Shown here: piece by piece, positions 1-50,259 of the stretch
Position numbering within the stretch: position 1 is the first letter of the stretch
Layout: the number at the start of each line of letters is the position of its first letter
Virus record (IMG/VR): IMGVR_UViG_3300009424_000023
Location: 1 to 50,259 of that record
Strand: one strand, 5' to 3'
DNA: 50,259 nt
Origin: a virus
Taxonomy: Duplodnaviria; Caudoviricetes
Notes under the pieces: model-generated
What the model saw: the letters and a program-made list of their open reading frames with translations, nothing else
Database searches by the model: none
What the model was told of the DNA's origin: nothing
Translations under genes and position numbers: made by a program

Positions 1-434
1 ACGCTAGATGCAGAATCTTGTGCTGGAACGTAGAATTTTCGACCCTCAAGGTAGCACACGCCGCCAGCAATTGAGAGCAGTCGGCTAGTTCCTTTTTTGG
101 ATACAACTGCGCCGGATACGATGCCGTAGCTGTACAAGGTAAACTCGCCCTGCTGCTGGCTGATCTTATGCAAAGACTCAATTCCAGAATTGGCAAGCGC
201 CGCTTGGTCTATGGCAAATTTGATTGCCGCTCCGACCATGTTTTGCATGTCAGGGTCAAGCCCGGCAACATCAGTCTGCAGCAGCAATAATTGCTCTTTC
301 AGCCATAGCGTTCTGTTCGCCAAGTTTTTGTGTGGCGCATTATCTACACCGTTCGGCCCACCGGTAACTGGGTCTGTGGTTTCAAGCTGATAGACGCCAG
401 CATCCCACGATGCTGATTCGGTTACATTAGCCAT
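1..434 (-). CDS. Tail fibre protein, N-terminal part (runs off window)
   Basis: Not in ORF track; ATG at 434 reads MANVTESASWDAGVYQLETTDPVTGGPNGVDNAPHKNLANRTLWLKEQ, a typical myovirus fibre attachment N-terminus; follows baseplate genes. Confidence 0.85.
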   Translation of the reverse strand, partial: MANVTESASWDAGVYQLETTDPVTGGPNGVDNAPHKNLANRTLWLKEQLLLLQTDVAGLDPDMQNMVGAAIKFAIDQAALANSGIESLHKISQQQGEFTLYSYGIVSGAVVSKKGTSRLLSIAGGVCYLEGRKFYVPAQDSASS

Positions 435-458
435 GCCAATCCTTTCGACTTCTTAAAG

Positions 459-902
459 TTAATACAGCAGTTGCCACGTCCCGGCGAGATAAAGGTCTGA
501 TTCTTTCATCAGCGCTCCACCACGCACTTTTCTTGCGTGCAGCAACCCAGATGCGGTAAGCAGGCCGAATTCATAGATCGCCTTGCCATTTGCCTCGCCG
601 GTACCAAGTGAAAAATTAAATAAAACAGATGTGGCCGATGGGTATGAGTGAGAATCGATTGCCTTAACAAATGTGCTGGTGAGCGCAGTGTTGCCAGGCG
701 CAGCAACCGCATTGCTAGTCCCGAACCCAATTTGTGCAATCTGCAAGTTCGCACCATCCCCGCCCAGCAGGCGGGTTACATTCGTCCGGCCTTGATCGAC
801 AATCAGATTGTCATCGACAAAATGCTCGATCAGCTTTCCTTTACGGTAAATATCTAGCGTGAAGATGCCGCGATGCGCTTGAGCTAAGTCAGAGATTTGC
901 AT
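459..902 (-). CDS. Baseplate/tail-fibre attachment protein
   Basis: NLIVDQGR...IGFGT...EANG...EFGL pattern; position between wedge and fibre genes. Confidence 0.7.
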   Translation of the reverse strand: MQISDLAQAHRGIFTLDIYRKGKLIEHFVDDNLIVDQGRTNVTRLLGGDGANLQIAQIGFGTSNAVAAPGNTALTSTFVKAIDSHSYPSATSVLFNFSLGTGEANGKAIYEFGLLTASGLLHARKVRGGALMKESDLYLAGTWQLLY

Positions 903-932
903 TGTTGTGCCTATGTGCCTGCATGATGCAAA

Positions 933-948
933 ATCATGCCGTCACGAC
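933..948 (-). promoter_or_regulatory. Putative late promoter (GTCGTGAC + A/T -10 remnant)
   Basis: GTCGTGAC-ggcAtgaT, intergenic, upstream of 902 ORF. Confidence 0.7.
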
Positions 949-956
949 ACAACGAA

Positions 957-2270
957 CTACATGGTTTCTGTTGTTTGGCCGGAGTACGGGAATCCGTTAC
1001 GCAGGAACTTACCATTATGGTAAGCATGTCTGGTGAGCGATAGGTTTAGGCCATCAAGTCCGATACTTCTCGCTCCACTTCTCAAGAACGTGCCGTTTCT
1101 AGGAGCTATGCCAAGATAGTCAAATTCTACCGACCAGCTATCTGCCAAGGCCAAATTAGCATTAAGAGTGGACGGGTCAACGTCATTGCCATAGAAAGCA
1201 GTAGCGCTATTTGATATGCCATCAGGCTCATCGCGACGCACAGAGCCGTCAAAGTAAAACCCTGCTCTGTTGCGCATCCTCCGCTGGTTGACGGACAACC
1301 CACCTCGCAAAACGGTACCGTCGTGCCGGCTTCGCACCCCAAGATACTCGTCTGTCATTAACGCTTGGGTCAACTCAATAGTCGATGCATCAGAACTGGC
1401 GCGCGCAGTGTCTGAAATAGCGCCCGAGAGGGTGACTTGCCTTAGCTTTGTACCGGCATCGCGAAACTGTTCTACAGCCGCACGAATTCGCACAAGAAGT
1501 GCAGCTACACCCTCAGATGACAGCAAGTCAAATCCAGCTTCTACATCAAACTGCCCATAGAATTTAAGCGTATTAGCATTGCGATTAAATTTGCCGTCAT
1601 AGCGAAATGTGCCGTGGCGATAGATATTCTGCGATACCGTTGTGCTTGCTGAATCAACGACTGTTGATCTAAATCCACCTGTGGCCGATTCGATTGCCAT
1701 CTCAATGGCAATATTGTTGCCTTTAGGCCGAATGATACTTGCGATGATTCTGTTTGAATAAATTACGTCTGTCTCGCCAATCAGACGCTTGATGCCGTAT
1801 TGATCGCCAAGATCATCTAGGTATTCGCCTGAACTTGTTGAAACCGACATTTGTTTGAGCATTTCAACAATGGCGGCCTTAGCCTCAGCCAACTCAATTG
1901 CAGCCGCGTCCAAGTATGCCCAGATCAGCGATGTGAAGGCATACAAGTGATCGCCATTGCTGTTGTCTTGGTTATTTACGCCATCCAGCAAAACCCTCGC
2001 GGATAATCCGGCTTGCGCCCCGCCAATGCTGAACTCAACGGTATAGCCAGCTTGTGCCGTCAAATATGACGCCAGCGAAGCTATCGTGCGCGTCGTTAAA
2101 TCAACATTAAGTGCGCTGCCAGATCCGCCAGATACCGAGGTAGTCAATATCCCATCGGCAATCTTCCAAGACATCGCGCCGTCATAGCGCAAGCGGATTG
2201 CGAGGAATTGCTCAGGGTCGCTTGAAAATACCCGATGCAAATAACCAACAAGTTTTTTTGTGAGTAGCAT
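957..2270 (-). CDS. Baseplate wedge protein
   Basis: GEYLDDLGDQYGIKRLIGETD..Y..RI motif; directly after baseplate J gene. Confidence 0.7.
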   Translation of the reverse strand: MLLTKKLVGYLHRVFSSDPEQFLAIRLRYDGAMSWKIADGILTTSVSGGSGSALNVDLTTRTIASLASYLTAQAGYTVEFSIGGAQAGLSARVLLDGVNNQDNSNGDHLYAFTSLIWAYLDAAAIELAEAKAAIVEMLKQMSVSTSSGEYLDDLGDQYGIKRLIGETDVIYSNRIIASIIRPKGNNIAIEMAIESATGGFRSTVVDSASTTVSQNIYRHGTFRYDGKFNRNANTLKFYGQFDVEAGFDLLSSEGVAALLVRIRAAVEQFRDAGTKLRQVTLSGAISDTARASSDASTIELTQALMTDEYLGVRSRHDGTVLRGGLSVNQRRMRNRAGFYFDGSVRRDEPDGISNSATAFYGNDVDPSTLNANLALADSWSVEFDYLGIAPRNGTFLRSGARSIGLDGLNLSLTRHAYHNGKFLRNGFPYSGQTTETM

Positions 2271-2271
2271 A

Positions 2272-3390
2272 TTAGGTTAGCGAAACGACGCCCGGCATAA
2301 TCTTCTGACTGGAGAGCGCAGTCACATCGCCGGATGGAAGCGTCAATGTGATTTTGGTGACGCCAGAAACCTTCATCGCTGTTGCAATTATTTCAGATGG
2401 GCTGACAGCCACTCCTATGTCCACCCCGCGCAAATAGGCTTGGATTGCGTCCGATACGGCGGTTCGAGTTATTGCAGCATCTGAATAGCCGGACACAGTT
2501 ACGACGGCAGTTACATTAACTAACAGCTCCCCGGCGGCGATCACATTTACTACGACGCCAGCGGCCTTCCACCCAGGAACCGGCGTTCCATCAACTAAGC
2601 GGTATCCATCAATAATCTTTTGCGCCTCAGCAACCAAACTCCCCGATGTACCGCCACCTCCATTATGGATATAGCAAAGCGCCAACCCAATTGGCTGCAA
2701 AACATCAGTCAGGTAGGGCTCAACAATCTTGACGAAATGCACGTCCTCAATAATCAGCCCATTCACATCTTTCAGGCTGGCTTGCTTCGCGCCATAGGCC
2801 ACAGCAGATGACGTTCCACGAGGAAGCGATGCTATGTATCCTTGGAACCTGACCTTTCTCTCTAGCTCAGTTTCTGCCTCTCGCCCATTGGTAAAGGCTA
2901 CCGGGTTCGCCACCGAATCAATCCCGCTGATCGGAGACACCATTTCTGTCAGCGTATTGGCGAGTGCATTGGTAATACTACCTGCAACTTCGCAATACAC
3001 CATCACATCAACATGTGTCTGTCCAGACAGCAATGTCGCATCAATCAAAGTCGCGTACTTGTATGTTCCAGATGGGGCACGTATTGCTGTGCCAGCCGGA
3101 ATCAACACATTCGCCGGCGCAGCCGCCAAACAGGAAAATCGTGCCGCACCACTCCCAGCCTCCGCAGGTAGAGCGCCAAATCCGAATGAGTTATAGACAG
3201 ATACCGGGATTGCTTCGCGCAGCCCAATAAACATTTGCTGGTACAGTTCATCGAGTTCCACAGCAGGGGCTTCAACCAATGTGCGAGCAACACTGCCAAC
3301 ATTGAAGTCGGTTATTTTTTCCTGCGTTGCACGCATGTAGTTAATCATGCCAGCAGCAATTGACGCAAAATCACGGATTTGAAAAGCCAC
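2272..3390 (-). CDS. Baseplate J-like protein
   Basis: TDFNVGSVARTLVEA, NPVAFTNGREAETE...R and KAAGVVVNV motifs. Confidence 0.9.
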   Translation of the reverse strand: MAFQIRDFASIAAGMINYMRATQEKITDFNVGSVARTLVEAPAVELDELYQQMFIGLREAIPVSVYNSFGFGALPAEAGSGAARFSCLAAAPANVLIPAGTAIRAPSGTYKYATLIDATLLSGQTHVDVMVYCEVAGSITNALANTLTEMVSPISGIDSVANPVAFTNGREAETELERKVRFQGYIASLPRGTSSAVAYGAKQASLKDVNGLIIEDVHFVKIVEPYLTDVLQPIGLALCYIHNGGGGTSGSLVAEAQKIIDGYRLVDGTPVPGWKAAGVVVNVIAAGELLVNVTAVVTVSGYSDAAITRTAVSDAIQAYLRGVDIGVAVSPSEIIATAMKVSGVTKITLTLPSGDVTALSSQKIMPGVVSLT

Positions 3391-4004
3391 TAGAAATACC
3401 CCCCAAACTGGATACGACGCTTGTCGATTGGGACGACATCGGCATCGACATATAATTGATCGCCCGTCGTCGTTGCGACGATCTTCGTAACATCGCTCAC
3501 TCGCGGGTCGCTACGCAAGGCGGCTGATACATACGATGCAGCAAGCAGGTCAGCAACAGGCCCATTTATTCCGCCTATCAGGCGTCGAACATCACACCCG
3601 TACTGAGGGTGATAAAGCAGTTCAGACTTGTCAGTCATTACGCGATGCCGCATGGCCTGCATAAGATTTTGGATACCGAAAGAAATATCGAAATCGCCGC
3701 TATTGGCCGTTAATTTTCCATCAGTCAGCATCACATCCTGCTCAAATAGCAAGTTCGCGTCCGAGCGCGCAGATACCACCGATGTCGCTGATGGAACCCA
3801 TAGCACATCCCCGTACAGAGCGACCGTATCCGATGCCAGTAGATCATCACCGGTGACATACGGCGGCATCAAACCATTCAGATTCGCAATATCAACCCAG
3901 CGCGCAGCGTCGCCGAGTTCGCGGGCCGCCAAACGCTGAAGCGTATCCTCCCAAAGCAGCTCGACTTGCCGAAGCCCTGATAATGGCGTTTCAAACTGAC
4001 TCAT
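3390..4004 (-). CDS. Baseplate wedge subunit (LysM-like + gpW/gp25-like)
   Basis: DTLQRLAARELGDAARWVDIANLN N-terminus; LLYHPQYG...ALRSDPRV C-terminal domain. Confidence 0.8.
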   Translation of the reverse strand: MSQFETPLSGLRQVELLWEDTLQRLAARELGDAARWVDIANLNGLMPPYVTGDDLLASDTVALYGDVLWVPSATSVVSARSDANLLFEQDVMLTDGKLTANSGDFDISFGIQNLMQAMRHRVMTDKSELLYHPQYGCDVRRLIGGINGPVADLLAASYVSAALRSDPRVSDVTKIVATTTGDQLYVDADVVPIDKRRIQFGGYF

Positions 4005-4165
4005 ACTTGCCCGTCCACAGCAATACCATCGGCAATGGTGTTGGCAAGCGCAAGTAGAGTCGTCAAGTCCAGCGGCGCAAGAACCGGATCAGTATTGGCG
4101 AGCGTATCCAGCGCAGCCTGTGCCTCTGCACTTATGGTGATTGGATTTTCATTAGCCGTTGCCAT
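4001..4165 (-). CDS. Small hypothetical protein (54 aa)
   Basis: Below ORF-track cut-off; MATANENPITISAEAQAALDTLANTDPVLAPLD...; ATGA overlap with the next gene. Confidence 0.6.
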   Translation of the reverse strand: MATANENPITISAEAQAALDTLANTDPVLAPLDLTTLLALANTIADGIAVDGQV

Positions 4166-4168
4166 TTA

Positions 4169-5296
4169 TTAAAATACCAATGGAGTAGCAAGCAGGGGTT
4201 TGCGCGGTTTTGGGTATGGCTCCTGAACCTTGTGCGGCCTTGCGATTCTTGGCGGCTTCGGATATGGCAATAAAGTGAGCCCGTTCACGTTATGCAATGG
4301 CGATAGCGGGCTCCCGCCATTCGTAGAAGAGCAGTTTGCAGCGCCATTGAAGTCGTCATATTTTTCCAGCTTCCAAGCATCCTTAAATCCATTCTTGAAC
4401 AAGCATTGCAGATTGCGAAACAAACCCATTGCCTGTTTCCACATTGATGTCAGCTTTCCGGGGAAATTTCGTAGTGCCGCAAGCATGGCAAAGAAGTTAT
4501 TCAGTGCCTGCGCGACCTTCTTGATGATGGAACTGATTGCAGAGATTATGCTTCCCCCTGCCTTCATAATGTTCTGCGCGGCAGCCATCATCTTGTTAAT
4601 TTTATTCAGCAGCTTGGTAACTGCTTGCAGCGCAGAAGTTACAGCAGCCGTTATTGCCGCCGCCATTTTTTCCATGTCAGCGACCGTTTGATCGAATGAA
4701 TCCAGCGCTGCCTTTGCATCAAGCCCAACCTCTTGGACTGGGAATGAATACCCAATGTCCGCCGTAGCCATCATGCCAATGTTGTACTGCACCAATAAAG
4801 GACGCGACTTGCTGCGCTTGAGAACGAATTGCTGCGGAACGACATAGACGGCGATTCCATCTAGGGTATCAACGAATTCAAGCTGCACATCTTCTGGGTC
4901 TAGGCCGTCTTTCGCGCGTGCCTCACGCTCCTGATGCCACAACTTAAATGCCTCGTTGTGCAGCGATTTAAGCTCTTCTTCCCAATCGCGACCTCCAGCG
5001 TGCTTTGCGCGCCATCCAGTCGTGCCAGATATATTGATCGTGCGCAGACCGGGGCCGAAGCTATCCACCCACGCAGCGCCTAGCGTTTGCTGTACGGATA
5101 CACGCGATGGCTGTGTTACGGTCAACTCTTCAGGATTGATCGAAAGCGTATGTCCGTTTAACTCGCCCAGTCCTTTGGGGATGCTTGGGCCAGACAACTC
5201 GCCCGCCCCTTTCTTTACCAAACGAAAGAAAACAGTCCGCTCTTTCTGACTTGCAGGGGAAGGTAAACCGCTAGAGTTTGTTGGAATGGAGGCCAT
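4169..5296 (-). CDS. Tail tube initiator/baseplate hub-associated protein
   Basis: INPEELTVTQPSRVSVQQTLGAAWVDSFG...INISGTTG motif; position in tail module. Confidence 0.65.
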   Translation of the reverse strand: MASIPTNSSGLPSPASQKERTVFFRLVKKGAGELSGPSIPKGLGELNGHTLSINPEELTVTQPSRVSVQQTLGAAWVDSFGPGLRTINISGTTGWRAKHAGGRDWEEELKSLHNEAFKLWHQEREARAKDGLDPEDVQLEFVDTLDGIAVYVVPQQFVLKRSKSRPLLVQYNIGMMATADIGYSFPVQEVGLDAKAALDSFDQTVADMEKMAAAITAAVTSALQAVTKLLNKINKMMAAAQNIMKAGGSIISAISSIIKKVAQALNNFFAMLAALRNFPGKLTSMWKQAMGLFRNLQCLFKNGFKDAWKLEKYDDFNGAANCSSTNGGSPLSPLHNVNGLTLLPYPKPPRIARPHKVQEPYPKPRKPLLATPLVF

Positions 5297-5302
5297 AACA
5301 GC

Positions 5303-5318
5303 ATCATGGCGTCACGAC
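5303..5318 (-). promoter_or_regulatory. Putative late promoter, leaderless
   Basis: GTCGTGAC-gccAtgaT-gctgtt-ATG(5296); 14-nt spacing, no Shine-Dalgarno. Confidence 0.75.
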
Positions 5319-5385
5319 AAAATCGGGGTACCCAGAGGCGAATAAAACAGGCAGAATGAGATTATCTTTCAACTTGGAGGTTCGC

Positions 5386-5787
5386 ATGAAATTTGCATTT
5401 ATCGTACTGGCATTTTTTATGAGTTCGTTGGCGCAGGCTGACGAGTTTTCTAATACTGACCGAGGAATTCCGCCTGAGTGCGAAAATGTGCGATTTACCG
5501 GCATCGCCGGGGCTGCCGGAGTTGCCAGTGTTATAGAAAAAATGCTCGCATCACCAGATTTGAAAGACGAATTGGCTAGGCATCCAATTCAGTGCGGCGG
5601 CGACTTCATAAACAAGTTTGGGCAAAACGTACCCTGCAGGGGGGTGGGTTATTTCAAGAAGCATAAAGGCAGAATAATCGAGTGGGATAAAAAGTATTTT
5701 GTCATAGAGTCCCCGGTAGATTTAATTACAGGGAGGCAAGATATTCAACTAATTATCCGCAGGAAAGATGCTTGGTGCGCAAAGTAG
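5386..5787 (+). CDS. Exported hypothetical protein (moron-like)
   Basis: GGAGG before ATG 5386; signal peptide MKFAFIVLAFFMSSLAQA; opposite strand to tail operon. Confidence 0.75.
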   Translation: MKFAFIVLAFFMSSLAQADEFSNTDRGIPPECENVRFTGIAGAAGVASVIEKMLASPDLKDELARHPIQCGGDFINKFGQNVPCRGVGYFKKHKGRIIEWDKKYFVIESPVDLITGRQDIQLIIRRKDAWCAK

Positions 5788-5789
5788 TC

Positions 5790-6017
5790 TTACTTGACCT
5801 TTCCGGCCTGAATGCCGGATCCTGCAATGCCAATATCAGTGGATACTGGCACTAACTCAGAATTTGCCACGATCTCATTGATGATTCCTTGGCACAAAGC
5901 CAGCAGCATCGCATCAGCTTGAGCTGCGGCCTGCCCTGCGCTGCCGTCAGAAGCCGGTAAACTTGTCCTTGCCGCTTTGATCTTTGCCGCCATCCCCGCC
6001 GCTGTCATTGCCATCAC
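5790..6017 (-). CDS. Small baseplate spike-associated protein
   Basis: Coupled to the spike gene by ATGA overlap. Confidence 0.55.
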   Translation of the reverse strand: MMAMTAAGMAAKIKAARTSLPASDGSAGQAAAQADAMLLALCQGIINEIVANSELVPVSTDIGIAGSGIQAGKVK

Positions 6018-6802
6018 ATACTCCCTTTAACTTTTGCAGAAAACTGGCCGTGCGGCTGGCCGGTAAACGCACAAACGCAATCACCTTGAACAATGCCTTT
6101 CATGGCGCTCCCAGCATCTAAGTCGATAGATGCGCCCTTCACGGTCGCCTTGCCGCCCGCCTGAACCTTGGCCGTGCCAGTTGCAGTTACTGAAACATTG
6201 CCTCCAGAAGTCACCGTAGCATTGCCAGTCGCATTTACTGACACGGTTGTTGCCGTGGTGATCGCGATAGACCCGTCCGGCGCAATGTCCAGAGTTGCCT
6301 TTCCGCCAGCTTGCTCAATGTGAAGATGTACTTGCTTTTCAGTGTTGCGCTTGATCTGCCATTTTTCGCCGTGGCTCTTTGGTGCTAAGTCCTCGTGTGC
6401 CGTATCGGTGGCGATGCGAATGAACAGACCTGACGGGTGGCGTAGCTCCATGTTCCCATTCTTGTCGATGGTGTGGTACACGTCCGAGGCGTGCCGATTC
6501 ATCATGCGTTCTTCGTCATTGAGGCGAAGCTGAGAGGCTTGCGGGTGAAGGAAGGCGATGACTACGGGCAGGTCGTAATAAAATGCCACCACAGCAATGA
6601 CGCTACGGTCACTATTGGTTTTTGGCAGTCCGGTAACATTGTCCACCGCACCTGGCTTTGGCAGGTCACTCAATCCGCTATCGGAAGAGGCAGACTGGGA
6701 CGCGACACGCACATCCTGCAATAAACGCCCGTCACTGGACATTTTCAGATCAACTGTATGGCTCTTCCAATCAACGGCAACAACGCGCCCAAATTCAATC
6801 AT
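6014..6802 (-). CDS. Baseplate central spike (gpV/gp5-like)
   Basis: N-terminal GRVVAVD OB-fold start, RHPSG motif, V/T/G-rich beta-helix repeats, C-terminal CAFTGQPH. Confidence 0.85.
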   Translation of the reverse strand: MIEFGRVVAVDWKSHTVDLKMSSDGRLLQDVRVASQSASSDSGLSDLPKPGAVDNVTGLPKTNSDRSVIAVVAFYYDLPVVIAFLHPQASQLRLNDEERMMNRHASDVYHTIDKNGNMELRHPSGLFIRIATDTAHEDLAPKSHGEKWQIKRNTEKQVHLHIEQAGGKATLDIAPDGSIAITTATTVSVNATGNATVTSGGNVSVTATGTAKVQAGGKATVKGASIDLDAGSAMKGIVQGDCVCAFTGQPHGQFSAKVKGSM

Positions 6803-8283
6803 CGAATACCTCCGACATTCATTTCTTTCAAATATGGGCTGCTGCTATTGCTTGCGCGGTTAATGAATCCTGTACCACGCTCATAATTGATTATGGTGAA
6901 AAACCCCTGAAATGGAACAAAGTCATGGTCAACACTCACAACGTAGAACCAACTTTCATTCGTGCCGCCGCGCTTAGATGTGACAAACCGACCAGCCCTG
7001 ATCTTCTCGTTGCCGCGAACGCGCATCGTTCCAGACTCGAACACCACGTTGTCCTTGTTGAACTCGGCAAGGAGCTGGCGGCGCTTCTTTGCCCATTCAA
7101 TCGGCGTCATTTTGTTTTTGGCGATTACATCTGGCGTTCCGGTATCTGAATCTGGAACTTCTGACTCAGCCCCTAGTTTGTATTCGATGTGCATCTTGCG
7201 GAAGCCGTACCGCTCCATTGCGCTATTTGGGTACAGGCGCTTATCTTCGGTCAGGGCTTGCTGGGCTTGCAGCATCATTACGCCGTCATTGGTCAGAACC
7301 CACTTGGTATTGGCTGACCAATACCAGTTCGCCACACCTTTGTCGGAGCGTGTGGAGGTGATACTTTGAATGTCCTCTCCGGGAATATCTAAAACAGGGG
7401 TGTCATAACCAGGAGAAGGCGTTACGACTCCCATAATGGAATGACCACTTACGTCATGGAACGGCAGTGGTCGCAGAATCAATGAAACCTCATCTTCATT
7501 ATCCTCAATGAACATTTCGTTATATGGGCCCACGTCGAATAGCGTAGACATCATGGAGTACAGCGATACATCAGAGAATGCGTTCAGGGTGTACGGTGAG
7601 ATTGACCCCTCCACCGTGACGTATGGCACGAACCCTTTGGATATAACAGACTCGCCATTGGCATTTTGCAGACGCGCCAAGAATGGATTAAGCACCTCGG
7701 CCACGATCTCTTTGAAAAACACGTGAGCAAGCTGCGTGACCATCTTTTGTGTTTGTAAATATTTGTCAAAGAAGCGAAATTCGGTCAGCGTTGATTCGCC
7801 AGTTACTGCAACTTGCAGGTAGTAGATGATGAAAATCTGCCAGAGCTTGCCAAGGTCTTGCCCGGTGATGACAACCTTTCGGACAGGCTTTCCATCCGAC
7901 CCCATTGATTCATCACGGCGGATCTCTGACACAAGGCCGCGCATGATGATGGGCGGCCTCTTGCCATTCATATCGGCAGAATCGTGGCAGAACCGAATCT
8001 CTACCAAGTCCATAGGCTCAATCAGCGCGTATAGCGATTCCATGTGCTTTGGGTGCATCTGGTCAGCGAGGGTGATGGAAAAGCCGCCAGCAGGCTCACG
8101 CACGCTTTTGGTAGTGCGCACACCACCAGCTTCGCCCAAATACGGCTTGAGGTCTATGCGCTGCGTTTTGTAACGGTCATCTACCTTTGCACCTTTTGAA
8201 TTGCCGGCATCATCAAAACTCATACCTGTGCGGTTGATTGTTTTGATGAGGGTGACTTCAATTTGTGGGTGATAAACTTTCAT
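6799..8283 (-). CDS. Baseplate hub protein
   Basis: Between tape measure and spike; RYGFR and GTMRVRGNEKIRAG...YVVSVDH hub-like motifs. Confidence 0.75.
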   Translation of the reverse strand: MKVYHPQIEVTLIKTINRTGMSFDDAGNSKGAKVDDRYKTQRIDLKPYLGEAGGVRTTKSVREPAGGFSITLADQMHPKHMESLYALIEPMDLVEIRFCHDSADMNGKRPPIIMRGLVSEIRRDESMGSDGKPVRKVVITGQDLGKLWQIFIIYYLQVAVTGESTLTEFRFFDKYLQTQKMVTQLAHVFFKEIVAEVLNPFLARLQNANGESVISKGFVPYVTVEGSISPYTLNAFSDVSLYSMMSTLFDVGPYNEMFIEDNEDEVSLILRPLPFHDVSGHSIMGVVTPSPGYDTPVLDIPGEDIQSITSTRSDKGVANWYWSANTKWVLTNDGVMMLQAQQALTEDKRLYPNSAMERYGFRKMHIEYKLGAESEVPDSDTGTPDVIAKNKMTPIEWAKKRRQLLAEFNKDNVVFESGTMRVRGNEKIRAGRFVTSKRGGTNESWFYVVSVDHDFVPFQGFFTIINYERGTGFINRASNSSSPYLKEMNVGGIR

Positions 8284-11200
8284 GATCCAGAATGCTCCAA
8301 AAAGCCGCGCGAAACCTTAATGCCGGCATAATTTGCTGGATCAACAGTTGTTATTACCGGACTCCCAATTGGTCGATCATTCTTATCAACCATCTTAAAA
8401 ATAAATGTTTGTGTTCCATTTTGTGTCTGCTGATTAACATTGCGTCGAGCGCCAATATGCATCGGGTCGTTTGGAATATCCCCAATAAAACCCTCACTGA
8501 CTGCGAACTTGTTGAAGGCAATAACGTCATCCCTGCGACCGCTCTTTGAGCGCACGTCAGCCGCATTCCCAGTGAAGTGATCTGAGTGTTCGGCGACTGG
8601 TATATTGACGCCACGGCGTTTGTAATCCGCACGGATTGCGTCTTGTTCCTCTTTCGTCCGGGCTCCGCTTTCAAGCTCAATTTGCCTATTCGGGTTCGCC
8701 AGATTCCATTTATCCAACAAGGGTGAAAATTCGCCCCTGAATGCAGACGAAAGGCTTGCCATCATTTGCTGCTGTGTCTTTTTCAGCGGAGCCGGACTTG
8801 AGATGCCATCATGCGAACTCGGGACTACATCCTCTTCCTCTGGTTGTGTGGCTGCTTTTAGCTCAGAACTACCTTCCAAAAGCAGCCTGGCTGCTGCGGC
8901 TTTCTCTGATGAGCTTTTCGCTCTGAGCGCCAATTCGTTAGCCTGGCGCATTTTGGCAATAGCCGCATCGCGCTTTTTTGGATCGGTAACTAATCTTCGC
9001 GTAGGCGCAGATTCATCCCCGCTCTGTAAAACAGCGGATTGCTGCCTTTCGTCTTCTGCGCGAGCGGATTCTTTCTCACGCAATTGTTGCAATGCCTTGC
9101 CATCAATATCCGCGCCAAACTTGCCCGCCTTTTCGTCAGCGTCCGCCTGTGCATCAATCTCCTTGAATTTCCCCGCAAGCCTGACATCCTGCTCGTGCTT
9201 TGCCCACTCCTTCTCTTTTCCGAACCCCATCAGCATGACATCGCGCAACGCATCAACCTTGGGCAGCAACATGCTCGCCAGCTTCGTGACTTCGTTTTTT
9301 AGGTCGGCAGTGTTCTGACGCACGGCCTTGCCGTCATCGATCAGACTTCTATCCTCGTTCAGCTTAATGATCGCCTGCCGAAGTTGCTCTTCGCTTCCCG
9401 ATTTCATCAATCCGCCAAGGTTGTTTTTTTCCTTGTCTGAAAGTGCCTTGTTGTACCCATCACCGCTGATTAACTTTGCGGCCTCGGCTTGCAGTTCTTC
9501 CTTGTTACTGCCAAGTAGCGCGCCCATGTGCATGAACTTGCTGGAATCGAGTTTGCCAACATTAACCCCCATTCCTTTGAGCCGATCTTGCATTGCTGGA
9601 GAACCGCCTGCACCGTTCGAGTAATAGGCTTTGTCAAACTTGCGGAATTCTGTTTGCTCCATGCCAAAGACACGACTACCAGACAGTTCGTATTCGCTTG
9701 TGCCACGCGTGAATCGCCCAAGTTGCTGCATCATGATGTCTTGGTTCGGGCGGTCGGCATTGCCGCTTTGTAGCACTTTCAATGCACTGGCTTTTCGCTC
9801 TGCGGTTGCGTGAGGATCGTCGAGAATTTCCTGAGCGGTTTTGCGAGACGTGCCCATCGCTCCCCCGGCGGTGTAGAGTTGCATATCGGCGGCACTGAAC
9901 TCAGTACCGAAGGCAGTCATGTATGCGCCAAGCTTGAATGTGTCCGTTGCCGCATCGCCGTGTGATCTGATACTGGAATCGGCCTTGCCCATGAGCGATG
10001 CAGATCCTTGCACGTCCAATCCTGGCACCCTCATGCTCGCAAGGTTAGAGAGGAAATCGGTATAGCCGCCAACGTTTGGCGCTTGCAGTGAGGCACGTGC
10101 CGTGGTTTGTGCGAAATTGGCAATCGCGCTCAATACTTCATCACCCTTGCTACTCATGCCGCCCTTGTTGATCCCGTCGGCAATCGTCATCGCCATCTTG
10201 CGCGAATCCGCTTCATTCATGGTGGCTTGAGTATTGCGCAGGGTGCTCATCGCCTGCACGCTCTGTGCTGGGTCTATGCCAAGCGAACGAGAGAACCCGG
10301 ACGCAAGCCGGACTTCAGCGGCAAGAGAGCCGGCGTCCTTGCCTAGCGTGTTGGCATTGTGCGAGAACTGTTTGGCAAGATTTATGGATTCTTTGTACGT
10401 GATTCCCATGCCCGCCGCTGCGGCACGGGTCGATTCTCGTAACACGTTGAATTCAGTTGTCGTAGCCCCGAGGCTATGCCGCAAGTCGGTTATGCCTACC
10501 GCTTCATCCTTTGCATCACCCAGCCCGCCACCGACAACGCCTCCAGCCAACCCACCAAGAGCACCGCCGATCATGCTGCCGACGGGGCCGAAGACGCTAC
10601 CGACCATGCCGCCCAGCGCACTACCTGCTGTTGCCATTCCGTCGCCGCCTGCACCGCCAGCAACCATGCCGCCAGCCATACCGATTGCAGCCCCAGCCAA
10701 CTTTCCGCCGTATTGCGATGACATACCGCCTTTGGGACGCACGCCAGACTCATGCAATCCAGCATTTTGCATGATGCGCTTGGTTGCCTCGCGTGCGCCT
10801 GGTGAACCGTCTTGCATCAAGTCGGCGAAACTTGCGTGATGCTTTGAGTATGCCGCGTAAGGGCTACGGCCAGTATCTAGGTTGTGCTTTGAGCGGTTAA
10901 TCGCATCAGCTTCGGCGGTTGAAATCTCACGGTATAGCTTTTTCGCGGCCTGCTGTGTCTTCTCTATTTCGCGCTGTTCGCGCTGATGAGACTGCTCTAG
11001 CGGTGTCCTGCCTCCACTACCGGGCTGTGACCCGATCAGCATCTTGGTAGCGTCTGATTTCTTCTGAGTTAATTCCTTGAGCTGCGCTTCGGCTACATCC
11101 GTACTAATCCCGATCTGTTTTTTCTCTTGGATTTTTTCGTGCAGAATTTTCAGCGCAGCCGTGGTTTGATTGATCTGCTGATTGAATTTATCTGTGTCGA

Positions 11201-11327
11201 TATTGAGCACGCCACCACTCATGCTTTTGGATAGCACCTCGGCACTCTTCGCGGCCTCGGCCAAGGCGGAATTTATCCCACCAAGGTCGGCATCGGCTTT
11301 GACATTGATTTTGATGTCGTTACTCAT
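8280..11327 (-). CDS. Tape measure protein with C-terminal M15-type zinc peptidase
   Basis: 1015 aa, Ala/Gly-rich helical; SGART..EQ, SDHFTGNAAD (SxHxxGxAxD) and DPMH near C-terminus. Confidence 0.85.
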   Translation of the reverse strand: MSNDIKINVKADADLGGINSALAEAAKSAEVLSKSMSGGVLNIDTDKFNQQINQTTAALKILHEKIQEKKQIGISTDVAEAQLKELTQKKSDATKMLIGSQPGSGGRTPLEQSHQREQREIEKTQQAAKKLYREISTAEADAINRSKHNLDTGRSPYAAYSKHHASFADLMQDGSPGAREATKRIMQNAGLHESGVRPKGGMSSQYGGKLAGAAIGMAGGMVAGGAGGDGMATAGSALGGMVGSVFGPVGSMIGGALGGLAGGVVGGGLGDAKDEAVGITDLRHSLGATTTEFNVLRESTRAAAAGMGITYKESINLAKQFSHNANTLGKDAGSLAAEVRLASGFSRSLGIDPAQSVQAMSTLRNTQATMNEADSRKMAMTIADGINKGGMSSKGDEVLSAIANFAQTTARASLQAPNVGGYTDFLSNLASMRVPGLDVQGSASLMGKADSSIRSHGDAATDTFKLGAYMTAFGTEFSAADMQLYTAGGAMGTSRKTAQEILDDPHATAERKASALKVLQSGNADRPNQDIMMQQLGRFTRGTSEYELSGSRVFGMEQTEFRKFDKAYYSNGAGGSPAMQDRLKGMGVNVGKLDSSKFMHMGALLGSNKEELQAEAAKLISGDGYNKALSDKEKNNLGGLMKSGSEEQLRQAIIKLNEDRSLIDDGKAVRQNTADLKNEVTKLASMLLPKVDALRDVMLMGFGKEKEWAKHEQDVRLAGKFKEIDAQADADEKAGKFGADIDGKALQQLREKESARAEDERQQSAVLQSGDESAPTRRLVTDPKKRDAAIAKMRQANELALRAKSSSEKAAAARLLLEGSSELKAATQPEEEDVVPSSHDGISSPAPLKKTQQQMMASLSSAFRGEFSPLLDKWNLANPNRQIELESGARTKEEQDAIRADYKRRGVNIPVAEHSDHFTGNAADVRSKSGRRDDVIAFNKFAVSEGFIGDIPNDPMHIGARRNVNQQTQNGTQTFIFKMVDKNDRPIGSPVITTVDPANYAGIKVSRGFLEHSGS

Positions 11328-11586
11328 TGATGATGTCCTCCCACTCGCCGTCTTCTATTGCCTGCACCAGCTTGTCGGTATCGAATTCTTCGTCCTCGCC
11401 ACTATCGGTAACAGGATTGGCGGCAAAGTGATGCGCCCAGTAATCGGCTTCAATATCGTCCGGTATCATCGCCAAATACCTCGGGTCAGAAGGTGGGAGG
11501 TTATATTTTTGCCGGAACCAGAAAGCATAGGAGGTGGAAAGTTCTCTTCCCTTTTTTCGTGCGCTAGACTTCCGCGACTCGACGAA
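11320..11586 (-). CDS. Frameshifted C-terminal extension of tail assembly chaperone (gpT-equivalent)
   Basis: 88 sense codons open in the +1 frame: FVESRKSSARKKGRELSTSYAFWFRQKYNLPPSDPRYL...GEWEDIINE; no suitable own start; stop overlaps tape measure start. Confidence 0.7.
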   Translation of the reverse strand, partial: FVESRKSSARKKGRELSTSYAFWFRQKYNLPPSDPRYLAMIPDDIEADYWAHHFAANPVTDSGEDEEFDTDKLVQAIEDGEWEDIINE

Positions 11587-11884
11587 AAGAGGATTCCTTT
11601 TCTGAGAGCAAACTTGACAGTTCCTGCACTTTGGAAACGCCGAGCTTGTTCAAGTCCAATCCGATAGCATCTTCCCAACCTTCTGGGCAGGCGACAATCA
11701 ACGCTTGGTACGCAGCCGCAAATCCGCAGAAGAACTCCAACTCATAATCGCCTTCGTCCTCGCCGATGAGCTTTAGGTATGCGGAACGGATTTTTATCAT
11801 GTCACCCATCGTGCGGCGGGCGAAAGTGAATTCGCCAACATCTGGCAAGGCAATAATGAAGTCGGAATCTGATGGAGTTCTCAT
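11564..11884 (-). CDS. Tail assembly chaperone (gpG-equivalent)
   Basis: GEFTFARRT...PEGW...E.SFR; immediately upstream of tape measure. Confidence 0.8.
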   Translation of the reverse strand: MRTPSDSDFIIALPDVGEFTFARRTMGDMIKIRSAYLKLIGEDEGDYELEFFCGFAAAYQALIVACPEGWEDAIGLDLNKLGVSKVQELSSLLSEKESSFRRVAEV

Positions 11885-11981
11885 TTTGTTAACCTATAGG
11901 TTGATTAAAGATATGCGCCGCACCAAAAACAGCGGCGGTGGGGGCGTTGCCAAACCATGCAGTTTGCGCACTGCACCACGC

Positions 11982-12530
11982 CTACTGTGCAGTGATACCT
12001 TGTCCGGCAGCCCATTTCCTTGTCGCCTTTCTATCCAGCGCATCCCCTATTGCTTGCTCAAAGAACTCGCGGCTGGTGTGGCATGGGTCTGATCCAGAAT
12101 CTTCGCAGCTACCGATTCGTTTTTCGATTCTGATACCAACTGTGCTGGGATGGTCGGCCACGCCGGACATTGCCGAGCATCCACCTCCTGCCATTGACAA
12201 ACCTTCTCCCCCTGACATATCTGGAAGGTCTCGCAGCCGCTCAAGAGCAGCGTTGAGATTGTTGCGAGTATCACGAATCGTAGCTTTTGAATTATTGAGC
12301 GCATTTTGATGCTCCTGGTTAGTTGCTTTGGTTTCTTCTGCCTGTTTATCAGCCTTGATCTTGCGTGCAGCTTTGTCGGCATCCCAAAGCGCCTGCACCT
12401 CAGCTTTTCCTTCGTTGTAACGCTGATGCCCGTGATACCACCACCCGAATACAACACCGGCGATTAACGCCGCAATTAGCGCAAACTTAATGGCGGATGC
12501 GTAGGCTTTGATTGTGTCTATGAGTCCCAT
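11982..12530 (-). CDS. Inner-membrane spanin (Rz-like)
   Basis: N-terminal TM helix, then YNEGKAEVQALWD coiled coil; in lysis cassette; contains an embedded lipoprotein ORF. Confidence 0.85.
   Translation of the reverse strand: MGLIDTIKAYASAIKFALIAALIAGVVFGWWYHGHQRYNEGKAEVQALWDADKAARKIKADKQAEETKATNQEHQNALNNSKATIRDTRNNLNAALERLRDLPDMSGGEGLSMAGGGCSAMSGVADHPSTVGIRIEKRIGSCEDSGSDPCHTSREFFEQAIGDALDRKATRKWAAGQGITAQ
12047..12304 (-). CDS. Outer-membrane spanin lipoprotein (Rz1-like), embedded in Rz
   Basis: MRSIIQKLRFVILATISTLLLSG|C lipobox in another frame, fully inside Rz; CPAWPTIP Pro-rich stretch. Confidence 0.8.
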   Translation of the reverse strand: MRSIIQKLRFVILATISTLLLSGCETFQICQGEKVCQWQEVDARQCPAWPTIPAQLVSESKNESVAAKILDQTHATPAASSLSKQ

Positions 12531-12539
12531 TCATTCCTC

Positions 12540-12908
12540 CTATTTGTAGATCGTAGATGTCGGCTTGCCGCAGTACACTTTGCGTTCCCAGCGATCTTTG
12601 CACAGCGAGGGCAATGCGCATGTTTTGATCGAAATAGGCAGCCATTGCATATTTGCCGCGCTATCGCATCCCCCACAATCAAGCGGAATGATGTGATCTA
12701 CCTGCCAGCCTGTAGAACAAGTTGCAGATGCCGGGTTGAGCGCCTTGTTTGGGCACGGCCACTCTTTTTTGAATGCAGAAACAGGTGTTGTGCTTCGAAT
12801 GATGTCGTGCGTTATTTTGTCTCGATACACCATTCCGCAGAACCTAATATCTTCTGCATAAGTGAATTGAGCGAACAAAACGAACCAGATTGATAGCGCA
12901 ATTTTCAT
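12540..12908 (-). CDS. HNH nuclease-like protein with signal peptide
   Basis: MKIALSIWFVLFAQFTYA leader; VDHIIPLDCGGCDSAANMQW motif. Confidence 0.75.
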   Translation of the reverse strand: MKIALSIWFVLFAQFTYAEDIRFCGMVYRDKITHDIIRSTTPVSAFKKEWPCPNKALNPASATCSTGWQVDHIIPLDCGGCDSAANMQWLPISIKTCALPSLCKDRWERKVYCGKPTSTIYK

Positions 12909-13303
12909 TGTTTATCCTGTTCAATCAGATGCCACGGCTCCCCGCCAACATACCCAGATATTGAAATCCATTTGTACGGCAGTTCGTCACGTGACATGAC
13001 GAATTTATGGCGATTATCTAAAACCCATCCCTCAATTTCGCAGACCAAGTGAAACTCGCCAGTTTCCACAGAACAAAATACTAGGCGGCTGCGTAGTCCG
13101 AACTTTTTCAGTTCATCGCGACACAAAATGGCGAAGTCGTCGCAATCACCGTGCACGAAGCCATCTGCATCGGCATGGGCCGCCATTTCTTTTGGTGATG
13201 CCCAATATTCAGCATTGCCCCAGGCCTCTGTGTCGGGTGTATAAATAAAACGATTTAGGACGTTATAGAACGCACGATCAATGTCTGAGTCTGTACTTAA
13301 CAT
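12905..13303 (-). CDS. Transglutaminase-like cysteine protease (BTLCP/peptidase C93, LapG-like)
   Basis: YWASP, GDCDDFA (Cys), FHLVC (His), WVLDNR (Asp). Confidence 0.85.
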   Translation of the reverse strand: MLSTDSDIDRAFYNVLNRFIYTPDTEAWGNAEYWASPKEMAAHADADGFVHGDCDDFAILCRDELKKFGLRSRLVFCSVETGEFHLVCEIEGWVLDNRHKFVMSRDELPYKWISISGYVGGEPWHLIEQDKQ

Positions 13304-13430
13304 TCACACCACGCTCTCTTGCCATCGTGCATCCGCTAGGCTCTGATACTTCGACCCCAGTACGAAATGGAGTTGGCGCAGGGGTCGAGCACCCAGCCAA
13401 CAGCAGAGCAAACATTAGGAATTGCTTCAT
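13278..13430 (-). CDS. Small lipoprotein (50 aa)
   Basis: Not in ORF track; MKQFLMFALLLAG|CSTPAPTPFRTGVEVSEPSGC...; ATGA-coupled to upstream ORF. Confidence 0.7.
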   Translation of the reverse strand: MKQFLMFALLLAGCSTPAPTPFRTGVEVSEPSGCTMARERGVNVKYRLRH

Positions 13431-13579
13431 TTCCAGCCCTCTTGGCTTTCAAGATCATCATTCGCCATCGGCTGTCCGCCGCCATGCGGCGATTGAAAGT
13501 GGCTGGCGATGGCCAGCACGGCACAAGCGAATATAAATACCCCGAGCACCAAATAGACTTGAGGGTCTTCTGGCGTCAT
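13427..13579 (-). CDS. Small single-TM protein (50 aa)
   Basis: Not in ORF track; MTPEDPQVYLVLGVFIFACAVLAIASH...; TGATG and ATGA coupling on either side. Confidence 0.6.
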   Translation of the reverse strand: MTPEDPQVYLVLGVFIFACAVLAIASHFQSPHGGGQPMANDDLESQEGWK

Positions 13580-13923
13580 CACTTTTCGCCTTTATTGATT
13601 GCGCTATCTACGGCCCACCCAAGCGTGAATGCTCCGGCCAATGCATTGAAGGTAGGCAGGTAGAGATTCCCATGTTTAAGCGTGGCCCAGATCAGGCGCA
13701 TATCGATTGCGTCTGCCGCTCCGGTCTGAACGGCGGTGAACGCAGCGCCCATCAAAACGAAGCCAGTACCAAGCGATCTGCCCGGATAGTCCGCGATCAA
13801 ATAGTCGATGAATTTACCTGTGACTTCCTTGCGCGCGCGCTTTTTAAGCCAGTGTGCCCACAGCCCAAGTAGAGATGCCAACAAAAAAACTGACAGTGAG
13901 TAGAGATTTAGAGTCATGGTCAT
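13579..13923 (-). CDS. Holin-like membrane protein
   Basis: 2-3 hydrophobic segments; coupled to endolysin stop. Confidence 0.55.
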   Translation of the reverse strand: MTMTLNLYSLSVFLLASLLGLWAHWLKKRARKEVTGKFIDYLIADYPGRSLGTGFVLMGAAFTAVQTGAADAIDMRLIWATLKHGNLYLPTFNALAGAFTLGWAVDSAINKGEK

Positions 13924-14390
13924 GCCTCCATAGTTATTGCAAATAGCCGCTTGAACCAGCCCTTGCCATAACGGTCAAAGTTTCTGGTTCCTATGTAGCG
14001 CATTGCCCGTGCAGCCATAAACTGCGCCGGCAATTCCCCGCCTTTAGCTTGTGCAGCAGCCTTCAATGTCTGCACGCCGAGTACGCCATCTTGAGTAACG
14101 CTTAATGCTGCCTGTAGCATCTTGATCGCCGGATCTACACCTTGATTCACTGCCGCATCAAACATGAACAAGTTGATCGGGAATGGCAATTCATCACCCT
14201 TTACTTTGTCCCAATAGTCGCGCTTGTATAGGGCCTTTGCTTGCTCAATCGTCAGCGCCTTGATGTCTACAGATGGATAGCTACGCTTGCATATTCCGTA
14301 TTTCGTTTCACCGCCGGGGTCTTTTGGGTCATTTACATACCCCCCCTCAATTCCAAGAACATGTTCGAATGCTTTGTCGAAATAGCTCAT
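13920..14390 (-). CDS. Endolysin, glycoside hydrolase family 108
   Basis: Start reassigned to MSYFDKAF (TAATG overlap); EGGYVNDPKDPGGETKYGI, YKRDYW, FDAAVNQG, DGVLG, GWFKR. Confidence 0.95.
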   Translation of the reverse strand: MSYFDKAFEHVLGIEGGYVNDPKDPGGETKYGICKRSYPSVDIKALTIEQAKALYKRDYWDKVKGDELPFPINLFMFDAAVNQGVDPAIKMLQAALSVTQDGVLGVQTLKAAAQAKGGELPAQFMAARAMRYIGTRNFDRYGKGWFKRLFAITMEA

Positions 14391-14650
14391 TAGAAAATCC
14401 CCACTTTTCTCGCCCATGCGTAGGCGGCCACAGTGCCAAGCCCAATGAATACGAACCACTTTGAAACTAGCGACTTGCCGACATCTTTATAGAAATTGTC
14501 TCTGGCGATTGCTACTGCCCGCTGAGCTGCGGCTTCGGCTATTTGCGCTATCTGCTCTTCCGATAACTCATGCTTGTTGTAGCGAGGACAAAGATTGAAC
14601 GGCTTTTCATCACCATTAGTCCCTGCTGAAGTATTTTCTGACTGCCCCAT
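14390..14650 (-). CDS. Holin/antiholin-like protein with C-terminal TM
   Basis: IAEAAAQRAV...FYKDVGKS then one TM helix; directly before endolysin. Confidence 0.55.
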   Translation of the reverse strand: MGQSENTSAGTNGDEKPFNLCPRYNKHELSEEQIAQIAEAAAQRAVAIARDNFYKDVGKSLVSKWFVFIGLGTVAAYAWARKVGIF

Positions 14651-14653
14651 AGA

Positions 14654-14926
14654 TCACCCAAATATAAAGAAAAAAGCAGCACCCAACAGGCCGCCTAGCG
14701 ACGTTGCAATAAGGTCGTAAATATCCGCCGTGTGTGAATCAGGATGCTGCTTGTCGTAAACCTCTTTACCAATCCCAGCCACTACCGCGCCGCCAAGCCC
14801 AAAAACGGCTGACATTAAATGTGGCAATGAATTGGAAGCAACCAATGCCGCAGACAGCGCTAGGCAGTAGCCGCTGTAAAAGTGGGCCTGTTTGTCCAAG
14901 GGGAGCTTGCCGATCAAGAGCATCAC
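14654..14926 (-). CDS. Small membrane protein (VanZ/YfiM-like)
   Basis: DKQAHF...GKEVYD...DLIATSLGG, 3 hydrophobic segments. Confidence 0.6.
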   Translation of the reverse strand: MMLLIGKLPLDKQAHFYSGYCLALSAALVASNSLPHLMSAVFGLGGAVVAGIGKEVYDKQHPDSHTADIYDLIATSLGGLLGAAFFFIFG

Positions 14927-14929
14927 GGC

Positions 14930-15358
14930 TTAGCCGCCGATCTTGCCGGTTACGTCGAGGGCATTGAATGTCGCATTCGAGACGACAATGGCGTGCTTGC
15001 GGACTTGAATACCGCCAGATGCGTATGAGCAGCTTGTGTATTTGCGTAGCTCTTCGCCAGTGTCCTTGTCAGTTACAACGATGTCGAATACATTGGCATT
15101 CAATGCATCGTCACCATTTTCAAATGCAATACCGGCAGCCAGCATGGACTGAGTATTGAGCACCATTTCCTCAACGCTCAGGTTATGTCGCGCCATTGTT
15201 GGAACATATTCTTGCGCGTGAATGTTGCCGATACCGCTTGCTGGTTCGGGCGCATAATCATCGCGCATATCAACAGACTGGCACAGACCAATAGTCTTGC
15301 CGTCGAACTTAACAATGAATCTGTTGCCGGTTCTTACATTCTGGTTTGTACTAGCCAT
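14930..15358 (-). CDS. Tail tube protein
   Basis: 142 aa after sheath; TGNRFIVKFDGKTIGLCQSV...GIG...EYVP; strong SD AAGGAG. Confidence 0.9.
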   Translation of the reverse strand: MASTNQNVRTGNRFIVKFDGKTIGLCQSVDMRDDYAPEPASGIGNIHAQEYVPTMARHNLSVEEMVLNTQSMLAAGIAFENGDDALNANVFDIVVTDKDTGEELRKYTSCSYASGGIQVRKHAIVVSNATFNALDVTGKIGG

Positions 15359-15396
15359 GCCGCTCTCCTTAGAAGGGTTGTTCGATTTACGAAATT

Positions 15397-15412
15397 AGTT
15401 TCGTGTCACGAC
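15397..15412 (-). promoter_or_regulatory. Putative late promoter for tube/lysis/tail operon
   Basis: GTCGTGAC-acgAaacT just after the sheath terminator. Confidence 0.7.
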
Positions 15413-15424
15413 CAATACAGAGCT

Positions 15425-15451
15425 AAAAAAAACGCCCGGCGAACCGGGCGT
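15425..15451 (-). terminator. Intrinsic terminator after sheath
   Basis: ACGCCCGG-TTCG-CCGGGCGT followed by a T-run on - strand. Confidence 0.9.
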
Positions 15452-15475
15452 AAAGCAGCAGCACACCAGCAAAAT

Positions 15476-17191
15476 TTAAGCCTTCGCACTACCCGAGTAA
15501 GGTACCGCGTGAATCACAACAGGAATGTAGTTCACAGGAATTACCGGACTGCACTGGAACTCAATGCGCATCACGTCCCCTTCAAGGCTGGCAGTCAATC
15601 CCTTGTAGGCCGGATTGGCCTTGTCCCCAACAATCACACCAGGGCCCATTGGTTCAGGCATAGCCAACGCACGAAGCGCCGAGTCTGCACGGGAAACAGC
15701 TTCCGACAATGTGGCTGGGGAACCTTTTGCGCCACGCAATGCATCAACCGCATTGCGGACATTTCGAGCCACGAAGTCACATGCAACGCCAACCGATACT
15801 TCAACCCGGTTGTAGTTGGTGTTGTTGAGCCATGTGGTGATCGACTTAACGACCTTGTATCCAGTTGGAGTGTCTTCAACGCACAGAACGCCACCTTGAA
15901 TCAACTTGTCGGTATCTGTTGGATTGCGCAACTTGCGCTCAAGTCCGCGAACCTTGATCGACTTATTGGTCAAGGCTGTCCCGGGATTGACGCCAGAGAA
16001 CATACCCGCCAGTAAGGCCGCCAAGATGTATGGCTCAAACAAGACGAGCTTTCCTGTAGTGTCGTAGTCATAGAATCCAAGATGCACATACGATGTGCGA
16101 TCAGAGTTCAACGCCTTCGCAGCGGCAATGGCAGCATCGTCAGTATCGCCAGATGCGCCCCCAACAATCGAACGACGCTCCATGCGCGCAACATTCGACA
16201 TAAACGCGCAATGTGCATCTGCCATTGCATGAATTGATGCTGAATTGCTGGCCGGAACTACCCACTGCACATCTTCACTTTGCAATACGGTGAATGCATT
16301 GCTCCACTCTGTATTGGTTACAGAGCCATCGGTTGCGCCGGCCAAGTAAGTGAATGCGATATTGTCCGGGATCGTTCCCGCATTGGCCGCACGTGTCGCT
16401 GTAACGTAACCCTCGCCAGTGCTGTTAAACCAATCCACAATTGCTTGTAGGTTAGCAGTTGCCGTATAGGCGGTAGTTTTAACGCTCTGCGCCGTTACGG
16501 TATCCAAGCCGTTCAATGTCGGCTTTTCTCCATTATTGTCCAGCACAGTAGCCGCGAAGTCTGCGACTGCATTGATGCGGTCAACAACTTGCTGCACGGT
16601 CGCGTAGGCAACAAGATCAATTGTCGCAACAGTAGAGCCAGCTGGAGCAGCCAAAGTCAGTGTGCTGTTGTTGATTGTCATGGTCGCAGTTACTTGCGCA
16701 CCACCATACAACACGCTGAATGCATTTCGCGCTACGTTGTCTTGGCTGAAATAACTGTTACCCACTTGAGTAGTTAGCTTCTTGCCGGAAACAGAACCAG
16801 ATTCGATCTTTACCTTGATCTGGTTTGTATGCAGACCATAGTCAGTTGACAACAAATCGATCACGGTCGATACCGCGACATCCTTGATTGCAAGAGCAGC
16901 CTGTGTGGCCGGATTAACGCGCACTGCGACCACCTGAGATGGGCCAGTTGTTTGCGACGATGGGTCAAAAGCTTTTTCGATTGCACGGAGCAGATCGCCA
17001 TCGATCAGCGCTGCGCGTGCTTCGGATGCAGAACCAAATCGCAATGGGGTGTTTGGCTTACCGCCAACAGAACGACCGATCACGCCCAGCACATTGCCGA
17101 CGGACAGGTTTTTGTTATACATGCCAGAGTCGTCAACGACGCTCATGGTCGCAGGACTTACCCACAATCTACCGTTAAAAAATACGCCCAT
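15476..17191 (-). CDS. Tail sheath protein
   Basis: 571 aa; VIGRSVGGKP, AALLAGMFSG...ALTNK, LIQGGV, ITT, PVIPVNYI. Confidence 0.95.
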   Translation of the reverse strand: MGVFFNGRLWVSPATMSVVDDSGMYNKNLSVGNVLGVIGRSVGGKPNTPLRFGSASEARAALIDGDLLRAIEKAFDPSSQTTGPSQVVAVRVNPATQAALAIKDVAVSTVIDLLSTDYGLHTNQIKVKIESGSVSGKKLTTQVGNSYFSQDNVARNAFSVLYGGAQVTATMTINNSTLTLAAPAGSTVATIDLVAYATVQQVVDRINAVADFAATVLDNNGEKPTLNGLDTVTAQSVKTTAYTATANLQAIVDWFNSTGEGYVTATRAANAGTIPDNIAFTYLAGATDGSVTNTEWSNAFTVLQSEDVQWVVPASNSASIHAMADAHCAFMSNVARMERRSIVGGASGDTDDAAIAAAKALNSDRTSYVHLGFYDYDTTGKLVLFEPYILAALLAGMFSGVNPGTALTNKSIKVRGLERKLRNPTDTDKLIQGGVLCVEDTPTGYKVVKSITTWLNNTNYNRVEVSVGVACDFVARNVRNAVDALRGAKGSPATLSEAVSRADSALRALAMPEPMGPGVIVGDKANPAYKGLTASLEGDVMRIEFQCSPVIPVNYIPVVIHAVPYSGSAKA

Positions 17192-17205
17192 AGCAGTCTC
17201 CTAAA

Positions 17206-17442
17206 TTAAGCTGGTTGGTTGGCGAATTCAGCAAATCGCTTTGCGAAATTCACTTCTAAATCACTCACTCGGCCCAACACGCGCTCGGAGTGCTCGAATC
17301 CGCCGATCAGTTCGACACGGCGGTCAGATACCGATAGGCGGGTACAAAATTCGGTCAATGTCAGAGGGAATGCATCTGCCGTGGCAGAAGTTGCCGAAAC
17401 AGGTGTATCAACCGGCGTGCTTTGGGTGGTTTCTTTTGCCAT
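17206..17442 (-). CDS. Small pre-sheath protein
   Basis: SD AAGGAG; typical small gene position before sheath. Confidence 0.65.
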   Translation of the reverse strand: MAKETTQSTPVDTPVSATSATADAFPLTLTEFCTRLSVSDRRVELIGGFEHSERVLGRVSDLEVNFAKRFAEFANQPA

Positions 17443-17480
17443 TATTTCGCTCCTTGCGATGTGTTAAGTTTCATTGCAGC

Positions 17481-17496
17481 ATACTGGTGTCACGAC
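17481..17496 (-). promoter_or_regulatory. Putative late promoter for sheath operon
   Basis: GTCGTGAC-accAgtaT-gctgca-ATG(17474). Confidence 0.75.
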
Positions 17497-17511
17497 TCGG
17501 CGCGCGAGGCG

Positions 17512-18342
17512 CTAGACGACTGCCGGTGGCATGACTACACTGCCGATGTTCACCAGATAATCGGTTCCACCAACGATTGATGGGGCGATGCAAGATAGCG
17601 TTGTCATGGTCTGATAGACCGGCGCACTGAAACTCTGGAAATCCTCTGTGTCGGATTGCGTTACATCAATCTGAACCATCCCCGCCTTGTCGAAGACAGG
17701 GAGATTCGCGATCAGCAGGTTCTTGACGGCACGGCGCAGAATGTTTCTCTCATCCGGGTTCAAGCACCAGACGACGATCAATAGTTGGTATTTGGATAGC
17801 CAGCCTTCGTAATCAACGGTAAGCCCGGCATCGCTTATTGAAGAACCGAAATCCTCGCCAAGCGCGCGCTCCGCAGAGGAATCAGATTGCAAATGGACGG
17901 TGACGACAGGCCAGATCGTGTCCTCGAATAGCGGCGGCGCAGTAAGCACCTGAATGTGCCCCTGCTTATGGTGCAACTCACCGCGACCGACAAATACCGC
18001 CAAGCCTTCATCAAGACGATCTCGAATCAAACTCAATACGTCCGGCCCGAGCTGCGCCATTGTCGGGTTTGGTGTGGCGTAGTTAGTGCCTTCGGCAGCC
18101 CAAGTCGTGCCATTGAACCAGAACAGGCCATAGTGATAGACCTGCCCATTTGTGAGCGCGCTACTATCCAGCACAACCAAGTCTTTGCCTTCGTGGATTA
18201 CGGATGCGCCGAGGTCGTTGTATCCAGAAAATATGCCGTTTGCATTGCGTAGCAAGCGCCATTTCTTCGCGCCGAACGGCGGTGTAATGAATATGCGCAG
18301 GGCATTTCCAACGGGTATCGGTTGTATAAACGTGATTGGCAT
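17512..18342 (-). CDS. Tail terminator/neck protein
   Basis: Start reassigned to MPITF (14 nt after promoter motif); WPVVTVHLQSD...NPDER; position before sheath. Confidence 0.65.
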   Translation of the reverse strand: MPITFIQPIPVGNALRIFITPPFGAKKWRLLRNANGIFSGYNDLGASVIHEGKDLVVLDSSALTNGQVYHYGLFWFNGTTWAAEGTNYATPNPTMAQLGPDVLSLIRDRLDEGLAVFVGRGELHHKQGHIQVLTAPPLFEDTIWPVVTVHLQSDSSAERALGEDFGSSISDAGLTVDYEGWLSKYQLLIVVWCLNPDERNILRRAVKNLLIANLPVFDKAGMVQIDVTQSDTEDFQSFSAPVYQTMTTLSCIAPSIVGGTDYLVNIGSVVMPPAVV

Positions 18343-18348
18343 GTTTAC

Positions 18349-18364
18349 ATGCTGCAATCACGAC
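18349..18364 (-). promoter_or_regulatory. Putative late promoter, leaderless (divergent pair, left)
   Basis: GTCGTGAT-tgcAgcaT-gtaaac-ATG(18342). Confidence 0.7.
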
Positions 18365-18365
18365 C

Positions 18366-18381
18366 TTCGTGATGCCAAACT
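18366..18381 (+). promoter_or_regulatory. Putative late promoter, leaderless (divergent pair, right)
   Basis: TTCGTGAT-gccAaacT-aatgcc-ATG(18388). Confidence 0.7.
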
Positions 18382-18387
18382 AATGCC

Positions 18388-19158
18388 ATGCCGAACTACA
18401 ACATAACCGTCGATCTCGCCCCGCTCGCACACGCCCTCACTATTGCAGGCAATGAAGTTGCCATGCGCGTTTCGCAAGCGGTCGCAGCCACGGCTCAAGC
18501 TGGGTACGAACGCTGGACGGACAGCATCATGAAGGCGCGCGGAGTCTGGTATCAGGAAAAGCAGGATTACGCGGCATCAATAAAGGTGCGCTCGATCAAC
18601 CCTTTCGAGGCGGAAATATGGTCTGACTATAAGAATGCAGCCGAGATCGAAACTGGCCGTCCGGCAAAAGACCTGAAGCGGATGCTTGATACCTCAACGC
18701 GAGTTCGTATTTCAGCAAAAGGCGCGCGGTACCTGATTATCCCAATGCGGCACAATACGCCCGGCAGCGATGCTCACGCGAACCCAATGCCGCCGGACGT
18801 TTATGCGGCAGTGAAGAATATGAAGTCGTCTTCTGTTGTTGGGCAAAGAGCCCGTCTCAGCGGATTGAATGCATACAACACCAAGTCAAGGACGCCAATA
18901 ATCGTTCCACAGAACGTGTACCAGTGGGGAGGGAAGCTTGGTGCTGTTGAATCAAAGAACCATTCCGGGATGGTAAAAATGAAAGAATCATCCGGCGGAA
19001 GCTCATATTTGACGTTCAGGGTGATGACAGAGCGATCACAGGGGTGGATTATCGGGGCCAAGCCGGGGTTGCATATTGCACAGAATGTGACGGATGAATT
19101 GCGCCCACTATTTGAACTGGCTATTGAAGAAGCGGTTAAGAGCGCGCTACCTATTTAG
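18388..19158 (+). CDS. Neck/tail-completion protein, inverted orientation
   Basis: AAEIETG...DLK, YLIIPMRH, YLTFRVM...WI...PG motifs of myovirus neck proteins; has its own late-promoter motif. Confidence 0.65.
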   Translation: MPNYNITVDLAPLAHALTIAGNEVAMRVSQAVAATAQAGYERWTDSIMKARGVWYQEKQDYAASIKVRSINPFEAEIWSDYKNAAEIETGRPAKDLKRMLDTSTRVRISAKGARYLIIPMRHNTPGSDAHANPMPPDVYAAVKNMKSSSVVGQRARLSGLNAYNTKSRTPIIVPQNVYQWGGKLGAVESKNHSGMVKMKESSGGSSYLTFRVMTERSQGWIIGAKPGLHIAQNVTDELRPLFELAIEEAVKSALPI

Positions 19159-19169
19159 AACCCAGCAGA

Positions 19170-19493
19170 TCAACCGTCTTTAAATTCGCCAGTTTTGGTT
19201 AATTTTCGGTAGCACGTCCATCGTCGCCCATACCCGTTATCCAATGCCCAATTCATTACGCGCATTTGGTGTATCGGATTTTTCCAGCGCATCCCTTTCA
19301 TTTTTGCCAAACTTGCCAACTCATAAAAGGTATCGCGGCGAAACTGGGCAATGCCATGCGAAAGACCTCCATCGCCAATCGCATCAAATCGGCCAGATGA
19401 CTCGCATTCGAGGATAGAGATCATCAGTTTTGCATCGACGGCATGAGAAAAAGACGGCAGAAAAAGAAGAAGCGCGAAAAGTTTTAGTCGCAT
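19170..19493 (-). CDS. Exported lysozyme-like/lytic transglycosylase protein
   Basis: GGAGG before MRLKLF; signal peptide; ECESSG...GIAQF...TF...W.C. Confidence 0.7.
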   Translation of the reverse strand: MRLKLFALLLFLPSFSHAVDAKLMISILECESSGRFDAIGDGGLSHGIAQFRRDTFYELASLAKMKGMRWKNPIHQMRVMNWALDNGYGRRWTCYRKLTKTGEFKDG

Positions 19494-19504
19494 AGTGAAC
19501 CTCC

Positions 19505-19717
19505 TTATTTGTATCGGACACACTCCCGGTGCTGTATCGGCACCACTTGAATCATCTTTCCAGTCAGAATGGGTTGATTCCGCACCCAGACTCTGTATTC
19601 CAAGCAGCCACTGCCAGCATCATCTTCGCAACTTGCAAGCCATATTCCACCGCCGATCACCACTATAATTGCGGCAAACAAGCCAGATGCCAATTTCAAC
19701 TGATCGCACTTCGTCAT
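19505..19717 (-). CDS. Small membrane-anchored hypothetical protein
   Basis: One TM helix; ATGA overlap with upstream gene. Confidence 0.5.
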   Translation of the reverse strand: MTKCDQLKLASGLFAAIIVVIGGGIWLASCEDDAGSGCLEYRVWVRNQPILTGKMIQVVPIQHRECVRYK

Positions 19718-20118
19718 TCCGAATCCAACGGCCAATCAGGTAGCTCAACTGTTTTACCGGCCAAATCATGGGTACAGTCTGACAAATACTGAATTCTCCC
19801 ATCGGTCACATACGAATGGCAGACCATGCCTATGTGATCGAATGAAAACCCTTCAGGATGCTTTGGGTGTCCAGCCTCTCGCCACGCCTCTATGTCAGCA
19901 TTACCCTTGTCCGTGAGTTTGGTGAAGCGCGTCAATATCGACGGGGTGAATGTCGGGAAATCCACATTGCCATTCCATCCCCAGACTGGATGCGATGCAT
20001 GTTCTACTGTTACCGCGTGAATACCGTCGCACCCAGGACACCAGAAAGCAATCCGGCGTCCGTGCTCCGAACCTTCGCTAGTGATATTGCGCAACTTCTT
20101 GGAAAGAACGTAACCCAT
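19714..20118 (-). CDS. Cys/His-rich hypothetical protein (DUF6527-like)
   Basis: FWCPGC...H, WGWNGN..PTFTPSI, CHSYVTDGRIQYLSDCTH. Confidence 0.65.
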   Translation of the reverse strand: MGYVLSKKLRNITSEGSEHGRRIAFWCPGCDGIHAVTVEHASHPVWGWNGNVDFPTFTPSILTRFTKLTDKGNADIEAWREAGHPKHPEGFSFDHIGMVCHSYVTDGRIQYLSDCTHDLAGKTVELPDWPLDSE

Positions 20119-20119
20119 A

Positions 20120-20752
20120 TCAACGCCCGAACAGGTCGAACTTGCGCAGGATTACTTTCTTCGGCAACGCCTCGCCGTGATGTATCCCACGATTCGACGG
20201 GAACATGCCGTAGCAGAAATACTCGTTCATTCGCGTGCCTTCGACGGTGTAGGCTGCCCCAGCAGCAGGCTCGCCAGTTGCCCAGGTCATTACCCCAGCC
20301 GATGAAACTGTTGGTATTCCACCCTCAACAATAGCAGTGCCGCCTGAATTCAGCCAAAAACAGCGTGTGACAGACAGAAACGGGAAGCGCAGGGTGTCGT
20401 TATTGCCGCGCGTCAAAACAATCGAGAATCGCTCAGAAGTATTGACCAGAATGGCGCGATCAAACTGCCCCATTGCGTAGATGGCGGAATCAGACGGCAG
20501 TGAGATCACCACATCGCCGGATTCGTACAGTCCGCTTTGCGCCCACTCGCGCTGCGTCTTTTGTCCGGTTATTCCGGCATCGCAATCAACAGGCGAGCCC
20601 CAGCCTCTACCATTTCCGCCACAAATTGGGCAACCGGGCTTTGCTGCACCTGAATGCGGATTAGTGCATGGACAGGCGAATGACTGACGCCAGCGCACTG
20701 TTTGGCCCATGTCGGCGATCAAGTTATTAAAATCTGCCGGGTTTAATTGCAT
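20120..20752 (-). CDS. Head closure/neck protein
   Basis: GQTVRWRQSFACPC...CPICGGNG; follows the adaptor gene. Confidence 0.7.
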   Translation of the reverse strand: MQLNPADFNNLIADMGQTVRWRQSFACPCTNPHSGAAKPGCPICGGNGRGWGSPVDCDAGITGQKTQREWAQSGLYESGDVVISLPSDSAIYAMGQFDRAILVNTSERFSIVLTRGNNDTLRFPFLSVTRCFWLNSGGTAIVEGGIPTVSSAGVMTWATGEPAAGAAYTVEGTRMNEYFCYGMFPSNRGIHHGEALPKKVILRKFDLFGR

Positions 20753-20753
20753 A

Positions 20754-21518
20754 TCACAGAACCATGCAACGCACGCCGTGGATTGAGTCGCGCAAATGGT
20801 CTAACTCAGAATCTATTTGAGCACTGTGTTTATCAAGGTCTTGTGAAAACGATCTCGATAGTCCATCTGCCGATATTGAGCCAGAAGGCGCAACAAAAGC
20901 ATCCTTGAAAATGCCAAATACCGCCATTTTCTTGATTGTGTTAATCAGGTCTGGATAATCGCGTGCCGCATTTACCATGCCGGCGACATACCGGATTTTA
21001 AGCATTTGCGGGACATGCCGCCCACCAGCCATCATCGTCAATATCATCGAGCCGAAAGACCCGACGGACATATTTGAGCCGGCTGGAACAAATCGAATGT
21101 GCCCGGCCTTCTTGTCAAGGCGGATCCAGTTATCTGGCATCCTGAACACCCCAGCGACCGGAGAAGGATAGACAAATTCAACAGATGCCACACTGGACAC
21201 TAGCTTGTTGCGCAGAACCAAGTATCCCCAGTCCTCGGTATTCCAAAGCTCTGGCTCATAGTCATAGCCAGACTCTTCTGCCCACGGCGCGGTACCAACG
21301 GCAGTAATCTCTTCTGCTGTTGGCTCCCCGGCAAAAACGGTTGTTGGCTCAAGATAGACACGCAGACGACGCGTAACCTCGGCCTCGGCAGCTAAAACTT
21401 TCCCATAAATGTAATCATCGGAAAGTGCGCTTGCTTTGAAATATGTCCCGCCAGCCAGAACAAGGCGATCTGCGCGCAGTTCGGCAACTATTGTGGCTTT
21501 GACGGGAAACAGGGACAT
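20754..21518 (-). CDS. Head-tail adaptor protein
   Basis: IRYVAG...P...SISADGLSRSFS; position after capsid genes. Confidence 0.7.
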   Translation of the reverse strand: MSLFPVKATIVAELRADRLVLAGGTYFKASALSDDYIYGKVLAAEAEVTRRLRVYLEPTTVFAGEPTAEEITAVGTAPWAEESGYDYEPELWNTEDWGYLVLRNKLVSSVASVEFVYPSPVAGVFRMPDNWIRLDKKAGHIRFVPAGSNMSVGSFGSMILTMMAGGRHVPQMLKIRYVAGMVNAARDYPDLINTIKKMAVFGIFKDAFVAPSGSISADGLSRSFSQDLDKHSAQIDSELDHLRDSIHGVRCMVL

Positions 21519-21521
21519 GGC

Positions 21522-21725
21522 TTAGCTCGGGGTGATGATCTGGAATTCAGTTGTGTTTGGCACAACTGCAACTTTTACGCCTTCTGGCACAAGGCGCTGC
21601 ATTTGCTGATATATCTCACTCAGCGCTTGTTCGCTAATATCGGGGGCGACGCGCAGCGCCAGAATATCGCCCGGCTTCATCGCGAGCTTGTGTACTTCTA
21701 CGATTGCCATTTCAAACGGTGTCAT
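21522..21725 (-). CDS. Small hypothetical protein
   Basis: Start reassigned to MTPFEM (SD AAGGA, downstream of promoter motif). Confidence 0.6.
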   Translation of the reverse strand: MTPFEMAIVEVHKLAMKPGDILALRVAPDISEQALSEIYQQMQRLVPEGVKVAVVPNTTEFQIITPS

Positions 21726-21753
21726 TTTATTTTCCTTTGTTGGTGATGGTTGT

Positions 21754-21769
21754 AGCGTAAAGTCACGAC
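21754..21769 (-). promoter_or_regulatory. Putative late promoter for neck operon
   Basis: GTCGTGAC-tttAcgcT, 3 nt after a terminator. Confidence 0.7.
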
Positions 21770-21772
21770 AAC

Positions 21773-21794
21773 AAAAAACCCGCAAAAGCGGGTT
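21773..21794 (-). terminator. Intrinsic terminator after capsid operon
   Basis: AACCCGC-TTTT-GCGGGTT plus T-run. Confidence 0.85.
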
Positions 21795-21818
21795 CTCTGT
21801 GTTTTCAAGCATGGAACA

Positions 21819-22217
21819 TTAGGCCGATGCCATGTACGATGCAGCTTTGAGCGATGTCAAAACGGCATTTACCTTGGCTTCGAGTGCATCCAGACGCGCC
21901 TCCACTTCGGTGCGCAATGTTTCCACATCTGCATTGTCTGCCTTGGCATCGATGAAGCCCTTGATCTCGGCAGTTGCCGAATTTATCGCGTCGTTCACAT
22001 CAGTAGCGGATGGCGTTGCAGCACCCGCGCACGCTGCGCCAGTCATGGTAACGGCGATAGGTGCCAGCGCCGTCAGGTTCGCGGTCACACCAAACGCAAC
22101 AACAACCCCGGCTGGGCCACTTCCTGGCGCATCAATTGCCGCCACCAATTCATCCGCAACAGCTTTGCTTGTTACTGCTGCCGTAAGACGTTTTTTTGCA
22201 TCTGCGCTAATTGTCAT
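21819..22217 (-). CDS. Head fibre/decoration protein
   Basis: Ala-rich; C-terminal KVNAVLTSLKAA typical of head fibres; SD AAGGAG. Confidence 0.6.
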   Translation of the reverse strand: MTISADAKKRLTAAVTSKAVADELVAAIDAPGSGPAGVVVAFGVTANLTALAPIAVTMTGAACAGAATPSATDVNDAINSATAEIKGFIDAKADNADVETLRTEVEARLDALEAKVNAVLTSLKAASYMASA

Positions 22218-22228
22218 TTTGCATCTCC

Positions 22229-22459
22229 TTATTTACGTTTCGCTGGTTTCGCATCGGCTTGTGCTTGTACGGCATCAACCGGAGGATTAACTACTGCAGG
22301 TTCTTTTTCATCCTCTACAGCAAAGCCTTCGAAGTCTGCAAACAATGCCGCATCATCAGCAGATACGCCGGTCGCTACCACGCTTCCATCTTTTTGACGC
22401 TCGAATGCGATCCCGTTAATTTCTTCGGAAGCATTCTGGCGAGTGCATGTGATTTTCAT
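22229..22459 (-). CDS. Small post-capsid protein
   Basis: SD AAGGA; NASEEINGIAF; position. Confidence 0.6.
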   Translation of the reverse strand: MKITCTRQNASEEINGIAFERQKDGSVVATGVSADDAALFADFEGFAVEDEKEPAVVNPPVDAVQAQADAKPAKRK

Positions 22460-22476
22460 TTCTTTATCCTTTAGAG

Positions 22477-22500
22477 AAAACAGGGGCTATTAACCCCTGT
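22477..22500 (-). terminator. Terminator/attenuator after major capsid gene
   Basis: ACAGGGG-7nt-CCCCTGT then TTT. Confidence 0.65.
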
Positions 22501-22520
22501 CTATTTTCAACTCACTGCGA

Positions 22521-24026
22521 TTAAACAGTGAACGGACGCCATGTTGCGTTTGCTGGCAGGATGTTCTTGATGTAGCCGTGATGCTTTGGCTTCGTCACGC
22601 GCAAGTAGCCGAACAAGAACTGGAACCAGCTCACAACAGGAACGCCGCCAACACCGAATGGCAAAGGAATCTTGGTCATCGGTTGGAACTGACGCCATCC
22701 GATTGCATCAGCCGCTGGGTTCATATTCAAGCAAGGAACCATCACGGTGCCAGGGATGTCGCGGTTGATGTCGGTGAACGCAGTTGTTGCGCCAGTCTTG
22801 GGGATGATCTTCACGAGACGGAAGTCGTTCGTCGCGTTCGTTCCATCTTGACGCGAGCGATACACTGCATACCCTGTTTCTGTACCAGCAGCCGACTGAG
22901 TGATCGTGAGAACCGCTTTCTTGCCAGCCGCAACAGAGGTCTGTGTTGACTTCACGATTGCAGTCAGACCTTCACCGTTGCTACCTACAGCAGCAACTGC
23001 GTAGTAGTACAGGCCAGCGCGCGGTGCGGTGAACATGCTTGCGGTGTCGGATACAGAAGCACCCACTGTTACGCCCAAAGGAATGAATCCAACGTTCGCA
23101 GCGGCAGCAGCAGGCCAGGTCAGTTCGATTGGTTTTGCCATTGGGAACTCGCCATGATGCAGGAACGTATCGATGTTTGTCTTCAATACGCCCTCAGTCA
23201 GGCGAATGCCTTCCACATGACCGCCAATGGTCAATGGGGAATTAGGCTGCACACTCCAACGGAATGCCGGGTCAAGACCCATATTCAAGTCGGTCTGAAC
23301 TGCTGTCGGCATGAAGGTGTCGGTGATACGACCCCAGTTACCGTAGTCCTGAATTGCTGCTTGCAGCTTGGTGAAAGGCTCCACGGTATTCAGTGGCAGG
23401 CCGGCCATGTCGATCACATGGTCAGAGCCAGCTTTGCCAGCGGCGATAGCTGCGTCGATCTGAGTGAAGATGCCGTCGTACTGTGTTGGGCAAGCAGCAG
23501 CGTTGCCATGAAACAGCAGATATTCAGCATCTGTCAGCAATTGCAGTGCGCCGTTGCGCTCTTCAACAGCAACAGGCTCAGCTATGTTTTTACCCAGATT
23601 CAGCACATAACCGACTTGACGCAAGGTCATCAGGAACTTGACCAAGCCAACTTCGCGGCTGTATTCGCCTTGTGCAGAACGGACAGTACCCATTTGGCTA
23701 TTTGTAGAACCACCCAACACGCCACCGATGCTGTTTTGACGGGTGTATTCGTCAACGATGTTTGTTGCATTGGACTGTTGCAGCTTTTTGAACAGCACGA
23801 AGTGCTCTTCTTCCTGCACCACAGTCTTCATCGCGGTGTCGAGGGACTGTACGCCCATAGCGCCGCCGCCGGTGAGGGTGGCAACGTCAGTTTGATAGCT
23901 GGATGCGGTCAATGCTTTTTGCAGTTCTTGTGCATTGCCCAGTGCGCCACCGACAGAGCCGCCCAACACGGGAGCGCCACCGGCTTGCATTCCTGCAAAT
24001 TGTGCCATTAGTTCTTGAGGATTCAT
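22521..24026 (-). CDS. Major capsid protein
   Basis: 501 aa after protease and scaffold; KALTAS...GGAMGVQSLD start, EYLLFHGN, YDGI, LFGYL, IKNI; SD TAGGAG. Confidence 0.92.
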   Translation of the reverse strand: MNPQELMAQFAGMQAGGAPVLGGSVGGALGNAQELQKALTASSYQTDVATLTGGGAMGVQSLDTAMKTVVQEEEHFVLFKKLQQSNATNIVDEYTRQNSIGGVLGGSTNSQMGTVRSAQGEYSREVGLVKFLMTLRQVGYVLNLGKNIAEPVAVEERNGALQLLTDAEYLLFHGNAAACPTQYDGIFTQIDAAIAAGKAGSDHVIDMAGLPLNTVEPFTKLQAAIQDYGNWGRITDTFMPTAVQTDLNMGLDPAFRWSVQPNSPLTIGGHVEGIRLTEGVLKTNIDTFLHHGEFPMAKPIELTWPAAAAANVGFIPLGVTVGASVSDTASMFTAPRAGLYYYAVAAVGSNGEGLTAIVKSTQTSVAAGKKAVLTITQSAAGTETGYAVYRSRQDGTNATNDFRLVKIIPKTGATTAFTDINRDIPGTVMVPCLNMNPAADAIGWRQFQPMTKIPLPFGVGGVPVVSWFQFLFGYLRVTKPKHHGYIKNILPANATWRPFTV

Positions 24027-24075
24027 TTTTACTTCTCCTAGTTAGTTGAAAATATTACTCGGCCAGAATCTTGGG

Positions 24076-24732
24076 TTACTCGCCCAAAACCTTGTTGACG
24101 AGGTTCTGGTCAAGCACTGATCCCATGCGCAACGCCACGTCGCAAACCGTCAAGTCTTTGCCAGTGATGCGGCCAGCATCGAAAGCGGCATTCGCTTTGA
24201 GCATGAAACCTTGCGCATCCAGTGGCTGTTCGTTTTGAAGGCTCTTAATCATGGCCGGTGTTGGAGTCGTAACAGACTTGCGGCCAGCACCCTGATTGGA
24301 GAGAATTTCAACCTTTTCATTGAGCGACTTAATCAGAGAGCCTTGGCTCTTGATTACATCAGCCAAAATGGTCAACGATTTGGTGAGATCAGTTTTTTCG
24401 GATTCAGCACCTTTTTGCAGGGCTTCAACCTGGTCGCTAAGCGACTTAATCATCTCGGTACCGTCAACAGCCTCATGCTTCTCGCCATCGGCAGTAGTGA
24501 CGATGAAAGACTTTGCCATTGGCGCGCCCTCTTCGCCTTCTTTCTTGGCCGCTGGCTTGGCAATCGGATTGCCGTTTTCATCCAGCTCTTCTTCATCGCC
24601 TTCTTTTTTCTTTGCGCCATCATCAGCGCCCGCCGCTGCGGCAGCAGCAGCTTGAATCTTTTTGTCGTCCTCTTCGGCGGCATAGCTCTTTTGCAGCGTC
24701 TCAAGGTCGTCCAGCAGTTTTTCGTAGCTCAT
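24076..24732 (-). CDS. Scaffolding protein
   Basis: Acidic coiled coil between protease and capsid; many KS repeats. Confidence 0.8.
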   Translation of the reverse strand: MSYEKLLDDLETLQKSYAAEEDDKKIQAAAAAAAGADDGAKKKEGDEEELDENGNPIAKPAAKKEGEEGAPMAKSFIVTTADGEKHEAVDGTEMIKSLSDQVEALQKGAESEKTDLTKSLTILADVIKSQGSLIKSLNEKVEILSNQGAGRKSVTTPTPAMIKSLQNEQPLDAQGFMLKANAAFDAGRITGKDLTVCDVALRMGSVLDQNLVNKVLGE

Positions 24733-25607
24733 TTACCTCTCTCCTTAAAATGGATGCTTGTAGCAGCCGACTGTTTAATCCCTCGCAAGAAGCGCTCTAC
24801 CCAATCAGAAGCCTGTTCATGGGATAAACCGAACGTGCGAATAGCGTAATTTGTAATGTCACGACCAACTTTTCGCCCGCGAATTGCTTCTGAGATACGC
24901 TCGCGGAAATCAAAGTAGCTGTGAATGCCGGTATCAAGTGACTGCATCCCAAATGCAGCACCACCAGTCATGGCGGTGGCATCAGTGGCATAGCTGGCTT
25001 CAAGCGCCTTGTTCAGGGTGAATGCATTTAGTGATTTGCAGAACGTGCCAATTGGCGAAGCCGAGGCCGTTGGGACGTGTTGATTGACCGGCGTTTGGCT
25101 AAGTCCGATATTTGTCCAGCGCACAGATTTGACCACCGTCACCTTGCTGCATGACTCTGGATCAAACTCTTGCACCTTGACCGGCGCAGAACCTCCTACG
25201 GACGGATACCAACGCTTTGGCGGTGAAATCTTGGTCATCGACTCCCACACCATGTTTGCGTTCTTGGCTAATTCAGAATCGCCCTTGTAGAGCTGGGCCT
25301 TGACGAACGTATGGCGGTTTTCAATGCGGACATCGACGGGCCTCCCAATTTCGTATTGCAGCGGATTTTGAATCCCCGCCTTTGCCCCAATGATCGAGAA
25401 GTGATCTATGTCGATGTTCCCGTAGCGCAGGTAGTAATCTTTGCTATCCGCAAGTGCTTCGGATAGAACCTTCTCACCTTGCAGGTCAATCCCTTCGTTG
25501 CTGGCCTCAATGTAAATGAAGCGCTCCCCTGACTCTTCGACTGGGGTTGCTTTAAGGAACGACTGGAATGAAACAAAGTCGTCTGTATTGTTGGCGGCAT
25601 CTATCAT
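24729..25607 (-). CDS. Prohead protease
   Basis: ASNEGIDLQGE, IDIDH, IGRP, SVGG, LSQTPVN motifs. Confidence 0.88.
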   Translation of the reverse strand: MIDAANNTDDFVSFQSFLKATPVEESGERFIYIEASNEGIDLQGEKVLSEALADSKDYYLRYGNIDIDHFSIIGAKAGIQNPLQYEIGRPVDVRIENRHTFVKAQLYKGDSELAKNANMVWESMTKISPPKRWYPSVGGSAPVKVQEFDPESCSKVTVVKSVRWTNIGLSQTPVNQHVPTASASPIGTFCKSLNAFTLNKALEASYATDATAMTGGAAFGMQSLDTGIHSYFDFRERISEAIRGRKVGRDITNYAIRTFGLSHEQASDWVERFLRGIKQSAATSIHFKERGK

Positions 25608-25613
25608 GCTGAC

Positions 25614-25629
25614 ATGTTGGCGTCACGAC
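25614..25629 (-). promoter_or_regulatory. Putative late promoter, leaderless, for protease-capsid operon
   Basis: GTCGTGAC-gccAacaT-gtcagc-ATG(25607). Confidence 0.75.
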
Positions 25630-25641
25630 ACATGCAGCAAC

Positions 25642-25663
25642 AAAAAACCCGCCGAAGCGGGTT
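25642..25663 (-). terminator. Intrinsic terminator after DarB-like operon
   Basis: AACCCGC-TTCG-GCGGGTT plus T-run. Confidence 0.9.
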
Positions 25664-25693
25664 CATCTGCTATTCGCATACAACATATAGCCG

Positions 25694-25936
25694 CTACGAT
25701 GTGGCCAGCGTGCGCAGGAGTGCGCCTTTCTCTTTGGTTAGGTCAAGATACTCATCCGCAGCCGCGCGGTCTGTGATCGCTTTCCCTCGCAAATTGTCCA
25801 GAAGTGCATTCACTTGCGCAAGCCGGGCAGTCGCGCCAGCAGTGATGGCATCACCCTGCGAATCTACTTGACGCAGCATCGACGATGTTTGGCTGATGCA
25901 CTTACGAAGCTCTGAATTGCCTTGATCTAGTCCCAT
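25694..25936 (-). CDS. Hypothetical helical protein
   Basis: TAATG-coupled to upstream gene. Confidence 0.65.
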   Translation of the reverse strand: MGLDQGNSELRKCISQTSSMLRQVDSQGDAITAGATARLAQVNALLDNLRGKAITDRAAADEYLDLTKEKGALLRTLATS

Positions 25937-26274
25937 TACATCCCCGCGTCTTCATCGAATAACACAACCTCGTCACTATCCAGATCAATACTGATAGCAC
26001 GGCCCATGTTGTTTTCCCAGTTTGCTCGCCACATCAACAGAGCATCATGCATGGCGTCTTCGAAGTTGTCATATTCCGGCATCTTAGCAACCATGTCAGG
26101 CTGCTCGTACTCGCCCAGGAGGTACAAATTTTCCTTGGTGTAATACTTTTTCAGGAAAGCTTTCACAAAATACCAGTACACGCCAAAGTTGCGATAGTCG
26201 GCTGGCTTGTTATCCAGCACCTTGCGAATGTTGGCCGCGAGCTGGTCGGGCGGGAGCATTGTTGACGACATCAT
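25936..26274 (-). CDS. Ulx-like DarB accessory protein
   Basis: P..YRNFGVYWYFVK..L resembles the phage P1 Ulx motif as recalled from memory (PRLYRSYGPYWPEIKKLL); coupled to DarB-like gene. Confidence 0.55.
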   Translation of the reverse strand: MMSSTMLPPDQLAANIRKVLDNKPADYRNFGVYWYFVKAFLKKYYTKENLYLLGEYEQPDMVAKMPEYDNFEDAMHDALLMWRANWENNMGRAISIDLDSDEVVLFDEDAGM

Positions 26275-29200
26275 GCGGGTTCCTTATCGTAATTTTTCTG
26301 GCTTGCAGCAAGCAATTCATTAAGCCTATCACCCACCGTCTGGCTCTTGTCTTCTTGTGAAGAGTAATATCCTTGTGAGGCTGAAAGATTGCCATACCCC
26401 TGAATATCGCCGCGCTTTTTATCTAACAAACCCGCCGCGCCGGCCAGCTTCTGCATAGCGCGTATTCTTGCAGGTCTATGCTCATAGCCGTTGGCAATTG
26501 CCTGCAACGCCTCTTCATGCTTTCCATCTTTGTGATGCCGCAAACCGGATTCAACCATTGCATGTACGAGATCGTCATGCCCGGCACTCGCAGCAAGCCC
26601 AAGAATAGCGGCATGAACCGACTTCGCCTTATCTCCAAGGAAATAGTTGTTATGCTTGCCGTATTTACCGCCATACGATTCTGATTTTGGCTCATGTGTA
26701 TCGATAGCACCACCCAGCACGCCAAGGTGCCGCGCCTTCGCCCAAAGTGCGGCAATCGCTTTCTTGGGGAGCTTAACCCGCGCGCCATACCCTTTGTCGG
26801 CATCTTGAATCTCACCCAATGGAGCAGCAGCATCAAGTGCCTCGGAGAACGTTTTTGCATGGCGGATGCGCTCGTTTTGTTCAGCGATCAGCTTTTGGCG
26901 AATCGGCTTAACCTCTGGAGAGTCGCCATCTCCATAGTAATACCCACCGCCAGAATACTTCCCGCTCAAATCGCCAATGATGCGTGTCCACGGATTGCTG
27001 TTACCATCTACACCGAGCCCATATTTGCGCTTGGCGCGCGTTACGGTCTTTCCGCCACGACGCCCAACGCTTGCGGTATCAGTGCCAAACGAAGCCGCCC
27101 GCTCGGCATCCATCCACGCCTGAATTGCTTTCTGCTTGTTCTCTTCGGTCGGTAGCATGAAGTCATGCGTATCTGGCCCATATCCCTTGCTGTTGCCGCT
27201 GACTTCATAGCTAGGAACAATTACCGGCTGCCCTGTAGCTTTGTCTATCAGCGCAACGCTGCCATGACCCGCGCTGACCTTGTAATTTCTCAATCCGTCC
27301 CACAGTTGGCTTTGCAGCTTGTCATGGTTTGCCGAGATCACCGATGGAGGCAATTTCATCACATCGCTGACTTGCTTAATTTCCAGTGGCTTTTCAGCAA
27401 TCTTGCGGCTGATTTCTTCCGTTTCCGCCTTTTCGTCATAGGCGAATGCCTTGGGTTTCGGCATGTCCTTTATGTCCATCGTCATGCGGGATGGCATTTC
27501 CTGACCATACAAGCGCATCGCCACTTGCTGCTTACGTGGGTCAACGCCTTCGACCACATACCTTGCAACCTTATCGCCATCGGCAATTTCAATGCCTGCT
27601 CCAGCGTACATCATCGTCCCAGTGCTGGCGACGATCACGGGCGTATCTGAATCCAGCGCCTGTTTCGCAGTGAAATACTTATCCGCTTTGAGCGCCGAGT
27701 ATTCTTTGTCCAGCTTGGCTTTGAGTCGTGCCGCGCTCTGCGTATCCTTGTTTTTCAGGGCAGCGTAGCTACGCTTGACCTCTTGGAATTTCACAAAGCG
27801 CTGCGATGCCTCCGCCGTCCTTCCGGCGACTAGGCGCTCTTCCTTGGCTTTGTGATTAGCCTCGAATGCTTCGCGCGCTTGGTCTGGGTCGGCTGCCAGC
27901 ATAATCATCATTTCATCACGGCTCACATTCCCCTGCTGGTTCATGTTTTCCACTTCGTTGCCGCCCTTCCAGACGGCATCCTGCCAGTCTTTCTTGGCTA
28001 AAATCGCCTGCAACCGATAGCCGTCGAAGCTACCTTTTGCCAGATATGCGTGAACTCTAACGCCCTCGTTTGTATTGCCCTGGCGTAAGCCACGCCCATT
28101 TCGCTGCTGCATGGATGCGGGCTCCCACGGCAAGTCGAGATGGTGAATATCCGAAGTGCCCTTTTGCAGATTCAGCCCCTCGCCCATCGTGGCCGTGTTG
28201 CCGATCACCACTTTCAGCTTGCGCGCGTTGAACGCATCGCAAATGCTTTGCCGCTTGGATGATGAGGATGCAACTTGCGCATTGATGATGCCGATCTGGT
28301 TGCGCGGGATACCGGACGCAACAAGCGCAGCGGCAATTTTCTCGTGAGAATCGACGTAATCAGAGAAAACAATCTGTCCGCCATCCTTCATATTCTTGAT
28401 GATTTCCTGAGCACAGGTAATGTATTTCGGGCTTTTTGTTCCATCGTAATCGGGGTCAAGCAAGGATAGATCGACAGCGGCCTTGTTCATCTTGTCCATG
28501 ATGCTGAAAATATGCGCGTCTCCGGTCGCATCTTTCCCTTTTGCTTCCGCCGCCAGTTCGCGCAATTCTGAATAGGCAGATTCTTGCTCCGCATCCATCG
28601 TAACCATGTGCGTGACATCCTGCCTCCCCGGCAGCTTCAATCCGACCTCATCCGCAGTTTGGCGATGAATATAGCGCTTCATGATCGCGCGGAGCTCATC
28701 CATATTTTGGAAGCCAGCAGTAATCAGCGCCTCTTCCATCTTTCCGCCTGTATCAAGCGCCATGCCATTTTCGAACTTGGCAAATCGGTCAAGGAACTCT
28801 TCGCTATTGCGTACGCCGATCTTCTCGAATGCTTCCGGCGCGACATGCGACAGCATGGCGTAAATCTCAATCGGGCTATTTTTGGTTGGCGTGGCCGTCA
28901 AGCCGTACACGTTCTTCCCATTTTGCTGATCGAGCAACCAGCGCGCCTTGAGGTTAAAATCAAGCGCACGCATTGATAGCCCGCCACCGCCCAGATACTT
29001 GGGCGACTCACCAAAGCGCGACTTGATCGCGCACAGGTTCTTTTGGTGATGGAATTCGTCATGAATCAGCGCATCCACCCCAAGGCCGTTGAAGTACGTC
29101 GCATCGGTACGAGAGTCTTTCCCGAATTCCTGACTCGCGCGCGCCTGTTCCCAGCTTTCGCGGATCTGCTTGGCGCGCTTATCGCCAGCATTGCCCAGCT

Positions 29201-32200
29201 TGTCGCCACGCTGCACCCAGAAATCCTTGCTGTTGTATTCACCCTTGGTGATTGGGTCTAGGTCAATTTCCTCAAATGACGGCTCGCTGCAAATGATGAA
29301 GTCGTATTCGTTTTGCTGAAGATCATGGTATTTACGCTTGCGCTCAGCGGCATTGTCATCCTTGCCTTTGAGAGAGCCATCAGCAAGTCGTTCAAAGCTT
29401 CCGCCGATGGTGAGCACCTTGCTCCCTGGGAACCATTTCTCGCACTCATCGAACCAGTTGGCGAGAACGGACTTCGGCACCACGATCATCGGACGTTTTG
29501 CCTGCCCAGTCGTTTTGAGCGTGCGCGCCAACATTAACGCCCGCGCTGTTTTACCCAGCCCGACATCAGCCGCAATGATTCCCTTGCCCGCGTTCAGCGC
29601 CCAGCGCAGCCCGCCCCACTGGTAGTCCTTCAATCCCTCGGTATTCATACCGGGAATATCCATAGGCTCATTCGAGAATTCCCGTTCAGCGAAGCCCCTG
29701 AATTTTCTGTTGTACAGGTCTTCGGCTATTTCGCGGTATTCCGGCGATGCGCAAAGCCAGTCTTTGAACTCCACGTTCAGGTCATCAATGATGTGCTTAT
29801 CGTCTTTTCTCAGGCCGGTGCGGTTCAGGTACTTATCGAGGTGCGATTGCTCGCCATATCCATTTCCACCGGTGATCGCGTAAACGCCATCTTCGAACGT
29901 AACAACCACCGGGGGTAACTCTTTCTGCCACTTATTGCCGTTCTGGTTTCTTGATGTCAGGAATGCAGACAAAATTGACGTTGGCAAGAAAGCCGAGTTC
30001 ACCTGGATAAATGCATCCTCCAATGAGACAGGAGCGATTGTTTCTGTCAGCATAGTTACTTGCTGTTCCAGCTTCTTGCGTTGCTCAGGTGCCAATCCCT
30101 CGCCAGACAGCGCCGCCTTCGCGAAATCTGCCTTAGCCCACAGATCGCCGGACAGGTAGATGTCTTTTGTTGTCCATTCGCCAGTCACTGGGTCAATGGC
30201 GTACTTCGGGGATCCATAAAGCTGGTCTAGCGCCTCTTCTCTATCTAGCTCCGCCGCCTTTGCCAGCCTGTCTACACCAACAGTCTCATGGTCATTAAGT
30301 AATGACTGAACCGTGGCCTCAAATGAGCCCATCTGCTGTTTAGCCACCTTGCCAGTTACCGCATCGGAGAGTTCGCCATTCGATTTAACCGCACCGATCA
30401 ACCGGTACAGCGCCTTGTCCTGCTGCGCACCAAGTAATACGTCCTTGTTCTTCGATGGAATACCGTGCGCCTCAACCCATTCACGCAAGTCTTTTTCGAG
30501 GGCAGGACGATCAACGGCAGTCATGCCATCCATCAGCGCATCAATCCGCGCGGCGATGTCTTGCCCTTGTTTCAACGCTTCCGATTGCAGCACCTCGTCA
30601 ATACGATGCCAACGTGGCGGATTACCCTGCAGCACATAAACTACGCCGTCCACCGTCTTGGTATCACCAACCTTTGAAGTGTCAGCATATGGGCGATTCA
30701 TTGCACCGCCCATCACCATAGAACGTGCTTTCTCGTCACCACCAACAGCGGTCAGAATGTCAGTTACAGCCGGAATTTCCTTGCCGTCTTCCGGTGAAAA
30801 CTCAGCGAGCGCTTCTGGCACGCCACTCATGGAACCTTCGACAGTAATGTCCGCACCCATACCGGCTTTTGCGCGCCAACCATCACCCATCTTGCCCAAC
30901 ACATTCTCCGCACCACGCCCGGTGAAGTATTTGCCCGCAAGGAACTCTTCGTCCCAGACGCCAAGTGCTTTTAAGTGATCTTGCTTGACTGCGGAAGATG
31001 ACAGCGCACCGGCCACATCATCTGGAAACTTGCGGAACCACACCACGTCGGTTGTCACCTCAGTATGCGAATGCTCGAATGCAGTATTCGGCATACGCTG
31101 AGCACCAAGGAACTGCCCCTTGCGCAATAGCGCCTCACGCAACTTGCGATTTGTGCGCGAATCCATGATGCCAGTCGGCACGATCAGGCCGACAATACCG
31201 CCAGCCTTGCACTTATCCATCGCCGTGTCGCAGAAATACGCATCCGCCGTTTTCAAATTAGGCTTGTCGTCCTTAATCAGCGACCCGCGTAGTCCAAATG
31301 GCACATTGCCCAGCACGCCGTCATATTGACGCTCATCCTGAGTAGCGAATCGCTCGAGGCTGGCATTTGCAATCTCATGGCGATCACCATGCAGCGCTTT
31401 GGCTATTTTGGCCGATGTCTCGTCCATTTCAACGCCGGTCACTTTAGAATCTGCCGGCGCGGTATGCAAAAACACACCGGGGCCGCAGGATGGCTCAAGC
31501 ACTTCACCCTTCACGCCGAGACGCTGCGCGACCAACCACATGGCACTTGCCACTTCGGGCAAGGTGTAGAACTCATTCAGAGAATCGCCACAGCCGCCAT
31601 TGCCTGAGTATTGGCGCAGAATCGCTTTGTCTTCGTCTGAGTATTCTCCCCCACGGGCTACGATAGCGGCGGCTTGCGTATTCAGGTCACGGCGGGCTTG
31701 CTTGCTGATGCCGGCCTGCACCCCAAAAGGAAGCGATGCGTCAACATTGCCAACCTGGACAGATGCAAGATTAGAAATCCGCGCATCCTCGGCGGCCATT
31801 GCATCCGGCGTGCCGTCAGTTCGGCGCTCTAACAGGCGCTCGTAGCGGCTTTTCGACTCTTTTGCTACGGTTTTTTGTGGATTCTCTGCGGTAACAGGCT
31901 TCGAAATAGCAACTTCACCGGGCTTGAGGTGCTTTTCGCGGATGAACCAGCCGCCCAATTTCTTGAATGTGTAGGGGTCAATCTCCATCGCCTGATCTTT
32001 GGTCAGATCAGTACGCACAATCCCGCGCAAAGTCTTACCCCTGCCTGTGATGTGCTCAACAATAGCGTGCGGAACAACGATGTCCCCGGCATGGCTAGGC
32101 GCTACATGTTCGTTTTCTGCTTTTTTTTCGACATGTTTTTCCGATGTGTCGATTGAATCAACATGTTTTGGCGGTGCTGCGAATAGATCAGCTTGCGGCG

Positions 32201-32591
32201 CTGGCTCCGGCTTTATGTTGTCGAACATCGCCGCGACTTCAACAACAGACTTTCCGCCCAGCTTTCCCATTTCCTCAAAAATGCGCTGCTGTTGGCCGTC
32301 AGTCATTCCAGACATGAGGTGTGCGAGGTTGCCTAGCCCGCCATGCTTGATGATGAAAGCCTCTAGGCGTGCTGAATGCTTGTCCTTCTGGGGCTCTTCT
32401 GAGTTACCGAATAAATCTGGCTGCGCAGGCTTTTCAATGCGTACCTTCTGAATTCGAGTGTGTGCCTGCGTAAAATGCCCGCGCTTATCTACCGATGCGC
32501 CGACCTGCACGGGCATCTCGATCAACTGGAATTGCTCTGACTTGAAGAATAGGCACCGAACGGCACCGAGACGCGAGAATAGGGTTTGCAT
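26271..32591 (-). CDS. darB: DarB-like N6-adenine methyltransferase + SNF2-type helicase (antirestriction, head-packaged)
   Basis: VLEPSCGPGVF (motif I), GNVPFG (motif IV variant), ADVGLGKT, DEFH, TATP, QRNGRGLRQGN; 2106 aa. Confidence 0.8.
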   Translation of the reverse strand: MQTLFSRLGAVRCLFFKSEQFQLIEMPVQVGASVDKRGHFTQAHTRIQKVRIEKPAQPDLFGNSEEPQKDKHSARLEAFIIKHGGLGNLAHLMSGMTDGQQQRIFEEMGKLGGKSVVEVAAMFDNIKPEPAPQADLFAAPPKHVDSIDTSEKHVEKKAENEHVAPSHAGDIVVPHAIVEHITGRGKTLRGIVRTDLTKDQAMEIDPYTFKKLGGWFIREKHLKPGEVAISKPVTAENPQKTVAKESKSRYERLLERRTDGTPDAMAAEDARISNLASVQVGNVDASLPFGVQAGISKQARRDLNTQAAAIVARGGEYSDEDKAILRQYSGNGGCGDSLNEFYTLPEVASAMWLVAQRLGVKGEVLEPSCGPGVFLHTAPADSKVTGVEMDETSAKIAKALHGDRHEIANASLERFATQDERQYDGVLGNVPFGLRGSLIKDDKPNLKTADAYFCDTAMDKCKAGGIVGLIVPTGIMDSRTNRKLREALLRKGQFLGAQRMPNTAFEHSHTEVTTDVVWFRKFPDDVAGALSSSAVKQDHLKALGVWDEEFLAGKYFTGRGAENVLGKMGDGWRAKAGMGADITVEGSMSGVPEALAEFSPEDGKEIPAVTDILTAVGGDEKARSMVMGGAMNRPYADTSKVGDTKTVDGVVYVLQGNPPRWHRIDEVLQSEALKQGQDIAARIDALMDGMTAVDRPALEKDLREWVEAHGIPSKNKDVLLGAQQDKALYRLIGAVKSNGELSDAVTGKVAKQQMGSFEATVQSLLNDHETVGVDRLAKAAELDREEALDQLYGSPKYAIDPVTGEWTTKDIYLSGDLWAKADFAKAALSGEGLAPEQRKKLEQQVTMLTETIAPVSLEDAFIQVNSAFLPTSILSAFLTSRNQNGNKWQKELPPVVVTFEDGVYAITGGNGYGEQSHLDKYLNRTGLRKDDKHIIDDLNVEFKDWLCASPEYREIAEDLYNRKFRGFAEREFSNEPMDIPGMNTEGLKDYQWGGLRWALNAGKGIIAADVGLGKTARALMLARTLKTTGQAKRPMIVVPKSVLANWFDECEKWFPGSKVLTIGGSFERLADGSLKGKDDNAAERKRKYHDLQQNEYDFIICSEPSFEEIDLDPITKGEYNSKDFWVQRGDKLGNAGDKRAKQIRESWEQARASQEFGKDSRTDATYFNGLGVDALIHDEFHHQKNLCAIKSRFGESPKYLGGGGLSMRALDFNLKARWLLDQQNGKNVYGLTATPTKNSPIEIYAMLSHVAPEAFEKIGVRNSEEFLDRFAKFENGMALDTGGKMEEALITAGFQNMDELRAIMKRYIHRQTADEVGLKLPGRQDVTHMVTMDAEQESAYSELRELAAEAKGKDATGDAHIFSIMDKMNKAAVDLSLLDPDYDGTKSPKYITCAQEIIKNMKDGGQIVFSDYVDSHEKIAAALVASGIPRNQIGIINAQVASSSSKRQSICDAFNARKLKVVIGNTATMGEGLNLQKGTSDIHHLDLPWEPASMQQRNGRGLRQGNTNEGVRVHAYLAKGSFDGYRLQAILAKKDWQDAVWKGGNEVENMNQQGNVSRDEMMIMLAADPDQAREAFEANHKAKEERLVAGRTAEASQRFVKFQEVKRSYAALKNKDTQSAARLKAKLDKEYSALKADKYFTAKQALDSDTPVIVASTGTMMYAGAGIEIADGDKVARYVVEGVDPRKQQVAMRLYGQEMPSRMTMDIKDMPKPKAFAYDEKAETEEISRKIAEKPLEIKQVSDVMKLPPSVISANHDKLQSQLWDGLRNYKVSAGHGSVALIDKATGQPVIVPSYEVSGNSKGYGPDTHDFMLPTEENKQKAIQAWMDAERAASFGTDTASVGRRGGKTVTRAKRKYGLGVDGNSNPWTRIIGDLSGKYSGGGYYYGDGDSPEVKPIRQKLIAEQNERIRHAKTFSEALDAAAPLGEIQDADKGYGARVKLPKKAIAALWAKARHLGVLGGAIDTHEPKSESYGGKYGKHNNYFLGDKAKSVHAAILGLAASAGHDDLVHAMVESGLRHHKDGKHEEALQAIANGYEHRPARIRAMQKLAGAAGLLDKKRGDIQGYGNLSASQGYYSSQEDKSQTVGDRLNELLAASQKNYDKEPA

Positions 32592-32618
32592 GGTGTCACC
32601 ATCTAAGGGGTTCCCCTT

Positions 32619-32634
32619 ATGGTGACATCACGAC
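32619..32634 (-). promoter_or_regulatory. Putative late promoter for DarB-like gene
   Basis: GTCGTGAT-gtcAccaT. Confidence 0.65.
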
Positions 32635-32641
32635 ATAGCGG

Positions 32642-33202
32642 TTATAACTTGGAGATGATTTGTTCGTATTCGCGGACAATCGCACTCGCTGGTGCTATTT
32701 GCCTCTCGGTGAAAATTTCAGCCAGGCTACGGTAATACCACAGCGTTTCATCCTGACTCGCCGTGAATCGGTCAAATACCGATGCGCCGACCTCGACTAG
32801 ATCAAGGTGGATAGACTGGATGTTGTGCAATTTGTCACAGGCCGAAACCAGCAGTGCATCGTCAGGCGTTTCTACCAAATGCGCCAAGTATGCCTCCTTG
32901 CGAACGCGCCACGGTGCTTTCTTCCCTGTTTTGGCATCCGGCGTACCATCAGTGCAGGCGCGAACGATAGACAATACGCGATCACCGAATTCCGCGATAC
33001 GCACGGCCCACCCTTCGCCAGCATCTTCGAGAACATCATGCAGCAACGCGCCAATTTGCTGATCTTCATCGCCTCCATAGCGAGCTACCAGCGCAGCGAC
33101 CGCGACGGGGTGAGTGATATATGGGATGCCAGTGCCTTTGCGCTCTTGCCCTTCGTGGGCTTCGGCAGCAACGGCTAACGCTTTTGTGAATCTTGGGGTC
33201 AT
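32642..33202 (-). CDS. Mesh1/SpoT-type HD hydrolase (small alarmone hydrolase family)
   Basis: AHEGQERKGTGIPYITHP, ALLHDVLED, ACDKLHN. Confidence 0.9.
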   Translation of the reverse strand: MTPRFTKALAVAAEAHEGQERKGTGIPYITHPVAVAALVARYGGDEDQQIGALLHDVLEDAGEGWAVRIAEFGDRVLSIVRACTDGTPDAKTGKKAPWRVRKEAYLAHLVETPDDALLVSACDKLHNIQSIHLDLVEVGASVFDRFTASQDETLWYYRSLAEIFTERQIAPASAIVREYEQIISKL

Positions 33203-33222
33203 TGTGTGCTTCCAGAAATGCG

Positions 33223-33246
33223 AAGCCGCCCGAAGGCGGCTTTGTT
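33223..33246. terminator. GC hairpin between small ORF and HD gene
   Basis: AAGCCGCC-CGAA-GGCGGCTT; T-tail better on + (TTTGTT) than on - (TTCGCATTT). Confidence 0.6.
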
Positions 33247-33457
33247 ATGCGGGTTGAGCTTGCTTTTGGCTTTCTGCGATAGCCTGCTTGATATAGTCAG
33301 GCGCTGAATCTTGGGCATCCTGCAATCTTGCCTGCTTTTCTTTCAAATACTCAGGCGAAGAATCGCAATCGCTTCTAATTTCGCTGTACCCATCACCGCC
33401 ATACTCGGGGGCTTTGCCGCCGCAGTAGTTCTTGGGATCCAGTTTTTTGCCGCTCAT
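33245..33457 (-). CDS. Small protein (70 aa), candidate antitoxin
   Basis: Start MSGKKLD with SD GGAGG; ATGA overlap with the zeta gene stop. Confidence 0.7.
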   Translation of the reverse strand: MSGKKLDPKNYCGGKAPEYGGDGYSEIRSDCDSSPEYLKEKQARLQDAQDSAPDYIKQAIAESQKQAQPA

Positions 33458-35334
33458 TGTTTTACCCTCCACACCACAATCATACTCTTCAGCAACGACT
33501 TGCGCAAAATCTCCTTGCTCTTCATGGCGGGCTCACCACTTTGCGAAATCAGAATTGGTTTTTCACCCTTTGCCACGTTGTTGTCTCTGAAAGACCATGC
33601 ATCAACCATCTTCCTGACTTGATCGAACGCGGCCTCATTAGTGGTGTTCGACAGCACAATTTCAGGCGGCACAAAGCGGCCAGACTCTCCGCCATCGAGG
33701 AATCGTTTCACTGCGCGCTTACCCGCCTCCTGTCTTGGCAGGTGCATGTAGTGCGCTTCCGTCCGGTACCCAGACTTCTTGAATTTCTCGACATCGGCAA
33801 TGGCCGACTTGGCTGTTTTCATGGTTTTGTCCAAAACCACGTTCAACCCCATGATGCGGGCGAAGTCTGCGACATGATCGAAAAGCTCGCCGGATTCCTC
33901 ATGTACCTGGTGCGCATTCCATCCTTCATACTCTGGGAGCATCGACTTGATGTGATCGGCATCTAGCACAATACAGCGATCAGGCTCGTACACTTCGCCC
34001 TTGAATGAAGACTTGCCAGAACCGCCTCGACCACCAAGGATAATGAAAGCTGGCTGTTCGCCCTGCGGAGGGCGTGCCGCTTTGATTCTTTCGGGTGACA
34101 GCAAGCCCGGTATTTTTACGTCCTTGCCATTTTCATCCTTGCCCATCACGCCGTCGTACAAGATTTTCCGGTGAAGTTCCTGCCGCTCCGGCGTCCACTT
34201 GCCATCGGTCATGAACTTATCAAGCGTTTCCTCAATGTTTTTCAGCCGATCTTGAGCCGCTGCAATCTTCTCTTTCGTGTCGGATGGGAACTCAGCGATG
34301 ATACTTTCCGGCGAAACGTCAGCCTGATCGTGCGACTTTGCATAGTCGGTGGCATTGAATGACTCAGCCGGAATCGGCTCTTGCTTGCCAAGCACAACCG
34401 GCTTTTTAGATTCATCATTTTTGGGCGGCTCTTCGCCTTCCGCAACTGGCTTTCCGTTTTCGCCGGGCGGTTTCTTTCCGCCACCGTCGCCGCGATCAGC
34501 CTTGAATCCGGTCACTTCATGCCAATGCACGTTATGCAATCGGCCAGATGCATCCTCTACCTGAGTTCCATCCTTGCCGATTGCTTTCACCTTGCCGCCA
34601 CCGGAAAACTCGCCAGCCTTGAAATGGATTGTGTCACCCTCTTCGATATTGTGTGTTCCGTAGCCATGTGCAGAACCGCGAACGTCCTCGGCGTCGTGCG
34701 CCGTCGGTTCCTGTGGTGGCTGTTTGGCAGACGGGCGCGCAGCGGGCGCTGCCTGCATCTGTTTCATTCGCTTATCGTCATGTTCTTCAACGACAGTGCC
34801 ATCCTTACGGGTGTATTGCTTGACGTGTGATTTCAGGAAAAGAATGCGCGGATTGGCTGATTTCACCATAACACGCGGTTTCGATGCTTGAAGAAGCTGA
34901 TCTTGCACGCTGACTATCAGACTGCGTGTACTTTTTGTTTTATGGGACGGAATGGCAAAGCCTGCGCGCAACAGAACCTCTCTCGCCCTTTCGTAATCCA
35001 TGTAGGTTAGCTGGTCAATTGCAGACCGCAGATCGCCATAATTCAAATAGTCGCGCAATTCATCCGCATCTTGTTTTGCCGAACGCTCACCGGCCTTAAT
35101 TTCAGACTTCGTTTCGCCGCTAAACATATCCGGCGTGTAGTCTTCCGGCCTTTCCAAGGCTGCAACTGGAATATCTCGCTTTGGAGATGGCGGAACATTA
35201 CGCGCAAACATATCGGCAGTTCGATCATCGTCTGCACGGCTAGTGCGCCTATTGAAATGCGCAGGCACAAACACGCCTTTCTTCGTTACATAGGCGCTGA
35301 CATGCGACTTGAAAAATAAGATTTTCGTTTCCAT
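33454..35334 (-). CDS. Multidomain protein with C-terminal zeta-toxin-type P-loop kinase
   Basis: ERQELHRKI, ILGGRGGSGKS, DADHIK, VHEES, VVLDKTM, RAVKR...GRFVP, DNN. Confidence 0.88.
   Translation of the reverse strand: METKILFFKSHVSAYVTKKGVFVPAHFNRRTSRADDDRTADMFARNVPPSPKRDIPVAALERPEDYTPDMFSGETKSEIKAGERSAKQDADELRDYLNYGDLRSAIDQLTYMDYERAREVLLRAGFAIPSHKTKSTRSLIVSVQDQLLQASKPRVMVKSANPRILFLKSHVKQYTRKDGTVVEEHDDKRMKQMQAAPAARPSAKQPPQEPTAHDAEDVRGSAHGYGTHNIEEGDTIHFKAGEFSGGGKVKAIGKDGTQVEDASGRLHNVHWHEVTGFKADRGDGGGKKPPGENGKPVAEGEEPPKNDESKKPVVLGKQEPIPAESFNATDYAKSHDQADVSPESIIAEFPSDTKEKIAAAQDRLKNIEETLDKFMTDGKWTPERQELHRKILYDGVMGKDENGKDVKIPGLLSPERIKAARPPQGEQPAFIILGGRGGSGKSSFKGEVYEPDRCIVLDADHIKSMLPEYEGWNAHQVHEESGELFDHVADFARIMGLNVVLDKTMKTAKSAIADVEKFKKSGYRTEAHYMHLPRQEAGKRAVKRFLDGGESGRFVPPEIVLSNTTNEAAFDQVRKMVDAWSFRDNNVAKGEKPILISQSGEPAMKSKEILRKSLLKSMIVVWRVKQ
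33479..33507 (-). promoter_or_regulatory. Sigma70-like promoter inside 3' end of zeta gene
   Basis: TTGCGC-N17-TATGAT, upstream of the GGAGG and ATG of the 70-aa ORF. Confidence 0.65.
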
Positions 35335-35340
35335 TGTTTT

Positions 35341-35356
35341 ATTGTCCCGTCACGAT
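35341..35356 (-). promoter_or_regulatory. Putative late promoter, leaderless, for zeta gene
   Basis: ATCGTGAC-gggAcaaT-aaaaca-ATG(35334). Confidence 0.7.
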
Positions 35357-38300
35357 CAAAAAAGCGACTCATTAGCTTGGGACACCTTGCGCTGATGCAA
35401 GAATGCCGCCAAACCAGTGTCATCAAGCCCCTCGAATGAACTGCTCATCAACTCGCGCAAGGCGTATTTTGTTTTCAGACGCTCCCGCGCATTGCGCTCA
35501 CTTGGGTGATCGGCGACCAAATCCATGAGCTCTACATCATTCTTTTGCCCAATGCGGTGAATTCGTCCCGCCCTTTGCGCATGTGTCATGGCCGTCATGG
35601 GACTGTCAAACTGCGTCAGCCACTGGCCTGACTGCAAGTTCGCCCCGGTTGCCCCAGCATCCGATGCAACCATGATGTCGTGCGTGCGGTCGCCCTTATC
35701 AGGATTGAACCCGCGAATCTTGGCTGATTTATCGACGGATGAATCGGCCCCAGTCAGCGTCATGACGCGGTGTCCATCTTTTTCGAGACGCGCTTTGATG
35801 TTCTGCACCGCCTCCAATGAGTGCGCGAATACCACGCCCGGCTTTCCCTTGCGCTCATTGGCGATGCTGGCAAGAGCATCAATCTTGGCCGAATCAGGGC
35901 TCGAATCAAGAATTGCCCGGACAGCAGAGCCCTTGATGATGCCGATGCTGGACGATAGCTCTTTGGCAATCGCCTCGTGCTCAGACTCAGGCGCATCTTT
36001 GAAGTGCTCAGGTGAGATTGCTTTCATCGCCTCGACATCAACCTTGCCCTCCATGCGCGCCATCCGCACGCGACCTAGATTCTTGTCCAGATCGGAAAGC
36101 GCCTTGATTTGGGATTCGGTTGGCTTTACTGCAATCTCTTTCTTGTCCGCACGTATCTTTGGTTCAATCTTGAATGGCAACACATGCCGGATAAGCTCGC
36201 GCTTCAACGCATCCTGCGCGCCTTGAGTATTCACGCCGTACCGGCGCATGAATGCCGCCGTGTCGCCGTAACGCTTGGGATCCATCTTTTTCATGATGTC
36301 AGCCGCCTCGGATAGGTCATTCTTGATGACATCGGCGGTGCTATGAATATAGAACTCGCTATTGGCAGACACAGAATCAACCACATTCGCCATTGCGGAA
36401 TTCTCTTTTCCCGCACGATTGAGCGTGTTGTGCGCTTCATCGGCAGCCAGAAAGTCGTAATTGATACCCTCTTTTGCCATCACTCCCTTCATCCACGCGC
36501 TACGCTGCTCGGGCTGCATTGCCTCAAGACGCGCACTCATTGATGCCGCGTCAACGCCCGCATGTTGCGCGCCAAGGTGGAGCATGTCATCGCGGAAAGA
36601 CTGGTGCGTCATAACCGTGAAGTGATGCTTAGGGTCTTTGTATGCGGCAATTCGCTCGTCGCGCGAAGCGCCCGGCTCACAGTGCCAGCTATATTTGCCA
36701 GGCTCCATGAAGCGCAGCGCCTCAGCGCCGATCTGCCCTTGAACAATTGACGGAACAAGGAATAGACCGCGCTTTGCCTTGCCTTGAGATTGCAGGTGCG
36801 AGAATGCCCCAAGCATCATTGCCGTTTTTCCGGCTCCGGTACCAGCCGCCAGCGCCACGCGCTTATTTTTCTCAATGATCTTGATCGCCCGTTGTCGCAT
36901 CACCCCATCGGGGCCCGACATCGTTGGGCTGAACAATTTCAGCGGGCGTCCCGGCTTAAAGTTTTGCCCGACAACGGGCATCATTGCCGCAATGGTGCGC
37001 TCGGCAGCATGGCCTAACGTGTAACGTTCATCGGAAGATAGTGGTTTTTCAGCCTTGGCAGGCGTGTCGCCAAACATGTCAGGCTCTTGCTCGGTAGAGA
37101 AAAATCCCATTTGCGACTGGTTGAACGCTTCCTGCTCTTCCCTCGCGGCATCGAGCTTGTCACTCACACTACCGGCGGCATATTTCCCTTGGCTACGCTC
37201 GCGCAGGCCGTCGATCAATGCACGTTCTTTTGCTTCACGGGCTAACCTTGCCTTGGGGTCAACTGCGTCTAGGTGGTTCAAGTTGTTGCGCACCACTTGC
37301 CGCCCCAGCTTCAGCGGCGCGTTTGGATTGAGCTTGTTGTAATTCTCATGGAATGACTGCCCGACTTTCGAGCGGATTAAATCTTGCACCGACGCATAGG
37401 CATTTTCGTGCCCGTGCATGGCATCGGCATACTTCGCCCACGTCAGGGAAGATGCATTCACCTCTTCTGCCAGAGCGTCACGCTGGGATTTCCATGCCTG
37501 CCATTCTGGGTTTGAGGTTGTTTCGCCAAACATATCCCGAACTTCTTTTTCAGGCTCAATGTGCGCCATGCCGTCAAGGCGCTCGCGCAATATCTCGGCC
37601 TCGTCACTCTCATGGGCCACATTGGCATGAAAGAACTTGCGCAATGTCTGTTGATCGTCGGTTGTGAGTTCGCCAATCGGCTTGTATGCGGCTATACCTT
37701 CCGGGGTATCGGATAACGCGCGGTGTAGCGCATCTTGTGCCACGGCATCAGATTCGAAGTTTTGCCGCTGTATGGTCGCGATCTTTCCGCCGTACTCACG
37801 CTGCACAAAGCTATCGGCATAGTCATTGAACACGCCAGCCAAGTCTTCATTCCGCAGTAGCTTGCCGTCCTTGTCAGTACGAGCCGCGACTTCATCCAGT
37901 GCTTCGCGATAGGCTTCCGTATTACCCGACTTCTGAAAAAAGTCTGCCGACTGCAAGTCTTCAACTATCGCATCAGGCGAATCGCCATCCGCCGCACGAC
38001 CGCCGATGTAATCCCTGATTGATTGCCGCATATCGCCTGATGGCTTGAACGGTCTGGCAAGTGTCGCGGCCACGCCGGGCTTTAAGTCCAACGCCAAGTC
38101 TGGCCGCTTCGCAAATCCTTGCGGCAACCAGTCATCCTCATCATGCTCACCGTTAAGGATGGCGAGCGTATTTCGCGTGCGGTCAAGCTCTTCGCGATCA
38201 ACTGGCTTTGCCAGGCGGTCTAATCCGTCCGGCGTAATGGTCAACACCTGATTGCCGGCCACCCGGTCTATTGAGTAATCGCCACGCTGCAATCCGATGG

Positions 38301-41163
38301 CGCGCACCTGCCTAATTGCATCTTCGTCAGATACCTTGCCAAGCGGCACTTCCATCGACTTATCGGAGCGCCCGCCCTTGAGCGCCGTGACCAGCGCCGC
38401 ATTGGCTTCCATTTCGCCCAGCGCCGTCCCGAGTATCTTGTGCGCCTGTTCAACAGCCGCTTTTCGACGATGTAGCAACTCTCGCGCCGCTTCAAAATCA
38501 GCGCCGTGACTGGCTTCTCCAAGCCCGATTTCCTTCGCAGCATCGTGCAACTCTTGCGCTTCCTGCATGGCCTCTTTCGAGGTTTCCATGTAGTGATGCA
38601 GGTGAAAATCTTCCATGCCAGACGTCAACTTGTCCATTTCATCGGCTGGTAGATCGGCGTGTAAGCGGCGCGCCAATACCTGCGCCGCCCCCTCAACACC
38701 AAGCACATCGACAACAGAGCGGTCTATCAGCGCAGCGCCACCAGCAGTAAGCGCCAAGGCGTTGATCGAGTTGAATGCGCCAGCACCGATATGTCGGCGC
38801 ATTGCCTTTTCTGGCTCGTCCGCCTCTTTGTCTATCGTGGACAGGAATGCCTTGGTGCGGATGGTGCGCAAGTCATTCTCAATATCGGCCTGAATGTCAG
38901 AATCTTCCGGTGCGGACACCTCAAGGTTGTACGCCTTGACCTCTTTTGCCTCGTCAATGTCTTTGTTCGCTGCTTGAGCGGCCTTTTGCACCGCCTTCCA
39001 TTCCTTTTGAGCTTTGATGAGCTCAACCGCATCTGATGCGGATGCCAGCGTAGCTTTGATGCTTGATGCTATCGGTTCACGAATCGTCTCAAGCTCAGAC
39101 TTGATCTGCCGGGCAGTATCGCCACGCGCTTTAATCGCAGATCGTTGCGCCTCCGACATGATCGACTGCCTTGATTCTTTCTTCCCGGCAGCCTCTTGCT
39201 GAATTTCCTCTTGCGTTGCCCCGTTGGCGGCAGCACGTTCCGCGTAGTGCGCTGAGAATCCAAGCCCGCTCATGCTCTGAGGGTGCGCATCATCCAAGTC
39301 TGAAATATTGAGTTTGGCAGAATCTGAATGCTCATTCGGCTCAACCGATACGCCGCCCGCCTCTTCGCGCGCCATCGCGTCAGTCAGCAAGTTCTGATGC
39401 TGTAACTCGACAGCCGCATTAGCCCGTTTCAGTAGTTCGCTATGGTGGCGGTGTTCAATCTTTTGCTTTGTGGCATCGGATACGTTTTCAGGTATCTTGG
39501 GCTCAAGGTCTTCCGCCTTCCACCCCATCTTGTCGGCAACTTTTTGCACGAAAGCCTTGTCGGCCATTCGCCTTTGCGACTGCACGGACTCGCGCGCCTG
39601 TTTTTTGCCGTGATCGATACCCAGTTCTTTATCTCGCGCACGCTGTTGTTTTTTCGCATCGCGCTTAGTCTTTGCGCTTTCCGCTGCGTGCTCTTTGTAG
39701 CTGGACTCTGGTTTAAGCCCGCGCAACTTGAGGTAGTTCAGCTTGCCGCCGGCCCCGCCGATGACGTGAAATACTCCCGAGCCATGCTGCGCCTCCTGCA
39801 CCATCACGGGCACACCAGTCGAGCCAGCGCCGTTTGGGTGAACAGTGATCCAGCGTTGACCAGGCGCAAGCGCCTTAACCAGAAGGTCATCATCAACGAA
39901 TGAAAACTGCGCACCAGTAAGTTCGTGGCGATTGCCATTTGGGAAAATCAGGCTGATCGACTTAATCATCCGCCCATTAGCAGCCTTCGCTTTTTCGACA
40001 AAGGCATCCACTGGAATGGCGGTGATCGGCCCAAGGAAACGCGGGTCATCATAGTGCTTGAGATAAGCGGCGCGGGCATCATCTTCCGATGCAAAGTTCA
40101 ACATGCACTTGTCTTCATCGTAGTGCGCCCAGTCGCCATACTTGCGCTGATGCACCACATAGACTGTATCGGCATTCTCATCAGGGCCGATGTACACATC
40201 AACCTGATCACCATCGCTTCCCTCGGTCGAATTGATGTACCCGTATGCGAAAAGCATCTTGGTTTTCCAGCCATTACCTTTGCGGATAGATCCGGGCTCG
40301 TTTTCAATCGAGATAGTCAGCCCGTGCCATGCCATCTTTCGCTTGGCATAGTTTCCGGCCTCGGCCTGCGCTGGAGTAGGAGTCTCTGTTAATTCACCCC
40401 CATCTATCGCCTTGACCAATTCGGCCAAATAGCGGATAGTGTCGTCTTGGGGCCAGCCAATACCTGTGTGTGCCCCGCCAAGCTCGAAAGAGCCTGCCAA
40501 TGGCGTGCAGTGCAAATTGGTAAACATGGTGGAATCATCGGTTTGCAATGATGATTCAAACGAAGCCCCAACAGACTTCCTGATTGGGGATTCGACTTTT
40601 TTGACTTCAATTCCACGCATCTTGGCTGGCCTGTATCCTCCCTTATCAGATGGCGCAGTTAATCTCTTGAATTCATCGTGTGGCCAATAATGATATGAGC
40701 GGAAGCGATACTCTTTTTCGTCAGGACGCCATTCCAAAACAACCACATCGTGATCGCCATGCACAACACGTTCTATAAATAAATCTCTTGAACCGTTTTC
40801 AAGCACAACACCAGGGTTAGCCAGCGTATCAATGATCGCGCTCATACGCTGTGCGCGCTCAGGCCAAAATACGCGCTTTTCATTTACCGTCTTTGTATAA
40901 GCGTGCCATTGGTTATCATTCATATTAACCCTGACACGACGCAAGCCGCCTTTACGCTTAATAACTATCGACCAATTACCGGCAATATGATCGGCGTAAT
41001 ACTGCTTCGCTTCAGACAATGATTGAATATGAGAAGAAGGAGGCAACCATGCTGAATAATCGCCATCAACAGGGGCTGATATAAACCTGCCAGTTGTTTT
41101 GGCGTGGTATGGATTGCCTTGAGATTTGGCAAGCGTAAGAGAATCGAAGTCGGTAGCATTCAT
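35356..41163 (-). CDS. Polyvalent protein: PBECR-like nuclease + inorganic pyrophosphatase-like domain + SF2/SNF2 helicase
   Basis: Start reassigned to MNATDF (1935 aa); HAYTK...ERAQRM..I.DTL.NP; AGNYAK...ISIEN..GS.R...YGYI...G.DGD.VDVYIG...DEDK; AGTGAGKT, DEAH, GANLQ, QRAGRIHRIGQ. Confidence 0.8.
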   Translation of the reverse strand: MNATDFDSLTLAKSQGNPYHAKTTGRFISAPVDGDYSAWLPPSSHIQSLSEAKQYYADHIAGNWSIVIKRKGGLRRVRVNMNDNQWHAYTKTVNEKRVFWPERAQRMSAIIDTLANPGVVLENGSRDLFIERVVHGDHDVVVLEWRPDEKEYRFRSYHYWPHDEFKRLTAPSDKGGYRPAKMRGIEVKKVESPIRKSVGASFESSLQTDDSTMFTNLHCTPLAGSFELGGAHTGIGWPQDDTIRYLAELVKAIDGGELTETPTPAQAEAGNYAKRKMAWHGLTISIENEPGSIRKGNGWKTKMLFAYGYINSTEGSDGDQVDVYIGPDENADTVYVVHQRKYGDWAHYDEDKCMLNFASEDDARAAYLKHYDDPRFLGPITAIPVDAFVEKAKAANGRMIKSISLIFPNGNRHELTGAQFSFVDDDLLVKALAPGQRWITVHPNGAGSTGVPVMVQEAQHGSGVFHVIGGAGGKLNYLKLRGLKPESSYKEHAAESAKTKRDAKKQQRARDKELGIDHGKKQARESVQSQRRMADKAFVQKVADKMGWKAEDLEPKIPENVSDATKQKIEHRHHSELLKRANAAVELQHQNLLTDAMAREEAGGVSVEPNEHSDSAKLNISDLDDAHPQSMSGLGFSAHYAERAAANGATQEEIQQEAAGKKESRQSIMSEAQRSAIKARGDTARQIKSELETIREPIASSIKATLASASDAVELIKAQKEWKAVQKAAQAANKDIDEAKEVKAYNLEVSAPEDSDIQADIENDLRTIRTKAFLSTIDKEADEPEKAMRRHIGAGAFNSINALALTAGGAALIDRSVVDVLGVEGAAQVLARRLHADLPADEMDKLTSGMEDFHLHHYMETSKEAMQEAQELHDAAKEIGLGEASHGADFEAARELLHRRKAAVEQAHKILGTALGEMEANAALVTALKGGRSDKSMEVPLGKVSDEDAIRQVRAIGLQRGDYSIDRVAGNQVLTITPDGLDRLAKPVDREELDRTRNTLAILNGEHDEDDWLPQGFAKRPDLALDLKPGVAATLARPFKPSGDMRQSIRDYIGGRAADGDSPDAIVEDLQSADFFQKSGNTEAYREALDEVAARTDKDGKLLRNEDLAGVFNDYADSFVQREYGGKIATIQRQNFESDAVAQDALHRALSDTPEGIAAYKPIGELTTDDQQTLRKFFHANVAHESDEAEILRERLDGMAHIEPEKEVRDMFGETTSNPEWQAWKSQRDALAEEVNASSLTWAKYADAMHGHENAYASVQDLIRSKVGQSFHENYNKLNPNAPLKLGRQVVRNNLNHLDAVDPKARLAREAKERALIDGLRERSQGKYAAGSVSDKLDAAREEQEAFNQSQMGFFSTEQEPDMFGDTPAKAEKPLSSDERYTLGHAAERTIAAMMPVVGQNFKPGRPLKLFSPTMSGPDGVMRQRAIKIIEKNKRVALAAGTGAGKTAMMLGAFSHLQSQGKAKRGLFLVPSIVQGQIGAEALRFMEPGKYSWHCEPGASRDERIAAYKDPKHHFTVMTHQSFRDDMLHLGAQHAGVDAASMSARLEAMQPEQRSAWMKGVMAKEGINYDFLAADEAHNTLNRAGKENSAMANVVDSVSANSEFYIHSTADVIKNDLSEAADIMKKMDPKRYGDTAAFMRRYGVNTQGAQDALKRELIRHVLPFKIEPKIRADKKEIAVKPTESQIKALSDLDKNLGRVRMARMEGKVDVEAMKAISPEHFKDAPESEHEAIAKELSSSIGIIKGSAVRAILDSSPDSAKIDALASIANERKGKPGVVFAHSLEAVQNIKARLEKDGHRVMTLTGADSSVDKSAKIRGFNPDKGDRTHDIMVASDAGATGANLQSGQWLTQFDSPMTAMTHAQRAGRIHRIGQKNDVELMDLVADHPSERNARERLKTKYALRELMSSSFEGLDDTGLAAFLHQRKVSQANESLF
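40412..40440 (+). promoter_or_regulatory. Antisense sigma70-like promoter inside polyvalent gene
   Basis: TTGACC-N17-GATAGT. Confidence 0.55.
40447..40602 (+). ncRNA. Candidate structured antisense small RNA
   Basis: Between promoter and terminator; hairpins GCTC-GAAA-GAGC within CGCCA/TGGCG, GAATCATC/GATGATTC, terminator CGAAGCCCCAA...TTGGGGATTCG-AC-TTTTTT. Confidence 0.55.
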
Positions 41164-41170
41164 GCCGCCC

Positions 41171-41186
41171 ATAGTGAAGTCACGAC
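41171..41186 (-). promoter_or_regulatory. Putative late promoter for polyvalent gene
   Basis: GTCGTGAC-ttcActaT-gggcggc-ATG(41163), 15-nt spacing. Confidence 0.7.
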
Positions 41187-41191
41187 ACTGG

Positions 41192-42016
41192 CTAGGTTGC
41201 GCCAACAAAGTCCCTGAAAAATTCACCTCTTACCCAATGCGCGCGGTGTTTTTCCATTATATCGGCCTCATACCGTCCGGCATCATTTACCTGGCACTTC
41301 AATAGCAGTTGCCCAGATTGCCCGAACTGATTTGTAAAATGGCGGAACCTATCGTTATGATCCTCGCTTGTCGTGCTCCCGAACTTCAATAGTCCGTTGC
41401 TCATTTTTGCGATGTAAAACCATCCAGGCTTCCCAGAGGTTTTACCGCTCTTCGCCAATTTGATGTTTGTTGCTGGGCTTGCTCTATATTTGCGGGTCAA
41501 CCCGTCCGACATTTTCTTGCAGTGCTCTTGCGTCATTTTTCGCTTTGACCACGGAGCATTTCCGTTTTGTTGCCACGCGCTGATTCGCCCTCGCGTTTCT
41601 TCGGAGACTTCCCTTCCGGTCATGCGGATACGCGTCTTCTCTATCGCGCAACACATCAACCCCTTGCCATCAGAGATTATGCCTCTTGCCATAACCTCGA
41701 AGGTTTTGCCGTGAGCTGGACATTTAACGGTGATTTTATTGTCTGTTCCGCGATATTCGCCAACCAACTCATAACCCAGCGCGGCAATGCGCTTCCGCAC
41801 TTCCTCAACAGTCAATGCCGAGCTCTCAATGCCACAGCATTTCATGCCCTGCCCACGGAATATATTGGCTGGCATTACTTCATCCACAAAGCCATGGCGC
41901 TTGCATTCGACAGCAACTTTGGTATGCGCATTCTTGTAGCTGGCACGCAACACAAACCCATGCGCCACGAACCTCGCTTCAGCCTCGAATTGCGTCAATT
42001 TTTTACCGGCTGCCAT
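41192..42016 (-). CDS. Free-standing homing-endonuclease-like protein (Zn-ribbon repeats, NUMOD3-like, GIY-YIG/T5orf172-like)
   Basis: Start MAAGKK with SD AAGGA; two C..HG...G..CC repeats; VSEETRGRIS; WFYIAK...KFGST...R...E...GEFF. Confidence 0.7.
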   Translation of the reverse strand: MAAGKKLTQFEAEARFVAHGFVLRASYKNAHTKVAVECKRHGFVDEVMPANIFRGQGMKCCGIESSALTVEEVRKRIAALGYELVGEYRGTDNKITVKCPAHGKTFEVMARGIISDGKGLMCCAIEKTRIRMTGREVSEETRGRISAWQQNGNAPWSKRKMTQEHCKKMSDGLTRKYRASPATNIKLAKSGKTSGKPGWFYIAKMSNGLLKFGSTTSEDHNDRFRHFTNQFGQSGQLLLKCQVNDAGRYEADIMEKHRAHWVRGEFFRDFVGAT

Positions 42017-42018
42017 GC

Positions 42019-43182
42019 CTATCCTTTCTTTTTGGCAAAATGCTCTTTTAGCCACTCCGAGAACTTGGGGTCGTCGTTTGGTTTCGCCGATGCAACCTCG
42101 ACAAACCGCCCCCTGCAATGCGGGTGTATTGCCCCTGGAACAATCTTTGCCAATTCAGAATCGCCACGCTTAACCAACTGACCGCCAACTCGCCTATACG
42201 GGGATGATGAACGGGTGTGATTATCCTTGCCAGACCAGACCTCAGTATCCCAGTTTTTATTGGGCTTGTCAGGCGGCACAACCGTCATGATTGTGCCATC
42301 GATCTTGCGGCAGAAGTCACACGCACCGGCATATTGCTCCATGCGTTTTACCTTCGTTCCCGCTTTGAGCGAACCGATGAACCCGTTTCCGCTCATGTTG
42401 GCGGCCTCGGTGAGCGCAATTCTGCGCCAATCCTTGTTGAGTACAGCGAATTCGTCCAGCAACTTTCCTTCCAAGTTGCGCTTCGCCATTGCCGACGGCA
42501 CGCCTTCGAACTCTTCTTTCTTCCAGTTGACCACCGCAAGCTTCATTCTGACGCGCGACGACTCAGTTACGTTCGCCACATACTGACAGCAACGGTGTTG
42601 CCCAAAGTCTATGGCGGCCTTTTGCGCCGATGTCATGCCGAAATCGCGTTGGATTATATTGAGATCAACAGGCATTTTCGCCGCCGCTGCGCCAGCCGCG
42701 ACCGCCGCCATTTCCGGCATGTGCTTTTGAACCCGCCCCATCATGGATGCGCGAGTGACTTGCCACTTGGCATCGTCCATCATCACATCCTGGGGAAGGT
42801 ATTTCTGGACAAGGTAATCGACGACCATCATCCAGTCATCAAGGGTAAATACCTCCGGTGGGAGCGCTTCAAGGTACAGCTTGGCACCTTCAAGCTCATC
42901 TTTTCCCCAGCGGACAAACATCTTTGGCTTGGGAACAGGTGTTTTGCTCGGCTTGTGAAAGCCGCCCTTAATCCACTTCATCAGCTCGGCGAGAATCTTG
43001 CCAAGGCGATCTAGCCCGAACGATGTCCACTTCTCGATGAGATCACGAATAAATGGCGACTCATGAGGACGCCAAATGTCGTGGTCATCATCATGCAGCG
43101 CCTTGTGCATGTCTTCCAGAACAGAATCAGATGCGCAGCAGGACAGCGGGCCGATGTCGATAAGCAGAGGGGTTCTATTCAT
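42019..43182 (-). CDS. MuF/SPP1 gp7-like minor head morphogenesis protein
   Basis: WRRIALTE, ACDFC...DG, IHPHCRG. Confidence 0.85.
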   Translation of the reverse strand: MNRTPLLIDIGPLSCCASDSVLEDMHKALHDDDHDIWRPHESPFIRDLIEKWTSFGLDRLGKILAELMKWIKGGFHKPSKTPVPKPKMFVRWGKDELEGAKLYLEALPPEVFTLDDWMMVVDYLVQKYLPQDVMMDDAKWQVTRASMMGRVQKHMPEMAAVAAGAAAAKMPVDLNIIQRDFGMTSAQKAAIDFGQHRCCQYVANVTESSRVRMKLAVVNWKKEEFEGVPSAMAKRNLEGKLLDEFAVLNKDWRRIALTEAANMSGNGFIGSLKAGTKVKRMEQYAGACDFCRKIDGTIMTVVPPDKPNKNWDTEVWSGKDNHTRSSSPYRRVGGQLVKRGDSELAKIVPGAIHPHCRGRFVEVASAKPNDDPKFSEWLKEHFAKKKG

Positions 43183-43200
43183 GTGGCCGTGGCAGCGTCA

Positions 43201-43869
43201 TCAATTAAACTCAACCCACGCCACGGAAATCATCAAGCGCCTATTGTTCGTAGTAACCGATGCCGCGTGCCAGATCACCACACCTTCACCAGGTCGCAGA
43301 ATAATCTCTTCGTGTTCCGATGTGACGTTAAAAGTATCAACCAACGGGTTCCGGCTCCCACCGGCGCCGACTGCCGAATCCATTGTTTGATAAAAATTCG
43401 CATCAATAGTAGCACCCAGCGACGCCACCGCAGTAGCCCAGGCATCAGCTACCTCGCCTTGATTGGTATTGAAGGTAGAGTCGATACTGGCCGGAGTTAT
43501 CAGCGCGCTGCTATTGATACCAGTGAAAGTAAAGCGGCTTAGACGTAACTCTCCGACCGCTTGATCTATCGCCGTTGCCGCAAACTGAGAGCGTATCTTG
43601 ATGTTGGAAATTTGCATCTTAATCGTTGATGCCACAGGGTTGTATAACCATAGGAACCCGGTCGTAATTCCATCTTGCGCATCAATTGGTACGATTGCCA
43701 CAGGGGATTGCGCCTTGAATACGCCAACAATATCCCGTTTATCAACGACTACGACCATATCCTCGTGTACGGTATTCGCGCCAATCACTCGCGTCTGTGT
43801 ACGTTTCATTTTTCCGCTATGCCATCTGTCTTCGGGGAGTTGTATTTTGCTCGCAACTGGGGCGGTCAT
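43201..43869 (-). CDS. Hypothetical beta-rich virion protein
   Basis: SD AGGAG; LYNPVAS, IILRPGEG, WVE C-terminus. Confidence 0.6.
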   Translation of the reverse strand: MTAPVASKIQLPEDRWHSGKMKRTQTRVIGANTVHEDMVVVVDKRDIVGVFKAQSPVAIVPIDAQDGITTGFLWLYNPVASTIKMQISNIKIRSQFAATAIDQAVGELRLSRFTFTGINSSALITPASIDSTFNTNQGEVADAWATAVASLGATIDANFYQTMDSAVGAGGSRNPLVDTFNVTSEHEEIILRPGEGVVIWHAASVTTNNRRLMISVAWVEFN

Positions 43870-43890
43870 AATTTGCTCCTGTTCGTTTGT

Positions 43891-44547
43891 TTAAAGTATT
43901 GAAATATCTTGCGGCTTGCGCGCCTCGGTAAGCGCAGCGATCAGAGCTTGATGCATGGCGGCCATGTCGCCATTTTTCTCGCTCATCATGGCAATGGCAG
44001 CGCACAATCCCTGAAACTGTGCGGCCTGACTGTCTTTGAGCTGGGCAATCGCGACCACAACATCGGTTGCCATTGCGGCCTGAGCACGAATCACCGCATC
44101 CAGTAAATTGCTCATGGTGCGCAGAGTTTCATTCAACGGGTGATTTTCTGGCGTGACTGGAACAGCAGGAACGCTAATCAGTGCCTTTTCTAGAGTTTCG
44201 GCATCGTCACTAGCGCCAAGATCATAATCCTCAATCTTGCCTCGCACGAAAACCCGCTTGCCGTTCTCGTCTTCCATGATCGAGCCGTCTTCACCGCGAT
44301 CAACGATAGTCATCTTGCGCTCAGCCCGAGCCCGGTGCGCGATGTAACCGCCCCACTCGACTTGATGCTCGCCGCCACCGTCAGCATCAACAAGCATTCC
44401 ATGCTTACCGATACCGGCCACCACGCCATGATGCGGGCCGCCATGTTCAGGATGCTTGTAATAAATGGAATCACCGGTCAGGACGCTTGGCTTGTTCGGC
44501 TCTTCGGCATCAGGCTTGATGCTGGTTACGGGCTTCAAATTCTTCAT
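43891..44547 (-). CDS. Portal-coupled hypothetical head protein
   Basis: ATGA overlap with portal; SH3-like N-terminal segment and C-terminal helical region. Confidence 0.65.
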   Translation of the reverse strand: MKNLKPVTSIKPDAEEPNKPSVLTGDSIYYKHPEHGGPHHGVVAGIGKHGMLVDADGGGEHQVEWGGYIAHRARAERKMTIVDRGEDGSIMEDENGKRVFVRGKIEDYDLGASDDAETLEKALISVPAVPVTPENHPLNETLRTMSNLLDAVIRAQAAMATDVVVAIAQLKDSQAAQFQGLCAAIAMMSEKNGDMAAMHQALIAALTEARKPQDISIL

Positions 44548-46367
44548 AGGTCGCCCAAGCGGTAGATCACTGTCTCGCGCGTGCCGAAATCAAGCGGCTC
44601 ATCGGCTACCGGGAACGACTTCGCGAGCGGCTTCTTTTGCTTTTCGTCGTCAGATTCCCCAGCATCGCCATCAGCAGCTTGCTCGGGAGCTTTCCCTTGT
44701 TGATCGTCACTGCCGCCCTGCTTGTCGTCATTCCCACCGGCATCATTGCCTCCTTGCTGCCCAAAATCCTCGCCCTTGTCCTTGCCGCCAAATCCTTCCG
44801 GCACATCCTTGCCCCGCTGCTCTTCACCGCTTGGCTGCGCTTGCCCGCCAAAGTCTTTGGGTTGCTCTTGCTGCATCAATGCTTGCCACGGCCCAACCAG
44901 TGAAGGATTCAACGGTGCATCGCCCAATGGGCCATCCATCTTGTCGTAACCCTCTTCGGCGCGCATTTCGTTCACAGTGAGAATCTTGCCGGCGCGCTCT
45001 TCTTTGACCTTCGCATCCTCTTCATCGAGGCCAGCCCAGCGGAACACGTACTTGTCCGAAAAGTCGCAAGTGATGTAGTCAGTGAAGAGGTTTTCAAAAT
45101 AGGACAGCAGCGGGCGCAAGCCCTTGTCCTTGGAATCTGCCAGCTTTTCAGCGGTATCAGAGCCGTTCAATGGCGAGGAATTGCCGCCCGAGAACGAATC
45201 GAAGTTGATTTCGCTTGGGCTCATGCCATAAATGGCGCAGATCAATGAGGATAAAAACGTCATCCACTTGCTAAAGTGCATTTCGTCGTAATCGACGCCA
45301 AACTTCTCGAACGATGCCTTGCTTTCCTGATCTTTGGACACCAGCACCGGCACAGACCATTGGCTATTCACGCCCTTGACCATCGAATTCCAGTAACGGC
45401 GGAATGCAACCAAGTCTTCTTGCGTGTAGTCACCAGACAGATGCAGCACGCCCTTGGGGATGGCGTTTTTATCGAATCCGGTGATGTTGTGCGTCATGGC
45501 ATTCAGGAAGCCAGTTACAACGCGCACCAGCAACTCGGTTTCACCCAGCCCATACCCGCCGACAATGATGTCAGAGCGCGGATTGCGCGGCTCATAGATC
45601 AGATCGTCGTAGGTGTACGCAGTTTTGACCGTTCCCATCACTACCTGCAGCGCGAAAATGTCATCATCGCCCTTGTACCCACCCTCGGGCGTTAGACGAA
45701 TCGTTGCACCGTCAACCGTAGCCAAGCCATCTATGCCGCGGCTACGATCACGCTTCATTTCTGTCTCAATCGCGCACGAATCCATCACGAGAGAATCACG
45801 CACCGCCTTACCCATCATCCCGGAGAAGCTATCGCGGCGCAGTTTCTTGCGAGCGCGTGGGTTGAATTCCCAGCCGCAATTCGAGAAAAAGCGGTTGAGC
45901 ATCTTGATAGATTCTTGCTCGCTTTGGCTTATTTGGTGGTCTTTGTCGATATGCTTGACGGCGAATCCCAGTCCAGTGCCGCCTTCCTGCACGCGGCAAA
46001 AGCGTTGCGCCTGGCGGATTCTGGTCATTATTACGGCATTCAGCACAGGGGTTTGGTCAACCATCCCACGCAGCGCGTCAAAACTCATTGACGCAGGCTT
46101 TTCCCAATACTCGCCATGCATTCCCAGTTGCCGATCATCTAGCTTGACCGATTGCACACCGGGCTTGCCTTGATTCTTACCGGGGAATGGAACGATGTTT
46201 TGGGAGATCGACTTGTTCATGTCGGCGAATTCCATGATTTGCCCGATGGTTTCCATCGACAAAACACTAGTCGGCATGGCCGCCTGCTGCAATTCTGCGA
46301 GCGCGTCAGTACGCTCGCCTTGCGGTGCATTCGGGTCAAAGGCTACTTTGCGGGCAATATCACTCAT
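44544..46367 (-). CDS. Portal protein
   Basis: VDGATIR, NPRSD...GYGL..E, PKGVL, ICAIYGMSPSEI, SKDKGLRPLL, TVNEMR. Confidence 0.93.
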   Translation of the reverse strand: MSDIARKVAFDPNAPQGERTDALAELQQAAMPTSVLSMETIGQIMEFADMNKSISQNIVPFPGKNQGKPGVQSVKLDDRQLGMHGEYWEKPASMSFDALRGMVDQTPVLNAVIMTRIRQAQRFCRVQEGGTGLGFAVKHIDKDHQISQSEQESIKMLNRFFSNCGWEFNPRARKKLRRDSFSGMMGKAVRDSLVMDSCAIETEMKRDRSRGIDGLATVDGATIRLTPEGGYKGDDDIFALQVVMGTVKTAYTYDDLIYEPRNPRSDIIVGGYGLGETELLVRVVTGFLNAMTHNITGFDKNAIPKGVLHLSGDYTQEDLVAFRRYWNSMVKGVNSQWSVPVLVSKDQESKASFEKFGVDYDEMHFSKWMTFLSSLICAIYGMSPSEINFDSFSGGNSSPLNGSDTAEKLADSKDKGLRPLLSYFENLFTDYITCDFSDKYVFRWAGLDEEDAKVKEERAGKILTVNEMRAEEGYDKMDGPLGDAPLNPSLVGPWQALMQQEQPKDFGGQAQPSGEEQRGKDVPEGFGGKDKGEDFGQQGGNDAGGNDDKQGGSDDQQGKAPEQAADGDAGESDDEKQKKPLAKSFPVADEPLDFGTRETVIYRLGDL

Positions 46368-46373
46368 GCCCGC

Positions 46374-46389
46374 ATTGTCGCGTCACGAC
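46374..46389 (-). promoter_or_regulatory. Putative late promoter, leaderless, for portal
   Basis: GTCGTGAC-gcgAcaaT-gcgggc-ATG(46367). Confidence 0.75.
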
Positions 46390-46436
46390 AATTTAGCAGA
46401 GCTTTACAGGGGAATACAGATCAACAGTTACGAATA

Positions 46437-48056
46437 CTACTTGGCAATAAACATTCCACAACCCACATCATTCTCTCCTACCTGCATCCCGAAATTCTCG
46501 CCACACAATTTGGTTTCACGGTCGAATGCCGAACAGCGCCCACATGTGCCAAGTGCGGATATTTCAGCCGCGACATTCGCCGCCACCTTGTTTGCGTCTG
46601 GAATGAAGATTTCAGAAGGATTGCGCCCGATCAGCAGACCGAACGCCCGAGACAGTCCGTCCACCTGATCGTCATACGTGCCATTGGGGAACACTCTAAG
46701 TTCAGCTATCAGCGCATCGTTCCACGGCGCTTTCAGCATAAGCACATTGCCGACGTTCACCTGACTTGCCAAAGGCTCAGCGCGCGTTTCCTTGCTACCC
46801 GTTTCCGTGGATGAATGGACGCGGTACCCGACAAGCTGCCGTATCAGGTATTTCACCTGAGTTACACCGGCCTGTCCTGGGTCTTGCGGGATGGATTGCT
46901 TGCACTCGTACCCGTCGCGCTTCGCAGCATTGGACAAAGCCTTATCGCGATCATCCGGCCCAACTCGAATCCGCACCATATCGCCGATAAGCAACCGGCC
47001 ATCGCCAAGTTTCCCCAGCTTAGCGCCCGCAGTCCAGTCACCAGATGTTGTGCTGGCAAAGTCCCACCCGCGCACCCATTCAATCGACTCAATCGGCAAC
47101 GCATCAATTATCTGGATGTTGTCAGGCTTGAATAGATCACCCTCAAGCGGAGATGGCCGCTGCTGATACAAGGCATTCCATGTGCGCTGATTCTGTTCGA
47201 ACTGCGCCCAGTGTTTACGGTCAAACCATTCCGGCCACAGGTATTCGCCAATCTTGCGTCCAAGTGGGTCATTTGCGACTTCGCACTTCGCTTGCAGGCA
47301 GATAATTTCCCACTCGTTGCCATCTTTGCAGAGGATATTGCCACTTTCCCCATTCCAGCCATCGGGAAGGATGCGACCGGACAAATCGTCTTCGTGCCAC
47401 CGTGTCTGAATGATAACAATCCATCCGCCAGGTATGAGGCGGGTTTTTAGGTCATCTTCGTATGCATCCCACGTCTTTTGCCGGATAGTTTCGGAATTGG
47501 CCTGCTCGCGCCCCTTGATCGGGTCATCGATGATGATGCCGTGCGCACGATTACCCGTGATGCCAGACAAAATACCGCACGCCATGTACTCGCTGCCATT
47601 GGTCAAGGCAAATTCATGGGCGGCCTGCGACTCATTGGCCAACCCTGCGCCAAAAATCCCCTTGTAGCGCCGCTGCTTGATGATCGAACGGGTACGGCGG
47701 CCCATCTTCCGCGCCAGATCATCGCCATAACTGGCAAGAATCAGTTTGCGGTTTGGCTTCTTGCCAAGAAATCGCGAGGGGAATACCACAGAGGCATAGG
47801 TACTCTTAGCCGAGCCCGGCGGCATAAACACCATCATGCGACCGTGCGGCGTCTCGCTGACCTCTTCCAGCTTGGTCAGTAGCAAGCGATGGTGGTGCGC
47901 CAGCGATGTTTCTACCGGCTTAAAACATTCCTCATCGGGGTCATCACCAACAGGTTTGCCGGGAACATCAATAGCCGTGACATAACTAAGGATGCTCTCT
48001 CTCGCCTTGCGACGGATAACAACCTCCTTAGCCGCGAGCGATTTCGAGTAGTTCAT
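46437..48056 (-). CDS. terL: Terminase large subunit
   Basis: MPPGSAKS Walker A, IIIDDP Walker B, QTRWHEDD, YQQRP, WDFA, DDQVD. Confidence 0.95.
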   Translation of the reverse strand: MNYSKSLAAKEVVIRRKARESILSYVTAIDVPGKPVGDDPDEECFKPVETSLAHHHRLLLTKLEEVSETPHGRMMVFMPPGSAKSTYASVVFPSRFLGKKPNRKLILASYGDDLARKMGRRTRSIIKQRRYKGIFGAGLANESQAAHEFALTNGSEYMACGILSGITGNRAHGIIIDDPIKGREQANSETIRQKTWDAYEDDLKTRLIPGGWIVIIQTRWHEDDLSGRILPDGWNGESGNILCKDGNEWEIICLQAKCEVANDPLGRKIGEYLWPEWFDRKHWAQFEQNQRTWNALYQQRPSPLEGDLFKPDNIQIIDALPIESIEWVRGWDFASTTSGDWTAGAKLGKLGDGRLLIGDMVRIRVGPDDRDKALSNAAKRDGYECKQSIPQDPGQAGVTQVKYLIRQLVGYRVHSSTETGSKETRAEPLASQVNVGNVLMLKAPWNDALIAELRVFPNGTYDDQVDGLSRAFGLLIGRNPSEIFIPDANKVAANVAAEISALGTCGRCSAFDRETKLCGENFGMQVGENDVGCGMFIAK

Positions 48057-48570
48057 CGTCGGTCAGGTCTTGGATATGTCTTGGGTCGCTATTGCCGGGA
48101 TTGTTCAGTGCGCCAGCCCCATTAGGCTTGGTAGTCAGAGTGAGGATGTCCATACCCATCTTGCCGGACTGGTTGACCGCCATAGATGCGGCAATCGCCC
48201 CTTTGACATCATCATCGGTAAGAGTTTGCAGCTTGGAAAGCTTCTCGTGCGTTCTCTCACTGATAAGCTTTGCCGTATTCGCCCCAGCCACAGCGGCGTC
48301 ACTCAGGGATTCGGAAATCATCAATAACCGTTGTGCGAGGTTAAGCGCGGATATTTGCGCGGAAACGGGCAAACTCTTTTTTGCCTTTTCCACTTCAACT
48401 ATTTGATTTGCAACTTTTTTGATCTGCGCGGATTGCGCGGATATTTTTTCGCGCACCGTGCTTTCACCCACACCAAATTCGCGCGCCAAAGAGCGCAGGC
48501 TTTCACCGTCAAGATGACGACGCCCGACCTCTTCCCATTGCTTTTCCGTCAGTTTTGATTTTCTACCCAT
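48028..48570 (-). CDS. terS: Terminase small subunit
   Basis: N-terminal HTH (SLRSLAREFGVGESTVR); C-terminal LTDDEL; overlaps terL. Confidence 0.8.
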   Translation of the reverse strand: MGRKSKLTEKQWEEVGRRHLDGESLRSLAREFGVGESTVREKISAQSAQIKKVANQIVEVEKAKKSLPVSAQISALNLAQRLLMISESLSDAAVAGANTAKLISERTHEKLSKLQTLTDDDVKGAIAASMAVNQSGKMGMDILTLTTKPNGAGALNNPGNSDPRHIQDLTDDELLEIARG

Positions 48571-48575
48571 GACCT

Positions 48576-48591
48576 ACCATAGCCTCACGAC
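48576..48591 (-). promoter_or_regulatory. Putative late promoter for terminase
   Basis: GTCGTGAG-gctAtggT-aggtc-ATG(48570), 13-nt spacing. Confidence 0.6.
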
Positions 48592-48935
48592 TACGCTTCC
48601 TCCGACTCACCAAACAGATCATCACAATCTGAACGGCTCTTTTCCGCCTTGCGCGGGTTGTCCCTGCGTTCTTTGACCGCATCTTCATCCAGCATCACCA
48701 CTATGGCGTGCGGGCTCATTGGGGAGCGCTCAGGGTTCTTGGCGCACTTTAGATACGACCTTGAGCCATTCGGGAAGCGATGCCCACAAAAGCACAGCTT
48801 GGATGCCCGCCACCCCACGGCGTCCACTTCGCAGTTAGGGCAGCGAATTCGCTTCTCCCCTTGCTTTGTGGTGTATTTTTCCAGCCGCCCGCTTCCGCAG
48901 GTTCTGCAAAGGTGATCTATTTTCTCGACATCCAT
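48591..48935 (-). CDS. Zn-finger hypothetical protein
   Basis: Start MDVEK with SD AAGGAAGG; CRTC, CPNC, CFC. Confidence 0.6.
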   Translation of the reverse strand: MDVEKIDHLCRTCGSGRLEKYTTKQGEKRIRCPNCEVDAVGWRASKLCFCGHRFPNGSRSYLKCAKNPERSPMSPHAIVVMLDEDAVKERRDNPRKAEKSRSDCDDLFGESEEA

Positions 48936-48948
48936 GCGCTTACCTTCC

Positions 48949-49458
48949 TTACAGCAAGCGCATCTGCGCAAAAATATAATCGGGCACGCCTGGCGGCATG
49001 AATGAAATCGCAGCCTTGTGGCTTTTCCGTATCGGAGCCATCGCGGCCTCGGCGGTATCGGCAACAACGCCAATCTGGATTCTTCCGGCCTTGGCAACAA
49101 ATACACCAACGGCATGGAGCGCCCGCGCATGGATGGGAGGCTTACCCTTGGCATTGCGCCCGAGCATGTATTCCCTCTCCCGGTTGTAGCAGGACACACA
49201 GATACGGGCATGAATCAGGCGCTTGTCAGTTCCGCCACACCGGCAGCACAGCTTTTGCGGCAGGCTATAGATGATTTGCTCACCCGCATGGGCCGCGCCA
49301 AGCTCACAGCCAGTACATACCGAACCAGAGCAGTTGCTCTTATGCCGCTTGTACTGAGCTGCGCAACTCGTCACCGATAGCGTGCCGCGCTGCTTTTCAC
49401 AATTGAAGTACATGCCGGGCGCGTATTCAACGTTGAAATAAGACACTGCAATGACCAT
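48949..49458 (-). CDS. Cys-rich hypothetical protein
   Basis: SD GGGGAG; several CxxC pairs. Confidence 0.65.
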   Translation of the reverse strand: MVIAVSYFNVEYAPGMYFNCEKQRGTLSVTSCAAQYKRHKSNCSGSVCTGCELGAAHAGEQIIYSLPQKLCCRCGGTDKRLIHARICVSCYNREREYMLGRNAKGKPPIHARALHAVGVFVAKAGRIQIGVVADTAEAAMAPIRKSHKAAISFMPPGVPDYIFAQMRLL

Positions 49459-49478
49459 GACTCCCCCTTTTTAACCCG

Positions 49479-49676
49479 TTAAACGCCAAACCTCCGAACC
49501 CAGATGTCGCGACATGATGCACAGCACCACCGCCCGCCACTTGTATCCTCCCCACACTCACGGCACTCATACTCAAGCGGAATTTCTGTTGTTGCCGCTG
49601 CGTGCGCTTTGGCTATTTGCCGATCCCTCTCGTCTTGCTCGTACTTTTCTGCCGATTCAGCTTCGTCTGCCATCAC
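49479..49676 (-). CDS. TraR/DksA-type C4 zinc-finger protein
   Basis: MADEAE.A N-terminus; CREC...WCCASC. Confidence 0.6.
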   Translation of the reverse strand: MMADEAESAEKYEQDERDRQIAKAHAAATTEIPLEYECRECGEDTSGGRWCCASCRDIWVRRFGV

Positions 49677-49719
49677 AACCCCTTTTAAGTTTTCCGAATC
49701 TCAATGCCATGCAATAGCT

Positions 49720-50073
49720 TTACTCAAAAATCTCCCTATCCCAGCCACCGCCATTCTTTTTTGCCCTTGGCGTAACAGCCATAAAGCGGAATGGGTACAT
49801 TTCAGCCGCCACTTTGATCTTGACTCGCGCATCGTCTTGCCAAAACCCTTTGACCTCATGCATTTCGAGCACACCAGTGCTAAACATCACAGCGAAGTCT
49901 GGCGAGTAAAAGCATCCGTCTGCAAGGCGCAGCTTCACACCCTCAAATCGATACCAGACAATCTCGCCGGCTGCTTTAAGCATTTCCAAGTGCAGCCTGT
50001 AAGCTGCCTCGGTCTTGTTCATTTCTCCCACCTTCAACCTACCGAGAGCCTGCATTTTTGTTAAAGCGCTCAT
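49720..50073 (-). CDS. DUF1064-like PD-(D/E)xK nuclease
   Basis: MNKTEAAY, YSPDF, HEVKG, ARVKIKVAA. Confidence 0.8.
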   Translation of the reverse strand: MSALTKMQALGRLKVGEMNKTEAAYRLHLEMLKAAGEIVWYRFEGVKLRLADGCFYSPDFAVMFSTGVLEMHEVKGFWQDDARVKIKVAAEMYPFRFMAVTPRAKKNGGGWDREIFE

Positions 50074-50259
50074 TTCCCATGCCCTAGTGTTTGTTTTTTA
50101 GCCTCGGCCAACTTCTCGGCCCAAGCCTGCTCAACCAATGTTTTCACCCGATCTACCCGCTCCCTGCCGTATTTCTTCATCCACCATTCCAAATATCCAG
50201 CGCGCATCGTCTTGGTTGGCACATGTAAAACGAAGCGAGCAAGGCAACAATCTCGTCCA
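50070..50259 (-). CDS. Hypothetical protein, C-terminal part
   Basis: Open frame ...CCLARFVLHVP...GHGK*, ATGA-coupled to the next gene. Confidence 0.55.
   Translation of the reverse strand, partial: GRDCCLARFVLHVPTKTMRAGYLEWWMKKYGRERVDRVKTLVEQAWAEKLAEAKKQTLGHGK

Follow-up and report, generated by a model that had tools for sequence, protein, structure and literature searches.

RNA antitoxins are known from several groups of toxin-antitoxin systems. In the type III systems (ToxIN, CptIN and TenpIN), as in AbiF with its ncRNA, an RNase is accompanied by a structured and often pseudoknotted cognate RNA, and the type III antitoxin RNA is a tandem repeat array that lies upstream of the toxin on the same strand and is cut by it. 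In txpA/RatA and bsrG/SR4, a prophage toxin gene has a convergently transcribed antitoxin RNA at its 3' end, which acts by mRNA pairing; the toxins are small membrane peptides.

For the MuF polymorphic toxins of phages, Jamet et al. 2017 (PMC5576092) assign immunity to a small downstream ORF, which accompanies 89.4% of the 191 toxin genes. The PBECR domains of phage polyvalent proteins (PF18809, PF18810, PF18812, MuF_C PF18819 and LPD13 PF18825) occur in up to 26% of these proteins, with neither a target nor a partner for immunity known; mRNA or crRNA was proposed as their target, and the words 'antisense' and 'noncoding' are both absent from the main text of that study (Iyer et al. 2017, PMC5512222). 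In the characterised colicin-like BECR RNases, tRNA is mostly the substrate that is cut (bioRxiv 2026.08.28.747851).

The window analysed here, a stretch of 50,259 nt from a virus of the Caudoviricetes (IMG/VR record IMGVR_UViG_3300009424_000023), carries a predicted RNase of this kind and, on the other strand, a putative convergent RNA gene (Table 1). The polyprotein gene sits between the portal and head protease genes, a context that suggests RNase activity and virion packaging, and its product has 1956 aa if started at GTG or 1935 aa if started at ATG 41163. Like the PBECR domains, the predicted nuclease has a BECR-like fold with a His in a short N-terminal helix and a Ser in the last strand, and is one of the modules of polyproteins associated with the virion, where it accompanies InPase, SF2 helicase, portal and MuF-like proteins; it differs in that no Pfam model scores its family. 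The type III systems share with it the pairing of an RNase (here predicted) with a structured RNA; the fold of the RNA described here covaries, and its pseudoknot is a putative one. The predicted toxin here has a BECR fold and is part of a virion polyprotein, and its RNA is present once, lies downstream on the other strand, has a separate promoter sequence and is often embedded in the reading frame. No Pfam or PHROG match to the ToxN, CptN, TenpN or AbiF families was found at the locus, nor any Rfam match over the RNAs. With the type I pairs it shares an RNA that is convergent and, by position, complementary to the toxin mRNA, but the protein is a 183-aa soluble predicted nuclease domain in a 1935-aa polyprotein instead of a small hydrophobic toxin, and the RNA keeps a tertiary-type fold. 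As with the MuF toxins, toxin domains of phage head-module proteins need self-protection (PMC5576092), with a putative RNA gene here in place of the small downstream immunity ORF. No description in print was found for a convergent RNA gene behind a phage BECR RNase.

Table 1. Positions of the RNA gene, the nuclease domain and the surrounding reading frame in the window
Feature	Position	Strand	Details
Host polyprotein ORF: nuclease + InPase + SF2 helicase	35356..41226	-	probable start ATG 41163
Linker peptide read through the RNA gene	40412..40575	-	
-35 box TTGACC	40412..40417	+	overlaps V-K codons of the - strand ORF; TTG kept in 14/14 scored units
-10 box GATAGT, 17-nt spacer	40435..40440	+	A2 and T6 kept in 14/14 scored units
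5' domain	40449..40476	+	P1 40449-53/40472-76; 8-nt bulge 40454-61; short P2 40462-63/40470-71
Three-way junction	40477..40521	+	P3 40477-81/40517-21; P4 hairpin 40482-93; P5 40494-510; junction TGCAAA 40511-16
Probable pseudoknot, 3' strand	40525..40529	+	partners: bulge nucleotides 40457-40461
Variable hairpin P6	40531..40558	+	other sequence in L026 and L027; missing in L028
Intrinsic-terminator-like hairpin and T6	40561..40602	+	-17.3 kcal/mol
Predicted BECR-fold RNase domain, unnamed PBECR-type family	40576..41124	-	183 aa; H74, R84, R90, S143

The elements named in the initial annotation were all present: TTGACC-N17-GATAGT at 40412-40440 (+) inside the - strand ORF, the GCTC-GAAA-GAGC hairpin, the GAATCATC/GATGATTC hairpin at 40531-40558 (+), the hairpin at 40561-40594 and T6 at 40597-40602. 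In the window alone the case was modest. A promoter scan gave 4 sites in 11 kb, with 8.0 expected by chance; the terminator rule of that scan did not list the hairpin at 40561-40602; and the RNA folded with z = -2.87 (2/200 shuffles equally good). Among 15 promoter-like sites in the 50 kb, the 40412-40440 site has the strongest downstream hairpin and T run. The remaining doubt was removed by the homologues, through the promoter, covariation and synonymous constraint, and the observation of an antisense promoter and a folded RNA is confirmed at the level of sequence, with selection acting on both. Identical copies and near-duplicates (L012, L013, L018-L020 and L022-L025) were left out of all counts.

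Of the 15 homologous units, 14 match a sigma-70-like promoter rule; they come from 10 of 11 elements, and the background rate of the rule is 0.0013 per position. Nine of those 14 units also passed a stricter 9-of-12 rule. The predicted promoter points back into the nuclease gene in 14/15 units; it is not clear in L034. The residue under the -35 TTG varies among units (V, I, F, L or R), and the codon overlapping the -10 box is AGT, ACT, AAT or AGA. The proposed link between an antisense promoter sequence and the nuclease module is borne out, and a host sigma-70 polymerase likely transcribes an RNA of ~155 nt from this conserved convergent promoter sequence, with a predicted start at ~40446-40448 (+).

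The claim of a structured antisense RNA was upheld by the covariation of its fold among homologues. Two-sided changes were observed in 10 of 25 pairs, as many as in none of 500 shuffles and against 0-1 in slid controls, with nine of these ten double changes coming from a single sequence, L028. P3, P4 and P5 are 100% paired in a gapless four-way alignment, with six pairs showing two-sided changes, and P1 has such changes in L028 and the L017 copies. The putative pseudoknot is 85% paired with two such pairs, forms just three of five pairs in the window and is weak in 4 of 11 units (L017a, L017c, L017d and L021). Moreover, four-fold sites are identical at 47/59 positions over the RNA vs 98/297 over the nuclease (six non-independent pairs). 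Single-sequence fold z-scores range from -0.8 to -2.9 across units, P2 and P5 carry variable extensions, and the bulge motif is missing from L015, L016 and L017e. The secondary structure first drawn was partly replaced: the CGCCA/TGGCG helix lacks conservation, with 55% of cells paired, pairing of the 5' end with the terminator arm is lost by eye in L028 and L017, and the conserved fold consists of P1, the 8-nt bulge, the three-way junction and the probable pseudoknot. No Rfam match was found for the window at the gathering score, or by E-value for the RNAs of two further sets of 10 and 17 loci. Comparison by eye with the cores of known ribozymes and riboswitches gave no fit.

The linker peptide read through the RNA gene was proposed to be expendable, and the homologues agree. 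A stop codon lies within the linker in L034, 12 homologues stop 23-73 aa past the last strand of the nuclease domain, and synonymous constraint points the same way; judged from these sequences, the peptide is dispensable. The opposite pattern, homologues that keep the peptide and lose the promoter and stems, was looked for and is not the case. The association of a terminator with the nuclease module also held among homologues, and the terminator ends the RNA at the very end of the nuclease domain in 11 of 14 units.

The nuclease itself is a candidate colicin-D-like phage BECR (PBECR-type) RNase with an invariant Ser and a near-invariant His. Among 28 sequences, H74 is kept in at least 90% and S143 in all, and R84 and R90 are invariant. 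Its structure model (pLDDT 86) shows a BECR core of a helix with four or five strands after it. Judged by their titles, 23 of the 26 structural matches listed first are toxin-antitoxin toxins, colicins or CDI toxins, each individually weak (Z of 4.6 or less), and the Atlas neighbours of the domain are LPD13, MuF_C and PBECR; together these favour the PBECR/RelE-type fold suggested at the outset. The window's domain matched no named PBECR model in Pfam, the best PBECR2 score in the family being E 0.1 in 1/28 members; a Foldseek comparison with the PDB yielded nothing at E 0.001, and an LPD13 search no match in 251 genomes.

Nuclease and RNA occur together. L017 has five nuclease copies, one of them fused to the portal, each with its own promoter box and RNA, and an RNA model built from four sequences has matches in L017b (E 3e-4) and L017c (E 3e-3) and also in L014 (E 7e-3), which is distant; all three matches stand behind a nuclease. 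As read from these arrangements, nuclease and RNA move and duplicate as a pair; in L016 the RNA persists next to a mere remnant of the nuclease. Elsewhere in the window the model has no further match, and loci of PBECR2, PBECR3 and MuF_C gave none either. In helicase orthologues without the nuclease (PHB04 and Mecenats66), no such promoter or RNA was found. The metagenome scan and two viral scans for relatives gave identical copies only; tblastn with three nuclease-family members against phage and plasmid records gave no match, and BLAST of the RNA against phage records only short chance matches.

The layout also recurs behind other PBECR families, an observation absent from the initial annotation. 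Convergent promoter boxes stand behind PBECR2 in 9 of 10 loci, where the promoter lies outside any protease motif, and behind other PBECR families too; RNAalifold on five PBECR2 RNAs gave a weak consensus of six pairs. L045 and L048, weak PBECR2-like matches followed by a short ORF, lack a convergent promoter and RNA, and at the F/G junction of phage Mu, whose MuF-C is predicted to be inactive (PMC5512222), the genes overlap and no promoter or terminator was found there. Since every nuclease family has its own RNA motif, the data suggest that recognition between nuclease and RNA is cognate.

What the RNA does can be weighed on this evidence. With a probability slightly better than even, it is an immunity factor, a type III antitoxin-like decoy, for a virion-packaged RNase. 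The main rival is cis-antisense silencing of the type I kind, in which the convergent RNA would pair or collide with leaky late mRNA, which would then be cut behind or across the nuclease region, and the fold would serve solely to stabilise the RNA. Convergent prophage antitoxin RNAs such as RatA at txpA are a known precedent, the RNA is fully complementary by position to the nuclease-polyprotein mRNA, and T runs are poor and terminators weak in L026 and L027. The deepest RNA contigs, which are unstranded and lend weak support to transcription, start at 40456-40457 in three of four runs, extend to 40995-41618 and so continue 0.4-1.0 kb beyond the terminator, over most or all of the nuclease region; because they pass the terminator and carry no strand, they fit such silencing, or the end of a sense mRNA, too. 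Silencing, however, needs no conserved junction nucleotides, pseudoknot or initiator-tRNA arm, would also reduce downstream structural genes in lytic growth, and sits poorly with a terminator placed at the domain's very end; we regard it as unlikely.

A still smaller chance is given to a cofactor or guide that would enter the virion in a ribonucleoprotein with the nuclease and would steer or switch on the cleavage of a host RNA. One RNA per nuclease copy would suit this role, and the variable P2 and P5 extensions could hold specificity, but complementarity to 56 tRNAs and four rRNAs does not exceed shuffles (best 9-12, shuffles 8-14), BECR RNases are known as protein-only enzymes (PMC5512222), and a constitutive-type promoter fits protection better than late co-packaging; the preference for an antitoxin over a guide or cofactor is one that we infer. 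The RNA might instead be a decoy or regulator of a host or rival-phage enzyme, such as a defence tRNase, that merely travels with the nuclease. Persistence of the RNA beside a mere nuclease remnant in L016 and the aptness of tRNA-like decoys for anti-defence speak for this, but the strict one-to-one place behind nuclease copies, and absence where the nuclease is absent, make it very improbable. That the fold is accidental structure within a protein linker, and the promoter a side effect of a protease motif, is already largely refuted and has next to no probability left. Promoter-like sites no commoner than chance in the region and the modest fold z-scores speak for it; against it stand covariation, the constraint on synonymous sites, the choice of codons where residues differ and the PBECR2 promoters.

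On the preferred immunity reading, the folded RNA would bind and block the predicted BECR ribonuclease, whose coding region lies just upstream on the opposite strand, probably as a poorly cleavable substrate decoy. The nuclease would be made late within the polyprotein, cut out by the head protease at putative K|S or K|A sites, packaged in the virion and injected, and would probably cut tRNA in cells without the RNA. The RNA would be transcribed from the prophage or, early on, from the incoming genome and would keep the producing cell and its lysogens safe; antisense read-through may give a second silencing layer. If true, the presence of a cognate RNA behind every copy would account for a phage's ability to carry such an RNase, RNA-antitoxin systems would gain a new gene layout and a toxin fold that is their fourth, and the question of PBECR targets becomes directly testable. 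RNA genes may, moreover, nest within phage reading frames, where intergenic-only screens of DNA phages miss them (PMC10690425).

More broadly, and tentatively, virion-carried phage BECR ribonucleases may be widespread polymorphic toxins whose immunity comes from a small convergent RNA, one that imitates the tRNA target, lies in the spacer behind MuF or inside a polyprotein frame, and is proper to each family: the initiator-tRNA anticodon arm with one loop change for PBECR3, and for the window's family a pseudoknotted three-way junction that may imitate the acceptor end. For the latter family, likeness to a tRNA anticodon, a whole tRNA or rRNA was no higher than in shuffles. Likeness to the initiator-tRNA acceptor stem takes first rank, ties counted, in 8 of 11 units, but was equalled by 181/588 permutations, so that acceptor-stem mimicry failed this null; the AC(C) acceptor match is circular because AC(C) was the alignment anchor. 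P4 is identical to the D-stem in 27 of 56 tRNAs, a lead only, since P4 is not kept in the distant group. The RNA sequence can point to the nuclease target, as the initiator-tRNA arm does for PBECR3: the RNA copies this anticodon arm in 3 of 4 PBECR3 loci (scores of 17 in L055, 14 in L057 and 12 in L056, with shuffle maxima of 9-10; not in L054). In three genomes, the arm pattern matches only the PBECR3-linked RNA and one other site, which is called as tRNA-Met in both loci listed by ARAGORN.

The promoter, stem and terminator features listed in the initial annotation are present in the window, which by itself is not decisive: 4 promoter-like sites occur in 11 kb compared with 8.0 expected, the fold of the RNA has a z of -2.87, and no Rfam match was found for it. 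A comparison set of 15 nuclease units from 11 elements was examined, with identical and near-duplicate records removed. In 14 of the 15 units, an antisense TTG-N3 is separated by a 17-nt spacer from a -10 box that has A2 and T6, all at the same position; nine of these units satisfy a 9-of-12 rule while five were chosen by eye and fall short of it; the loose promoter rule has a background of 134/99,829 positions. No promoter could be identified in the homologous locus L034. The residue encoded across the -35 box differs among units (V, I, F, L, R), and the third base of its codon is C in 14/14 cases, compared with 74/146 in comparable motifs. The codon across the -10 box is AGT in 9/14, this codon accounting for 8/132 Ser codons in the window's ORF. 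These patterns indicate that the putative promoter is under selection at the DNA level.

Similar evidence was obtained for the RNA. The window and the loci L026, L027 and L028 align without gaps across 86 nt, and a fold comprising P1, a bulge, P2, a three-way junction (P3, P4 and P5) and a probable pseudoknot leaves 96% of cells in this four-sequence alignment paired. Both sides have changed in 10 of 25 pairs, nine of these changes coming from L028 and thus mostly from one lineage; this was matched by 0/500 shuffles, and slid controls gave 0-1. RNAalifold independently recovered P1, P3 and P4, with double changes, from nine units. A motif-anchored search placed the same helices in 11/14 units, with pair counts that are fitted and hence inflated; the bulge motif is absent from three units (L015, L016 and L017e), in which the junction is kept by eye. 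A terminal hairpin (-17 kcal/mol or better) and a T run end 11/14 units. The CGCCA/TGGCG helix proposed in the initial annotation was rejected, being only 55% paired and not conserved. Four-fold degenerate sites are identical in 47/59 comparisons across the RNA versus 98/297 across the nuclease. Relative to L028, protein conservation is lower in the linker (43-50%) than in the nuclease (56-65%), and conservation at third positions is roughly two-fold higher in the linker. In addition, the L034 linker contains a stop codon, and 12 of 41 scorable homologues terminate no more than 73 aa after the final strand. Taken at the sequence level, these data indicate that the RNA fold is under selection.

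The 183-aa unit matched neither Pfam nor PHROG families, and Foldseek returned nothing significant for it. Its Atlas neighbours are LPD13, MuF_C and PBECR clusters (best 0.91), and 44 relatives were found among cluster representatives. R84, R90, Y139, F141 and S143 are invariant in 28 aligned sequences, and H74 nearly so. In the predicted model (pLDDT 86), H74 belongs to a short helix and S143 to the final strand, an arrangement described for PBECR domains and colicin D in PMC5512222 and bioRxiv 10.64898/2026.08.28.747851. Judged by title, toxin-antitoxin toxins, colicins and CDI toxins make up 23 of the 26 leading structural matches, every Z being 4.6 or lower. The unit is classed here as a predicted RNase of PBECR type, from a family that has no name.

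Comparison of loci shows that nuclease and RNA form one module. In L017, four tandem nuclease copies and one portal-fused copy each have the promoter box and RNA. The orthologous helicases of PHB04 and Mecenats66 begin past the would-be nuclease position, and no such element was found at these nuclease-free loci. L016 retains promoter box, RNA and terminator (3000-3170) next to only the last nuclease residues. Behind the fourth tandem unit of L017, the ORF goes on to encode a different domain, and this too has an antisense TTGAAG-17-TAAACT box with stems after it.

A similar layout was observed behind other PBECR families. In 9 of the 10 PBECR2 loci above the cut-off, drawn from 301 genomes, a convergent -10 box matching at no fewer than 5 of 6 positions lies 70-130 nt beyond the domain, a distance picked after inspecting these loci, compared with 44/1018 background windows. 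The unchanged rule found 2/4 PBECR3, 1/2 MuF_C and 1/3 PBECR1 loci, and 2/4 sub-cut-off PBECR2 matches; among the loci missed, several show a 4-of-6 box, in some cases alongside a good -35 (L049, L056, L127). These RNAs carry family-specific motifs and do not match the RNA model of the window's family. In Mu-like prophages (L035-L044, L047), MuF-PBECR2 genes are followed by the convergent box and a 70-110 nt RNA, often with a hairpin and T run, and the CCAAAGGAAC motif is common to L035, L036 and L047. Phage Mu has neither a promoter nor any room there; its MuF-C is predicted inactive (PMC5512222). In-frame cases, with convergent promoter boxes nested within polyproteins of 1500-2900 aa, sit behind MuF_C, PBECR3 and PBECR1 domains (L049, L054, L127, L128). 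L047 also has a single CRISPR direct repeat (RF01322, 567-603, +; 52.4 bits, above the gathering score) just upstream of its PBECR2-like match, and L011, another compared locus, has weak int-alpA RNA matches under the gathering score (5679-5758 and 6447-6527, +; E 0.15 and 0.011).

Three RNAs behind PBECR3 resemble the initiator-tRNA anticodon arm, scoring 17 (L055), 14 (L057) and 12 (L056) compared with shuffle maxima of 9-10; the PBECR3 locus L054 has no such match. The arms have one common loop difference, at position 38, and that of L056 has a compensated stem pair and lies within a small three-way junction fold. VapC and colicin D cleave between positions 38 and 39, and the difference would suit an uncleavable decoy. 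The window's RNA has no anticodon, tRNA or rRNA match better than shuffles; its probable pseudoknot helix followed by ACC resembles the initiator-tRNA acceptor end, closely so in L028 (12/15 positions), a likeness that is not significant by permutation (181/588).

Coordinates of the polyprotein ORF and of the tRNA-like RNAs
Feature	Location	Strand	Remark
Polyprotein ORF	35356-41226	-	N-terminal unit, then InPase domain, then SF2 helicase
Convergent RNA behind PBECR3, near-exact initiator-tRNA anticodon arm	L055:1415-1495	+	arm match
Convergent RNA behind PBECR3, near-exact initiator-tRNA anticodon arm	L056:1830-1915	-	arm match
Convergent RNA behind PBECR3, near-exact initiator-tRNA anticodon arm	L057:1410-1495	+	arm match

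Four aquifer metatranscriptomes (four study codes from one year, possibly one campaign) contain the stretch. Their deepest contigs run from 40457 to 41618, 40456 to 41447, 40511 to 41595 and 40456 to 40995, at depths of 38, 32, 23 and 9, respectively; other listed contigs have depths of 2-7. For three of the four, the start is some 10 nt past the one predicted for the RNA. These ends, which carry no strand, are a weak hint of RNA transcription, and the long reach of the contigs past the terminator implies read-through or, alternatively, a sense RNA whose end is there.

With regard to function, our reading leans somewhat towards a cognate RNA that would act as an immunity factor by binding the predicted RNase. 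Silencing of the polyprotein gene by the convergent antisense RNA appears rather unlikely as the main explanation, and the two could coexist. A role as guide or cofactor is less probable still, a decoy for another enzyme is improbable, and chance is very hard to credit. The proposed action of an RNA immunity factor is like that of type III antitoxins, from which the window's system differs in gene layout and toxin family. No RNA behind PBECR domains was described in the full-text literature searched, a corpus mostly outside subscription journals; intergenic PBECR2/PBECR3 RNAs could already be among the unassigned candidates in structured-RNA catalogue supplements (PMC10690425, PMC5737381).

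The window is a fragment of a myovirus; its - strand carries the genes for terminase, portal, head protease, major head protein and sheath. The promoter/RNA element sits between the N-terminal unit and the InPase domain of the polyprotein. Hydrophobic-x-K-S/A motifs number 10 in the polyprotein versus 5.7 expected, and 5 versus 0.9 in the head maturation protease encoded in the window; cleavage at such motifs is plausible. A homing-endonuclease-like gene (phrog_681, CapR domain; 41192-42118, -) is inserted directly upstream of the polyprotein. Within this gene, a promoter-like site lies on the + strand at 41332 and is followed after 202 nt by a hairpin. The head module also has further conflict cargo (25936-35334, -): a zeta-toxin-like protein (626 aa), an HD hydrolase (186 aa), a DarB-like methylase-helicase (2106 aa) and a Ulx-like protein.
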